Part shown: in pieces, positions 1 to 64,000 of the stretch
How positions within the stretch are numbered: position 1 is the first letter of the stretch
Layout: the number at the start of each line of letters is the position of its first letter
The notes under the pieces: generated by a model
The model's database searches: none
What the model saw: only the letters and a program-made list of their open reading frames with translations
What the model was told of the DNA's origin: nothing
DNA from: Dimorphilus gyrociliatus
Taxonomy: Eukaryota > Animalia > Annelida
Length of the DNA stretch: 64,000 nucleotides
Direction of reading: 5' to 3'
Assembly (NCBI GenBank): GCA_904063045.1
Contig: CAJFCJ010000024.1
Location: 62,001-126,000, forward strand
Made by a program: the position numbers and the translations under genes

Positions 1-321
1 ACTGTATATAAATCTTAATAGGGAAAAATAACAGGTATCAAAAAAAATATAAGAGAGTTATAAAACGCTCATTAAAAAAATGAGCTAAAAGAAATATAAA
101 CCTGCTGTTAGTATTCTATAGCGGCAACTTTGTTCGAACACCTGTTGCATAATTTTTAATCTGTTTTTAAGAAATGGTCACTCTGGAAAAATATAATAAA
201 AAAGACGATGCGGTACAATAGAGTCCGCCGTCTATCTCGTAATCTGCATTTTTCGAAAATTTTTGAGAATTGAAGAACAAATATTTGTTTTATTTTTCTT
301 CTTTACCACTAACATCTTTTC

Positions 322-2707
322 TTAACATGTACATTGTTTTCTCATCTTGATTAACTTAGGATTAATACCGAGCTTGATAGATCTCATCGCCATTGCGCGA
401 TTGAAATGCCTCTGAGTTTTAACAGCGTCGTTCGAATCGTCCAATCCTGAGTCGATTGACGTGAGAATACCACATAGGACGCCCAAAACTAAAAACAAGA
501 TGATAAATAAAGTATAATAAGTAACTGTTGCGTCCGATCCGGCGTTCAATTCTTTTAAATGAGCTTGTGCTGGACCGAAACCTGGATTCAAATCTAAAGC
601 GTGCTTGAGATGTAGGGCAGCCTCGGCATTATGGCCATATGCTTTTAAAATTTCACCCAATGTAAAATGCTGTAACCAAGTATTTTGGTCCTGTGGTGCG
701 GCATCCAAGGATTGCCTAGTCAATTGAATAGCGTCATCTAAGTAGTGTAGATTAAACAAAACTCTGGCAAGATTCAACAGAGCGTCCGAGTGACGAGGAG
801 ACAGAGCTAAAGCTTTGCGAAAGCATTCTATAGCAAGATAAGTATCACCCTTTACCCGCCAAAGATTGCCAATTTGATTATAAATGGATGCGGAATTAGG
901 CTTTTCTTTTATGGATTTTTTCAACTTTCTCTCAATTTCTTCCAAGTTTACTTCTTTGCCAGATTTTTTGCGGAGAATCATCGCAACTTCTGGTTCAGCT
1001 ACATGAGGATGGGAATGACGTCCAGCAACCCCTCTGAGATGATCTACATGAGTAGAATTAACAGCTTTCCCACAGTCTAAAGTTTTCTTTTTTTGCTTTT
1101 TATTCTTCTTACCTTGGCCATTTATTTTTGTACCCTCTCTGAAAAACACAAAGTGAGATAAATATACGTATATAGATATATATTCTCATATTAAATCAAA
1201 AGTCTAACAAAATGGAGACAGTGGTTTAATAATTCGATTTTCATTTGGTCAATACTTCCAATACTGTCATTTAATTGTGTGCAGTCACAGTAAACAAGAA
1301 AGAAAATATTGAATAAACTTTTACTCTTTATGGATAACAATTATCAAAGAGATTTAAAAAAAAGCATTTAAATACATGTAAATTAATACATTCTTCATTA
1401 AGCTTAAACATACTGATTACACTAGTCTTTATTCTAAAAATAATTATTTAAATAAAAATAAATGCTTATACATTAATTATCATAAATATAATCAATAAAA
1501 CACTATTTTTCTGTATTATGCAGTAAAAATGTACAACTTAACCGATTTTTTTCTTTTTAAATCATCACTGCAGAATTATTTAGTAGCTTTTAACCTAGTA
1601 GTTCCTTTTAGAGAAATAGATATTGTCATGTTGATATAGTTGTATCGATTTTTTTAAATACAGGTGTTCTATTTGTTAAATTTGTCAAACTTTCAATTAC
1701 ATTCAAAAAAGTATTGAGAACATTATTGGGTAACAGCAACAATTCATAATATAATTCGTTTCGGATAAAGATTGTTGTCAATAATTCTTAATTAAAATAA
1801 GACTAATAATATATATATTATTAAAACATATCCGATTATGTCTTAATTTTCAATTGCATAACGATATGCAATAATCTAAAATAAAAAATTTTTTTGTCAT
1901 TATTGATTGTTTACGTAATGTAAAGAAAAAACTTTTATCTGGTAAGGATGGGCTATCTTTAATAAAATTATACATACATACATTTCGCAATCTATATATA
2001 TAGTTTTAAAAAAACACTTTATGAACTATGTATTTTGATATTACATTGCTAGGTTTTATTTTCGCTGCAGATGTGTATACTGGGTTTCAGAATTATATGG
2101 TGAATAAACTGAAACGCAGATCTCGTTGTTATACTATCATCTTTAAAGAGTTGCATTAAATTACATATGAAAACATAACATTTCTATTAACCTATAAATT
2201 ATTTTGAATAATATTTACATGAAGAATTTACCGTTAATATAAAGTGGGTTGATCTTATTATTTGAATTGAAAAAAGCCGACTCTGGTTTTGAAATTTTAG
2301 GCGGCAGATGAAGACTGACACTTTTAATTTATCATACAAAAAGAAATAGACAGTCTTTAATATTAACAAGAATAATAGAAAATTATTTACCTTTGTTTAC
2401 TTGAACTAGAACTCTTTTTTTCAGCAGATAAGCTGTAATTGGACTCTTCTGATTGTAAGCAGTTTTCAGCCGAACAGGAACCTTCCTCTACTAATCTCCA
2501 TTCACCCTCGTCGTTCACAATAATCTTACTAGTTAGAATACTCATTATCGGATCGACTTCAGATGAGGGGGATGCTGTTGAATCGACAATTCGATCATCT
2601 TCCAAGTTCAACTTCCAGTGAGTCGATGTTCGCGAATTTGTCTGCAGAACATGGACCGTTATAAAATACAAGGTCATGTAAGTTAAGCAGGGCATATCAA
2701 ATGCCAT
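322..2707 (-). CDS. TTC17-like TPR protein with signal peptide and C-terminal transmembrane helix; first exon 2391-2707, last exon 322-1138, possible extra internal exons
   Basis: Exon 1 has a hydrophobic N-terminus followed by STHWKLNLEDDRIV, resembling the TTC17 THWVVTEDG motif. The last exon has TPR repeats (NQIGNLWRVKGDTYLAIECFRKAL, DALLNLARVL) and a TM segment (TLFIILFLVLGVLCGIL). The phase-2 donor at 2390 is compatible with the phase-2 acceptor at 1139. Confidence 0.7.
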
Positions 2708-3877
2708 TTCTTTTTTCTTAAATTATTCGCAACGTCAACAGAAGAGAGTAGTTAGGTGCTCCTATTCTATTTCTATTTATAAAATATGACGGAAGTTGAG
2801 GTGCGAGACTATAACAGGCGAACATTTCTTTTTTACTACAAAAAATTTTCGATGTATTTTATATTCATGTATATTTTTTTTTAATATTTAATATTTCTCA
2901 GTAAGAATAATTTTTTAAAAGTTTTCTTTAAATTTCCGAAAACATTTAGAGACCTCTATGGGATGAAAATATTATTACAGCAGCCATTTTCGTCGGTCCC
3001 AGTTACATAAATTTTCGTTTGAGGAAATATAGATATATATCGAGTAAGTTCACTCTCTAATGTTCATAATATTTCAGGCAAAGAAACATATATATTTTCC
3101 TCGATATTTTTGTATTTTTAACTGCGATTATAGTCGTATACTTTACGATTCGGCTTTTTGAAGTAGATCAGGTAGGAAAAATTTTGACCTACTTTGACTG
3201 ATGCTATACTCAGATGAACCCCTAAACTTTTTTTTTAATAATTTGACCATTTTATAAGAAATAAGTATTGATCTTGCAATTTTTCCCAAACTTATTACCC
3301 TATTAGTCATTTATTTTAAGGGTAAACATGATATTTAAAATATTTTGCTAAAATTAACAGTTTATTGATTCTTATTGGATTCTTTGTTTGTCGAAGAAAT
3401 TTTGTCAAACGTCTGTGTATAATTTTTTCTTGTGTATTCTCAAAATTATATTTCTAGTTTGCATTGTAATCTAACAGTTGGGCGCGACCTAAATATTTTA
3501 AATATCTCATCGCATTACATAGCTTTCCCTTTGTGCTCTAGAAACAATCTAGCATTACAACTAACACAAACCATGAAGAATGACTAAGAATTCCAGTACT
3601 TCTTTTCTATAAAATATATGAGATAATATACTATTTACTTAGTGTTTTATAGTCCTATAATATTCGCATTGTTTAGTAATTGAAAAATGTTGGTTCATAA
3701 AACAATAAAAGATTAGAGTTTTGGCCATATCTGACATTGATCAAATGTATAAAAAAAGTTTTTTTTTATTCTTCTAAATATCCTTAACACGTACATATTT
3801 AAGTTATTATTCATCCGACCTTCCGTATATTGACATTTTTATACCTGTACCTATCATAGTTTTTTTTTTTTAGCAAA

Positions 3878-6800
3878 ATGGCGGAAGCAGAGGCCCAACA
3901 AATGGAAGAGAAGATGGGTGGAGATGAAACTAAGGAGACTGAGCAATCTCAGGAACCAATGACAATAACAATTGATGACACTGAAATTCCTCAAGAATCA
4001 CCTATGTCTCCCGAACAGGAAGCAGCACCAGTTCGTGAAATTCATATTTTGGAAACACCTTCTGACATTAGAAACAGAAGAGAACAAGTTTTAAACAGAT
4101 ACGAAGCCTTTAAAGATGCAAGCTCTGCTAAAAGACAAAGATTGGAAGATGCCAAACAATTTCTTCTCTTTAAGAACGAAGCCGATGAATTGGAGCTTTG
4201 GATTCAAGATAAGTTAAAGACTGCATCAGATGACAGTTATAAAGATCCAACAAATTTGCAAGCTAAATTACAGAGGCATTCGGCTTTTGAGGATGAAATA
4301 AATGCTCATAAACACACATTGGATGAATTGGATAATGATGGAGGTGCAATGATAAATAATCAGCATTACAAAGCTGAAGATATTCAGAAAATTTTGGATA
4401 ATTTACACAACCTATGGGATGCATTAATGAAGAAATCGGAAGAGAAACGTGGAAAATTAGAAGATGCACTAAAATTACTGCAATTTATGAGAGAATATGA
4501 TGAAGTCATGTATTGGATGAATGATCGGGAAAAGCAATTGACAACTACAGATTTTGGCAGTGATTTAGAGCAAGTTGAAATGCTTCAAAAGAAATTTGAC
4601 GAATTACAAAAAGATTTAAACAATCACGAACCTCGCATTGAAGAGGTTGATAAAAAGGGCAAAGTGCTGATTGATGATGATCACCACGACAAGGAATTAG
4701 TCGCCGAAAAGTTAGCTGCTATGCATGATGCATGGGATGAGCTTAAAGATCTAGCATTGAAAAGACAAGACAAGTTGGGCGGAGCCCATGAAATTCAAAG
4801 ATACAAACACAATGTAGATGAAACTTTAGCTTGGATTGCTGAGAAAGACAATGCGGTAACATCTGATGATTATGGTAGCGATTTACCGACAGTTCAAGCC
4901 TTACAACGTAAACATGAAGTAATTGAAAGAGACTTGGATGCTCTAGATAAAAGGGTTCAACAAGTTAATAGCGAAGCTAATCGTTTGGCTGAAAATCATC
5001 CTGATGATGCTGATGACATCAGAGCCAAGCAAGAAAGAGTTGTTAACAACTGGAATGATTTAAAGGATAAGGCGGACGACAGAAAAAAGAATTTGGAGAA
5101 CGCTTATTTTTTAAATAGATTTTTGTCCGATTTCAGAGAATTAATGTTGTGGATGGGTGATATGACAACCCAGATTACCGCCGATGATTTGGCAAAAGAT
5201 GTTGGTGGAGCAGAAGCTTTACTTGAAAGACATCAGGAACACAAAGGCGAAATGGATGCTCGTGAAGATGCATTTAAGACCACTGCCGCTTCTGGACAGA
5301 AATTGTTGGAGTTGGATAATTACGCAAATGAAGACGATGTTAGAGATAAACTAGTTGAACTGGCCGAATCCAAAACAAAACTAACAAAACTTTGGGAAGA
5401 GAGAAAAGTTTTGTATGAACAGTGCATGGATTTACAATTATACTACAGAGATACTGATCAAACTTCTACATGGCTTGCTAAACAGGAATCTTTCTTACAC
5501 AACAACGATCTGGGAGATTCCTTAGATTCTGTTGAAAGTTTAATTAAGAAACATGAAGATTTTGAAAAAACTCTAGCTGCCCAAGATGACAAAATCAAGG
5601 CTCTTGATGAATTCGCAACAAAGCTCATCGAAAATGAGCATTATGCTAAGGCAGATGTTGATGAAAGACGTCGTCAGCTTTTGGAAAGACGTGATAAGCT
5701 GATTTTCAATTCTAAGACGCGCAGAACAAAGTTAAATGAGTCTCACTGCTATCAAATGTTTGAACGTGATTGCGATGAAATTAATATTTGGATGAGAGAA
5801 AAACTAAAAGTTGCATCTGAACAAAACTATTTGGATCCAACAAATATTCAAGGAAAACTACAAAAGCATTCTAACTTTGAGGCTGAACTTCAAGCTAATA
5901 AACTTAGAATTGATAAAGTAAAAGATGATGGCCAAAAGTTAGTTGATGATGATCATTTTGCCTCTCCTCAAGTTAAAGATAGAATGACTGAAGTTCAAAA
6001 TCTCTGGGATCAACTGATCGAAGTTACTGAGCGTAAAGGGTCGAAACTACAAGAAGCTAATGAACAACAGCAATTTAATAGAACTGTTGAAGATGTGGAG
6101 GTCTGGCTATCAGAGGTTGAAGGACAACTAATGAGTGAAGATTTTGGAAAAGACCTACCAAGTGTACAAAATCTTCAGAAAAAGCATCAAATTCTTGAAT
6201 CCGATATTGGAGCTCATCAAGAAAGAATAGACCAAATTAGAGCTTCCAGTGCCAAGTTTCAAGAACAAGGTCACTTCGATCTTGATAATATTAAAGCTAG
6301 AGAATCCAGTGCCATTGGCCGGTACGAGAAACTCTCCGAACCATTAAACAAACGTGGAAGTAAACTACAAGACGCTCTGCGATTGCAACAGTTCTACAGA
6401 GATTGCGCTGATGAAGAGGAGTGGATAAAAGAAAAACAACCGTTAGCCGCCTCCAAGAATTACGGACGCGATCTGATAGGTGTTCAAAACTTACAAAAAA
6501 AGCATCAAGCTCTCGCTTTGGAATTAAGTGGACATGAATCGAGACTTCAATCAGTACTTAATGAGGGTCGTAAGATGATGGATGAAGAACACTTTGCTAA
6601 AAAAGATATTGCAGAGAGAATCAGAGAATTAGAAAAGCTTTGGGATACTTTGAAAACAAAAGCTGAAGACAGGAACAAAACTTTAGATGACTCCTTCCAA
6701 GCCCAACAGTATATGGCGGAAGCTAATGAAGCTGAAAGCTGGATGAGAGAGAAAGAACCAATTGTCGGATCGAAAGAGTATGGAAGAGATGAAGATGCCG

Positions 6801-9800
6801 CTGAAGCACTGCTCAAGAAGCACGAAGCTCTTATGTCAGATATCGATGCTTATGGCACCGTTATCGAAGGCCTAAGAGAACAAGCTAATGAATGCAAAGA
6901 CACAGCAGTTGTTGTTGATGAACCCAACAAAGAGATGGTTGTAGCAATATACGATTATCAAGAGAAATCACCTCGTGAAGTATCAATGAAAAGAGGAGAT
7001 CAGTTAGTTCTTTTGAATGAAACAAATGACGATTGGTGGAAGGTTGAATTAAACGATCGTCAAGGATTTGTCCCTGCTAGCTATGTCAAGAAAATAGAGC
7101 CATCTTTGGCTGCACAACAGCAAGCTGACGAGTATTCCATACCCTCCCGTCAATCGCAATTGGAGAAGCAGTATGACCAGTTGAAGCAAAATGGTTCTCA
7201 GCGTCGTGACAAATTGCAAATGCACTGCGAAGCTTATGAAACACATAGAAATGCTGCGGAACTTATGCAATGGTTAGACACCAAAAAGAAAGATGTTGAA
7301 GAAAAAGAAATTCAGCCTGATGTTGCTAACCTAGACATGAGCGAAAAAGAACAAATGCAAATCAGTGACATTCAGAAGGAAATGAAAAATAAAGAAGCTC
7401 GCTTATACGAGCTGAACCAAATAAGAGAAAAATTGACGGCTAAAGGAGAAACTGAAGCAGCCGAAAGAATTAGAATTCAAATTGAAGACTTAAATGCCCG
7501 ATGGGCAGGTCTTCAAACTATCACAGCTGAGAGAGCTGAAACGCTCGGAACAACCTACCAAGTTCAAAGATATCACAGAGATGTCAATGAAACCATGGAT
7601 TGGATTAGTGACAAACAGAATGCTGTTGCAGTCGAAAATGTTGGGCATGACTTGGCCAGTGTTCAAAGACTACAAAGAAAACACGAAGGAGTTGAAAGAG
7701 ATCTAGTTGCCTTGGGTGATAAGGTGAAAGAGTTAGATGAAACAGCTAAAACTCTTATGAACTCTCATCCTGATCAAGTTGATGCAATCTACGAACATCA
7801 ACGAGAACTAAATGAGAAATGGAATGAACTTACCGTTAAAGCTGGAGAGAGAAAGAACAAATTAGCCGATTCTTATGACTTACAAAACTTTATGAGCGTT
7901 GGAAACGATTTATTGTCTTGGATAGAGCAGATGATGGTACAAGTCTCCAGTGAAGATCTAGCCAAAGACGTTACAGGAGCTGAAGCTTTGGTAGAAAGAC
8001 ACCAAGAGCATAAAATGGAAATAGATGCAAGAGCACCGTTGTTCCAAAGCTTTGAGGATTTCGGAGCTAAACTAATCGAGAATGAGCATTACGCTAAAGA
8101 AAATGTTGTTGAAAAACTGGATGAGGTAGCCAATGCCAGAAAAGCTCTCGATGACGCATACAAAATTCGTCGGGCTAAATTAGATCAATGCCTCGAGATG
8201 CAGCATTTTATTCGTGACTGTGAACAAGCTGAAACTTGGATGGCAGCTAGAGAATCATCTCTTCATCAAACTGATGAAGAAGGCAGAGATTCTGTTGATA
8301 GCTTGCTGAAGAAACACGATGATTTTGACAGAGCTATTGCAACTCAAGAGGAAAAAATTAATTCTCTCCAGGCTTTTGCTGATGAATTGAAACAGAATGA
8401 CCATTATGATACCAGTGGCATTGAGCAGAGATGTCAAGATGTTTTGGAAAGATGGCAACTTTTAAAGAATGACATGTTGGAATCAAAGTCCAAACTAGGA
8501 GAGGCTCAAAATATGCAACAATTATCAACTGATATTGATCAAATGGAAATGGTTTTGATGGAAAAGCTTCAGGCTGTTCAAGACGAATCATACAAGGAGC
8601 CATCTCATATACCTACACAACACAGAAAACATCAAGCAGTTGTGGCTGAAATCGATGCCAACAAAGACAGACTTCAACAAACCGTTGTCGCTGCTGAAAA
8701 AATGATTGATAAAGGAAAGTGCTCTGGTACCGAAGATCTTATCAGACAGAGAATTACAAAACTGGTTGAAGAATGGAAAGTTTTAACTGAAAAATCTCGA
8801 GTAAAGAGTGAAAAGTTACAAGCTCTTAATCAGCAAAGAATGTACACAGCTGGAGTTAAGGACATAGAATTCTGGTTAGGAGAAGTTGAGCACATGCTGA
8901 AAAATGATGATTATGGTAGAGATCTTGCAACTGTGGAAAATTTGGTTAAGAAACATAAGATGCTTGATGCCGATGTTAATGCACATGAAGACAGAGTAAA
9001 GGATTTGAATGAGCAAGCTAACGTTTTCCTACAATCTGATGAAGTTGACAATCGGGAAGAAATTCAAAATACCATCACCTCTATTAATGATCGATTCCAA
9101 AACGTCAAAGAACTGTGTCAGAATAGAAAGGAAAAATTGGAAGAAGCTTTCACTTTGCACCAATTTCTTAGAGATATTGATGATGAGGAATCATGGATTA
9201 AGGAAAAGAAACTACTTGCTACTCAAAGCGAATATGGGCGCGATCTTACTGGGGTAAGAAACTGGAGAAAGAAGCACAAGCGTTTAGAGGCTGAGTTGAG
9301 TGGACATGAAAAACAAATCAATGAAGTTCATGAGGCGGGTGAAAAACTTATGGAAAAATCGAACCTCATGACTGATGGTATGGAGAAAAGATTGCGAGAA
9401 TTAGATGAGGCTTGGAATGAACTTAAAGAATTGGCTAATGAGAGAGATAGAAAACTGAAAGAAAGCTTAATATTTCAAGAATTGTTGGCTAATATGGAAG
9501 AGGAAGAAGCATGGATTACTGAAAAACAGCATCTCCTGTCAACTGAGGATAAGGATGTTTCGAAAGATGAAGATCGTACAACCTTGGCAGCCGTACAAGG
9601 CTTGTTGAAAAAGCACGAAACCTTCGAAACTGACTCTAAAATCCATAAAGATCGATGCCATGAAATCATTGAAGAAGGAGAAAAGCTGATCAATGATGGT
9701 AATCATAACGCTGAGGCTATCCGCACTAGGTGTGAAAACCTTCAAACGAAAATTGAGCAGTTGGAAAGTACTGCAAAATTAAGAAAGACAAGACTGATAG

Positions 9801-11698
9801 ATGACTCTGCCTATTTACAATTTCTATGGAAAACTGATGTAGTGGAAAGCTGGATAAAAGATAAGGAGACTCAAGTTGGTTCTGAAGATTATGGAAGAGA
9901 TCTGTCTTCCGTACAAACTCTTCTAACCAAACAGGAAACTTTCGATGCAGGTTTGCAAGCTTTCGAGAAGGAGGGAATCCAAACTATTACAACTCTAAAA
10001 GATCAGCTAGTAGAAGCAAATCATACTCAAACAATCTCTATTGAAAAGAGATACGAAGAAGTTATAAAACGTTGGAAACAACTTCTTAGCGATTCTGATG
10101 CTCGAAAGCAAAGATTGCTTAAACTAGCAGAACAATACAAACAAGTTGAAGACTTGTATTTAACTTTCGCAAAGAAATCTTCGGCATTCAGTTCGTGGTT
10201 CGAAAACGCTGAAGAAGATTTAACAGATCCAGTTAGATGTAATAGCATTGAGGAAATAAAAATTCTTCGTCAAGCTCATAAACAATTTAAGGACAGCCTT
10301 TCTGCTGCCGAACGCGACTTTCAAGCTCTGGTGGATCTTGATGGACAAATCAAGTCTTATGGCGTTGGGGCCAATCCTTACACTTGGTTCACTATGCAAG
10401 CAATGGAAGATACTTGGAATAACTTGCAAAAAATCATTAAAGACCGCGACAATGAATTAGAAAAAGAGCAAACTAGGTAAGTTTTGATATTAACTAAAAA
10501 GTACACTTCATAAAGCATGTGTTCTCTATTCCCTAGGCAAATAGAAAATGATGACCTACGTAGAAAATTTGCGGAGGAGGCCAACCAGTTCCACAAATGG
10601 TTGACAGACACAAGGTTATTTTCTATTATTTTCATGACATATTTATACAAAAAAAATAACGTTGGTGGTGATAAATGATCAAGGGACTTTTCATATCGAA
10701 AAATATGTACATTTTTTCAGAACTGAATTACTTTATTGGAAAGGGTTAATATTATTAGTGATGACTAACATATTAACAGTTTTCGTTTTATTTAATTAAA
10801 ATGAAAAAAGGACTGAGAAAATATTCGATACTATTTCAAAACTATTTGAACTATATTTTTTTCTTTAATTAATCAAAGAGCATTGCATGTTGAAAAAATG
10901 TGATGTGCTAGAGTTTTTCATTCTCTTCTCATGATGAAAACTTTATTAATTTGTAAATTCAATTTTAGATCGGCAATGATGGAATGCACCGGAACACTTA
11001 AAGAACAATTGGAAGCTACTAAACAGACGGCTGCTGATGTCAGAGCTCAGAGAAGTCAACTTAAGCGATTGGAAGATCTCGGTCAAATGATGGAGGAACG
11101 ACTCATTTTGGATAATCGTTATACAGAACATTCAACAGTGGGGCTTGCCCAACAATGGGATCAACTAGACCAATTGGGTATGAGAATGCAAAACAACTTA
11201 CACCAACAAATTCAAGCTTGCGACCAACATGGAGTTTCTGAAGATGCTCTACGAGACTGCATGATGTTATTTAAACATTTCGACAAAGACAAGTCTGGAA
11301 AATTGAGTCATCAAGAATTGAAATCGTGTCTTAGAGCGCACGGTTATAACATTAATGTTGCCGAAGAAGGTGAAGTTGATCCTGAGTTTGAAGCTATTCT
11401 AAATAGAGTAGATCCTAACCGTGATGGATATATTTCATTGCAAGGTTTTATTACCTTTATTATTGAACGAGAAACGGAGAATGTTCAATCTGCCGAAGAT
11501 GTTCTTAAGGCCTTTAAAGCTTTAACCTCCTCCGATAAACCTTTCATTACTTCGAAGGAATTATACTCGAATTTAACACACGAGCAAGCTTCATATTGCC
11601 GTCAACATATGAGGCTATACGTCGATCCAAGAACTGGAGAGCCGATTCCCGACCATTACGACTTCGAAGATTTCACTAGAAGTTTATATATTCAATAG
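3878..11698 (+). CDS. SPTAN1: Alpha-spectrin (non-erythroid type); exons 3878-10476, 10537-10614, 10969-11698
   Basis: About 20 spectrin repeats with conserved Trp, a central SH3 domain (ALYDY-like [18 protein letters not shown]...DWWKVE), and C-terminal EF hands. GT-AG junctions restore the sequence EQTR|[11 protein letters not shown]...DTR|SAMME. Confidence 0.97.
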
Positions 11699-13623
11699 TG
11701 CACCTATTTTTTGTTAATGCCCATATCTGATTGGTGGCTTTTGTAGAATGTAGTAGAGGTTTTTTTTAGCTGCTGCTTTTTCTGGATTTCTAGCCTTTAA
11801 TAATATAATGATACGCTTATGAATGATGACAGTACTTGGTGTTATATTTTTTACTTAGTTTAGTCTTTTAAGATTTTCTTTGAAGGTTGTACAAATTCCC
11901 TTTAAAGACACTGACATTTTAGAATGTTGAAGTTTACTGGTATCTAGATAATTGCAAACATATTTTTTATTGAAGCTTTCGAGAACATTACCTAGAGCAA
12001 TCAATGACAAAATTACCTTGGATATGTTTATATTCACTAGGAGAGAAGAATCAAAAGTACTAATTGCATTTCACCTAGATGTAAAATTAACATACTGCAC
12101 TCAGATATTATACTTTCCAATATTATTAAATTATCTTAATCTAAGATACACGTCTGCCTTATTACACTGATATATTTTCTGAATATGTATCGTTTTCTGT
12201 AAAGTATAAATTTAAAATATCTCCTTTTATTCGTGTGTCGTTTTAACTAATTTAAAATCTTTCAACCAATTGCTTTTTATAATTAACCGTATAAACCTTT
12301 TATAATATATCATGATTTTAAAGAACATGTCATCACACTGTGCAAGTCACGGCCACGTGCCTGTGCAATTCAGTTTATACCGAATAAATTGACTTTCTTG
12401 AAGCCTATATGACATTTTTGTAAATAGGTTTATCTTCTGAGAATCAGTTTTATTAGGTTTATAATCTTTTATCAAGTGTTTCCCCTACTTATTTACCTCC
12501 TTGTTATTTTAAACCTACACATTGCATCAGCAATACTGACAGAGTTAATAACTAGTAGGATATAACTAATAAATTTGTATCTGCGTTATTTGCGAAAAAT
12601 AATAAGTTATTACACGGTAGGGATTTTGAAAGTTTAAACTATATTTACGCAATGCTAACAACGAAATCACGATTGAAATAGTGGCATGATTACCTTATAT
12701 TTTTTTGCTGCTTATAATAACCGATTGCAAACAAATAGGCTTTGGAAGAGAAACTTGGAAAAAAATTGGCTTGACGTTTTTTCACCGAAAAAAGAAATCA
12801 ATCGGAAGTACCGTATTACTTTTACAGCTTTTCACCTTGGTAATACAAACTAAGCGAACATTTCTCTTTAAGCACGAAGTGTTATTTATTCTAAAATAGA
12901 AATACCTAGATCAAAAACCGGAAATTATTCACCTAATAAAGTTTACTTAGAATTAGAAAAAACAGAATTCATATAAATTGTTAACTCAATTAAAAGTTTT
13001 CTATTGCTGTTACTTTGACAAACTCACCTAAAATCTAATAACATTTAGGAATAATATTTCATTTCTTACAACTATTTTAAGCCTATCTGTCTCTATTATC
13101 TCTAAGATGACGATATGCTCATATACTTATGTAGTGTGGAGGGTATATTTCTTTGGAAAAGTTGTTAAGTTTGGACGTAATTAAAACGATCAATTAATGG
13201 CTTTTTCCTTTAAATTATTTAATGGAATATACATAAACTGTAATAGAAATTTGACATGGAAATGATTACTTGCACTAATTATAAATTTCTAAAACAATAA
13301 CTGTTATGGGAATCGATAAGAACTGAATAGAGCTAGAATACCAGTTGATTTGTCAAAGAAAACCATTAACTGTCGTAATGCACCGGTCTTCCGCCAACGT
13401 AAAGTGTATGTTAATTATTGGCAAACAAACGGTTATGTTTCATCAATAAACTATTCTAAGAACACTCTGACCATAATTATATAGGTAAAATAAGGTTAAA
13501 ACATTTAAATTAATTAATGCATTTTTAATTTCCGGCTTTAGCATATTTGTATTAATATTAAAATTGCAATCTTTTGTTTCTACTGTTGATTGTACAAAGT
13601 TCAATCTACATCTTTGTCAATTG

Positions 13624-16600
13624 TTATTCATTCATCGATGCTTGTACAGCAATTGATGTATCACATTTTAAGATTTCTCTTAAGGCCATAGTTGCGTAAG
13701 CTGAAGTCGGGAGAGTTAAAGTCAATAGTAATGCAGTTTGTTCTTTACTATCACTCGATTCTTCCTTAGAACTCTCTGAAATACCATTTAATTTATCCAG
13801 ATCTGAAGGAACTAAGGCTTGTGTTACGTCTTTATATTGTAAGAACTTCCAAGAAATCGATCTCGGTTTAACAACCACGGATCTATAACTTCCAGATAGC
13901 GAATAGGATTTTACCGTGTGCTTCAAGGCCGGTAGCGATAATCCGTCTTCCGCCAGCATTTCACTAAAAAAAACAATTAGAATAAAAGCAATAGAAATTT
14001 TAAATAAAGCATTATAACAGAACTAACCTATACCATTGGGATGTTTCATTTTCAGGTAAAACAATATCATATCCAGGTAATGGTAGAACTACATCTTCTA
14101 TTGAATAGTCCAAGACATTTTCTACAGTGATTGATTTAATATCTCCGTCTTTATCCTTTATTAAATCTCCGACATGAACTGCAAATCCAAACTTTTCTAC
14201 CCTTTTAGATACAATCCTAAAAATGGAATATGAATTAGATTAACAGTATTCTAATCTAATCGATTTCAATTAGATATAATTGAGAAAGTCACAAGAAAGA
14301 CTAAAGGGTAACTGCCCTCAAATTTGACTTTGAAGAGGAATTTTGTGCTATATTAAAATTTCAAGGTTCTTTCGATTGGTAAAGATGCTTTTGATATCTT
14401 ACCTATTCCATAGTCTACTTTGATACGAATGTACATAGAGCAGACGATTTGTATCAGATAGAAATGATAAAGCCCCAACGAGATCATTTTTCGGTCGTTG
14501 CATCAACCCAGTGAGTAGTTTATATTCAACACTAATTCTATACTTTCCATCCTTTAGTTCTTGTAAGGCGGCTTTAGCATCTCTATTTTTTTGCCACGAT
14601 TCCTTGGCACGTCGAACTTCGTCGTTGTCACATTTTTGTGGAGTCAAAAGTAAATCAATGGCTTCTTTAAAATTCCCTAATAGTATAGACTTTCCAATTG
14701 TGTATGTAGAGATATCCGTTGTACCAAATCTCTGCATACCAAAGTAATTAATGAACCCATTACGTTTCAAAGACAATATTGATTCATTTATTATATCAGG
14801 ATCTCCTCTAACTGACCGTAACACAAGTGTAAATCGATTACCACTTAAATCTCCCAATTTTAATTCTTTTTCAACGAATCTAATAATATAAATTAAATGC
14901 ATTAACAATATATTAGTATATCAATTTGGTATATTCTACAACGTACTCAAAATCTCCTATAGCCATATTCCTTAGTCTTGAATTTAGGGCTGCTAATTTA
15001 TGAGGTAGAACTTTAAAAGCAGTAACACTCTGTGACGTTCTCGCTCTTTTATCCTTAGTACCAGCAAAAGAGAAAACATTTGATCTACATCGTAGAAAAT
15101 TGCAAAGTAACGAAATAGCATCTATAGTTCCCTTATTCTCTTTATATAATGTAAATCGAACATATTTTGCTTTAGGATGAGGCCATTTAAGATTTCTTGA
15201 TCTATAAATTAATAGAAATTTATATAAATAAATATGTATTATAGTATAAATGTTGTGCTAGTTAAAATTTGATAAACTATTTATACAATCCTCTACGAAT
15301 ATTGCAGATTTAACAATAATGCAATGCCACCGCAATTACATTCTAGTGTTTACATCTAAATTTGTAAACATCCACGTATAAGAAGCTATAAAATTTAACA
15401 TCAAATAGGGAATTTAAGCTTACCTGAGCTTTCATGTTATTTTATAGCAAATGAAGCTCAGTTATTTATAAAATAAAAAGGTGAAAACAACGACATCCAT
15501 TACTTTCTATAGGTATTACACAAGGGAAACGTCTAGTCTTTAATATTTTATGTAGCAAAAAGTAATTCTTTCACTAAATCCCTTCTTCTCACTTTAATAT
15601 CTTATATCCAAAAAGAAAAATAAATCTATACAATGTTACTTAAACAAAGATTTTAATTTTTAAACAACCCTTTCGAGGAAAGTTGTTGCATCCTTTTTAC
15701 CATTTAAATTAAATCTATTGAAGAAAATAATTCCTTCCCTAGCTTTGTAAATAGACAGCTTTAAATAATGTTTCCTTTTGTTAAATAGGCTTATTTTCTA
15801 ATAATAATTTATGTTATATAGGTATTAAATATTTATGAATTTTCTAATAATCCTATAAATTAATAATATTGTTTATGTCTTCCTACTTTTAGACTTGATG
15901 CATTATGTATTTTTTGTATACTAATGACGTCTTAGAAACGTTCCCCTTTAATATTCCAAGATGAAAAGTAAATACTGATATATATGGCTTATAAACAACA
16001 AAAAAACGGATAATCCACTTTAACAATAATGCTAATAAAATATATTTGTCTCTTACCTAGCCTCTTTACCTCCTTTATCTCTCTTTACACGAATTATTTT
16101 CTTTCCATTATCGGCTTCATCTGTATTTGAACATAGTGATGGATACAGGCTCTTTATTGCTTGATGATAATTTCTCCTTTCGTCCTTTGATAGCTCATCT
16201 ACGGGTATTTCGAATACAGTTTCAGAATTATCTTCTATTTTATTCAGTTGTTCTTTAATTGAATCGGGTAGAACATTTTGTAAATTTTCAACATTAACTG
16301 TCTTAAATATTCAATATTAAGTTTGAATAATGAAAGTAATTTTATTTATAGAATGTATAAAACAAAAATATTAATATTACTTGGCCATAGTCTGGAACTT
16401 GTAGTGACTTTAATTCAACTATATTACCGGATTGATCTATCTCATGAACAGTAAAATCTGAATATCTAAAACAAAGACAAAAATTGATTTTATTGTATTT
16501 TTGTAGGTATGAGAATACCTTTGTTTAATAACAGCATGAAATCCTGGAAGATTTGATATATATTTGACAATACCCATATCTTCTTCTCTTAATTTTGAAT

Positions 16601-16727
16601 GGCGCGGTTGATTGTCAGGTTTTAGACTTGCTAATATTGTTACATCGCTTTCTTCGTCTTTTAATTCGCTACTCTTTAACCGTTTTGCTGGAGTACAACC
16701 AGTTTCAACTTCATCTTCGCAAATCAT
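13624..16727 (-). CDS. PUS7: Pseudouridine synthase 7 (TruD family), about 7 exons
   Basis: The spliced translation contains FAGTKDKRA (catalytic Asp), LGDLSGNRFTLVLR, GFINYFGMQRFG, LYVHSYQS and SLSGSYR...LPTSAYATMALRE. Likely start is MICEDE at 16727. Confidence 0.93.
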
Positions 16728-16948
16728 TGTAGTAAAAGGTGATGTAAATATTACAAAACAACGTGCTCTTACAGTAATTTGAATACTGAACCGCTCTAGG
16801 AAATATTGACAGGTACCGTCGATGTAAATGTATATAAGCGGTACATTTTGGTCTCGCATAGCGGGACCATACCTATTAATCTGGTAAGTGACCAACGCAC
16901 GTGTTAAGCAAACTCTTGATTGAAAAAATCTAATAAAATTACCGAAGC
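16728..16948. promoter_or_regulatory. Candidate bidirectional promoter between PUS7 and GRWD1
   Basis: Only 221 bp separate the two divergent start codons. Confidence 0.6.
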
Positions 16949-18513
16949 ATGTCATTTCCTGAAGAAAGTATGGATAATAATGAAGGGGAAGCTTATCTCC
17001 CGGGTCAGCCAATGGAAGAAGGTGAAGAACTGGTTTATGACAAATCGGCTTATATACTATATCACAGAGCTCAAACTGGTTCTCCTTGTCTCAGCTTTGA
17101 TATTCTCTGTGCTGATGGAGATTCAAGTAATGTTGAAGAATTTCCACTTTCTATGTACATGGTCTGTGGAACTCAATCGGAAAAAGTTGGACAAAATAAA
17201 GTAATAGTTTGCAAAATGTCGAAAATAAACAAGAATAAGCAAGTGGACAGCGATGAAGAGAGCGACAGTGATAGTGATGATGACGACGATGATGAGGAAA
17301 ACGAAGAAAACCCAGAAATGGAAACTGTCTTTATGAAACATTTAGGTAGGGAATATAAGACGTCTTTTGTAAAACTAAGAGCAGTCTAATATGAAGAAAA
17401 AATGGGTCAATTTTATTATTAATACCACAGGGACAGTAAATCGAATTAGATGCAGTGGGAACATTTCCGGTAGAAGACTCGCTGCTTCTTGGTCTGAAAA
17501 AGGAAAGGTATATATCTGGGATATGCAACAACCTCTACAGGCGCTAAATGATTCAAGAGTAATGAACGAGATTGCAGGAAAAGACTTGAAGCCTATATTT
17601 TCTTTTAACGGCCATCAAAGTGAAGGGTATGGCCTTGATTGGAGTTCACTAGTACCTGGAAAATTAGCAACAGGAGATTGTAAAAAAAATATTCATATAT
17701 GGAAAATGAACGAAAGCGGATGGACAGTTGATCAAAGGGCATTCAATGATCACACCGATTCCGTAGAGGATATTCAATGGTTTGTAATTTTTTTCCATTG
17801 AAAATGTGTAGGGGAAGGATGTAGTAAAAAAAAAAAGAGCCTCTTAAAAGGATAATTTCTAAAAAATGTCACTACTTTTATCTAATAAACCGCTATTTCC
17901 ATAAGACTTACGTCTAGAAGATATAAATCCAATTACTTTGGATGCTAAAAATTGACATTTAATAAACGGAGGAATTCACATGTAAATTAATTTCAGGTCT
18001 CCTAACGAAGCGTCGGTGTTTTCTTCGTGCTCCGTAGATAAATCCATTAAAATTTGGGATGATAGAGCTCCTCCGAACAAAGCATGCATGATAACTGTAG
18101 AGAATGCTCATCAATCAGACGTCAATGTTATTCACTGGAATAGGAAGGAGCCTTTTATTATATCCGGAGGTGACGATGGCGTTCTGAATGTTTGGGATTT
18201 AAGGGAAATTTCTTCTAAACCTTCTCCTGTAGCTACATTTAAACACCATACAGGACCAATAACAAGTGTAGAATGGCATCCATCAGAAGGCTCAGTTTTT
18301 GGAGCAACGGGAGCGGATAATCAATTAACTCTTTGGGATTTGGCCGTTGAAAGGGACTCAAATGAAAAAGAACCAGAATGTCCACCTCAGCTTTTATTTA
18401 TTCACCAAGGTCAGAAAGAGATGAAAGAAATGCACTGGCATCCACATTTGAGTGGAGTGGTTATAAGTACTGCGTTGTCAGACTTTAATATCTTCAAAAC
18501 AATTAGTGTTTAA
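16949..18513 (+). CDS. GRWD1: Glutamate-rich WD repeat protein 1 (Rrb1 orthologue); exons 16949-17345, 17431-17779, 17997-18513
   Basis: [33 protein letters not shown], an acidic tract, WD repeats, and C-terminal [21 protein letters not shown]...FNIFKTISV. Junction phases are consistent. Confidence 0.96.
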
Positions 18514-21500
18514 CACACACATTGTACATTATATATTTCATTTAAAAAAGAATGTTCATCTGCCCTATATACATTATTAAGTATTGTAATATCTAAAGTT
18601 ATTTTCTACAATATTTCTTATTCAAAGAGATAGTGGAAGGAACACTTGCATTACTATTATTCGCGTTACTAACACTCCATTTAACGCCATTAGTTCGTTT
18701 AATTTTTGTTGGCTTATACGAGGCCAGCGTTTTTGGTAATAAGAATCTTATAAAAAAGGGATTGTTTTTGTTTTAGTATAAAATATAATTTCAAAGGTTA
18801 AGCCTAATTCCCCTTCCTGATTAAGGGTCTAGAGGAAAGTGGGTGGGAGATTTCCTGTTTTTTCCAAGAACAATCCTTAATATTCTTTTTTATTTTTTTT
18901 CCATTTACCTCTTTTGCCCTTGTTGTTTTCACTTTTTCCCGTCTGAAATCGCTGATGCAATTATCAATAGCCGGTAGACTATAGAGATTTAATTATAAAC
19001 ATTTTCCAGTTGATAGTAACGCTAACTGGAAAAAAACGAGCAAATACGTTAACGATCCAATGAACTTGACGTTGTATTACAAATCTGTCCCTATTACCTT
19101 AAATAAGGAAGAAAGAATAAATCAGTTCTCTAATTAGCATAACTATATATCTTATTTCATTCATTTCCGTATCACTACGGCGTTAAATACAAAACTATTC
19201 AAGCAAAATCCCCGTTTTGGTGATAGATATGAAGGAATAAATACAAAAATGGCGGAAATACTAAATTAGAAAATTCCAACAAGATATATTAATATAAATA
19301 CAGAATTCGGTAGCAGATTGGTGTTTTTTTTCTTTTAAAAGAAGGGAGGAAAACATATCGAAGGCGTTTGACATTTTCTCCGTATACTTAGGATATTTGT
19401 TGGTACAAACAAAAGCATAATAGACAAATACTGTCATATAATTTTTTTAAAGAAATCCATTTACTTTTACTTTTATAACAAAATCAAATATATACATATA
19501 CTGTATATATATACAATACTTGGCATTAAGTAGATAAGAACCTTTTTATGGGAAAAACAGTGAAAATTTGTAAAAAAAAAAAAAGTGGAAGAGTACTTCG
19601 ATGTTCAAAGGATAAAGGAGGGAGGGGGAGGAAGAGTAGGTTTCCTCTTTATTTTAAGACTTATTGTATAGTACATAACGTAGTAAGAAGATAAGAATTA
19701 GATCATAATTAATTATATCTTCAAAAGGGAACATTATTACTATATAGTCGTTCTTATTTTCTACTCTTTTGTTGCTCTGATAAACGTCTAAATGTAAACG
19801 AATAAGGGAAAATGAAAAAGACGCCCACAATATTAATTTTACGATGACTTCGTATTATGCTAAATAAGTTTTGTAAACATAATGCGAACGTCTCCTGTCA
19901 TTTTGTCATTGAATAAAGGAACCTTAAATAATTGTTATTAATTAATGAGACAGGCGTTACTCTTATACAAGACTCCCAAAAGTAATTCTTAAAGCTATGC
20001 TATAGGTCATTAAAGTAATAATGAGTATATGTAGCGTATAACGGCATTTATTTATTATACGACTTAAATTTACCACTAGGTGACTTAGACTGATGACAGT
20101 AATGGGCTTTGCAGTTCAAAGGCAGTAGTCGTACTAACTGTAGCTTCCACCGTAAGTATTATTGGTATGCACTGACAGTCTGTGTTGTTAGTTAACATAA
20201 CGAAATAATTTAATTGAAAAATAATTAAGCGTTTCATCGTCTATTTTCTCTCTTTATACTAGTTAATTCAATTAGTATTCGTATTAGCTGAAAATAAGCA
20301 ATTATTATAATAAAAGCATCAACTACAAATATTATAAATATGTACATTAAATAGAAGAGAGAAATGAAAAAGGAATGAAAGGTGGTATTCTTTCTTTTTT
20401 TTATCAAAGCTCAATTTTCAATCAAGTAATTGTTATCGTTAAAATTTACAAGATCTTTAGTTTTTATGCTCAAGTTTTAATCAAGAAAATTGAGACTAAA
20501 ACCGAAAAAAAGAAGATTATTGCTCATTCCCTCTACGGTTTTCTTCCCTCTTTCTCCTATTATAACTTTTTCATTTTTCCTGATTTCTAAACTAGTTTCT
20601 TTCTTTTCATTTCATCAACTAATGATAAATTAAAACTTAATAATTTACCTAATTACATCAATATCGAACGACCTATATTTGAAATAATTAATATTCACGA
20701 TTTAGAAAGTTCGTTTTCTTTTCCATGCATAAATGAACTTTTTTTAGGACAATGTCCAAAAGGATAGTATAAATTTATAATATATATACTGTTATAATAG
20801 AAAACTTGTAGACGTATATCGAGTAGAAACACAAATTACTAACAATTTATATTATGAAATAAGAATTGTAGATGATTGAAATATTGATATTGATATTTGG
20901 TACAAGTTAAATTAATCTTAAATAGCAGATTTGCAGTCAGATTTTGTTGATACAGTATACTGTATATATATATATATATTTATAAAGTACGCTTATACTA
21001 TAATAAAGGAGGACGTTTCACGCGTAAAGTAAGAGATACATTGACAGAAAGTGTAAGAATATAGACTGAAAAGAAAGAAGAACATTTTTTTTTACTCTTC
21101 CTCGTATTGCTTGTATAATTTGTATATATTTTTTTTTCTTTAACTAAGCAGCATATAATAAATTAAGAAAACTGGGAATAAAAAAAGAAATACGAAAAGA
21201 GCTAGTAGAGAAAAAATAGCGTGAGGCTAATTGAATTCTCTTCAAAGTCATGACGTTTATGATGATTCCTTACGTTGTTGAATCGTTTTTTAAAATAGTA
21301 AATAGACTTTGAATATTTAATTATTTCTCTCTTTTATTAATTATGAAAATAATCTCAATTAGGTAATTAATTGAAGGAATTATATACGACTAAATTCTAT
21401 ATACTGTATCGAAACAATACCAGTATTGTAAGTATTAATGGCAATTTGAGGAATATAGATAGTTGAATAAATAGGTAAAGGAAAGATATTATACGCGTAT

Positions 21501-23849
21501 AAAAAATTTAGATTTAGTATTGCATAATAAAGCCTTCCTATCCCATGTCTCTCTCTCTCTTTTCACTGACTTGTCTATACATTTTAATGAATAGTCCCAG
21601 TGAAATGTTGAATATTTTGAAATAAAGGTTTTACCAAATAACTTTGATATTTAGAACAGCTAATCTAAAGAATTGTAACATTCACAATAAACGCCCCCCT
21701 ACTGTTTAATACACTTTACAATTAAAACATGCTTTTTAATCATTGTATTAACATGAATAGAATTTAAAATTTTCGAAGCAAATATCAACAACTATAAATT
21801 CGATGAATAAAAAAAAGAAAATCTATAATAAAAATGTAATTGACATTAAGATAAAAAGGGAATTAAAAATTTTAATTTTCTTCTTATTGATTCCATATCT
21901 CTTCTCACACAACCGCTCCTTTATTTATACAAAAATTATATTCTATCAAAAATATTAATATTTTAATATATGGTGAAAAAAGAGAGAAAAGAGAAAGAAA
22001 AAAAGAGATAGAAGAGAAAGAGTAGCGTTTTATATTAATGATGATAATAAACAAAGTTGTTTTTTAAGTATTATCATCTGTTTCATGAGGTGTAGAAAAA
22101 TTTGAACATATTTAAGAATCAATCATATAGGATACTATATGTTACTATATAAAGATACAAAAAAAAGTCTCTCGTTAATCTTTTCAATTCAATTTTTTAT
22201 CGGTTTTTATAATTTTTTGCGTGGGGTGTTTGTGGGGGAGGAGGGAGGGGAAAGAGAAGTGATGATATTTTTTTTCTATTATCATTTGTTTTCTATTCTT
22301 TTCTTCCCACTATCATCCAAAAATGCTATTCGAATGAAATAACTACATGCGTGTGTACTTGAGTGAGGGTAGAAAACTCTTTAAAGTATGAAATTTCAAC
22401 TTTCCATTAAATAGGTAAATACGCCTATCAATCTAAACTATTAAAATATCTTGAACAGATTAATATATATATATATATATATAGGATATAAATAGAACTA
22501 ACGAAACAGTTACCCAAAAGTTATAAATACCGGACGCAGTAAATAATTGAAAAATGCAGTTTTATCAAACAGTTATGACGTACAAGAAAAAGAACTATAT
22601 AGTCTATATATAACTTATATAAATAGAAATTAAAACAAAGCAGAACGATTTAGAGTAAACAAATAAAAATACATAGAGTTATTTCTATCTAGAGTTTTAA
22701 GAAAACAAATAAAAACAATATACTATATAAATATAACTAAAATATTGTGTCATTTATGATTTTGAGTAATAAACAATAATTATAATCGTACAAATTCGAT
22801 TCTTTATCATTTTTAAACTTAAGTATTCCTTTTAGCTTTTACTTTCTCCTTTTAACTTGTTAATTAATTATGAAAGAAAGTAAGTTAAAAAACACTAGAC
22901 TGACAAACGGTACTTTTGTAATTGTAAAAAAACGTTCTCTAGTGAATTTTAAGAAATGGAAAAGACAAGTTTGCTAGGATTATAGCTTAAGGAATAAGAA
23001 AAATACCACATTTACGCTGTACGCATTCCCTTATATACATATATATATATAGTATTAGCTTATACGCGTATATGCTGGATATATGTTAAAAAAAAAAGAA
23101 AAAAAGAGTATAAATCCACAGCACTTTAAGTAAATTATTCAACAGGATATAGATACATTCTTAAGGCCAAGGTTATTTATTAAGTCTCTCTTTAATTGTC
23201 ACGTTTTCATTTTTCGCCTACAGTCTGTACTCTATACTTTTACTCTACTTTTCTATAAATATATAGTATATTATATATACATACATATATATATATATAT
23301 ACAGTATATATAGTTATATGTAAAAAAGATAGTCTATTGCGAGTAGGTTATCTTCCTTGTAGTCACTGATTGATGTTTTGCATTTAAAAGAAATCGAAGG
23401 GGAGGAAAGGAAAATTAATATTCTAGTTTGGCCATTTACATCTATCTTCTATTCTTCATACTATTAGAGCTAATATATATTCATATACTTTCACATTTAC
23501 ATATATATTATAACTAGGCGGCTTGAACTCAATTAGCTGTATTTAACTTTTATATGGAAATATCTTTGAAATTGATAAAACTATCATAAAGTGTGTACAT
23601 TTCTAAAAGAAAAACAATTCTATTATGTTAATTAGATTTATGCATTAATTAGTATAGGACTTCGTCACATTTCCGGTTTTTTTCCCTATATAACATGAAA
23701 ACTGCACCATTATATACATAAGCGCAGAAGGAAACGCTTGCCTACTTAGTTTCGCTTCTCCAACAAACTTTATCATTGTTTTAAAAGAGAACCTTTATTC
23801 TCTTTACTCTCCGTCTCATTATCACTCTCATTCAACTTTCTACAGGAGA

Positions 23850-25494
23850 ATGCAGTTTAGTGCGTCAATTTTCCTTCTTCTCGTAGTTCCTTTTGTCTAT
23901 TTGGAAGCTTATCGTCTAACTGGCTATAATAAGGAGCTATACGACGCCACGGAAAAGAATGTAGAAAGATTATCTTCATTGGAGAATTTGAAAAGAGAAA
24001 TATCTAAAGTACAGGTAAGAATTTGACTCTCTTCTTTTTCAATCTCAATTTGAAAAGTTTCTTCTCTCCATCTCTATATCTATTTCGCTGTCAGTCTCTT
24101 TTTCATTAAACTTTTTTCTTTGCCATCTCCCTCTTGTCTCCGTTGATTTCTAGAAGAATAGTCAACAATAGTATGTCTATTTTATTTACAATAAATACTC
24201 ATACAATATATTCTGAATCAACTGAGATTACATTGGCAAATAGAAATAGTGGAGTTTTTATTTATATATCATCGGTAATAATCCTGTAGTTGTCTAGTTG
24301 TTTTCCAAAATACCGTGGGAATTCTATACAAGTTTATAGATGATATGAACCGTAAATACATTGAAATATTGCCTTTAAAAGTAATATAGAATCTCTTTTT
24401 ATTAAAAAAAAAGCAATTTCATATTTTCATGATTTCTGCTATATATATCTATACTATATTAGTATATAGAAACTATTTTTTTTATATTTGCCTGTTTTGC
24501 ATTTTCTCCTCTCTCTCTCTCTCTTTCTCTCTCTTTCTTCTCTTTTTCAATTTTATATTTCAAATAAACACATTTAAATTCTACAGTCTTTCAGTGTCTA
24601 ATTTCACCCTGTCTCTATTTGTGTGTCTGTTATCTTCACTCTCTCTCTCCTTCTCTGTCTCTATGTCTCCCTCTGCCTTTCTTCCGATCACTATTTACCT
24701 TTACCTGTCCATCTCTATTGGTCTCTTCATTGGTGAAGAGTAAGTACAATAAAAAAAAGTCGAATCTATCTAACAGCCAATGACGTTTTCAAAGTTGAAA
24801 AAAAAATGTTGATTAAGACTTAATTCTATAAAAATAGATTTGTATATTTTTGTATAAATTGTAGGTGGAGGGAAAGGAAATAATTATTGATCAAGGCTAA
24901 CAGACTCATAGAAGCTACACTTTAGACAAATGTTTGACAAACATTAACTCTAAGTGACTTTTATTCTCTCCTTTTACCTTTATTCTTCTGTAGTTGTATA
25001 TCAGTATTCTAAATTTACAGTTTTAAGTACGTTAAACCGGTTAGATGTTCATTTTTGACATATTGAAATCTGTGAAAGGGTAATTTAACCCTATTATCAA
25101 TCTTTTCTCTGCTGTAGGAAGATTAAATTGATATTAATAATTTATTACATTAATTTTACTTTTAAAACCAATTAGGACGTGCTTTTTAAAAGAATCTACG
25201 CAGCCGAACAACTGGGAATTAGCAGTGATGGTGAAGAAAAAAGATCGGGTTTCGTTCCAAGTAGAGGTAGAAGAAATTGGTCACGTGATAGGAGGTCGCC
25301 ATCTCCTTTTACAGCTATGAGAGGAAAGAGGAAATTTTACGGAACTAGGGGAAAGAAGAGTGAGCTCGATTATTTATCAAAATTTTCGGGTAATTAGTAA
25401 AGTGTTACTTTTAACAGTCTTTCATTAAATATTTCAACCTTTCATCACAGATACTGAATTAAAACGTAACTCTTTCGCAGCAATGAGGGGGTAA
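23850..25494 (+). CDS. Tk: Tachykinin-related neuropeptide precursor, 140 aa; exons 23850-24014, 25176-25389, 25451-25494
   Basis: Signal peptide MQFSASIFLLLVVPFVYLEA. Dibasic sites flank four Gly-extended peptides: KR-SGFVPSRG-RR, RR-SPSPFTAMRG-KR, KR-KFYGTRG-KK and KR-NSFAAMRG-stop. All junctions are GT-AG and in frame (423 nt total). Confidence 0.9.
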
Positions 25495-26736
25495 AATTCA
25501 AAGTAAGCTTAAATTTATATGTCTGCAATACAAAGTCATTGGTATACTACTACTGTACTGCCTGTTTGTTGAACAATACAGACAAACTACTGTATACTGC
25601 ATGTATATATGTTTCTAAACGAAGCTGTTTGTCTAGTAACATACTATTGCCATCTACTGTTAATTATACAATATTTAATCAGATGGTCACTAAACTTAAG
25701 ATAAATCATCTTAAAAAAAAGAAAATCACCTAAAAAAAATAACAAAAATAATAATAAACAATTAAAAAAAAAGACCAAAAAAAACAAAAAAAAACTAAAA
25801 CCAGGACAACTTCAAAAACCTACCTAGCTTGAACATAAAGAGAAAGAGAGAGAGAGAGAGAGAGAGAATAAAATAGGAACAACAGCAAAGCGAATGAATT
25901 TCATACATATTTTAAATATTTTCAATCAACCAACAAAAATGGGTGCGGAGATAAAAGAAAACTTGAAAACTAAGAGATATCTCACATTAAAAGAGAAATA
26001 TCTATTTTTTACCACGCATTTCACACACTCAAAAACACCTTTCCTTTTCCACTTACTCTCTCTCTCTCTCTACCCTGTCTATATTCTTTCTTTTATAGAG
26101 TTAATTTCTTTTATTTCTTCTTATCTCAATTCGCGCTTCTCACTTTGAAAGTCATTCCTATTCTTTCTCTCTCCTCTGTCCCACCTTCTTTCTTTTTCAG
26201 TGTTCAGTTTTAAATACAACGTTAGACGCTGCTTCTTTTTAAGTTAACAGTAATTTTATTTTATGGCATAGGCCTAATGATACATCACGAACAATTAGAC
26301 TGATTATAAAAGCCTTATTTCTTCTCTCTTTAGTATCACACAACATTTATAGTCGTGGAAACTATGAAATAAAAAATAAACATTAGGCCAAACTAATATA
26401 TTCTATAGTATCCAATATAAATATATATATATATACCTTATAAGTAATTTTAAAGACTTTTGAATATTCATAATGGTAATAAGTTATTATGTATGCATAT
26501 ACAGGTGTCACTAAAATATTTGGTTTTGGAGTAACAGTTGTAAATAGATACACAGTTACGTATTTACTTTCGTAAAGTAATGTTGATGTGTAGTTACACA
26601 TAAAAAATTAACGGAAACTACGAAAGCGAGTTCAGACGCGTGAAATAATGCAAAATATAAAAAAGTACATCGATAAAGTGTCCCTAGTTGATAATTTATT
26701 ATTGATATTTTGCAAATAACAGCAGTAGTAATTCAA

Positions 26737-28227
26737 TTATTTCGTTATTGTTTCTCGTCTAAATTTGGAATTTAACATTGACAATTGTCTATCAGTTAAT
26801 GCTGTAGTAATAATTAATTTATCACAATTATCCTCATCAACTTTTGTATCTATAATAAGATTTTCAGAACTGAGATAACGATAGATTGCACCCCCATTCT
26901 TCAGACGGAATCTCTTTAGACTTCTATCAGTAGTCTTAAGTATAACCTTCCCAATGACATTGGAAAGACATTTTAAACCATTTCCATTAGAGACTGATGT
27001 TAGAATCCTTGTTTGTGTTTCTTTAATTTTTTCTCTTTCGTCTTCGCTTAAGAGATCTTCTTTGTTACAAACTTCTATCAAGTTTGATCTTACCTTTTCA
27101 GATACGTTTAGCTTCAGAAGCGTTTTCTCTACATTTAACTTCTGATAATCTGTATCTGGATGACTTATATCTCTGACGTGAATAATAGCGTCAGCCGTAT
27201 TTATATCTTCAAGTGTAGCTGAAAATGGTTCGACAAGAGTTGTCGGAATATCGCTTATAAATCCTACTGTATCTGTTAATAAAACATTAATGTTATTAGT
27301 CAATTGGCAAGGGTGGGTGGTAACGTCAATGGTAGCAAAAAGTTTGTTTTCCGGTTGTAACTTGGTATTTCTTGTTAGTGCTTTTATTAAGCTTGTTTTA
27401 CCGGCATTTGTATAGCCAATTACCGCAACATTAGGTATTTCTCTTTTAACTCTTTCCTTTTTTATGAATCTTCTATGATTCTACGAAAGGTGAGAAGAAA
27501 AAGTAATAATAAAGACTCTTAATAGTTCTCTTTTTAACGTTTTTACACAAATTATACTTATTTTATTGTAATTTCTATTTATTATTACTTTTATACGTTC
27601 TAAAGATTTTCGAATTCTTGCTTCTTTTTCGCTCAACTGTTCATAACTGATGTCGATATCTTCTATACCGCAATTTAATTTGGCTCTTAGAAGAGGAATT
27701 TGAGCTAAACTAATTTGTAATTTTGCTTCTTTTGTTCTTGCGTGTGCCTGAAAAATCTTCAAAATTATTTGATATCTATCAAAAACTCTTCTATTAAAGC
27801 GTTCAGTCAAATATTGTAATTGGGGTGGTGTTAGCATTTGTAAATTCATAAATACTGCTGAAGATTTATTATTTTGAATTCTATCTATTATCTCTTCAAA
27901 GTTTCCTTTACCAAATATGCTTTTACCACAAATTCTACGTAATCTAAATGTATCAGCGGCTGTTACTTTCCAACCTGGTAAAGTTCTTATTAGAGAGATA
28001 GCCTCCTGTAATTGCAAATTTGCGTTTGTATTTTTCTCTTTAACATCCGGTTGAATCACGTGAATTGTTTGCCTTCCATCCAGCGCAAATTGGTTAGATA
28101 TATGTTGTATGTCCTCATCTTGGATGCTTTCTAGATGATGACAGAATCTTTGGATGTTTAATTTAATTTTAAAATTTAACAATCGCTTATTCTTATAAAA
28201 TATCCGCTGCAGTGATGTAATTAACAT
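26737..28227 (-). CDS. GTPBP6: Mitochondrial HflX-family GTPase; exons 27589-28227 and 26737-27480
   Basis: Basic N-terminal presequence-like region, VFDRYQIILKIFQAHARTKEAKLQISLAQ, G1 GYTNAGKT, LFATID, G3 DTVGFISDIP, G4 NKED. Confidence 0.92.
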
Positions 28228-28696
28228 TTGTATAAAACGATTATTGCGAGTTATTATCTCCTTTATATGTAGTATTCCGGTAAAACGATATTAAAGTATT
28301 CATTAAAATGAAGAGTAGGGCGGAAGACTATATTGTATCGGATATAGTTCTTCGTTTCGTTGATTCTTTAAATTGGCCGTTGCAATTTAAAGTCAATAAA
28401 ATACGTAACTAGATTGAGAAGTAATTTTCGATTAATTACAATCGACGATTTTTCAGGAAGAGGGTCTGTCTTTTCTTTAATACTAAAAAGATTGGCTGAC
28501 AAGTGAATGACCTCAGGTAGATGATGACCTATTTTATGCTCTGTAATAATCGATAATAGTGATATGACGAACATTGCATGTGTTAAACCTGTACATATTT
28601 ATGTTGAAAAATAGTGATGTCCGATTGTGTAAAAGATTGAGTATTGAGTAGTAACTATCCTACTCATAACATACCATTCTTTAAATTAGGTTAAAG

Positions 28697-31600
28697 ATGG
28701 ATTACGCTGAAGTTCCCAGCTCTTCAGATATGGGTGGAGGTTTAATGAGACCTCCAGAAAATAAAAAGAAGAAATCATCGGACAACGATGGACATGTAAA
28801 AGTGAAACCTCATTCGAATCTATTGCCCCCTTGTCGGGTTTGCAGTTCCGAAGCTTCGGGAATTCATTACGGTGTAAACACTTGCGAAGCTTGTAAAGTT
28901 AGTATAAAAATAAGAGACAATTTCATTCCTCAAACAATCAATTATTTGTAAAAGTAATTTTACATAAAGAAAAAAACTATTTCTGTAAAATTATAGAATA
29001 TATTATCATCACGTGATAATCTTTTATTCTAAAAAGAAAAAAAAAAAAGATTCTCTGACATGCTCTGACAAAGAGATTAAAATGCCACAAACTCCTTGAT
29101 ACGTTTTCCTACTTAAATATCAATTTTTACTTGAGGATAAATTCTTGATTGATTCTAAAAAAACATTCTAAAACTAAGCAAACAGAATAGAAAGCAAGAA
29201 ATAACATTTATATCTTATTATTAATTAATGTTAACCTGTTACTAATTTTCATATTCATTACCGTAATTACTTAAGAAAACGCTTTTAAATTGTTATATGA
29301 AAATTCCTAAAGAAATTACAATAGTTCTACTGTTGATGAGTATATGCTTTATAGATCAAGTAAATTTCTTTCTTTTTGTGTGTTCAATTGAATATTTCTA
29401 TTATATCAATATGCTTTTAAGAATAGAATAACTAGTACGAACGCCTAAATCATTAATAGTTCTAAAAAATGACCTTAAGATTGATAAGCATCTACTAGAG
29501 AGTCTAAGTGAATAAATATTTCCTTTTGGAATTTTTCCGCTTTATCTTGAATTTAAATTTAGTTTTATTTCTATTAATTGATAAAGAAAACGTGCGATAA
29601 ACTGAGAATTTAACTATAGCTGTTCATAGGACGATTGTTAAACGTATATGGAGTATTTTTAAATTATGATATAGGCTCTAAGTAAAGGGTGTTACTAACA
29701 ATAGGGTTGAAAACTATTTGAGTGCGTGAAAGTTGAGATAAACAAATCAACATATGATTAAAATGGTCATTAGTGGGTAAGTTGTGAAGGCAGTGATTTT
29801 AGGACAAAAGAAACGTTTTATATAGTTTGCTTATATAGTGTTTTAATTTTTTTTCCTCATGAATTAGTCAGAGAACTTTTCAATTTAAGAAAAATATTTC
29901 AAAGCTTGTATTAACGAAAGAAGTTAGAAGATTTAAGAAAATTCCAATATCTTTATAAATCTTTCTTTAAGCGAAAATGTATACTCTTTAATAATATATT
30001 ATATTTATTTATATATGTATGTATATTATACATATCTATATACATAGGTAACTTATAGGTTACGTCTAACATTCTAACAGCCAATATCTATCATTTATTT
30101 ATAAAGCTTATTTATTATAGCTTGCGTTCTTATATATCAAAAAAGAAATAGAAAATACATTATCTCTTAAGTTTTCCATGAAAGATTGAAAAAACAAAAG
30201 AGTACCATAGGCCTACTTTGTGCATACTTTATTATCAATATAGATAAAGGAACATTGGATATTGCTCATTAATAATAAATTGAAAACGTTATTCAAAAGA
30301 TTGTTAGCAATAGACAATTAAAAAGAATTATATTTGTTCTCCTCCAATCATTTTCTCCTTCCGGTTTCCCTTAGAGCCCGAAATAATCGAACCTTCCTTA
30401 AAAATTCTGATGGAATATTATATAATAGTTTTCTATATTTAAAGGAGAAAAGAGGGAAAAGAGTTTTACATTTCAATTAGTTTAATTTAAAAAATAGTAT
30501 GAACTTCATTTAATAAAAAAACCCATAAATATGATTATCTTAATTATTTATATTCTCTCATTAAAACTATTGAAAAAAGGTTATATAAAAATATATGAAA
30601 GTATGTCGCTTTATATGAATAATACATATATTTATCTTAAAAAGCAATTAATAAACGAACTGATTATAATTTATGATAAATTAAGTAATAGATTATTATT
30701 ATTTGCATATATTTTGTTTTTTTTTTTGTTTTTATTGAAAATTCTATATTAAACATAATAATTTATATTTTTTTCATTTAGAGTTTCTTTCGAAGAGCCT
30801 TGAAAAATACACCTCCAGAGTGCCTTGAGTCGAAACAATGCGAAATAACTTCTGGTAAATTACGTAGTGCTTGTACTGGTTGTCGTTTTAAGAAATGTTT
30901 AGATGTTGGAATGTCGAAAGAGAGGATAAAAACTGGCAGATATACAACCGAACAACGCAGAGCACATGTTGAAGAAGTAAAACTGCTAATGAAACAACAA
31001 CAAAAACCTGAAAATGAAGTTAATCCTATTGAATTGACCAATCATCAGGTTGAGCATATCATTCAAAATTTAACAACATCCTTTCTTCAAGTTGCTAAAG
31101 AATGTTATAGAGAAATGGCTGAGATGTCTCCCGAAGAGAATGCCATATATATATCACTAGAGATGGAAGATCAAATTGTTCAAAAGTTGTCGATGTTTGA
31201 GAAAGAAGTTAAAAATTGTATATATTTCGCGAAGCGAATACCAGGCTTCATTAATCTGCACGTTGAAGATCAAATTTCGTTGATTCGGGAAAACCGAATA
31301 GAATTCCGACTTTTATATATTAGACCTAAACTATCCGAAGATAAGCAGTTTTACATAATAACGAATATCGATTGGCATTGCACAAAAAAGGAAGTAAAAG
31401 ACTATTATCATTCCGACGAGGCTACCGAATGGTTATTTAAAACTACCGAGAGAATGAATGAAATATTCGAAGGAGACGATAAGCTAATCGCTATAGTTAC
31501 GGCTATTTGCGTTTTATCGCATGATAGATGTAAGAATTTAAGAGATATTCCAGCTATTGAGAGGATTGAAGAGAAAATGCTTCAGTGTCTAAGAACTATG

Positions 31601-31978
31601 ATGTCGAACCGGCAGATGGCGCATGTGTTTTCCTTATTAACAGATTTACGAATGATAACGGATCATACTAAAGCCTTAGAGCATTCGATACTAATATCGA
31701 ACGCCAAGGACGTCCAATTCCCTACACTGCTTAAAGAAACGTGGTATTCGGAAGGTATAAAGAGTTTACTACTTCAACCATTGAACGATGACGAATATCA
31801 GAGAGAGCAACAGAAACTTTCTGTTGAGATACCTGCAAATGTCCTATCGAAGTTGATTGACTTACAAAAAGCATCTAGGAATGGAGGAGATCAGGACTCA
31901 CCGAGCGCACACTCTATAGTCAAATCTCTCGCTCAGTTACCTGATCTCAGCAGTCTTGTTAATATTAACAGATCATAG
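28697..31978 (+). CDS. Nuclear receptor, divergent NR1-like orphan, about 465 aa; exons 28697-28897 and 30782-31978
   Basis: Two C4 zinc fingers (CRVC...HYGVNTCEACK|SFFRR...CLESKQC...CTGCRFKKC), C-terminal extension GMSKERIKTGRY, ligand-binding-domain signature FAKRIPGF..L..EDQI.L, and AF-2-like FPTLLKETW. Confidence 0.92.
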
Positions 31979-33493
31979 ACACTTGTAAAATATACTGCAC
32001 ATGTAAATAAATAAATATGTATATAATATATATATACATATATATCTATATCTATATATATATATATATTGTATATACTGTATACTGCATATTAGTAAAT
32101 GAAGCTACTAATAATTATCATTCGAGTCTTATATATGCCCTGAAACCAGTTGCAAATACGTATATACTATATAAGCTGTGATAATGTTAAATGTAATAAT
32201 ACTCTTGTTAACCAATTTGTTTATAATATACAATGTAGAAGATTAATAATGGCCTTAAGCTAATTTGAAATTAAAAAATTCTACTATTCATGATGCTTCT
32301 CAGTCTTTGCAGTTTAACCAATTACAATGTACTTGGTTTGATTAATTTCAGTCGTAACAGCTGCATCTTATATACTTTGATCGAGAACTGGCCAATTTGT
32401 TTATAAACTAGCTTAAGTAAATGTAATTGAAGAGGTATTTCTTCTACTGCTAGCTTTTTTTTCTTTAATGGAAAAGTTTCGACCTTGCAATGGTTAATAA
32501 CTTATTAATTTCATTCAGTTTGTCCAATACAAGGTCAGGAAAAAGTAGTGTTGTATATGTAAGTAATCTGGTAAAAAGAGAAAGATTTTATAATTAAGCC
32601 GTCCTGCTTTTCCTACTCTTAATAGTGTTGGATAATTAATTTTCAATGATTGAAAAATCAGGAGGAAAATGTACACAAAAGGAGGATGGGAGAGGTGGGG
32701 ACGTAGAAAGGTGTAGAGATGGAGACAGAGAGAAAACAGAAAGCTAGAAAAGGAGAAAGAGAGAAAAAGAGGAGAGAGCAAGATTAAAGAGCGAGAGATA
32801 GTTGAGGGCTGACTGGGCTGACTATGAATCTATCTCAATAATAAGTCATCTATAAAAAAGAACACTTATCCGGTTAACAGTTATTATTGAATTTCTTTCG
32901 TTGACATGAGAATATTACATTGATAAAGACACAAAGAAACAAGTAAATATGACATACTTCTTTTGCTTTTTCAAAAGTGGAATGGTATTTTATTTTTATT
33001 CCATCCACCCCTCACCAAAAAGAGAATGGAATAGGGAATTCCGACTGATAAAGAGAGTAATACTTTTAAATATGGTGACTGAGGAAATTCGTTGATTTAA
33101 TTAGCCTTGTGAAGATGAAGATGAATAGATGATAATCTCGTGATTGTAAAATATTACGAACTAATTATATATCTATTTTGGTTCATTTTTTTTTCTTAAA
33201 TCGGAAATAAATAAACCTCGCTGCTAAATCAGAATGAATCATTTATATTAAAACAATAATAGATCTAGTTAATAACGCTACAATTAAAAAAATCGACACA
33301 CACTAAAATTTGCATAATGTATATATTAATGAGGAGAAAAAACAATGAGACAGGTAAAATTATTTAAATGCGGTAATTTGAATAGTCTTTTTTTAAAAAG
33401 GTACCATACAATTAGTCGATCGAACCTTTAAACTTACATATTCATATATAGATCTATATATTTATATAAACATACATTCATCTACACACACAC

Positions 33494-33514
33494 ATATATA
33501 TATATATATATTAG

Positions 33515-33543
<29 letters not shown>
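33494..33543. repeat. (TA)n microsatellite interrupted by TAG
   Basis: Read directly as about (AT)9-TAG-(TA)14. Confidence 0.85.
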
Positions 33544-33547
<4 letters not shown>

Positions 33548-35064
33548 CATATATATATATATATTTACTTAGTTATTTATATAGGTATGTACATGCACAC
33601 GTAAGTTTCTTACACAGACGCGCAATCATTAGTGTACATACAGTATATAAATGAATACACACAAATATATATATATATATATAAATATGTATATTTTGAG
33701 AGAAAAAAGTGACTTTTTTTGTAAAACAGCAGCCGTGTTTTATCTGCTAAGGGCTAGAATTTGTACATTACAGAAAGAAACACGGAATATAAGCGAAAAC
33801 GAATAATCATCTGCAAGGTGCGCTTATATTCCATGTGAATGCTATATATACGCCATTTGAAGCTTGATTTTTTCTATGTACAAATAAATTGCTAGAAATG
33901 GCGCAGACTACAAACTAAGATTCTTCAAGGTGAGAGGAAAGGTTTCGTTCTGCTAAAGCTAGAGAAAAGACAAGAGGAGGGAAAGAAAGGGAAAAGAAGT
34001 TAACAAGAAACTCTTTCCATTGGGAAGGAAGGGAAAACGGTCAGAGGTGACGACAAAGAAAAGAAAAAATATACGATTAATATACGTTTATTATATGGCC
34101 GCCAGAAGAAACGCGGCAGCCTACTCACAATTCATTATTCTACAAGATGATTCGGAAGAGACGCTATAGGCGAACGTTTCTATGACAACGCAGGTTACTA
34201 TGTCAACAGAGAAAAACGCTTCGAGAACCTGAGTAAACTGCACAACAAATCAACTAATAGAATATAGGATGAGATTCGCATACATAAATAGTGAGTAGGC
34301 GTATATATATAGCCATATTAATATTAATGCAACAGGCAAAAAATAAATCACACGAGTTCCTCTACATTCGTCGAAGGTGCCTAAAATTTGCATACATTTT
34401 TTTAAAGTTAAAACACGTGTTTTATTTTAGACAGGAATCTGTTCTCCCCTTTGAGATTCTTGAGAGGCGAACGAAGGCCTAGCCCTAATTAGGGTCATTT
34501 GTGGGGGAGCAGTGGGATCTACTCCAGTATTAAAAGCGTTTACGACACGGATCTGTAAAAAAAAAACAAACAAAATTTTTTTTTTTTGCTTTTTTGCGCT
34601 GTCCCAACCACTTGTTAAATAAATTCAAAAATATATCTTTCTGTTTCGTAAAATCAACGAAAAAATTATTTAAATACATTTTTTCTAAATACAAAAAATT
34701 TCCTTATTATGAAACCATTCACACAAAAGATGATCTATGGTTTAGTCACTGACATCCAGGCAGGCGGCATGCGGCAAAAAAAAAACAAAAAAACAAGTAG
34801 ACAGTGAAATCATGCATAAAAAATAATATTCTACAATCCTGTAAAAGCAAAAACCAAGACATAATCAGACGCAGTTTTTGTTTTTTAATTAACAGTTTTG
34901 CCTATATAACGATAAAAAATTTGTACAGTCACATAGATTTCAACTGTACACAGAAAAAAATAGCAAAAACCAATAGAGTCTTATTGCTTTTTTTGGAGCC
35001 GTGGAAAGAAAAATGATATTTGCCTTTTTTTGTTTAATAGGAAAAGTGTAATCGTTTTTTTTTG

Positions 35065-36829
35065 TTAAAGGACCGAAGTGTCTTGTTGTAAGGACGATGG
35101 TAGTGTAGGTGGTTGTTGCGGCAAACGTCTGGACACTTCGGCGTCGTGCGACGTCGATTTCTTCATCACGTGCATTCGTAGATTTGTAAGAGAATGATGG
35201 CTTTGCAGCGACGACAAACTACGCTTATCAAAACTGTCTGCATCAAGGCCCATGCGGAATGCATTAACTACTCGAATCTGAAACACACACACCACACGTC
35301 ACGGCCGTTTTGTTTTCTTCTTTTTTTTATAGATAACATCGACGCAAAAAGGGACGGTCTCTCAACATGGTTGATTAAATTTATAAGTATCAGCATTTTT
35401 CTAAGATTCTCTCTTGCAAACTCAAGCCTTTATAAATCAATGCTATAATACTGCAAGACGAACTAGTCCATGTCTAGACGGCTTTTTCACACTTCCTTTT
35501 TAATTCTTTATTCTTCTTTCATAATTTTTCCCTTTCTATTTTTCACCCTCATGTTTCATTTATGCTCTTTTTATGTACTGTATCCTATTTTTTACTTAAG
35601 TTCACCTTAGGTAGCATAATTATTTTGTTAATTGGCCGATAATAGGAGCACGTCCTAATATATTCATTATAAGGAATCTAGAAGATAATGATCTAATAAA
35701 ATTTAATCACAATGAGATAAACTTAAAGCACTTTTCGAAGGATAGATATTTTATTAAATTTTTGCTTTGGCGTTGTCACTAGTGCAAAATTATTTGGGAT
35801 TAAGGTTTATTTTTCTTTCCTTTAATATTATGATCAAAGAAAATTAATAATTAGATATACTTTTTATTTTTCTTTTTGTTGTTGAAATAGCATATTTTTT
35901 TTATCTATATATATATATATATATACTAATATATATATATATATATATATATGCTTGGTTTTTTATTTTTGGATTTTCCTATATCATCTAAACTATAATA
36001 TTTGGTTTAGTTGGTATAAGTCAATACTTTTAAGGTTAAATCGATTTGTATATATACATATATATTTTTTTTTATATAAAAAATATATATATTTATAAAT
36101 ATACTACATTTTCTACTTAAATGAAAACTAGCTTAGTATCTCTTTCGTGCTAAAAAAATCAAAAATGATCGATTTTCTACCTAATTTGGTTATTGACTAA
36201 TCAGTTTTTGTAAGAGCAACTTAAAATTCAAAATATTAGAGGTGATTGAATAGAAGGTAAAATAAATATAAAAGATTTGAGCGTGCAAGAGATGGATATT
36301 CTTTAATAAATATTGAGAAAAATCCAATGTCCCTTTCAGCGTCGAACAACGTAATAAAACATGCAAAATAAACAAAAAATTAAAAAAAATTAAATAATAA
36401 ATAATAATAAAACATCTTCGATCTAAAATCATACGCGGCGACAGTCGAAATTGAATATCTCAAGCCAACTGATTGATCATCATGTGCGTATGATCGATAA
36501 TCGACGTCCGAACAGTCGATCTCCGATCAGGCACTGGTAATTCCAACTTTTATTTAAAAAAAATGTGTAAAAATATTAATTAATCAATCAGCAAAAAGCG
36601 GTAAACAATCAAGGTTCTACCACAACACCGGGCTAGAAAATTATCTGATCACCGACAATGATCCCGCATCCACACACCCAATATTTTATTTTATATTTGA
36701 GGTTATAATAAATTTAAATAGTTTGTTTAAATATATAATTTTCTTATGATATCAAATAATTATAAAACTTAATTTATTCACCCCGGTTAATTAAAAATAA
36801 TTGTTGATTTGCACCTTAAATACATACAA

Positions 36830-36863
<34 letters not shown>

Positions 36864-39800
36864 TAGTATATATATATATATATATATACAATAAATTTAT
36901 ATATACAAAAATGTGCATACAGCCTATTCCTAGCTAAGTAATTAGCCTTTTCGATCGGTCAAAAATAGAATAGCTGCCCAAAAGCAATAAGTCCAGTCGA
37001 TTGTAAAGAATTCTAAGTTTACCTTGTTTTTTTGTTATTAAACAACTAAACACTTAAAGCGTGTTCAGTGCAATTCTACATATTGCGACTGGTTCTAATT
37101 AAGGGTATTTTTAAAATAAATAATTAAAAATTTTAAACTAGTGTAAAAAAAATTGTTTGCAGAAAATAAAATGAAAATCAATTTTTTTTTTTTTGCATGG
37201 AGACAATTAAAATCCCCGGAAAATAAATGAGAAAAGCTCTTTCTTTGACAGAGTTAACCGTCATTGCATCACGCGGATGAAGCTTTAAATAAATGATTTT
37301 AAAAAAGAAAGCGATAATTTTTTTTCTTTCCTAAATTTTAATGTCAAGTTAACGAAAAATTGGATATTATTGTAAAACTGGACCCTAAAAAAACATACCT
37401 GATGTTGTAATCTGGTAAGGCCACGCAACCATAGAATCTGGCCTCGTTTTCCATCATCATCCATATCATACATGTCAACGCCTGCTCCTCCATCCATGCC
37501 TTGGGCGTTCGTATTTCTGCCTTCACCCCAGGTAAATAGTCCAGTGGGTATCACCGTAGACGGCACGGTAGTAACTAGCTGACCCCATAAGAGGCCGCCG
37601 ACGCCCAAGAAAACGCACCACAACCATTGATCGGGCGTTAGTGCAGCAGTCGACATAGCGACATCACCAAATTGTATAATTATTGTCTGGGCAATCATTG
37701 TAGTTATCCAGATCGAAACGAAGATCGGATTACTAAACAGACCCTTAAAAATGTTACGTTGATTATGAATCTTGCGGGCGTTGATTTCATTGAACAATGT
37801 CATCATGACGAAAGTATTAAATATGATGGTAAAATGCTGCGTAGGCGGTCCGCTGTTTTGTTCCCTACCGGAATCTATATCGAATAGTCTATCACCCACG
37901 AATAACAGGATCAGAATGACTGTAATTTGGTAAATAGCATGACCGAGAATGTTTTTCGTCATTGTAACTGAGACGAGCGGTTTAGTTCGGCCATATGGTT
38001 TCCTTTCGAGCAGTTCTTCCGTAGGCATTTCCGTAGCAAGGGCCAACGAGGCTAGAGTGTCCATAATCAGGTTCACCCACAACATTTGTATAGCCTTGAG
38101 TGGCGAATCGCTTATTATACACGCTCCCAAAAAGGCTACGATAACCGCGACAACATTGACCGTTAACTGAAATTGCAAAAATTTCGAAATAGAATCGTAA
38201 ACATTCCTTCCCCACATAACTGCCTTGACAATTGACGTAAAATTATCATCAGTAAGAATAATATCCGATGCCTCTTTAGCAACGTCTGTTCCAGCAATAC
38301 CCATAGCAAATCCGACATCAGCTTTTTTCAAAGCTGGACCATCATTAGTACCATCTCCAGTTACAGCAACTACTTCTCTATTTTCAGTAACTTTAGATTC
38401 TATTATACCTTGAACAAGAGTATGTTTATCAGTCGGTGATGATCTAGCTAAAACCCTCAAATCAGGCCATATTTTATCAATTAATTCTTGACGGACGTTA
38501 CCGTTTTCGTCACGTACCCTAGTATTAAATTCCTTTCCTTCGAGTACTAGAAATTGGTCGCCTGGTTTAATTATTCCACATTTAATAGCAATGGAGCGGG
38601 CCGTATTAACGTTATCACCAGTAACCATTCTAACGCAAATTCCAGAACGTTGGCATTTTCGAATAGCCTCAGGTACTTCAGGCCGAACAGGGTCTTCTAT
38701 GCCGACAATGCAAATGCAAGTCAATTCCGTTACAATCTTCGTATCTTCAGCCTCCCAATCTGGATCTGTACCATCCGATGGCATTCTAGCATCATTGCTT
38801 TGCATTTCAGCATCACGAGGCACGAAGTCCTTGTAAGCAACGCATATTGTTCTTAATCCATCGCAAGCCATGGGTTCAATAATATTTTTCACCATATGTT
38901 CTTGATCTTTTGATGAAAACGGTTTTATTTTTCCACCTGAAACAGAAAATTTGTATTGAATTTATTATGAAAATAACGAGGAAAGATGGCAATCGCTATA
39001 AAATTGCCGCAGGTACAGAATTAGGGCCAAACGTAAGACAACATCCGTATGCACATTTGTCAATAGTTTGGAAAGAGAAAGACAAGTTACAGTAAAATAT
39101 AAATCACCTTCTCCTATAATCCAGGTGCATCTTTTCAAAATAATTTCGCTAGCTCCTTTCGAAAATACGCGGTAGCCACCATTGTCCAATTTAACAACCG
39201 TAGACATTGATTTTCTTACGCTGTTAAATGTGTAGACTTTATACAATTTTTCTTCGGGGTATTCTGTTCTGACTTCATCATAAGTTGGGCCGCCTAAACT
39301 GTTGACATATCCAAGGAGAGCGCATTCAGTTTTATTACCCAATTGTTTTGGAAGTTCGCCGGGATTTTCAGGCTGAAGAACTTTAGAAGTATAGCCACAA
39401 TTTACAGAAATAGCTCTGGGCATAATTTCAGGTATGGGAGGTGGGAGAGCGTCCATTTTTGGTTGATTTTTATGATGTATGCCAGCTACAAAACTTTGAA
39501 CTACAGTCATCCGGTTTGTGGTCAATGTTCCTGTTTTATCCGAGCAAATGGCAGTGGCATTGCCCATAGTTTCGCAAGCGTCCAAATGTCTAACTAAATT
39601 ATTGTCGTCCATCATTTTCCTTACAGAATAAGCTAAGGCCAAAGTGACGGCGAGCGGTAAACCCTCAGGAACGGCGACCACAAGAACAGTTACTCCTAGG
39701 ATGAAGTATTTGATAAAATGTTTAAAATGTGCATTATTCCATGGATCATTCCTCATCACATAGGTTTTAATGCAAAACTTCACTATTAGAACGATAACGG

Positions 39801-41827
39801 TTACGACAGCGATAGCAGTACCAGCATAGCCAATTTGAATGGCCAATCGAGTAAGTTTTGCTTGAAGTACGGATTTCTCTCTTCGGCCAGATTGAGCAGC
39901 CGCTGGTGGTTGTTCTTCTTTTTGTTTCTCATCCGATGTTCCCTGAGCAGCTGGCCCATTTGCCTGATCAGCACCTTTCTCTGTTTTCTTCTTTGCCTCT
40001 TCCTCTTGAACGGCGCCAAGTAAAGTGAAAATCTGGCCAGCTTGCGAATACACGCCGACAGCTGTTACCACTATCTTACCAGAACCTTCCATAACGTGCG
40101 TTCCAGAATACAGCATTGGATCTTTGTCAACACCTTTCGTAACCTGGTGGGTTTCTCCAGTTAGAGACGATTCGTCCATTTTCAAATCGTTCGACTGGAT
40201 GACTATACCATCGGCAGGTAATAAATCTCCGTATTTCACCTGAAGGAATAACACACGATAAAGTAAATAAAACCGACAAGGTAATACTAGTATGAGAATT
40301 TACTGTCAAGCGTAATTAAAGGTGATAAAATTGGACGATTTAGCGAATAGATCGCTTATCTGTTTGTACCGAAAAGTTAGATAGATCGCGTTAAGAGAGG
40401 GGTCTCATTGCTAGCTGACAATCTTGTTATAGTTAAAAGAAAAAAACGATCGACTTTCTTTTTTTAGATTCTACCTTCAACTCAATCCGATCAACTGTAC
40501 ATTTAACTATTAATATCCCTCGGCAAAAATGAACTTCCTTGAGGTTGTGCGAAACTAGGAAAAAAGAGCTTCGGCAATAGCCGTCAGGGAGAACTTTGTG
40601 AGATGTTTATTGGCTATTTCCACGTATTGGACCTCCCGCCTAATTTTATCCTTACCTGAACAATTTCTCCGACCACAATATCCGACACTGGAATTTGAAG
40701 GTTTTCACCATTCCTTATTACAGCAAATTTGTGCTCATGCTCGATTTTGCTTTGCAATCCTCGGAATTGCTTCTCCTTTTGCCAGTCGTTTACTGCAGTT
40801 ACAATTACAACAACTATCACGGCAATTAAAATAGCTGCTCCTTCTATCCATTCTGCATGAGAATCGTGTTTTTCTTTCTTCCTACTACCTTCTGCAAAAG
40901 GAAAATTAATGCAATGAGTGAATAGACTATGCATGGAAGTAGCGTAAGTACTCTAGGCAGCTTTTCAATTATTTTTCCAAATACTTCTTCAAAATACCTA
41001 ATGTAAATACATTTAGAATAGCTATGCAAGATTTCACGTATCAGAAATAAGCTCTTCAGCTTTGTTATTCGTTTTAATCGCGAAAAAAGATTATTCACTT
41101 AAAAATCTCCTTATAATTAATTGCTTTTTAACATAAAGTAAATGTCTATATCTTCACAATACCATTTCACACACTCACTACTTGAATTCAGGAGTTCACG
41201 CTAACGGATAATATAGATAATAATATTGAACTATGGGTAAACGTCGCGAATTCTTCAAGATAAGAAAAACAAATACCGAAATTTTCTAAAAATAAATAAA
41301 ATATCGAACTATTTAATCGTTTAAGCGTATTGCATTAACGTGCTCGCCCATTGATAAGATATCACAGACTAGAAATCAGTACAAATATGCTAACAAAGAC
41401 TGTAACGGTTTTATTCATAGCTGAATATTTTACTACAATCTTAAATGAAGACAAATTTTAACGTACCTTCTCCAATTTCTGCAGGTGGCCGATAAAAACT
41501 CAGCCCAAGAGATATAACCGCCGCAACGATTAAAATTATAAGAGTAACATCCTGCAAAGCTTCCCATACTAATTGTAAAAAAGTTTTGGGCGGTTTTGGG
41601 GGAATAACATTGGAGCCAAAAGTTGCTCGTCTTGCTCGCAAATCCTCCGCTGATGCAGATATACCTTCAGTTGGGGAAGTTCTCAGTTTTTTGCACAATT
41701 GAATAACGCCACCAGCCTCTCCAACTTTATCAATAACATTCGAATCCCCCTTCAATTCCATCAGTTGGGTAAGTTCATTGACGGTGATACCAAAGTCTCC
41801 TGCCATGGTATCCATACCCCCCGTCAT
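35065..41827 (-). CDS. ATP2B: Plasma membrane Ca2+-ATPase; exons 41467-41827, 40656-40891, 39108-40239, 37399-38936, 35065-35277
   Basis: [18 protein letters not shown], phosphorylation motif [27 protein letters not shown], and calmodulin-binding region [15 protein letters not shown]|IRVVNAFR. Confidence 0.97.
35906..35952. repeat. (TA)n microsatellite interrupted by CTA (inverted copy of the 36841 repeat)
   Basis: Read directly as (TA)10-CTA-(AT)12. Confidence 0.85.
36435..36546 (-). other. Putative alternative PMCA exon at splice site C, encoding [28 protein letters not shown]-stop
   Basis: GC-richer island in an AT-rich intron. AG acceptor at 36547-36548 is in phase 0 with the ...LQHQ donor. 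Stop at 36460; GTATGA donor after 36435. Confidence 0.5.
36841..36888. repeat. (TA)n microsatellite interrupted by TAG
   Basis: Read directly as (TA)11-T-TAG-(TA)11. Confidence 0.85.
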
Positions 41828-44800
41828 TCTCTTGCGTTCCTATTGAATGAGATGCTATATTTTTTGCATTTTATCGTCCGCTTACAAATTATTCACAATT
41901 TATGGAATTGCTAGCGACGTTTATATCAGGCATTCATAGCACAAAACTAGTCAAATAAAAATCATCTCATTCTTTTTAAATCGCAATGACATTACATACA
42001 AAACTCTTTAATTAAATTGGGTAGTACATAAATTTTTTTTGCTAAATGTCATTTTTTATGCGGTGCTGAATAAACACCCTCCCAAAGGCAATTACGAAAT
42101 TCATCTTTTTTTAGTCAGTTTGTTCAATTAGCTAATTTAAATAACCCGCTATTAAAAAAAGACCGTTATTAAGTGTCACTACTGGTCGCTATTTTTGTAC
42201 CGCAAAAAAACACTGACAGATGCAAAAAAAATTTAATTTCAAAAATGCATACCTCCGCTGTACTGTCCATGCTGGTTTTAATTTTTTTCAATTCTTCTTC
42301 CTTTCTATCTATCCAGCCTAAAATATGAGAAAAGAAAAAACGAAGGGATAACAGCAAAAAAAAAAAATTATCGTAGAAAAAAAAAAGCAACTATGCGAAA
42401 AGTAAAGAACGGTGATTAAATCTACGGTATTAAATTAAGTACGGTTTCGAGCTTGTTTTAGCTGGGAATTCGAAACTCTATGACCAACTTGGTATAAACT
42501 ATCCAGAAAAAGGGAAAATAATATCAGTAAAGATGCACTTACCTTAAAGATATTCTCTAGCTGAAGCGTCGCTCTGATGGAAAGCAGGCCTCCATGTGCC
42601 CAATCTCTATTCACGATTGAAAAGAAGACTGATTAGATAGCGAATGTCTTATCTTCGATGCATTTTGAAACATTCAAAATGACTTATTGACGTCATCAAA
42701 AATTCTAATTTCTAAATTCATACAGCAATTGTTTACAAAAAAAAATTAATCGTTATTCTGATATTGATACTCTATCTCGGAGCTAAGCCACCAAAGATTT
42801 TCCTCTCCTTACTTTTTTTGTTTTCAGACGAGTAACAAAATACAACAAAAAAAATAAACAAATGTGCTATGCTATCGCTTGTGACTTTTACATGAAAACG
42901 AAATAGCGGTTGCTAACTCGCTTTCATGAGCTGTTATACAGGAACAATCAATCCACTACTGAACGATTATTCTACTCTATGGAGTGGTTAATTTTCTGAT
43001 AATTTATCTGTTCGAAACAATTTGTTGGGAGGAGTTTAGGCCGCTGAGTCGGAAAGATCACTCTCCTCTGTTTAGTTGAGGCTCCCATTTAATTTTTTGG
43101 CGTATAACCCAAGACAAAGGAAACTAGCGTACCAAGGCCGCCGGATATAGAAACCGCACGCGACGAGGCGTCGATCGATTCCTCAATTCGCATGGAAATT
43201 TACTTTTTTTCTTTCCCTTCTTTTTCTGGTTTTTTTTTCGTCAAAAGATTTCATACAACTCCTCGATATTCCTTAAGAAGATTACAGATACGGGACGATA
43301 ATAACATCAAGTGGCAAAACAATAGTAAAAAAATAGAATAGCCAACTCCCTCCCTCCCTTCACTTGTATGGGCAAACAATGGTGCATTTCTAGGCGAAAC
43401 CCAGCGTATGAAGCGAAATTGCTCGTAATGGATGCCGTATAAAATATTCACAATAAATTACTTTCTATATAACGCCGTCGAAATCTAACGATAAGGGCTT
43501 ATCTTCTTATCTGCGCTGACGTACGTATTCGTATCGGTTAATTATAACTCGCGATCTACGTCAAGTATATAGTCGCATCTAACAACAACATCTCGAGGGT
43601 AATAAAAAAATCTGATTCGATCCCAGATAACCGGCAAACAATCGATACAATACCCTCACCAAAGAACTATATACTCACGATTGAAAAAAATAAAGTAAGG
43701 GGCACCTTTAAATATAAAAAATCAGACGAGGGTACATCTCTCCGTCCATCAAATCTGAAGTATGATGCCGACCATACAACTGCAAAAGAATCGAGCGCTG
43801 GTCGCCATGGAAATGACCTACTGCAACGGCGCTAAAGTGTCGAACAGAGAAGAAAAAGAGATGTAGGAGAGTAAACGAGAGTGAGACATATAGACAATAA
43901 GAGCATGAATAACAGGAAAAATCTACAAAATTCAAATTCGTAATCTTTCCGTTGTTAATTTAGATAGCTAAGAAAATCTCGTTTATTTTAATATGGAAAT
44001 ACTTCCGAAACTCATAAAAATCTATTTCTTTTCGGATAGAGCAATGGACAGGTGAAGAATTTTAAAACGTTTCAAACGTTGAAGCAACTTACTTTATATA
44101 CTGACAAGGTTATAAGTTTGCAGATGACCTTTCAAAATTACATCGATTGCACCTAGCCGTCTACAGGCAGCAGCTGTTTGAACTGGATTTCGAAATAAAT
44201 ATCAGAAATTTTACTTTTATCCAGCTCGGGTTCTTTCTAAAACAACCACTGTGCACTTTTTCAGTGTATTATTAACGGACAAAAAATTATAATAAACAGC
44301 GAAGCGCGGATGATTTATTAAATCTAGCTTCTATTAATATTAGATAGTTTGAATTTCGCAGCAAAAAATAGCATTTGCAGACGAAATAATGACATTCCAA
44401 GTCGTTATTGATCAACATATGGTTCTAATTGTTAGTCATTTTTTATGCAGAATAATTTTTTGAAGTATTCGCAACTCATATTAATTGACATGTCAATCTT
44501 TTAAAACTCATTCCGGGATGAGGATAATTATTTAGCTTGCAAGTACGAGGAAAAAGGACTACGTGAAAAAAAAATTTGCTGTATATTTATGTACTGAGTT
44601 ATAACTGCTGTTATAATGAGGTATTAGATAGGCCTGCAATAGTCAAATAACACGAGAAAGGAAGGGAAAATAGAAAAATAATATACGAGCTAGAAAAAAC
44701 ACGATAGCGAGCTGCAAGAAAAAGCAAAAATTCTTCGATGGTGTAACAACCGCTAGAGCTTTCTTTGCTTTATTTTTTATCATTTACAAACATCAAAAAG

Positions 44801-46637
44801 CCACTGACCCAGCACCGTTCCTTTTCAAAGTAAACCGTGCACAGACCAGAGCAAACAAACCAAAACGACATTTTCGGTTGAAAATTCGATTTAATGCGCC
44901 GCGGCGACTCGTTCTACATCCCCGGTCGTCCCTAATCACTCTCCTTCATTTGCCTTTTTTTCTCGCTCTCTTTCTTCTGTCCCCATTTGATTTCTGTATC
45001 TGATACGTAATTACTCTTCTGAAACTATCGCCTGTTTTCTCTTTGCCTAAACAATTTTCAACTAATACCATTAGTTGAATTATAGGCATTAGCAAATTGA
45101 TTCAAAAACGGTATATTCTTGCGAAAATACGGTCAGACGGCCGAAAATTGCCTTTCCACATCGGCTGTCACTGCCGCTCTGCAATGCATCTTTTTTTTCA
45201 AAGAAATCGATAAGGCACTTATGCGTAATGATTGCTGCCTCGTGTCAATTTTTCCTCTCAATAGTTCGTAGACCGGCAGGACAATCGATAACACAGGACA
45301 CTTTTGCTCCTCTTTTTGGTCAAACCCTAGCTAAAGCTACAATTCGCCATCTCTTCAATGTTAAGCCTCTCATTCACAAGCTGACTTTTCGAAGCTGGCG
45401 AGCAAGGGATTAAAGGACCCGCACATTATGGAGAATAGACCACACCTCAGACAAATTATCGTCTTCTGTTCTATTTTTAAGAAAAAGGCAGACACCCGCT
45501 GTCGTGCATGTATGGTTACTCTGACGTCAATCTGAATAAGCTTTTATTGACTATTATAGCAGAATAATTGCTTTTTTTATGCCTACATTATTATACAGTT
45601 ATTCACTAGTCCCGCAAACTATCCCAAACTCTACATTTGGCTCAATTACAGTTAGACGGCAACGCTATAAATAGAGGAAAGATCCTAAAATAGACTTTCA
45701 CTAAAAATTCTATGAGTTTTCGTTAAGCAAACAGACATGGACAGATCGATATCTTTTCTCTATTATTTTGTACGCCAAGAATTCCCTTTCTATCCTCAGT
45801 CCTAATAAGATGAAAAAAAACCATTTCTACATTCAGAACATCATACTAAAATACATTCTAACATGCCAATTAATTCTAATACACGAATCAGAAAGAGTCC
45901 GATTCGATAGCTTAATAAAACGAAAAATCGAAAAAGAAATGTAATGTTCATTTTATATGGTGGCCATCTTTTACAGAGCACTAGCATACAAACCGTTTTA
46001 GAGCGAAATATTCCGCTTAAGGATTAGTCAAATCCAATCTTCTCGCTACCGCCGACGCCTTCCACTACAATGTTCCGATTTTAGCGGAAATGTTGAGAAT
46101 TGCATGTAAAATTCAGAGGATTTATTGAAAAATCGTCAAGCCGGCCCCTCCGTAATATCTCAACGTCACGTGACTTATAGTCGCGCATGCGTAGTATCTA
46201 ATTAAGATCACAGCCTATAAGAGCAAAAGTAGCGTAAGTATAATCAAATGGTTATGTTTATTAATTCGCTCTGTACTATTATAACGTCATTGGTGGAATT
46301 TCGGCGCTAAAAATAGTTTAAACAATGAGTCGAATAAACAGTCATTTATATTTGTAATATAAACAATAAATTAGCGACAGAGGAATGAGTTATACTGGCT
46401 GAGATCCTCTCTGATTATGAGTTTTATTTCCCTCTACATGAAACAATGCTAAACATTTTGCTTACGTTTGCAAAAAATCGATCTCAGCCTATTTGAGGCT
46501 GTGAAAATAAAATCATTGATCAGAACAAAACAAAATTCCCGACTCTTTAATTAAGACAATTTCACGGTTGAACGATCACAAGGATAGAAAGAAGCATGAC
46601 CGATAGATGGCGTGTAACAAATTTAAAAAAAAAACAA

Positions 46638-47208
46638 TTAAACGCCACTAATAACACTAGACGAAAGAGTTTTGTAGGGATTAAGAACGCAATTCGGATC
46701 AAACAATGCTTTAATTCGCTTCATTAATTTCACTGCCGAAGTCCCCTTACTGTAACGGATGCATTCGTTCTTGTGAAATCCCAAACCTGCATAGAAGAAA
46801 GTCCCTAAACTGAAAATCGAATATTTTGGCTTATTAAATTCCCAAACCGTGTTCGGCGCTCACGCTTCCATTTAGCTGGGCGACCGACTCGAAAACAAAA
46901 ATTTCCAGTGCTGACTTTACATCCTTTTCGAATTTTTTAGACACAATATTTAAGTGAAGATTACCTTTTTTTGGAATAACCAAATATCTGTAATCAATGT
47001 TCAATCGATTGCTAAAAGGATGCTATTACATACCATCTCCAACATGACCATATCCCATGCAATATAAGACAGGATAGCCCTTCATTAGCTCCGTAACGGA
47101 TTCAGTGACTTCTGAAAATTTCGCAACTGGAATTGAGACATCAAACTTATATGTGTAGCCGTCTTGTTTACATGCTTCGGCAAGTCTCTCCCTCAGCGCC
47201 CATAAGGC
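46638..47208 (-). CDS. D2HGDH: D2HGDH 3' cassette B (canonical C-terminus); exons 47034-47208, 46848-46964, 46638-46786
   Basis: Hand translation: ALWALRERLAEACKQDGYTYKFDVSIPVAKF...GYGHVGD|GNLHLNIVSKKFEKDVKSALEIFVFESVAQLNGSVSAEH|GLGFHKNECIRYSKGTSAVKLMKRIKALFDPNCVLNPYKTLSSSVISGV-stop. No internal stops, all junctions GT-AG. Minus-strand AATAAA at 46423-46428. Confidence 0.9.
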
Positions 47209-48890
47209 CTATATTAGAGAAAAATAAGATCAACTAATGACATGTATACCACTTAGTCAATTCAAAACAATTTGATAAAGGACCAATAAAATATATTTCT
47301 CTACTTAGCAAAAAAAATAAATTCAATGGCCGTCTCATAACTCCTTTTACCCATCTAACTTCTTTTCCTCCAAACAATAATTTCATAATTATTCAAATAT
47401 ACTTGCTGTTGGTATCAGCCTTCGATCTTATAAATAATCTGTAGGCCTTCATTATAATAGTTTTTATCGTTTTGTTTGAAGTGGATAAACAATAAGACTC
47501 AATTAAGGATGCATGTATAGTTTGAAATAGATCAATCTTTTAATTTACAACTCTTGTGTTCTTAAAAGCAAGCAAAACAATTTTTTAATGAATTCATTTT
47601 TTAAAATATATTCAAATATCTTAAAATAGAATTAATGGTGAATTAAAGCAAGTACTACTAACCGCATCGGATGAGAATATTTTTTTTATTGTTATTGAAG
47701 AATACAGAAATAATGATTGTAAACTTAACAGTTTAGTCAAATATTATATAAACTAACATTCAAAGCCCCTTTTTAGACATGTGCCAAAACCAGAAATGGT
47801 CTAATGAAAAACATCTAAACATGCTAATTATGCATCTTTTTCTGGAGAAAGGTCATCTTCATTTCTATATATTCAATATAATAAAAAAAATCTTGATCAA
47901 TGTTACAACGTATAACATAATTATTTAATAATTTTTATCGAATATATCGCAAAATTTTGCGTTATAGATCGTATAGTTATGGATATTGTTAAAATATACA
48001 TTATCATTATTTATCATTTCAGTCCATTTTTCCTTCAAGTATTTATCAAGTGAATTTCTATATTACTCTCAATATAACTAACGACATAGCGACAAACGCG
48101 TATGTAGGCCTTTATCGGATTGCTGGTTATTTATAGATGACTCATGAAATAAATAAAAAAGGAAACAAGATGAAGAGAAGGAGAATGGAAGGGAAAAAAA
48201 CTGATAATGATAAGAATAATAATGAAGGAATTTTTAGGAAGTAGAGTATTAGAGAGAAAAAGAAGATAAAATATTATAATTTTTTCCCACAGTTTAAGGT
48301 TAAAAAAAACTATTTTAATTTGTTTCATCAAACTGATGTAGATTTACTCTCGTGATAATAGATTCTTACGTCTTTATGAAATTCTATACCTTTATTAAAA
48401 GTAATATTTTTTTGTGTTTAATGTTAAAATGATAAAAGTAAATGAGGAGAGAAAAGAGAGAAAAGAAAAAAAAAAGCTATCCTTATATGTATAATCCTTT
48501 GATTTAGTTAGGTAAATAATAAAAAGTAAAGAGGAGTTTAGTGCGTCTATCCTTGTGTTCTTTTGCTTTTTTTTTCTTATATTTTTTATTTGGGTTATCG
48601 AATTATCTTATTAAAACATTTTGATGTCTATTACCTTCAAAGCGAACAGCTTGTTTACACTTCGATGAATATTTAATAAACATACATATTTTCCGACGGC
48701 TGCTGTTCAATTATTTGTAATCTAGGTCATTGCTATATTTATCCTGTCGTATCGAGATATCTTTTGATAAAGCGTAATAAAGCAATATCGAAGATGTATG
48801 TGCGTCATTATATTATAGGATTAGGGATGAAGGAAGCGGAAAATAAAAGAAGTAAAAGAAAAATAGGAATAAAAAAGTCATATATGCAAC

Positions 48891-49062
48891 CTTGTCCGAA
48901 AATACAGAAAAATTTTGCATGATGAAACTTATTCGTGACGATCTGAACGACAGAGTCGAATTGCTGAACCGGAATAGCAATGTCATATTTAAAGTCGTAA
49001 CAGTCGCTTCTAACTGTTTTCGTAAGCGCTTCTTACAGTCGCGCCCTAAATTTATTGAATAT
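48891..49062 (-). pseudogene. Degenerate D2HGDH 3' cassette C (pseudo-exon)
   Basis: After a TTTTAAG acceptor, phase-0 translation is IFNKFRARL*EALTKTVRSDCYDFKYDIAIPVQQFDSVVQIVTNKFHHAKFFCIFGQG. It aligns to ALWALRERLAEA...YKFDVSIPV...GYGH. In-frame TAA at 49033-49035. Confidence 0.7.
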
Positions 49063-51232
49063 CTTAAAAGCCAAAAATAAAAATAAAAGAAATTGCGCAT
49101 TTGGCATAAAATCATATTGAATGAACCGTATATACTGTACACGATATAAATAAATTGTCATAATATCGGCTTATTACGTTCTAGCATGCATTAACATAAA
49201 CTCAATAGTTAACTAAGTAGCAGTAAATGATATGTAATGGGTACGACAATGTCATACACCGATTTCAGAATTTCATTAGGATCAATCAACTCCTTAAGTC
49301 CTTCGATTAACTTTACTGTTCGCTCATACCTTCAATAATTCAATAACGGGCTTGTGCCTGTTTTTCTCTTATTTCAATCATACTTTGTATATGCATATAT
49401 AAAGTAAATTCAGCGTCTACAAACTATTTTGTATTAATAAGAGGAGTATTCCATTGATAAAAAGGAGGAATTAGTAGATTCATTCAAGAATTTATAGAAT
49501 TGTAATGATAATTATTATAGTTTTTTTTTCTAAAGTCATACCAGAAAAAATTATAGATATACTGTATATATGTTAGAATGCGTATGAAATATAAATAGCA
49601 GTCTATAATTCTTATTTAAATGTTAATGAATATGCTCATTGCTCTTAACCATTGTTTAACATTGACACCATATACAATTCTAAGGTAGGATAAGTTAATG
49701 ATACACTGGTCTAAAGCGAAGCAATACATCTACTATATCATATAGGGTGTATAAATAATACATGTAGCATATATCTACGACAATAATCAAAATCACCTTG
49801 GGGTAATTTTCCTATCAATGTAAAGGAAATAATATATAGTTTTTCTTAGATCAACAACTTAGATATTATTATGCAATCCTCTCTTTTTCATCTTTAACAT
49901 AACGTTCTTTAAACTGCATCTGTCAAATATAATATTTCATTTCCTATTGACCCTTTATTGAAATATTTGAATGACAGATCATATCAGATTTTTATAGAAC
50001 AATGTTTTTTTAACAATAAATTAATAAAGAAAGATTTTCTCTATAGTTAAATTTAGGTTAGAAAAAAAGTATGGTAAAATAAATAGAAATACGTCAAGGA
50101 TTCTGATTAATCCTTTATTAAAAATCCAGTGGGATAAAATATTGCGAAAATCGTTAATTGGTAATGGAAAATTTGTGTGATTCGTGTCTTTCTCTTTATG
50201 TATTTTTTTTTTACCTTTCTACCTATATACGTATATAATTCATATACATTTATTTATTTATTTATAGTCATCTACTATACCCGTTCTCTTTCTCTTTTTT
50301 CTCCTTATAGGCAGTATTTTCCATTCTACTACTTTCTATCGTAGTCATCCTCTTTTATCAAAGTTTGATATTGTAAAATGAGCACTTTCAAAAGAAAAAT
50401 TTTACTAATAATTATGATTAAAAAGTAAAAACAAAACGGAATACTTCAATCCAACAAAAAAAAGGTATTGATTTCCGAAAGAAAAATTTTTCTTTATTTA
50501 CTTCAGAGAGATAATGAGAAGAAGTTCTAGACACCTAACAGCTTAATAAAATAGACGGTCTACTATAAACTCTGCTTAAGAATACTTTCTCAAAAATGAA
50601 TTTCGATAGCTTTTGCTTCGCCCTTTTCGCTTCGGTTAACGCTACTTATTTTTCATTGCGTAGAACAAATACCAACGTAATGATATACCAACAGCAAGCG
50701 AAATAACGATATAATAGTTTACAGAACGTGAACAAACATCACGACTTGGAGTAATGCCCTTTTAGGGGTGAGTGAGGGGAAAAGGGGATTTAAAATTCCA
50801 TTATTACGTATAAGACCCTAAAGTCTTTTCCATTAAATTCCACCAACTCATTTATTTTTCCTGTTTTTTTTTGGAGTAGAACAGCTGGGATAAAGAGGAT
50901 GCTAAGGACGATTACCAATTATAAGACATTCAAACCAATTTAGATGAAAAACTTAATCATTTTTATTCGAGGCGATATTCAATAGAAGTCAAGACTATAT
51001 TCCGCGCAATATAAATTCTATTTCGATTGTCGTGACCTTTAAGTCATTTTGTTGATTTCACACCTAAAAATCTTTAGTTTAAAAGTTCTTATTCTATTCA
51101 TTGTTTTTTTTAAGTAGAAGAATATCTTGTGTGATTATATATTAGTTATTGGAGAACGAATAAAATTTGTGTTATACGCTAATGCAAGGCAGAGGAAGTT
51201 TAACGTTTGGAGGCCGTTTTTTTTTAATATGT

Positions 51233-53195
51233 TTATGGAAGAGTCTTGTATGGATTCAAAATTCCTTTAGGATCCATATGATCTTTAAGTCTCTCCATTA
51301 AGTCGACGGCCGTTTTACTTTTCGATAAGTTGATGTGCTTGTTCTTTTGTGTACCTAAACCATGTTCCGCACTAATACTCCCCTTCTTCTCTGCCACCCA
51401 TTCAAAGATAAATGGTTCTAATAATTCTTGGACCTCTTTTGAATTTTCCCATTCCAATTCAACGGTAAGGTGGATATTTCCTAAATTCCACATATAGGAA
51501 TTTTGAAAAAGATAGTATGTACGTATATTTTTCGCCTTTTTTTGTACGCCTACAGCTTTTACGTAGGCTTTTACTAACCGTCTCCCAAATGTCCAAAACC
51601 GCTTACAGACGAAACAAGATTTCCGAGACGGCGTCTCAAAATTTGCGTCAATTCGTCGAACAATCGAACGCTTAAGCTGAAGTCGTAGGCCATAGACGCC
51701 TTCGGAGAGGATCCGCGGTCTGCTATGCGTTCTCGTAGTTGCCATAGCGACTGTCCGGTAGCGTTTAAATCAAGGATCCTTTGCACTTTTAACCCTACGT
51801 TAACCTCATCCCACCATCCCCCTACGTAATTTAAGCTTCATATTTTATATACTTACGTTGACTTTTGATGGTTCAGTAGCAAGCACTCCATCAGCAGCGA
51901 ATCCGCCATCTAGAGCATTGTTCAAGAAGGTATTCAATTTCTCCTCGTCATGCGATGCATTAGAACCCGACGTCTCAATTAAACAATAGAAGGGATATTT
52001 GTCTAGAGGACATTGGAGGCCTAGATTTTGTCTAACCATCTCCATGGCTGTGGAGTCCATATATTCAAAAGCGGATAGAATCTCCCCCAATTTCCCCTTG
52101 GCAACATCTAACGTCTCCAATACACTTTTGTAGTCCGGGCAACCTGTATTTATTTTTTAAGACAGTAATAATTTCCGCAGAGGGTGGATTGTTTAAAACT
52201 TAACCAAGTAAGGCGACGTTAACACTTTTAGGCTGTTTGGCACAAAGGATCGACACTTTCGTTACAACACCTAAATTTCCTTCCGAGCCTATAAATAATT
52301 GCTTCAAATCATATCCAGTATTATCTTTCCTAAGTGTAGACAAGCAATCGATTATTTCCCCGTTAGCCAACACCTGCAATGGTTTAAAAGACGAAAAATT
52401 TTTAATATTATATTACAGAGAATTTCCATACAGCTTCTAAACCCAAAATGGATCCGTGTAAAGATCCATAACGTAAGAGTCGGAGACCGCCAGCATTCGT
52501 CGAAACATTTCCCCCTATCTGGCAGGAGCCCTTAGCCCCCAGGTCATAGGGAATTATATAATCAAATTCCCTCGCGTACTCGTCCAACTTCTCTAATATA
52601 CAACCGGATTCACAAGTAAGGACGCCTGAGAAAGCGTCGAAATTAATTATTCGATTCATTCGCTCAGTGGACAAGATAACCTCGTCGAAAACTGGTACGC
52701 TACCCCCAACTAAGCCCGTATTACCTAGATAATTTGAAGATATTTAGCAACGGAAATACATGGTTAATCGGGAACCAAACCTCCTTGTACTGACACAGCT
52801 ATTTTTCTCTCATTACAATACCCCAATATTTTTGATATCTCTTCTGCAGACTTGGGCCTAAGAACTAGGTCGCTTTTACCTAATTAACCCGTAATTGCTT
52901 TATTGTGTAATTCTTAGTGTAAATAGTACTAACCTCTGACAGTTTTCAGCCAATCTGTATTGTAACCACTTAAGTCCTCGTCCTTCGAACTCAGTATTTG
53001 ACCCGAATTCGTCAAAATCTTTTTAAAAGCTTCTATATCATAATCCTGCAAAATTGCAAAGTCCCCCCGTTTTAAATGAGGATATCTGTCACTGGTGTAC
53101 GGAATATTTTCCAACCGACGACTAGTCGTTAAAGACCTAGTTATGGTGAGCGATAGTAGACGGTTTTTATAGATTTTCATCAAATATCTATTCAT
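51233..53195 (-). CDS. D2HGDH: D-2-hydroxyglutarate dehydrogenase-family FAD oxidoreductase. Shared exons: 52934-53195, 52781-52879, 52432-52724, 52205-52373, 51857-52143. Cassette A exons: 51579-51750, 51233-51480.
   Basis: Presequence-like N-terminus, [103 protein letters not shown]. Confidence 0.95.
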
Positions 53196-53596
53196 GTTTG
53201 CTGCTATTCTGTAATAGTCTTTGTGATTGTCAAAGGTTAAGGTGTAAAGTACTTTACTAGGTTATCTATTTTTAGAGACTTTCCTTGAAAATTTCTAAAA
53301 ACTAGATAGGAACAAAAGGGGATTGTATAACGAAGACAATGTTATAGAGGGCGCTCATCCATTTCTCAGATAGATGGCATTCTTTAATGAAAACAGCACA
53401 ATAGCTGAGACCTATTAAATGTATGAATAATATATGATATTGCAAATTGAAATACATGAAAACTGACTGCTTATTGTCTTTTTTTCAACACATCAAGTTG
53501 ATAATTCATGGATTATGAAAAGATTAGTTAATTATAGTCTGGTTCCCAGTCGCCAAGCAGTCTAAGGTCTAAAAAGGTTTAATAAATTATTTGAGA

Positions 53597-53691
53597 TATA
53601 ATTTATATATATATATATATATATAAAGAGAGAGAGAGAGGAAGAGAAAGAAAGAGAAAGAGACGTATGTGTGTTGTGTATGTGTCTACAA

Positions 53692-53724
<33 letters not shown>

Positions 53725-53760
53725 CTGTATATACTGTATATAGTACACATAGTATATATA
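53597..53760. repeat. Compound (TA)n/(GA)n low-complexity tract
   Basis: Read directly. It generates the spurious Ile/Tyr-rich ORFs in the track. Confidence 0.8.
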
Positions 53761-55034
53761 AACTACTAAAGAGATGAAAACGTATTAAGAGGAGCAAAAC
53801 GGTATATAGAAACCGTCTAAATAGCAGAAAGTAGAATTTACTTAAAAATTATTGCATAAAAGAAAATCAAGTAGATCATGAGATCAAGCCATTAGCATCC
53901 AACCCATTAGAGGAAGCTGTGCATCAGCTGAAGTTTTACTTTAGTGTGACAAAACCTGGAGACCGGAACGTCTACATTAGAGGCCCTTTCGATCTCAACA
54001 AAACAAAAAGAGAGAACCTCATTCTTATCATCCTATAATACCAAACATAAATGCTATATATACTTTATAAATGCTCTATATATTTATACATAAACTAGAC
54101 AGTTTATTAACTCTATTTGAACTAGGTTTTTACGTTTATTGAGAAAGTACTTTGCAAAAATTTAGTGTTTATAAACTGAATGAATAACTTGATCGATTCT
54201 AGAAATTTTCTTAATGCCTTACTAATATTCTTCTATCCAATTGCATTTATTATATAAAGACAGATGGAATAGGGCTATGGAAGCCCTAAATAATTCACTA
54301 CAATGTCTAATTTCTTTGAAGGACCTCTTATAAATCCACATTTGTATTGGTTACTTAATGGAATGTACGACCACTTTTTCAGGTTGTCAACTTCCATTAT
54401 ATCCATTATGAGCAAGCAATGGCCGCTTATATATTATATAATGTACTAGCTTCTATTAGTATTATGAGTATTTTGGCCACGATATAATTCATAGGAAAGC
54501 GTCTTATATAATGTAACAGTGTATACACTGTATTGTATATCTATCTATATAGAGAGACTTTTAAGGAAATTTATCTATAGGATTACTTCTCTTATACCCA
54601 TCAACTTAAGTTGAAAGCAATTGAAAAGCATCTATCCGATTAGAAAATAATTAAAAATAGTTATTTTTTAATTTACTTTCTTCATTTACTTTAAAATCAA
54701 TAATATTTTACGGTTAAGATAATTTTATCATTGTTCGAAATTCTTAAATCTAAATATACATTTTCTTATCAATGTAAAATATAAATAGATAATAAGTTTA
54801 TATTGTTAAAGAAGAATATCTTATTATAAACTTCTCGAAAATAAACTGGTAGAAACGCCTTGAATTTTTTAATGAAACAAAACATTCATATTTCTAGTTT
54901 ACTTTTAAATAGCTTACTTTTGAACTACAGAGGAAAACAACGACAATAAAAACTGGTTATTTGAATCCTTCAAGTGTCTACTGTTTAATTATATCACAAT
55001 TATTGTAATGTAATTAACAAAACTATAAATAAAG

Positions 55035-58000
55035 ATGAATTCAATAAAAAGGAAACATCTCTTATTTATTGCGGTTATATTTATGCAATTATACTTTACT
55101 ACCGGAAACGGTAAGAATGCAGTTGGAATATAAGAGCCCAGAGTAAACAATGGGTATTATTAATTATCATGAATTTTAGGTAGAGTTGAATTAAATGGAC
55201 CGGAAGGGGTGCAATTCACAAGAGTTGATACAAAACATGTTGATATTTTTGTAAATAATAAAAGATGGCTAATACTAGATGAGCCATGGTTTATTATAAA
55301 GGGACAAAAATGCTCGGTTAGTAATGGTTGTTTGTCATTAGTTCGGCAAACTATTGAAACTGGACGTGATGTGTGGGGAAATTGGAATGCCACCAATGCC
55401 TTATTAAAGACAAAGAATGATTATTACCTAAGTTTAATGATAGTCCAATACAGGGAAATAAACGCAATTGCCTTTGGCCAGGTTAGATAAATTAATATCA
55501 TAATTAATGAAAACGTTATTTTTATTAATTTAATAATAATTATATTCATTGACAGTTGTTTCTTAACGATACAATTGGAACATCGAACAACAATTTAGAC
55601 AAGACAGGCTCAGGTTTTCCAGTTTTTGCTACAAATGCCTCAGGTAGAATATAAATTCGTAATCATCTCATGCATATTCATTATGTTTAAAAATAGACGC
55701 CGAATTGGGGTACTATGCTGTTAGAGGTTACATGTATGGGGATGACGATAAGGTCTTTGGAAGGTTAGTACCTTTTACAAATTTTTAGTGTATTAATCTT
55801 AACAAATAATTTACGTACAGATGGGGTTCAAAAATGGATCTTAGCAAAGGCCACAAAATTGGTCCTATAAGCTTGTATGATCAAAAGGGCCGAACGGTTG
55901 TATTGTCTCATTTAAACTCTTTCATGGGCCAGTCAATTTGGCATGATGGAAATATGCTAAATTTCGGCATTGGAGGCCGTATCGAAAAAGTTCCAAGGAA
56001 TTATGCAGCCTTCAGTCTTTTATTTTTCGGTGGGGAAGAACTCGGTGTCAGAGATGTAATAATTTCTATTTAATTAGCATACTTTATATATATCCTTTCT
56101 CGACTTTTTTTGTCATTGCTAAAAATAGATATTTTAATGTTAATTTTTCAGTCAATACTTGAATGGGGTCGTCTAATGAGACTAAAATATAATTCTCAAA
56201 ATTTAAAGTACGCCGAAACAGATTTCGTTAATAATTATTTAGGATACTATACGGACGATGGTAAGTTCCTTTCGATAATTAATAGACATGCGAGCCGCAT
56301 CTCGCTTTCCAAAGGTCGTCTAATTATATGCAATATAGTACTAAAAACTGACGTTCGCAGGAAGACGGCTTCTAGCTTATGGCATTCCTAATTGGACGTC
56401 TATGCCACTTCTATTCTTTCTAATATTCGTTGATTGAAATTCTTTCTAGGGGCCTGCTATTATTATTACAAAGAACCGAATAAAACCTATGAACAGACAT
56501 TAATAGATGTTATTGATGAGGCGAAGCAACGTCGTATACCATTCAGGTAAAATCCTTTGCTATAAATTTATCAATAATTCATACAGGTGATCTGCATACT
56601 TCAGATTTATACAACTAGACTCTTGGTTCTATCCTAAACATCCAGATAATGCTGGTGGTGGAACAATCGATTGGTACCCTCATAAAAAATACTTCCCCCA
56701 AGGTTTAGAGTAAGTGAACTTTGCTGTTGATAAATAGGTTTCATCTTTTATCACGCCATCTAACGGTTTAACAATTCCATTTTCTAATATGCTTTATTTA
56801 TTTTTTCAATAGCTATTTCTTATCCTACAAATCGTTAATATTACTTTTCTTTCTTACGTTGTATATTTATTATAAATATGAATGGAAATAATAACTGTTA
56901 AAATAGCCTAGAAGAGTCAAAAAATCCTTATTTTTTATATTCTTAGATTATTAGTTAAGACTATTCATAACTCTTGTAAATATTCATTCGAGCAAGATAA
57001 ATTCCCTGATTTAAGAAGAAAAAATAAAATTCTTAAGTTCTAAAAGAAAACTCTTTATAGCGTAAACAGAATATAATAATATTCTTCTTATTCTACATTT
57101 TCCCTTTTCATATTTAAACAAAGTAAAAGAAACATCTCTAATCCAAATTACAATTGTATATTTACTGGCTTATCTACTTGTGTACTACTATACAGTTATA
57201 CATTGTATACAGTATATAAACAGTATATATAGGACAAAAAACACTCTACATTTTCTATATTTATATTTATATATTTGTTTACTTATATAAATCAATATTT
57301 AATATAGTACGTATCGTATAGATAGTGTACGATAAAATAATATTATTCTAGACATGTATCCAATTGGTTTGTCTTTTTCTTTAAAAAAAACAGGCATTTC
57401 ATTAATGTGACAAAATTACCGGTAACTTGCCATGGGAAATGGTGGTCGACGAAAACACCTTTGGCAAAGCAAAATGGTGGTCCCTTCGATTTTTACTTTG
57501 AAGACAAAAATGGCATGGCCCTACCCATTGATCCTGTATGATCAACAGCTTTTAAAGAATTTCCTACGTGCTTTTACTTTAATAAAAACCTTCTTTCATA
57601 TTTTTTCTTTTTTTTTTTAAGAAATTCTGGGATTTTATACTTGGGAGAGCCCGTCAATGGGGTTTGATTATGTTCGAACAAGACTGGCTGGGCCAGATGT
57701 TCGATTGGATGGATATTCTTCAAACAAATATAACTATCGGTGAAATATATATGAGGCAATTTGCCGAAGGTTCGCGGAAAAATGGACAAGTCGTTCATTT
57801 GGCAACAGCGTATCCAAGACACGTTATGGCTGGTTTACAATTCGACATTGCGACCGAAGTTTGTATTTTAATAATAACAAAAAACAGCAATCTCTAAGGA
57901 GTTTGTTATCACAAAAAAAACTTTCAATATATAGGGCAGAACCTCTGAAGACTTTGCTTTGCAAAATTACCAATGGAGAATGGGTGTTACGTCAATATTT

Positions 58001-59111
58001 GCTTTTGCTATGGGGCAAAAGCCTACTAAAGATACTTTTTGGACAACCTCGGTTCAAAAGTGTCCTCATTACGCTCGTTGGTCTATTAGATTACATTGAT
58101 TACAAATTGAGAAGATAAACTAATACTTTTTGCATATTTCCACCATTAGATTTAATTGGAAAATATCCAGATTTAGAAGTTGCTATCAGTACGATAAGCG
58201 GAGGGGTCGTTGGTTCTGGCGATCAGATAGGCAAGACGAATAGAGAGAAATTAATGAAATGTTGCAACGATGACGGATTGATATTAAAGCCAGAAAGGCC
58301 CGCTATGGCTATCGATCCTATGTTGTTAGAAAGAGCTTTCAAAGAAGGTCTAGGACCTCGTGGTACATCTGAAGTGACATCAACATATTCAATAGTCAGT
58401 GGTTTCTTTTTTGGAATAATTTTAGCTGCTGATTTAAATACTACGTACGAGATTACCCCTAAAGCAGCTGGATTTAACTATGATGTAAGTTACTTGAAGA
58501 CAATTAGTTAATTACTTAACAATTATGAATAATAAATTTATTAATTCTTTTAATTTTCCCTTTTCCTTTACGATAGTACCCGGAGAGTGTCATTTATTCG
58601 TATAATAATTTTAAACACTCGCTACCTTTCTCCAACAATCAACCATATAGCATCAATAACTGCACTATGAAAAACTTTTGTATGCTATATACGACGCCAA
58701 TATTTAGAATTGGGTGAGTAGCTTTTAAGCATTTTCTCTCATTGAGATGTGCACTATGATACTATTTATATAGTATATATATAAACGAAACGAGAAGATT
58801 GATTAGGTAGACCAGTATCGACTATGTGCATTTTTAGGATTTTCCCATGAAACTCTGTCTAAGCAGTGCATATTATTTATAGGAACTCCGAAGTTCTTCT
58901 CTTAGGGGAAATGACGAAATGGGTACCCATGAGTTCGAAGCGCTTCAGAAGTTTAAGTGTAATGGGTACTGGTATAATTATGAAAGTTTATGGAGCGCCC
59001 GAAGAGCACGTTTACATATCTTTACAAATCGATAGGAAACTATTCACTATCGATTGCAAACTAGACCTTTCCGGATACGGTATCTTCAACTCGAACACGA
59101 TGTCATGTTAA
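55035..59111 (+). CDS. Uncharacterised secreted or signal-anchored protein, probable clan GH-D (GH36/Sip1-like) glycoside hydrolase fold, about 14 exons
   Basis: Exon 1 (55035-55110) is a signal peptide. Phase-consistent exons give LGYYTDDGACYYY, FIQLDSWFYPK, MFEQDWL, GRTSEDF, STISGGVVGSGD, MKCCNDDGLILKP and LLGEMTKWVPMSSKRF. Confidence 0.8.
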
Positions 59112-60300
59112 CAATACTTAACTCTCTTTCCCTAAAACTCTATAACTAAGTTTTATATACTCTTTATTGAATTATTACAATTGCTCATTTTTATGATTTT
59201 TAAACACTCTTAATCATACTCACAATCGCTCAAGAAATACATAATGTCGTTTGAACAATACAAGCTAAGTCTTTATATGATTAGCACAGAATTTTTTTCA
59301 TTATAACTACACTTGGTGTTATTCAACGATGAATAAGTTATTAATAAAAATTCAGTGGATTATTATTCCCTTTACAAAAGTGACAATTCTCTTTTACCCT
59401 ACTGACATACTTAATTTTTTTTCTAACGTTGTGTAAAGTAACCCGAGATTTACAGGAAATTGGATGGAACTAACAAAAGCGGAATCGAATTGAGAGGAAT
59501 TATTTAAAAATTTACCCTCTTATTAACTTAATCCATTTTATTTGACAGACTATTTTTTAAATCAACTTATTTGATGAGATTTATAAAGAAATAAAAGTAA
59601 AAATTATGTAATTTACTTTATTTTATTGATCAATACATACTTAGATTTAATCTAAGTACTTATATAAATACATATTTATGTTACATAGAATATATACAAT
59701 ATCTAATATATACTGTATATAAGTACTGTATTTTCAGTATATATATATATATTTATACATTTATTGTTAACATTATCTATAAATCAATCTATTAAATTTC
59801 ATCTAAATAGCTATACTGAAACTGTATTTGTATTCATTTTTATAATCTTTGTAATAAATAAGAAACTGGAGCAAATTAATGTGTAATAAATAACAGCCAG
59901 GTGAAAATAATTATTTCTTATTTCTTAATAGGCTATAAATTATTGATTCGAAATATCTTTTGTATTGTAAAATCAGTTGTTAGATAATCGTTTAATACTT
60001 CTTTAATTAGCTCCAAAAAATAAAATACCCTTTTCTTCTCTCTCTTCTTTTGCCTCCTTCTATTCTCTTTCTACTTCTTATTGGGCTTTTTTTGCCTATT
60101 CTTTCCATTTCCTTTTGTCTTACTTTCTTTTATAATATTCACACTTAATTTGCATATTAGTGTTGTATAGTTTAGTTTAGTCATAAAAAAGGTCCATATA
60201 AATATATATACTATATATATATTTTTTTTATAATACAATCTTCTGTATAATATATACAAAATAGCAGAAAAGGGAGAAAAAATGCACCGGTTAAGGAATT

Positions 60301-60882
60301 TTAATTTATCACTCGTACTTCGTCAACAGCACCTGCTAAACGAATGTTTTCTGCACTGTGAAATTTACTTAAATTGGATTTCGGTTCTCCCAATCTAGAA
60401 CATCCTAAGACTCTTGGTAAAGTCAAGGAGGAACTTGTTCTGAATCCTAATTCACTTTGTACCATCCTTGTGGATAGAAGAGGAGTTTGAACCTTAAGAC
60501 ATCGATTTAGGCACTTCGCAAGATCTTCATCTACAGTACGAGGTGTAGGTCTGCACGTTTGAGTTGACCGTCGCTTTCTTTTAAGTCGAATTATCCAGGG
60601 AAGTTCATCATGGATAATTGATGATCCTTTCCCACTGTCAACATCCGATACTGAAGGTGATAACGATTTCACATACGCTTTTCCAATCGCTTTTAAGTCG
60701 TAAGGACGGCGGTGTTGTACAAGAACCGGCAAAGAATCCTTAGGTTTAGGTGAAGGTAGACGTTTAAAAGCCTTTACTCTAATAGTGTTTAACTTCTTAA
60801 CCTGTGTTTCTGGAACGGATAAATCTATTCTTGTAGGTTGTCTTTGAATTGAAGAACTCATGTTATGGGTACTCCTGTCCAT
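60301..60882 (-). CDS. Orphan basic Ser/Pro/Arg-rich protein, 193 aa, apparently single exon
   Basis: 582-nt ORF with coding-like GC content in an AT-rich background. No recognisable domain. Confidence 0.55.
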   Translation of the reverse strand: MDRSTHNMSSSIQRQPTRIDLSVPETQVKKLNTIRVKAFKRLPSPKPKDSLPVLVQHRRPYDLKAIGKAYVKSLSPSVSDVDSGKGSSIIHDELPWIIRLKRKRRSTQTCRPTPRTVDEDLAKCLNRCLKVQTPLLSTRMVQSELGFRTSSSLTLPRVLGCSRLGEPKSNLSKFHSAENIRLAGAVDEVRVIN

Positions 60883-61192
60883 TTATTTTGAAATAAAAAT
60901 ACTTATAATATCCTTTTTGTGCAAGTACAACTTGTTTTTGAGACTGTGGCAATAGCTATTAAGCCTGTTAATCCTCAATCTATTCACTGCGCATTTTTCT
61001 TACATACTTAATCCAATGAATAAGAAAGGTCTATGCTAATTTTATTCACTCAATTAACTAGGTAGTCGGAATTACTAATTAGTGTATATAATTTTTTTTT
61101 ATTTGAGTTACAAGCAGTTCACTCACAGTGAGACAAGTGCTTTTATAAAACTAAGATCAAATATCTATATCAATATGTATCCAAGAGTAAAC

Positions 61193-63111
61193 CTAGTCAA
61201 AGGGATTTAAACTCCGAGGAACAGGAGTTAAAGTATGGCAAAGAGATTTCATCCAATTGTCACCATTTATAATTGATGTTGAAGCGACTATGTATTCGGC
61301 AGGAGCATCATCCAATTGAGAGAGAAATCTAATTTTTTGGTAGAAAGTACATATTTAATGATTATTTACATAATATTCTTTTTAAATATTGGACTGTACC
61401 TTAAAGCTGCAATTTCAGCAAAAGTTACACCACCAATAAAAAAGACTAGAGTACACTTTGGCTGGGAAGATGAGAAAGAGCTTGGATTATTTGCAACTTG
61501 AACTTCTTGAATTGTTGGTCCAGGTATATGTGACAAAACATCTTCAATACTCCTCCAACCGGGTCTATGAAGAAATTGTGCCAGTCTAACCGTTAAAGGA
61601 GCATAACCACTATACGTATAAGATATATCTTTAGGATTTTGAATGTTAACATCTTCAACAGTTAATTTTAAAGTTTTCCTCAATGTTGAATACGTTTTTA
61701 AATTTGATGTATGAACTTTAATTAGGCCAGCTCTTTCTAAATTTTGTAGAGTTATAATATTCTCAAAGCCATAGGCTAGAAGAATATCTCGTTTATATTG
61801 TTCAAATACTTTCGGTTTTAATCCATTTGAACAATAAGATTGAATACAAATTAAACGTAGAACTTTATTTAGAGACACTCTCTTAGCTATATACTTTTCA
61901 ATAATTTCATGTGGCTTATCCGAATGAGAACCCATATAAAATTGTTGTTGAACGTCCAAACATTCTATGAAATCATGAGAATGAACTTCCTAAAACATTT
62001 TAATTTATTACTCAATGATTCTTGATGATAACTTTTAAATATAATAGTAATTAACAATGCCTACCTGATGGATAATGTGAGCAATGTTCGTATGTAAACT
62101 TAAAGAAGACTTAACGGCTTGTATATGTGGTAATTTCATAACAAAATTTTTCATATCTTCTACAGTTTTAGCTTCGTGTCTTTCGTTACTTTGTGACGTT
62201 AATAATTTGGCTTGTTTACTCAAATAAGCTCCAACGCTATGAAAGTTTTTATCTCTTATATCCGAAAAAACTTTGTCACCAGAATTTAAAATGACTTTTC
62301 CCTTATCACCACCTGATGGAAGGCGAACGATAGTATTGTTAATCGATAGTATTTCGTCGATTAAACCTTCATAGGTTAATTGATTTAGTAAAGGACTAAG
62401 AACGTCAACTGATCTGTCAATGAGAAGTAGGTTATCTATTTGACTTTTTCCAGAATCGCTTATGTTATATTCCCTTGTCATTCTTTTTAGTATATCCCAT
62501 ACATGACCAGCACTCGCTCCCTTGCCATAAACATTTGGAATGGTACCATAAAGTTCTTGTAGAGTCATCAAACTCTTAGCTACGTAATGGAGAGATTTAT
62601 AGTCGTTGTTTATAAAGCAATCGGCAAAACAAGACGAATAGTCTAATGACAAGAGGTCGTAATCTAAAGGTAGCATTTCCAGAGGAAAATCTCCTACGTT
62701 TGTGAAGCTTTCAAGAGCTCGTAGTTCTTCCAATTTTCTAATACATAATTCGTTTTTTCTAGGAACGAAGAACAAGTGATAAGACACCTCTTCAAAAGGG
62801 TTGGAGGTATCGTTGCCAAGTATGCATCTGGCAATAGTTTGCATGAGTGAAATATTTGGACGTACGAAAAAAATAATGTTCCTAACAGCCGGTCCTGATG
62901 GGAGGGGTGCTCTCAGCGACCACATAATGATTACCTCGCAATCTTTTAGAAGAGTGTTTTCGGCAATAAGATCGAAGGGACCCATGAGAGACTCGTCCCA
63001 AACTATAGCTTTTGTCCCTTCGCAACATTCCAAACATCTTTTTAATCTTGAACGATAGGACTCACGAAGTTTTGAAACATTTATTCTTCCAACACTCAGA
63101 TGGGTCGCCAT
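61193..63111 (-). CDS. VPS33A: Vacuolar protein sorting 33A (Sec1/Munc18 family); three exons, probable start MATHLS at 63111
   Basis: MATHLSVGRINV...KAIVWDE.LMGPF.LIAE, LLIDRSVDVLSPLLNQLTYEGLIDE, YSGYAPLTVRL, LVFFIGGVTFAEIAALR|FLSQ, ending PRSLNPFD-stop. Confidence 0.95.
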
Positions 63112-63579
63112 GTTTTTGTCATGTGACACTGTTACTCAGCCATTGACAGCGCTCATACAGAATTCAACCAGCTGAAGTACAAAAAAGCTCAGACAGAATC
63201 ACGCGATGAAAAATTTGTAACGGGTTCGCCTTCCTCTTCGCTTTTCAACTGACTAAATCATTAATAGAAACCAGGTTACATAATGAACTTTGAAAAAAAT
63301 CTCATTTTTTTAATATGAAACCATAAACAAAGTGGTTATAAATTATATCTATTCAATACTTGTAAACTTGTTAAAACCTTTGCCGAACTTCTATTTCTAA
63401 AAAAGTTCTTTTCTTTTTGAGATTTATGCTTAAAATATATGTGGGTCATTACTGTGAATGACCTTGCCACAGAGATACGTGAAGATCAAATAAAAAGCCG
63501 GTATCACATTGGATGCGAGACTTGATTGGTAAAGAACTATATTTTATTTAAAATATAGTTGAAACTTACCAAATAAAAG

Positions 63580-63987
63580 ATGGGAAAAGGTTCCTTTCAT
63601 GACAATCTTAATCTTAATACTCTAACCTTAGAGGAAGTTCAAAAGCATAATACTAAAAAAGACAGATGGATCATCATAGACGGTTCTGTTTATGACGTGA
63701 CAAACTTCGCTAAAAGACATCCTGGAGGAGAGAAGATTATACAGGGTTATGCTGGCCAAGATGCAACGGTAAATTGAATAACCATTTATTATCCTTTAAA
63801 CTATAATAAAAATATTTTTTAAAACACGTGAAATTCATTCTGTTCTTCTCTTTCCTTAAAAATATACTACAATATTTAGGATGCTTGGACTGCATTCCAT
63901 ATTGATAGATCAATGGTTTCTAAATATATGAAACCGCTTCTCGTTGGAAAACTCGAGCATTCGACTGAATATAAAAATTCAAAAAGG
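63580..63987 (+). CDS. FADS: Front-end fatty acid desaturase (FADS1/2-like delta5/delta6), 5' part only; exons 63580-63768 and 63880-63987, runs off the window
   Basis: Cytochrome b5 domain with [20 protein letters not shown]...GQDAT|DAWTAFH...[11 protein letters not shown] and MGKG start. Confidence 0.88.
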
Positions 63988-64000
63988 GTACGTAAATTTG

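Follow-up and report, generated by a model that had tools for sequence, protein, structure and literature searches.

The minus strand of the analysed stretch of Dimorphilus gyrociliatus DNA (the window: 64,000 nucleotides of contig CAJFCJ010000024.1) carries a gene related to D2HGDH, the enzyme that clears D-2-hydroxyglutarate (D-2-HG). Exon models and translation place five shared exons upstream of two intact, homologous C-terminal cassettes, A and B (Table 1). The shared exons total 370 codons and end in AAC followed by the phase-0 donor GTAAGT. Pfam searches show that a presequence-like N-terminal region is followed in them by FAD_binding_4 and then by the opening half of FAD-oxidase_C, the domain order of the D2HGDH family (VAO/PCMH FAD-linked D-2-hydroxyacid dehydrogenases). 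Exon 3 matches PF01565 at 7e-20, and its closest relatives in a representative-protein search are D2HGDH-like proteins with 60–74% identity. Enzymes of this family are mitochondrial and oxidise D-2-HG, both of which are putative for the worm protein; its N-terminus, judged by eye only, looks like a presequence. Exons 1–5 and their splice sites are conserved in a related worm (contig L001).

Neither tblastn nor a profile HMM built on the N-terminal region detected a second copy of exons 1–5 in the window. A prior sequence-only reading of this DNA had described five shared exons ending in a phase-0 donor, with no FAD-domain exons between the cassettes; its coordinates agree with ours on re-check, and both searches bear out the empty interval. 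Its description of one FAD module with two caps holds for the two different tails and fails for the cap as a whole, as exon 5 already encodes ~95 residues at the start of the cap (FAD-oxidase_C) domain, and these are common to both forms. The swap is limited to the second half of the cap and the small C-terminal domain.

Table 1. Features of the locus, in window coordinates.
Feature	Position	Strand	Basis
Shared exons 1–5	53195-52934, 52879-52781, 52724-52432, 52373-52205, 52143-51857	(-)	model and translation
Intron 5, before cassette A	51751..51856 (106 nt)	(-)	sequence and comparison with relative
Cassette A (2 exons, stop included)	51750-51579, 51480-51233	(-)	translation, Pfam, alignment to human D2HGDH
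Poly(A) signals after A	ATTAAA 51228-51223; AATAAA 50967-50962	(-)	sequence
Decayed fragment, cassette end-like	49260..49325	(-)	profile positions 113-134, E 0.047
Decayed cassette first exon	48874..49032	(-)	profile positions 7-59, E 3.7e-6
Cassette B (3 exons, stop included)	47208-47034, 46964-46848, 46786-46638	(-)	translation, Pfam, residue alignment
Poly(A) signals after B	ATTAAA 46551-46546; distal AATAAA 46428-46423	(-)	sequence
cDNA contig cover of B3 and 3'UTR	46538..46773 (236 nt)	(-)	metatranscriptome run X9, 99% identical

The cassettes lie in tandem on the same strand downstream of the shared exons, each carrying a stop and a poly(A) signal of its own, and encode 139 (A) and 146 (B) amino acids. 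They are 45% identical to each other (blastp 2e-40), and both match Pfam FAD-oxidase_C (PF02913) over profile positions of about 106–248, with cassette pieces scoring down to 3e-19. Both begin after the same phase-0 position, an ancestral intron site, and their splice phases are compatible; a second ancestral intron, in phase 1 after the GDG motif, is also common to A and B, and the bivalve Mercenaria has introns at both of these positions. (P0124 and P0091, intronless genes in compact, non-animal-like contigs, were excluded from the intron-position comparison.) Identity between A and B is 0.52, 0.68, and 0.31 at first, second, and third codon positions, a pattern which shows that the duplication is old and that selection has acted on both cassettes. 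The extents, open frames, and stops given for A and B by the sequence-only reading were recovered unchanged, as was their shared first codon; the AATAAA hexamers it listed are present, and nearer ATTAAA signals were found besides.

Decayed pieces of cassettes lie between A and B, as had been proposed, although the single third cassette envisaged earlier is not the only way to count them. The piece resembling a first exon has an in-frame stop just upstream, and its GHxGDG motif is degraded to GQG with loss of the metal-binding His. The order of the fragments, end then start, suggests either two decayed cassettes or one that has been rearranged. In a poorly resolved tree of cassette sequences, A clusters with a fungal paralogue in which Lys401 is likewise missing, a grouping that probably reflects convergence or long-branch effects; the topology test does not reject a clade uniting A with B (p-AU 0.33).

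Alignment to human D2HGDH (PDB 6LPN), together with 40 relatives, was used to number the residues of the substrate pocket, for which roles have been assigned.(PMC7801405) Among orthologues, Lys401 and Asn443 show strict conservation and Tyr432 is highly conserved, and mutation of Lys401 alone abolishes the activity of the human enzyme.(PMC7801405) The metal ligands His434, His441, and Glu475, as well as Arg386 and the catalytic His476, are present in both worm cassettes. The C5-carboxylate pocket formed by Lys401, Tyr432, and Asn443 is complete in B, which keeps all D-2-HG-binding residues; the worm B form thus has the family, the fold signature (FAD_binding_4 and FAD-oxidase_C), and all eight of these residues in common with the human enzyme (PDB 6LPN; PMC7801405). 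Cassette A instead carries Ala401, Phe432, and Thr443, as does the A cassette of the related worm. The earlier idea that the two cassettes give different pockets is upheld: that of B is canonical, and that of A lacks these three residues with the metal ligands and catalytic His retained. Isoform A, judged by its predicted pocket, should not be classed as a canonical D2HGDH.

Both cassettes are otherwise well preserved. Cassette A retains 24/24 of the columns that are at least 95% conserved in the family, and shows 87% amino acid identity and a dN/dS of 0.15 against its counterpart in the relative. Of the 37 columns with family conservation of 80% or more, cassette B keeps 35. All three contigs of the relative stop ~600–770 nt past A, and selection on B was read from the A/B codon positions and these family columns.

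The signals flanking A and B differ in character. The acceptor of A1 at 51750 is weak and purine-rich, and that of B1 at 47208 is strong and pyrimidine-rich. The ~50 nt preceding the A1 acceptor have 98% identity to the relative. This flank together with A1 shows 88–98% identity vs. 78–86% for the constitutive exons 4 and 5, a higher conservation of the kind that regulated exons typically have. Synonymous divergence in A1 is low (pS 0.14), a possible further sign of splicing control that calls for caution, since exon 1 has an equally low value (0.16) and pS is oddly uneven among exons. The AATAAA downstream of A is conserved in the relative. Farther downstream, a block at ~50850–50500 is 86–100% identical between the two worms; it matches no Rfam entry and shows no notable fold.

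Conserved family residues, Arg386 and Lys401 among them, lie within the first 41 codons of B1. These codons include no start codon and follow an in-frame TAG at the acceptor, so their translation requires a splice from a phase-0 coding exon farther upstream, for which exon 5 is the sole candidate found. The B2 donor, GTTTGG, is of a type also seen at exon 2, whose donor is conserved. The genome paper reports neither trans-splicing nor operons in D. gyrociliatus.(PMC7854359) The splice of exon 5 to B1 is thus reached by elimination, from the missing start codon, the lack of other N-terminal exons, and trans-splicing being unreported. Two features speak against use of B: a 4.6-kb intron is very long for a compact genome, and the poly(A) signals of A must be passed. 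A search for long-range RNA pairing of intron 5 with the sequence preceding B1 returned AT-rich chance matches only.

Transcript data touch the locus at B. The contig from metatranscriptome run X9 falls wholly within the predicted 249-nt unit of terminal exon B3 and 3'UTR, a placement with a chance of ~14 in 5616 for a random genomic piece of the stretch compared with the RNA runs, and it stops 8 nt past the proximal ATTAAA. It is the only exon cover obtained; three of the four RNA runs examined gave only spurious 18–25-nt matches in AT-rich DNA. No read or contig in the four runs joins 51857 to 47208 or 51857 to 51750. Contigs of conserved genes may be filtered from such data, so missing cover of the other exons proves nothing. 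Word shares in X1/X2 were 0.13 for 46400–52250 and 0.20 for the B region, values from which no exon map can be derived.

A degenerate pattern for both spliced junctions gave 0 matches in JGI metagenome contigs, the A junction included, and is uninformative; B1 found only distant relatives there (≤47% identical). The worm's own annotated protein was not among the representative matches to exon 3, none of which exceeded 74% identity, and a query with the moth orthologue listed arthropod proteins, one bivalve, and one plant, with no worm protein. The exon-5 query recovered the relative and not D. gyrociliatus, and the B3 query gave no candidate.

Several readings of these data compete. B might be an orphaned partial duplicate, a C-terminal leftover that enters no productive mRNA and is heading for decay like the fragments beside it. 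Its location 4 kb beyond the stop and poly(A) signals of A, the decay of two neighbouring copies, and the failure to obtain a junction all fit such a fate. We nevertheless regard it as unlikely, since third codon positions have reached random-level identity between A and B while first and second positions have not, the conserved family columns are nearly all kept, and the splice sites of the three B exons are canonical and unbroken, with all 146 codons open against a stop-rich background of 28% GC. A cDNA contig matches the terminal exon and UTR, and a gene deprived of B would have no form with Lys401 and Asn443, which are needed for D-2-HG oxidation. It is very unlikely that B is part of another transcription unit, driven by a promoter of its own and including an unrecognised upstream coding exon within 47.2–51.2 kb, which would yield a short or fusion protein without the FAD domain. 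A 146-aa half cap with no FAD site could not alone keep catalytic residues under selection, and the interval contains no family-like ORF or other recognisable coding exon. The otherwise unexplained conserved block downstream of A might act as a regulatory element or represent an exon of some kind, but it has neither an Rfam match nor a notable fold; the detection of the B terminal exon in a run without signal for A or exons 1–5 also fits this arrangement.

Alternatively, both cassettes could be spliced in, with the A form being catalytically weak or regulatory, for example as a heterodimer partner or by diverting transcripts to lower D2HGDH output. The effect of the Lys401 mutation in the human enzyme (PMC7801405) is in keeping with this, and the A pocket has no known substrate. 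Purifying selection on A and its retention of all five metal, C1-carboxylate, and catalytic-base residues, along with every one of the most conserved columns, make the idea quite unlikely; the paralogues D-LDH and GlcD are active with other residues at these pocket positions, and Lys401 is also replaced in putative lepidopteran and fungal enzymes of the family.

The likely, though unproven, reading, to which we assign a probability of roughly 0.7, is a single D2HGDH gene whose terminal cassettes were duplicated in tandem and serve as alternatives. The anatomy of the locus, the residue differences, and the selection on A and B are established; the splice of exon 5 to B1, the mutual exclusivity of the cassettes, and the shift in substrate we infer. 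Transcription would begin upstream of 53195, and every mRNA would contain exons 1–5. Use of the weak acceptor at 51750 would give an mRNA ending with cassette A and polyadenylated after 51233. Were the A acceptor and poly(A) sites bypassed, the splice from exon 5 would span 4.6 kb to reach the strong acceptor at 47208, giving an mRNA that ends with B. The two proteins would have the same presequence, FAD domain, and first cap half, and the gene probably makes two enzymes that differ in their substrate pocket. Isoform B would have the canonical D-2-HG pocket. Isoform A would keep the metal site and catalytic base without the residues that hold the distal carboxylate, so its activity on D-2-HG should be low or absent, and it would prefer other (neutral or hydrophobic) D-2-hydroxyacids. 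More tentatively, and with less than even odds, a single animal gene may make both a canonical D-2-HG dehydrogenase and a re-specified D-2-hydroxyacid dehydrogenase by swapping only the distal-pocket cassette, with the choice controlled by the conserved weak acceptor and its intronic flank.

The related enzyme LDHD has a hydrophobic ‘subsite B’, and its specificity is set at residues equivalent to Thr390, Lys401, and Asn443.(PMC10589216) The catalytic ‘subsite A’ is common to LDHD and the worm enzyme, and cassette A is altered at exactly these three positions. Unlike the worm cassette, LDHD is a separate whole gene, with Trp, Ser, and Ile at the 390, 401, and 443 equivalents, where cassette A has Ala, Ala, and Thr in addition to Phe432. 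In a worm with a miniaturised genome, a two-isoform gene might take the place of a distinct paralogue, for example LDHD. We know of no duplicated terminal cassettes in the human D2HGDH gene. If the splice of exon 5 to B is true, the locus is a clean natural experiment in which the FAD module, metal site, and catalytic base are held constant and the specificity subsite is exchanged. A and B form a ready protein pair for testing which residues set specificity for D-2-HG vs. other D-2-hydroxyacids, and the medical role of D2HGDH (D-2-hydroxyglutaric aciduria, oncometabolite clearance) makes natural pocket variants useful.

The worm gene likely joins a known arrangement. In Drosophila pipe and PGRP-LC, common 5' exons are followed by tandem, mutually exclusive terminal cassettes.(PMC9013439) Like these, it has shared upstream exons and tandem homologous 3' cassettes, each a putative mRNA-ending version of the same domain. 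Each pipe and PGRP-LC cassette reportedly encodes a whole domain. These genes have transcript proof and more cassettes, whereas the worm gene belongs to a different protein family, has two live cassettes and decayed ones, and would reach B by a predicted splice. Tandem duplicated exon substitution events (PMC9741552, PMC8373072) offer a second parallel, with ancient duplication and homologous, function-tuning alternatives both under selection; those are mostly single internal exons, whereas the worm unit is terminal and multi-exonic, with a stop and a poly(A) site.

Lepidoptera have tandem D2HGDH paralogues (for example Galleria P0004 and P0191, on one contig), in which the second copy has Lys401 replaced by Thr and the catalytic core kept. 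There the whole gene was duplicated; in the worm it was only the last third. If the proposed splicing is true, partial gene duplication with alternative last-exon use plays the part here that duplication of entire genes has in Lepidoptera and fungi.

The claimed layout of the D2HGDH locus, five exons followed by two open C-terminal units on the minus strand, is borne out in this stretch of AT-rich animal DNA (table). Exons 1–5 comprise 370 codons and end in a phase 0 donor (AAC|GTAAGT). Splice sites are canonical throughout the gene, the B2 donor GTTTGG being of the same type as the conserved exon 2 donor, and the AATAAA signals claimed after both cassettes are present, with ATTAAA signals nearer to both stops. 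Cassettes A and B share 45% identity (blastp 2e-40). Exon 3 matches Pfam FAD_binding_4, and each cassette exon matches FAD-oxidase_C (profile positions ~106–248 of 248), the first half of this cap domain already being in exon 5, whose homologue P0273 carries PF02913. The cassettes thus exchange only the second cap half and the C-terminal tail, so that of the sequence-only reading of one FAD module with two caps, the two cassettes stand but the exchange of a whole cap does not.

Features of the D2HGDH locus and its surroundings (window positions)
Feature	Position	Strand	Remark
Exon 1	53195-52934	minus	
Exon 2	52879-52781	minus	
Exon 3	52724-52432	minus	
Exon 4	52373-52205	minus	
Exon 5	52143-51857	minus	
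Cassette A (A1, A2)	51750-51579, 51480-51233	minus	139 aa + stop, open
AATAAA after A	50962-50967		
Conserved non-coding block	50500-50850	minus-strand context	
Decayed piece, cassette-end-like	49325-49260	minus	cassette HMM
Decayed piece, cassette-first-exon-like	49032-48874	minus	cassette HMM; in-frame stop just upstream; His-Gly-Asp-Gly motif lost
Cassette B (B1, B2, B3)	47208-47034, 46964-46848, 46786-46638	minus	146 aa + stop, open
Intron B2/B3	46787-46847		61 nt
AATAAA after B	46423-46428		
Calcium ATPase ORFs	37285-41827	minus	

The B2/B3 intron is flanked by a direct repeat, GGTTTGGGA, at its donor and again just past its acceptor. It is absent from cassette A and from the bivalve orthologue, in which an intron sits 9 codons earlier, and looks to have arisen through a small tandem duplication. 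Downstream of the locus, ~4.5 kb from the end of cassette B to the first coding exon, large ORFs encode a plasma-membrane-type calcium ATPase with P-type ATPase motifs.

We consider a single gene with alternative terminal cassettes likely (probability about 0.7), a reading that rests on elimination and signatures of selection rather than on a junction read. An in-frame TAG precedes the B1 acceptor, and the first ATG, GTG or TTG of B1 comes only at codon 42, after codons for conserved family residues that include Arg386 and Lys401 (human numbering). B1 is therefore translatable only once spliced to an upstream phase 0 coding exon, and exon 5 was the sole suitable donor found. Mercenaria mercenaria has introns at the same two positions, before the cassette (phase 0) and after Gly-Asp-Gly (phase 1), so both cassettes inherited the ancestral acceptor. 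That B is instead a separate transcription unit is very improbable: tblastn with the 370-aa N-terminal part matched exons 1–5 only in the whole 64 kb, as did the N-terminal part of a profile HMM of ~40 relatives, in keeping with the claim that no FAD-domain exons lie between A and B. For D. gyrociliatus, neither spliced leaders nor trans-splicing nor operons are reported in the genome paper (PMC7854359).

The main rival, that B is an orphaned duplicate, is unlikely, if less so than a separate unit. Cassettes have died at this locus: besides A and B, the cassette HMM matched two decayed pieces in the interval separating them, ordered end-then-start. This order amends the proposed decayed third cassette to one rearranged cassette or two or more dead ones, and implies an array formerly of three or four units. 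Stop triplets are so frequent in this DNA that a copy long dead would be expected to resemble these fragments near 49 kb, which B does not. The B exons have 42% GC vs 28% for the inter-cassette interval. Among columns conserved in at least 95% of 41 relatives, B keeps 23 of 24 and A all 24; at a threshold of at least 80% the counts are 35/37 for B and 32/37 for A. Identity between A and B over 138 aligned codons is 52%, 68% and 31% at first, second and third positions, a pattern of saturated silent sites and constrained replacement sites.

With exon 5 as query, a 92-aa ORF (80% identity) was recovered on L001, a genomic Logan contig (run SRR23372228) of a related worm; the contig aligns colinearly to 53396-50478 (80.6% nucleotide identity) and includes exons 1–5 and cassette A, their splice sites unchanged. 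Two further contigs from the same study end at nearly the same point, 600–770 nt past the stop of A, so that the comparison covers exons 1–5 and A. The dN/dS (Nei–Gojobori) was 0.086 for exons 1–5 and 0.153 for cassette A, which marks A as a functional coding unit in both worms.

RNA runs, few in number and compared by a method that may drop contigs of conserved genes, placed almost nothing on D2HGDH. Matches from three runs (X1, X3 and X8) were chance hits of only 18–25 nt in AT-rich DNA. A cDNA metatranscriptome (X9) gave a 236-nt contig on 46538-46773 with two mismatches, wholly within predicted terminal exon B3 and its 3′UTR (46786 to ~46538), where it reaches no splice junction. It ends 8 nt beyond an ATTAAA (46551-46546), and a random genomic fragment of this size would fall within that 249-nt interval at ~14 of the 5616 positions of the compared stretch. 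We read this contig as mRNA and the end of B as transcribed. A degenerate pattern for both spliced junctions had no match in JGI metagenome contigs, the A junction likewise being missing, so this search is uninformative on B.

Alignment of the cassette exons to human D2HGDH (PDB 6LPN) and the family showed that both keep Arg386 (C1-carboxylate), the metal ligands His434, His441 and Glu475, and the catalytic base His476. Lys401, which makes a salt bridge to the C5-carboxylate, and the C5-carboxylate pocket residues Tyr432 and Asn443 are kept in B and are Ala, Phe and Thr in A (roles from PMC7801405); cassette A of the related worm has the identical three changes. Exactly these positions are described as "subsite B", on which the distinction between D2HGDH and D-lactate dehydrogenase depends (PMC10589216). 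Isoform B would thus be the canonical enzyme, and isoform A would keep the chemistry with a neutral pocket. The suggested two substrate pockets hold for the residues; from their roles we infer a substrate shift in A. Lys401 is also replaced in whole-gene paralogues, by Ala, His or Thr in fungal copies and by Thr in the second Galleria copy, which parallels cassette A but arose through whole-gene duplication in Lepidoptera. Many Lepidoptera carry two D2HGDH-like genes on one contig (e.g., Galleria P0004/P0191).

No DNA-level repeats remain among the cassettes, so the duplications are old. In a poorly resolved tree, A lies on a long branch beside a fungal sequence also without Lys401, and B lies among animal sequences (53% identity to that of a crustacean); the AU test does not reject a clade of A and B (p-AU 0.33). 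These data fit a tandem duplication specific to this lineage, after which A diverged. In Drosophila pipe and PGRP-LC, too, mutually exclusive terminal cassettes, homologous and in tandem, lie downstream of a common set of 5′ exons (PMC9013439), splicing to B being inferred here, and tandem-duplicated exon substitutions are a recognized class (PMC9741552, PMC8373072). Our literature search found no paper tying D2HGDH to exon duplication, in agreement with the earlier claim; we thus regard the arrangement as a further case of a known kind.

Regulated exons usually have conserved intronic flanks. Identity to the relative is 98% over the final ~50 nt of intron 5 and 88–94% over A1 and its donor flank, compared with 78–86% for exons 4 and 5 and ~50% for the first 200 nt past the stop of A. 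The A1 acceptor is weak and purine-rich, and that of B1 follows a good pyrimidine tract. The conserved intron end and A1 flank, with the weak acceptor, hint at possible regulation; the low synonymous divergence of A1 (pS 0.14) counts for less, since exon 1 has a similarly low value and exons differ widely in pS. No convincing case of long-range RNA pairing was found.

Between the AATAAA of A and the decayed cassettes, inside the predicted exon 5–B1 intron, lies an ultraconserved non-coding block of ~350 nt, 86–100% identical to the relative's contig, including 250 nt at 96–100% (coding exons, 78–93%). It has no Rfam match, tRNA or notable fold on either strand, and the relative's contigs all stop near its far side. 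Between the worms (L001 vs 53195-51233), pS is markedly uneven, at 0.14–0.16 in exon 1 and A1 and 0.54–0.73 in exons 2, 4, 5 and A2, the latter exceeding the ~20% divergence of several introns; candidate causes are RNA constraint, mosaic ancestry or assembly.

Follow-up and report, generated by a model that had tools for sequence, protein, structure and literature searches.

Alternative 3' cassettes in a D2HGDH gene of the annelid Dimorphilus gyrociliatus, one with an altered set of substrate-pocket residues

The locus and its two sets of terminal exons

On the minus strand of the window, by which we mean the whole 64,000-nucleotide stretch of contig CAJFCJ010000024.1 (assembly GCA_904063045.1) that was analysed, lies a D2HGDH gene of Dimorphilus gyrociliatus, in which five common exons are followed by two alternative 3' cassettes, A and B (Table 1). 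The animal itself is a miniature marine annelid. The common exons (53195-51857) encode 370 amino acids, made up of a basic, presequence-like N-terminus of mitochondrial type, the FAD_binding_4 domain and the first half of the FAD-oxidase_C cap, and Pfam accordingly reports PF01565 together with positions 13-103 of PF02913. Cassette A, which the original prediction had placed at 51233-51750, does lie there, as two minus-strand exons with AG/GT at every splice site; it is in frame with exon 5 and encodes 139 amino acids. Cassette B (47208-46638) adds 146 amino acids in three exons. Both cassettes enter in phase 0 after exon 5, each carries its own stop codon, and they have in common an intron that interrupts the counterpart of codon G438 of the human enzyme; cassette B alone has a further intron, which splits codon G477 right after H476 and is missing from cassette A. 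The two are homologous, with an identity of ~43% over the whole cassette (counted by hand on a pairwise alignment), 36% in exon 6 and 52% in the rest (7A against 7B and 8B), and they find each other by tblastn at E values of 1e-22 to 2e-25. What follows exon 5 is thus a pair of homologous tandem exon sets, in phase with a shared upstream donor and each with a stop of its own, which is the layout of alternative 3' terminal cassettes.

Two further stretches between A and B are decayed cassette exons, and these relics show that the 3' end of the gene was duplicated several times. We considered whether cassette A might be a retro-copy, and rejected the idea because A and B have a common intron position. 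An open reading frame of 170 amino acids at 51233-51745 was likewise rejected as a gene, since upstream of exon 7A it does not keep the reading frame.

Table 1. Positions of the exons, cassette features and relics in the window, and of the two copies of the corresponding exon in Schistocerca gregaria
Feature	Position	Strand	Remarks
Exon 1, common	53195-52934	-	GT/AG junctions, frame continuous
Exon 2, common	52879-52781	-	GT/AG junctions, frame continuous
Exon 3, common	52724-52432	-	GT/AG junctions, frame continuous
Exon 4, common	52373-52205	-	GT/AG junctions; exon 4-exon 5 splice in RNA contigs of X1, X2, X9 and X3
Exon 5, common	52143-51857	-	GT/AG junctions; exon 4-exon 5 splice in RNA contigs of X1, X2, X9 and X3
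Exon 6A, first of cassette A	51750-51579	-	R386; Ala at T390; Ala at K401 (MAYD); Phe at Y432 (GFGH); H434
Exon 7A, last of cassette A	51480-51233	-	H441; Thr at N443 (NIHLT); E475; H476; stop TAA 51235-51233
Probable 3' UTR of isoform A	51232-50940	-	AATAAA 50967-50962; poly(A) site putative
Relic, decayed, terminal-exon-like, weak	49346-49266	-	tblastn with cassette B, E 0.21; in-frame stop
Relic, decayed, exon-6-like	49032-48934	-	tblastn with cassette B, E 6e-05; FKYD kept, in-frame stop just upstream, no GxGH
Exon 6B, first of cassette B	47208-47034	-	R386, K401 (YKFD), Y432 (GYGH) and H434, all canonical; Ala at T390; exon 5-6B joint in RNA
Exon 7B	46964-46848	-	H441; N443 (NLHLN); E475; H476; 6B-7B splice in X3 and X9 contigs
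Exon 8B, last of cassette B	46786-46638	-	stop TAA 46640-46638; 7B-8B splice in X9 contig 14
Schistocerca gregaria, variant exon copy	L002:72062-72230		LYTCD, GFGHLG
Schistocerca gregaria, canonical exon copy	L002:72279-72447		VYKYD, GYGHVG

Evidence that both ends are used comes from contigs assembled from four public runs (X1, X2, X3 and X9, whose labelling as RNA is a guess), which were aligned to positions 46600-52450. X1, X2 and X9 have identical difference counts per exon and so probably stem from a single lineage that differs from the reference by 5-12%; what is read here is their assembled contigs, as opposed to raw reads from the reference strain. X3, a coral metatranscriptome, has contigs that are 95-99% like the window. 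The joints lack introns and fall at canonical sites, showing that the contigs derive from processed RNA. Contig 14 of X9 (925 nt) runs from exon 4 through exon 5 into 6B, 7B and 8B, and its joint leads from 51856 to 47207, skipping 4648 nt (51855-47208) with GT..AG on the minus strand. For the other end, exons 6A and 7A are spliced together in contig 16 of X9 and in contig 4 of X1/X2 (733 nt), the 98-nt intron 51578-51481 being gone, and the X1/X2 contig goes on past 51750 for another 30 nt, which agree with the end of exon 5 in 25 positions and read ILATEPSKIN in translation. In the opposite direction it extends beyond the stop of cassette A to 51008, with 63 more letters after that. X3 contributes spliced 6B-7B and spliced exons 4 and 5. 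Since there are RNA contigs with the joint from exon 5 to 6A and with that from exon 5 to 6B, both isoforms are made, and it is well supported that this one gene truly has two alternative 3' ends, A and B, behind a shared FAD module. A joint running from A into B in series was not seen among these assembled RNA contigs, which cannot show absence.

GenBank presents the locus in another way, namely as a 509-aa gene, consisting of the common exons and cassette A, and a separate 158-aa gene (P0114), in which a 12-aa mini-ORF precedes cassette B at 100% identity. Taken at its word, this annotation would mean two transcription units, a full gene that ends in A and an independent small gene or pseudogene that holds B, and the RNA contig coverage just upstream of 6B (47409-47593) would sit well with a separate start. 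However, the long X9 contig that ties exons 4 and 5 to all three exons of cassette B by GT..AG introns, the phase that 6B shares with exon 5, and the fact that a 158-aa product would be without the entire FAD domain all speak against it, and we regard two separate units as very improbable.

A different worry is that cassette A is a duplicate that is decaying or has no catalytic function, and that it is transcribed by virtue of lying within the gene and yields a protein that is inactive or merely regulatory; the decayed relics that adjoin A are of course in keeping with this. Against it, the frame of A is intact, its splice sites are canonical, and the genome annotation chose isoform A for the full-length product. 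The k-mer depth of the cassette A contig in X1/X2 is also about half that of the common exons, a figure that is indicative only and cannot rank the isoforms. Divergence from the X1/X2/X9 lineage points in the same direction: exon 6A has 9 substitutions in 173 nt (5%) and exon 7A has 25 in 248 nt (10%), no more than the common exons (10 in 172 nt of exon 4; 32 in 284 nt of exon 5) or cassette B (14 in 95 nt of 6B; 15 in 126 nt of 7B). None of these exons contains a gap, so that the 421 nt of cassette A are free of indels, compared with 31 gaps, besides 103 substitutions, in 1321 nt of intergenic DNA. By these counts, which are raw substitutions and gaps and not dN/dS, cassette A has been kept at least as well as B.

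Residues of the metal and substrate site

Among all PDB chains searched with phmmer, human D2HGDH (6lpn_A) is the best match for exon 6A (E 4.9e-07), exon 7A (6.3e-19) and exon 6B (1.1e-11), and the worm protein has the same two Pfam domains, FAD_binding_4 and FAD-oxidase_C, so that it has the architecture of a D2HGDH (EC 1.1.99.39) with the human enzyme as its closest solved structure. Residues were mapped by HMMER alignment to this structure (PDB 6LPN), in which the chain number plus 46 gives the published numbering (H388 becomes H434 and K355 becomes K401). Both cassettes map to positions 106-248 of PF02913, that is, to the half of the cap that contains every metal- and substrate-contacting residue from R386 to H476. 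The divergence of cassette A sits mostly in exon 6A, which scores 16 bits against PF02913, below the Pfam threshold, compared with 38 for 6B; exon 7A covers positions 167-247 with 71.9 bits and is conserved as well as 7B and 8B together.

In human D2HGDH, the Zn ligands are H434, H441 and E475, H476 serves as the base, and the C1 carboxylate is bound by R386, while the C5 carboxylate of the substrate is held by K401, through a salt bridge, and by T390, Y432 and N443 (PMC7801405). Both worm cassettes keep the Zn triad, the catalytic histidine and the arginine. At the C5 carboxylate the two part company: isoform B has the K401, Y432 and N443 of D2HGDH orthologues, whereas isoform A has Ala, Phe and Thr at these positions, and both cassettes have Ala at T390, which sets them apart from the human enzyme. 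Among D2HGDH orthologues K401 and N443 are described as 'strictly conserved' and Y432 as 'highly conserved', and other residues occupy the T390, K401, Y432 and N443 sites in D-LDHs and GlcD; mutation of K401 abolished the activity of the human enzyme, and T390 and N443 mutants lost activity only 2.6-3.4 fold (PMC7801405). The structural paper has nothing like the two alternative C-terminal halves of the worm gene (PMC7801405).

These assignments, together with the residue roles, had first been made on a hand alignment without gaps. The HMMER alignment to 6lpn_A gives the same picture, both for the residues retained in the two cassettes and for the three that are retained in B and replaced in A, and the roles first assigned agree with PMC7801405 and PMC10589216. 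The key sites of the hand alignment were right, and its freedom from gaps was not: exon 7A is longer by one residue in the stretch from N443 to E475, and in exon 6A HMMER places a compensating insertion/deletion pair. No key residue is moved by either. A lysine lies four residues before the K401 position in cassette A (SPKASMAYD).

Isoform A had also been proposed to converge on LDHD, and here the prediction fails in detail. Mammalian LDHD (PDB 8JDC) is a general D-2-hydroxyacid dehydrogenase for hydrophobic substrates, with a subsite B formed by Val101, Trp351, Ser365 and Ile407 (PMC10589216). It belongs to the same family and has the conserved glycolate-binding subsite, and in worm isoform A, too, the distal Lys and the hydrogen-bonding groups of subsite B are lost. 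However, in LDHD the T390 site is taken by Trp, the K401 and Y432 sites by small residues and the N443 site by Ile (PMC7801405, PMC10589216), where cassette A reads Ala, Ala, Phe and Thr, so that the K401 position alone fits the hydrophobic subsite of LDHD. Nor is the sequence closer to LDHD, since exon 7A matches it at E 6e-04 and D2HGDH at 6e-19. Judged by its sequence, cassette A is a recent offshoot of D2HGDH and no LDHD orthologue.

K401 and Y432 in insect enzymes

The change seen in the worm recurs in insects, and it is this recurrence that is new here. A word search with Galleria mellonella P0023, the nearest full-length representative, gave 120 named proteins among the matches listed, all from arthropods and without reaching the worm's own protein, and in about 20 of these 120 K401 is absent. 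When 98 canonical arthropod cassettes are set against 19 that lack K401, only two alignment columns tell the two kinds apart. The first is K401 itself, invariably K in the canonical cassettes (98/98) and replaced by T, A, V or C in the listed variants; the second is Y432, where all canonical cassettes have Y and 16 of the 19 variants have F, with worm cassette A having A and F in the two columns. Several beetle enzymes that retain K401 and Y432 have Q, S or T in place of N443, so that N443T also occurs in otherwise canonical enzymes and is not diagnostic. Of the three changes that had been called concerted, it is therefore K401 and Y432 that carry diagnostic weight.

Like worm isoform A, the insect variants combine the replacement of K401 (by T, A, S, C or V) and of Y432 by Phe with an intact catalytic core. 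Their genetic settings are varied. Lepidoptera have tandem paralogues of the whole gene, diverged over their entire length, in contrast to the duplicated 3' end of the worm. Among stick insects, gene models carry several cassettes one after another: in that of Bacillus rossius (P0307) a canonical cassette and a cassette with K to T and Y to F changes stand in series, and in that of Timema cristinae (P0262) a canonical cassette is accompanied by one with K to S and Y to H and another with K to T and Y to L. In the locust Schistocerca gregaria two 169-nt copies of the exon from R386 to H434 lie 48 nt apart in the same phase, ahead of a single last exon common to both; from the layout of the DNA alone, we infer that they are mutually exclusive exons. 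The duplicated unit of the locust thus takes in the same R386-to-H434 exon as that of the worm, but this exon alone is duplicated and N443 lies in the last exon, of which there is one for both copies, whereas in the worm the complete 3' end forms the unit, including a stop and a putative poly(A) site of its own. At the Mercenaria (clam) locus there is a single canonical exon, and the contig stops right after the gene.

Tandem exon duplication is well known from other systems (PMC9013439, PMC9741552), which resemble the worm gene in having homologous tandem exons of the same phase, a shared protein body and a functional surface that is swapped. The worm gene differs in that what it swaps is an enzyme's complete site for substrate and metal, and in that exclusivity would come from alternative last exons, and so from a choice between splicing and poly(A) addition, and not from an internal exon cluster. 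For D2HGDH we found neither exon duplication or mutually exclusive splicing nor a functional study of the insect variants in the literature, although coverage was incomplete and this is weak evidence of novelty.

Cassette A has no close relative of its own type in the collections searched: an exhaustive search with exon 7A among 50% cluster representatives gave a best match of 62% identity, and a word search among fragments of 98-311 amino acids one of 63% over part of the query. Both searches brought up many cassettes without K401. Isoform pairs with an identical common part were not found among the database fragments. Cassette phylogenies reject neither a sister relationship of A and B (p-AU 0.36) nor a grouping of A with the insect variants (p-AU 0.22). 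The insect variants group with the canonical cassettes of their own order, which suggests either repeated origin or homogenisation by gene conversion.

The trees also bear on whether cassette A is decaying, because the A branch is the longest in them, at 1.5-1.7 compared with 0.7-1.4 for B, and this long branch and the sub-threshold Pfam score of exon 6A by itself are what decay would lead one to expect. What decay would not explain is the pattern of the changes. Of the nine core motif positions cassette A has kept all but those of the distal pocket, and its changes match those that recur in insect alternative exons and paralogues; this recurrence of a small residue at K401 together with Phe at Y432 argues for function and against random decay. 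We therefore think it quite improbable that cassette A is a dying or catalytically dead duplicate, if less so than that A and B are separate transcription units.

One gene and two substrate pockets as a model

The reading that we prefer, to which we give a probability of roughly 60%, is that this D2HGDH gene makes two mitochondrial FAD- and metal-dependent D-2-hydroxyacid dehydrogenases, of which B would be canonical and A would have a changed substrate scope. Both isoforms would arise from one promoter and contain one FAD module, and would differ only in their 3' end. In one outcome the exon 5 donor would use the weak acceptor of cassette A close by, with polyadenylation following ~290 nt past the A stop; in the other, the same donor would reach over 4.6 kb to cassette B and its strong acceptor. 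Indeed, the 6A acceptor is weak, with a purine-rich tract, and that of 6B is strong, with a clean polypyrimidine tract, and the two acceptors, the own stop and AATAAA of A and the RNA coverage of its 3' UTR together suggest a competition between splicing and polyadenylation. The part exchanged in this way would be the second half of the cap domain, with all of the substrate and metal contacts.

With its canonical pocket, isoform B should be a D-2-hydroxyglutarate/D-malate dehydrogenase. Isoform A should still oxidise D-2-hydroxyacids, as its site for the glycolate moiety (R386, H434, H441, E475 and H476) is kept. In its distal pocket neither the Lys of the salt bridge nor the Tyr hydroxyl is left, and Asn is replaced by Thr, so that this isoform should have lost the preference for D-2-hydroxyglutarate and D-malate and should accept instead a 2-hydroxyacid with an uncharged tail. 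That the preference for D-2-hydroxyglutarate would be lost is well inferred from the residues, because mutation of K401 is enough to abolish the activity of the human enzyme. The original prediction of a neofunctionalised enzyme, with D-lactate or hydrophobic D-2-hydroxyacids as putative substrates, thus survives in so far as an altered substrate scope of isoform A is the best-supported reading of the sequence, given that K401 is lost, the catalytic residues are kept and the same changes recur in insects; its convergence on LDHD in particular finds no support.

It might be objected that the main activity of isoform A is D-2-hydroxyglutarate oxidation as before, with other residues compensating, such as the Lys at -4 or the Thr at 443, and that what distinguishes the cassettes is kinetics, regulation or partner binding and not the substrate. 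Every catalytic and metal-binding residue is after all kept in A, the Lys in SPKASMAYD is near enough that it might partly substitute for K401, the human T390 and N443 mutations cut activity merely 2.6-3.4 fold (PMC7801405), and canonical beetle enzymes vary at N443. On the other side stand the abolished activity of human D2HGDH on mutation of Lys401 and the reported strict conservation of this residue in orthologues (PMC7801405), to which the arthropods add their unbroken run of K in canonical cassettes; the insect variants with changes at K and Y, moreover, have no such compensating Lys. We judge a retained D-2-hydroxyglutarate function of isoform A to be unlikely, although it is the most probable of the alternatives to a changed substrate scope.

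Going beyond the worm, we would suggest, tentatively and at somewhat less than even odds, that replacement of K401 by a small residue together with Phe at Y432 is a recurrent, possibly convergent two-residue switch that defines a second, hitherto unrecognised substrate class within animal D2HGDH enzymes. That insects reach the same two-residue change by three genetic routes suggests that there is a real second substrate. If so, the switch would have been deployed as alternative terminal cassettes in a dinophilid annelid, as mutually exclusive exons in orthopteroid insects and by gene duplication in Lepidoptera, and many protostomes would hold a second mitochondrial D-2-hydroxyacid dehydrogenase activity that is hidden under the annotation 'D2HGDH'. 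This enzyme has been studied as the remover of the oncometabolite D-2-hydroxyglutarate, and a pair of isoforms with a common FAD module and different substrate sites would be a ready-made natural experiment on specificity in its family. Public gene models obscure such pairs in more than one way: in the worm the non-canonical isoform alone is listed as D2HGDH and the canonical cassette is split off as an orphan gene, and several insect gene models concatenate cassettes that would be mutually exclusive.

Annotation and divergence of cassette B

In the GenBank annotation of the assembly, cassette B stands as a separate gene of 158 amino acids, whose model starts from the ATG at 47385 with a mini-ORF of 12 aa, to which exon 6B is spliced. 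This separate gene is probably a mis-annotation, because in RNA contigs 6B is joined to exon 5 of the D2HGDH gene instead.

Between the reference and the lineage sampled in sequencing run X9 (contig 14, window 46609-47207), divergence within cassette B is highly uneven, with a difference at just 1 of 170 positions in 8B, at 15 of 126 in 7B and at 14 of 95 in 6B, the final 78 nt of which are too dissimilar to be aligned. A chimeric contig, gene conversion or rapid evolution of 6B could each produce this pattern.

Repeated exons and paralogues in insects

In the D2HGDH gene of the locust Schistocerca gregaria (CM043598.1, L002:72062-72447), the exon bearing the K401 and Y432 positions is present in two copies of 169 nt each and of the same phase, the variant copy (T, F) lying first and the canonical copy (K, Y) second, with a gap of only 48 nt between them. 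We think it likely that these exons are mutually exclusive, and that this is sterically enforced. Several insect gene models (database proteins P0262, P0318, P0307, P0001 and P0304) string together between two and five copies of a cassette or exon, including models of 845 and 592 aa in Timema, one of 648 aa in Bacillus rossius and one of 624 aa in Operophtera brumata, and these are probably prediction artefacts that run across tandem alternative exons. The Operophtera model, with five near-identical copies of exon 6, may be an assembly artefact.

In Lepidoptera, we compared canonical and variant D2HGDH paralogues in four pairs (P0258/P0302, P0257/P0295, P0265/P0298 and P0263/P0297), which share 50-85% identity across most of their length, yet are 100% identical in a 30-residue window close to the C-terminus; most pairs also have a second window of full identity at the end or close to it. 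Such windows in otherwise divergent sequences suggest gene conversion between the tandem copies.

Transcripts in environmental samples

Spliced transcripts 95-99% identical to Dimorphilus gyrociliatus D2HGDH occur in coral and marine metatranscriptomes (runs X3-X8), and therefore this worm, or a close relative, seems to live in the sampled corals or aquaria.

Neighbouring genes in the window

Judged by eye, two successive ORFs form an alpha-spectrin-like gene, nearly without introns, and this gene accounts for the region's strong skew towards G and A. The first gene downstream of cassette B encodes a plasma-membrane-type Ca2+-ATPase. A small RNA contig lies just upstream of 6B, at 47409-47593.

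Features of the window (L001, GenBank locus that includes cassette B)
Feature	Window	Strand	L001	Basis
Unbroken 2200-aa ORF, spectrin-like repeats, SH3-like stretch	3878-10480	plus		by eye
Next ORF, resembling EF-hand C-terminal part	10931-11698	plus		by eye
WD40 ORF	16949-18513			by eye
Nuclear-receptor-like ORF	30800-31978			by eye
Ca2+-ATPase	37285-40254	minus	13560-16749	Cation_ATPase Pfam domains in annotation
158-aa gene model (cassette B)	46638-47385	minus	8001-8749	GenBank annotation
RNA contig stretch	47409-47593			RNA contig
Sec1/Vps33-like ORF	61366-63129			by eye
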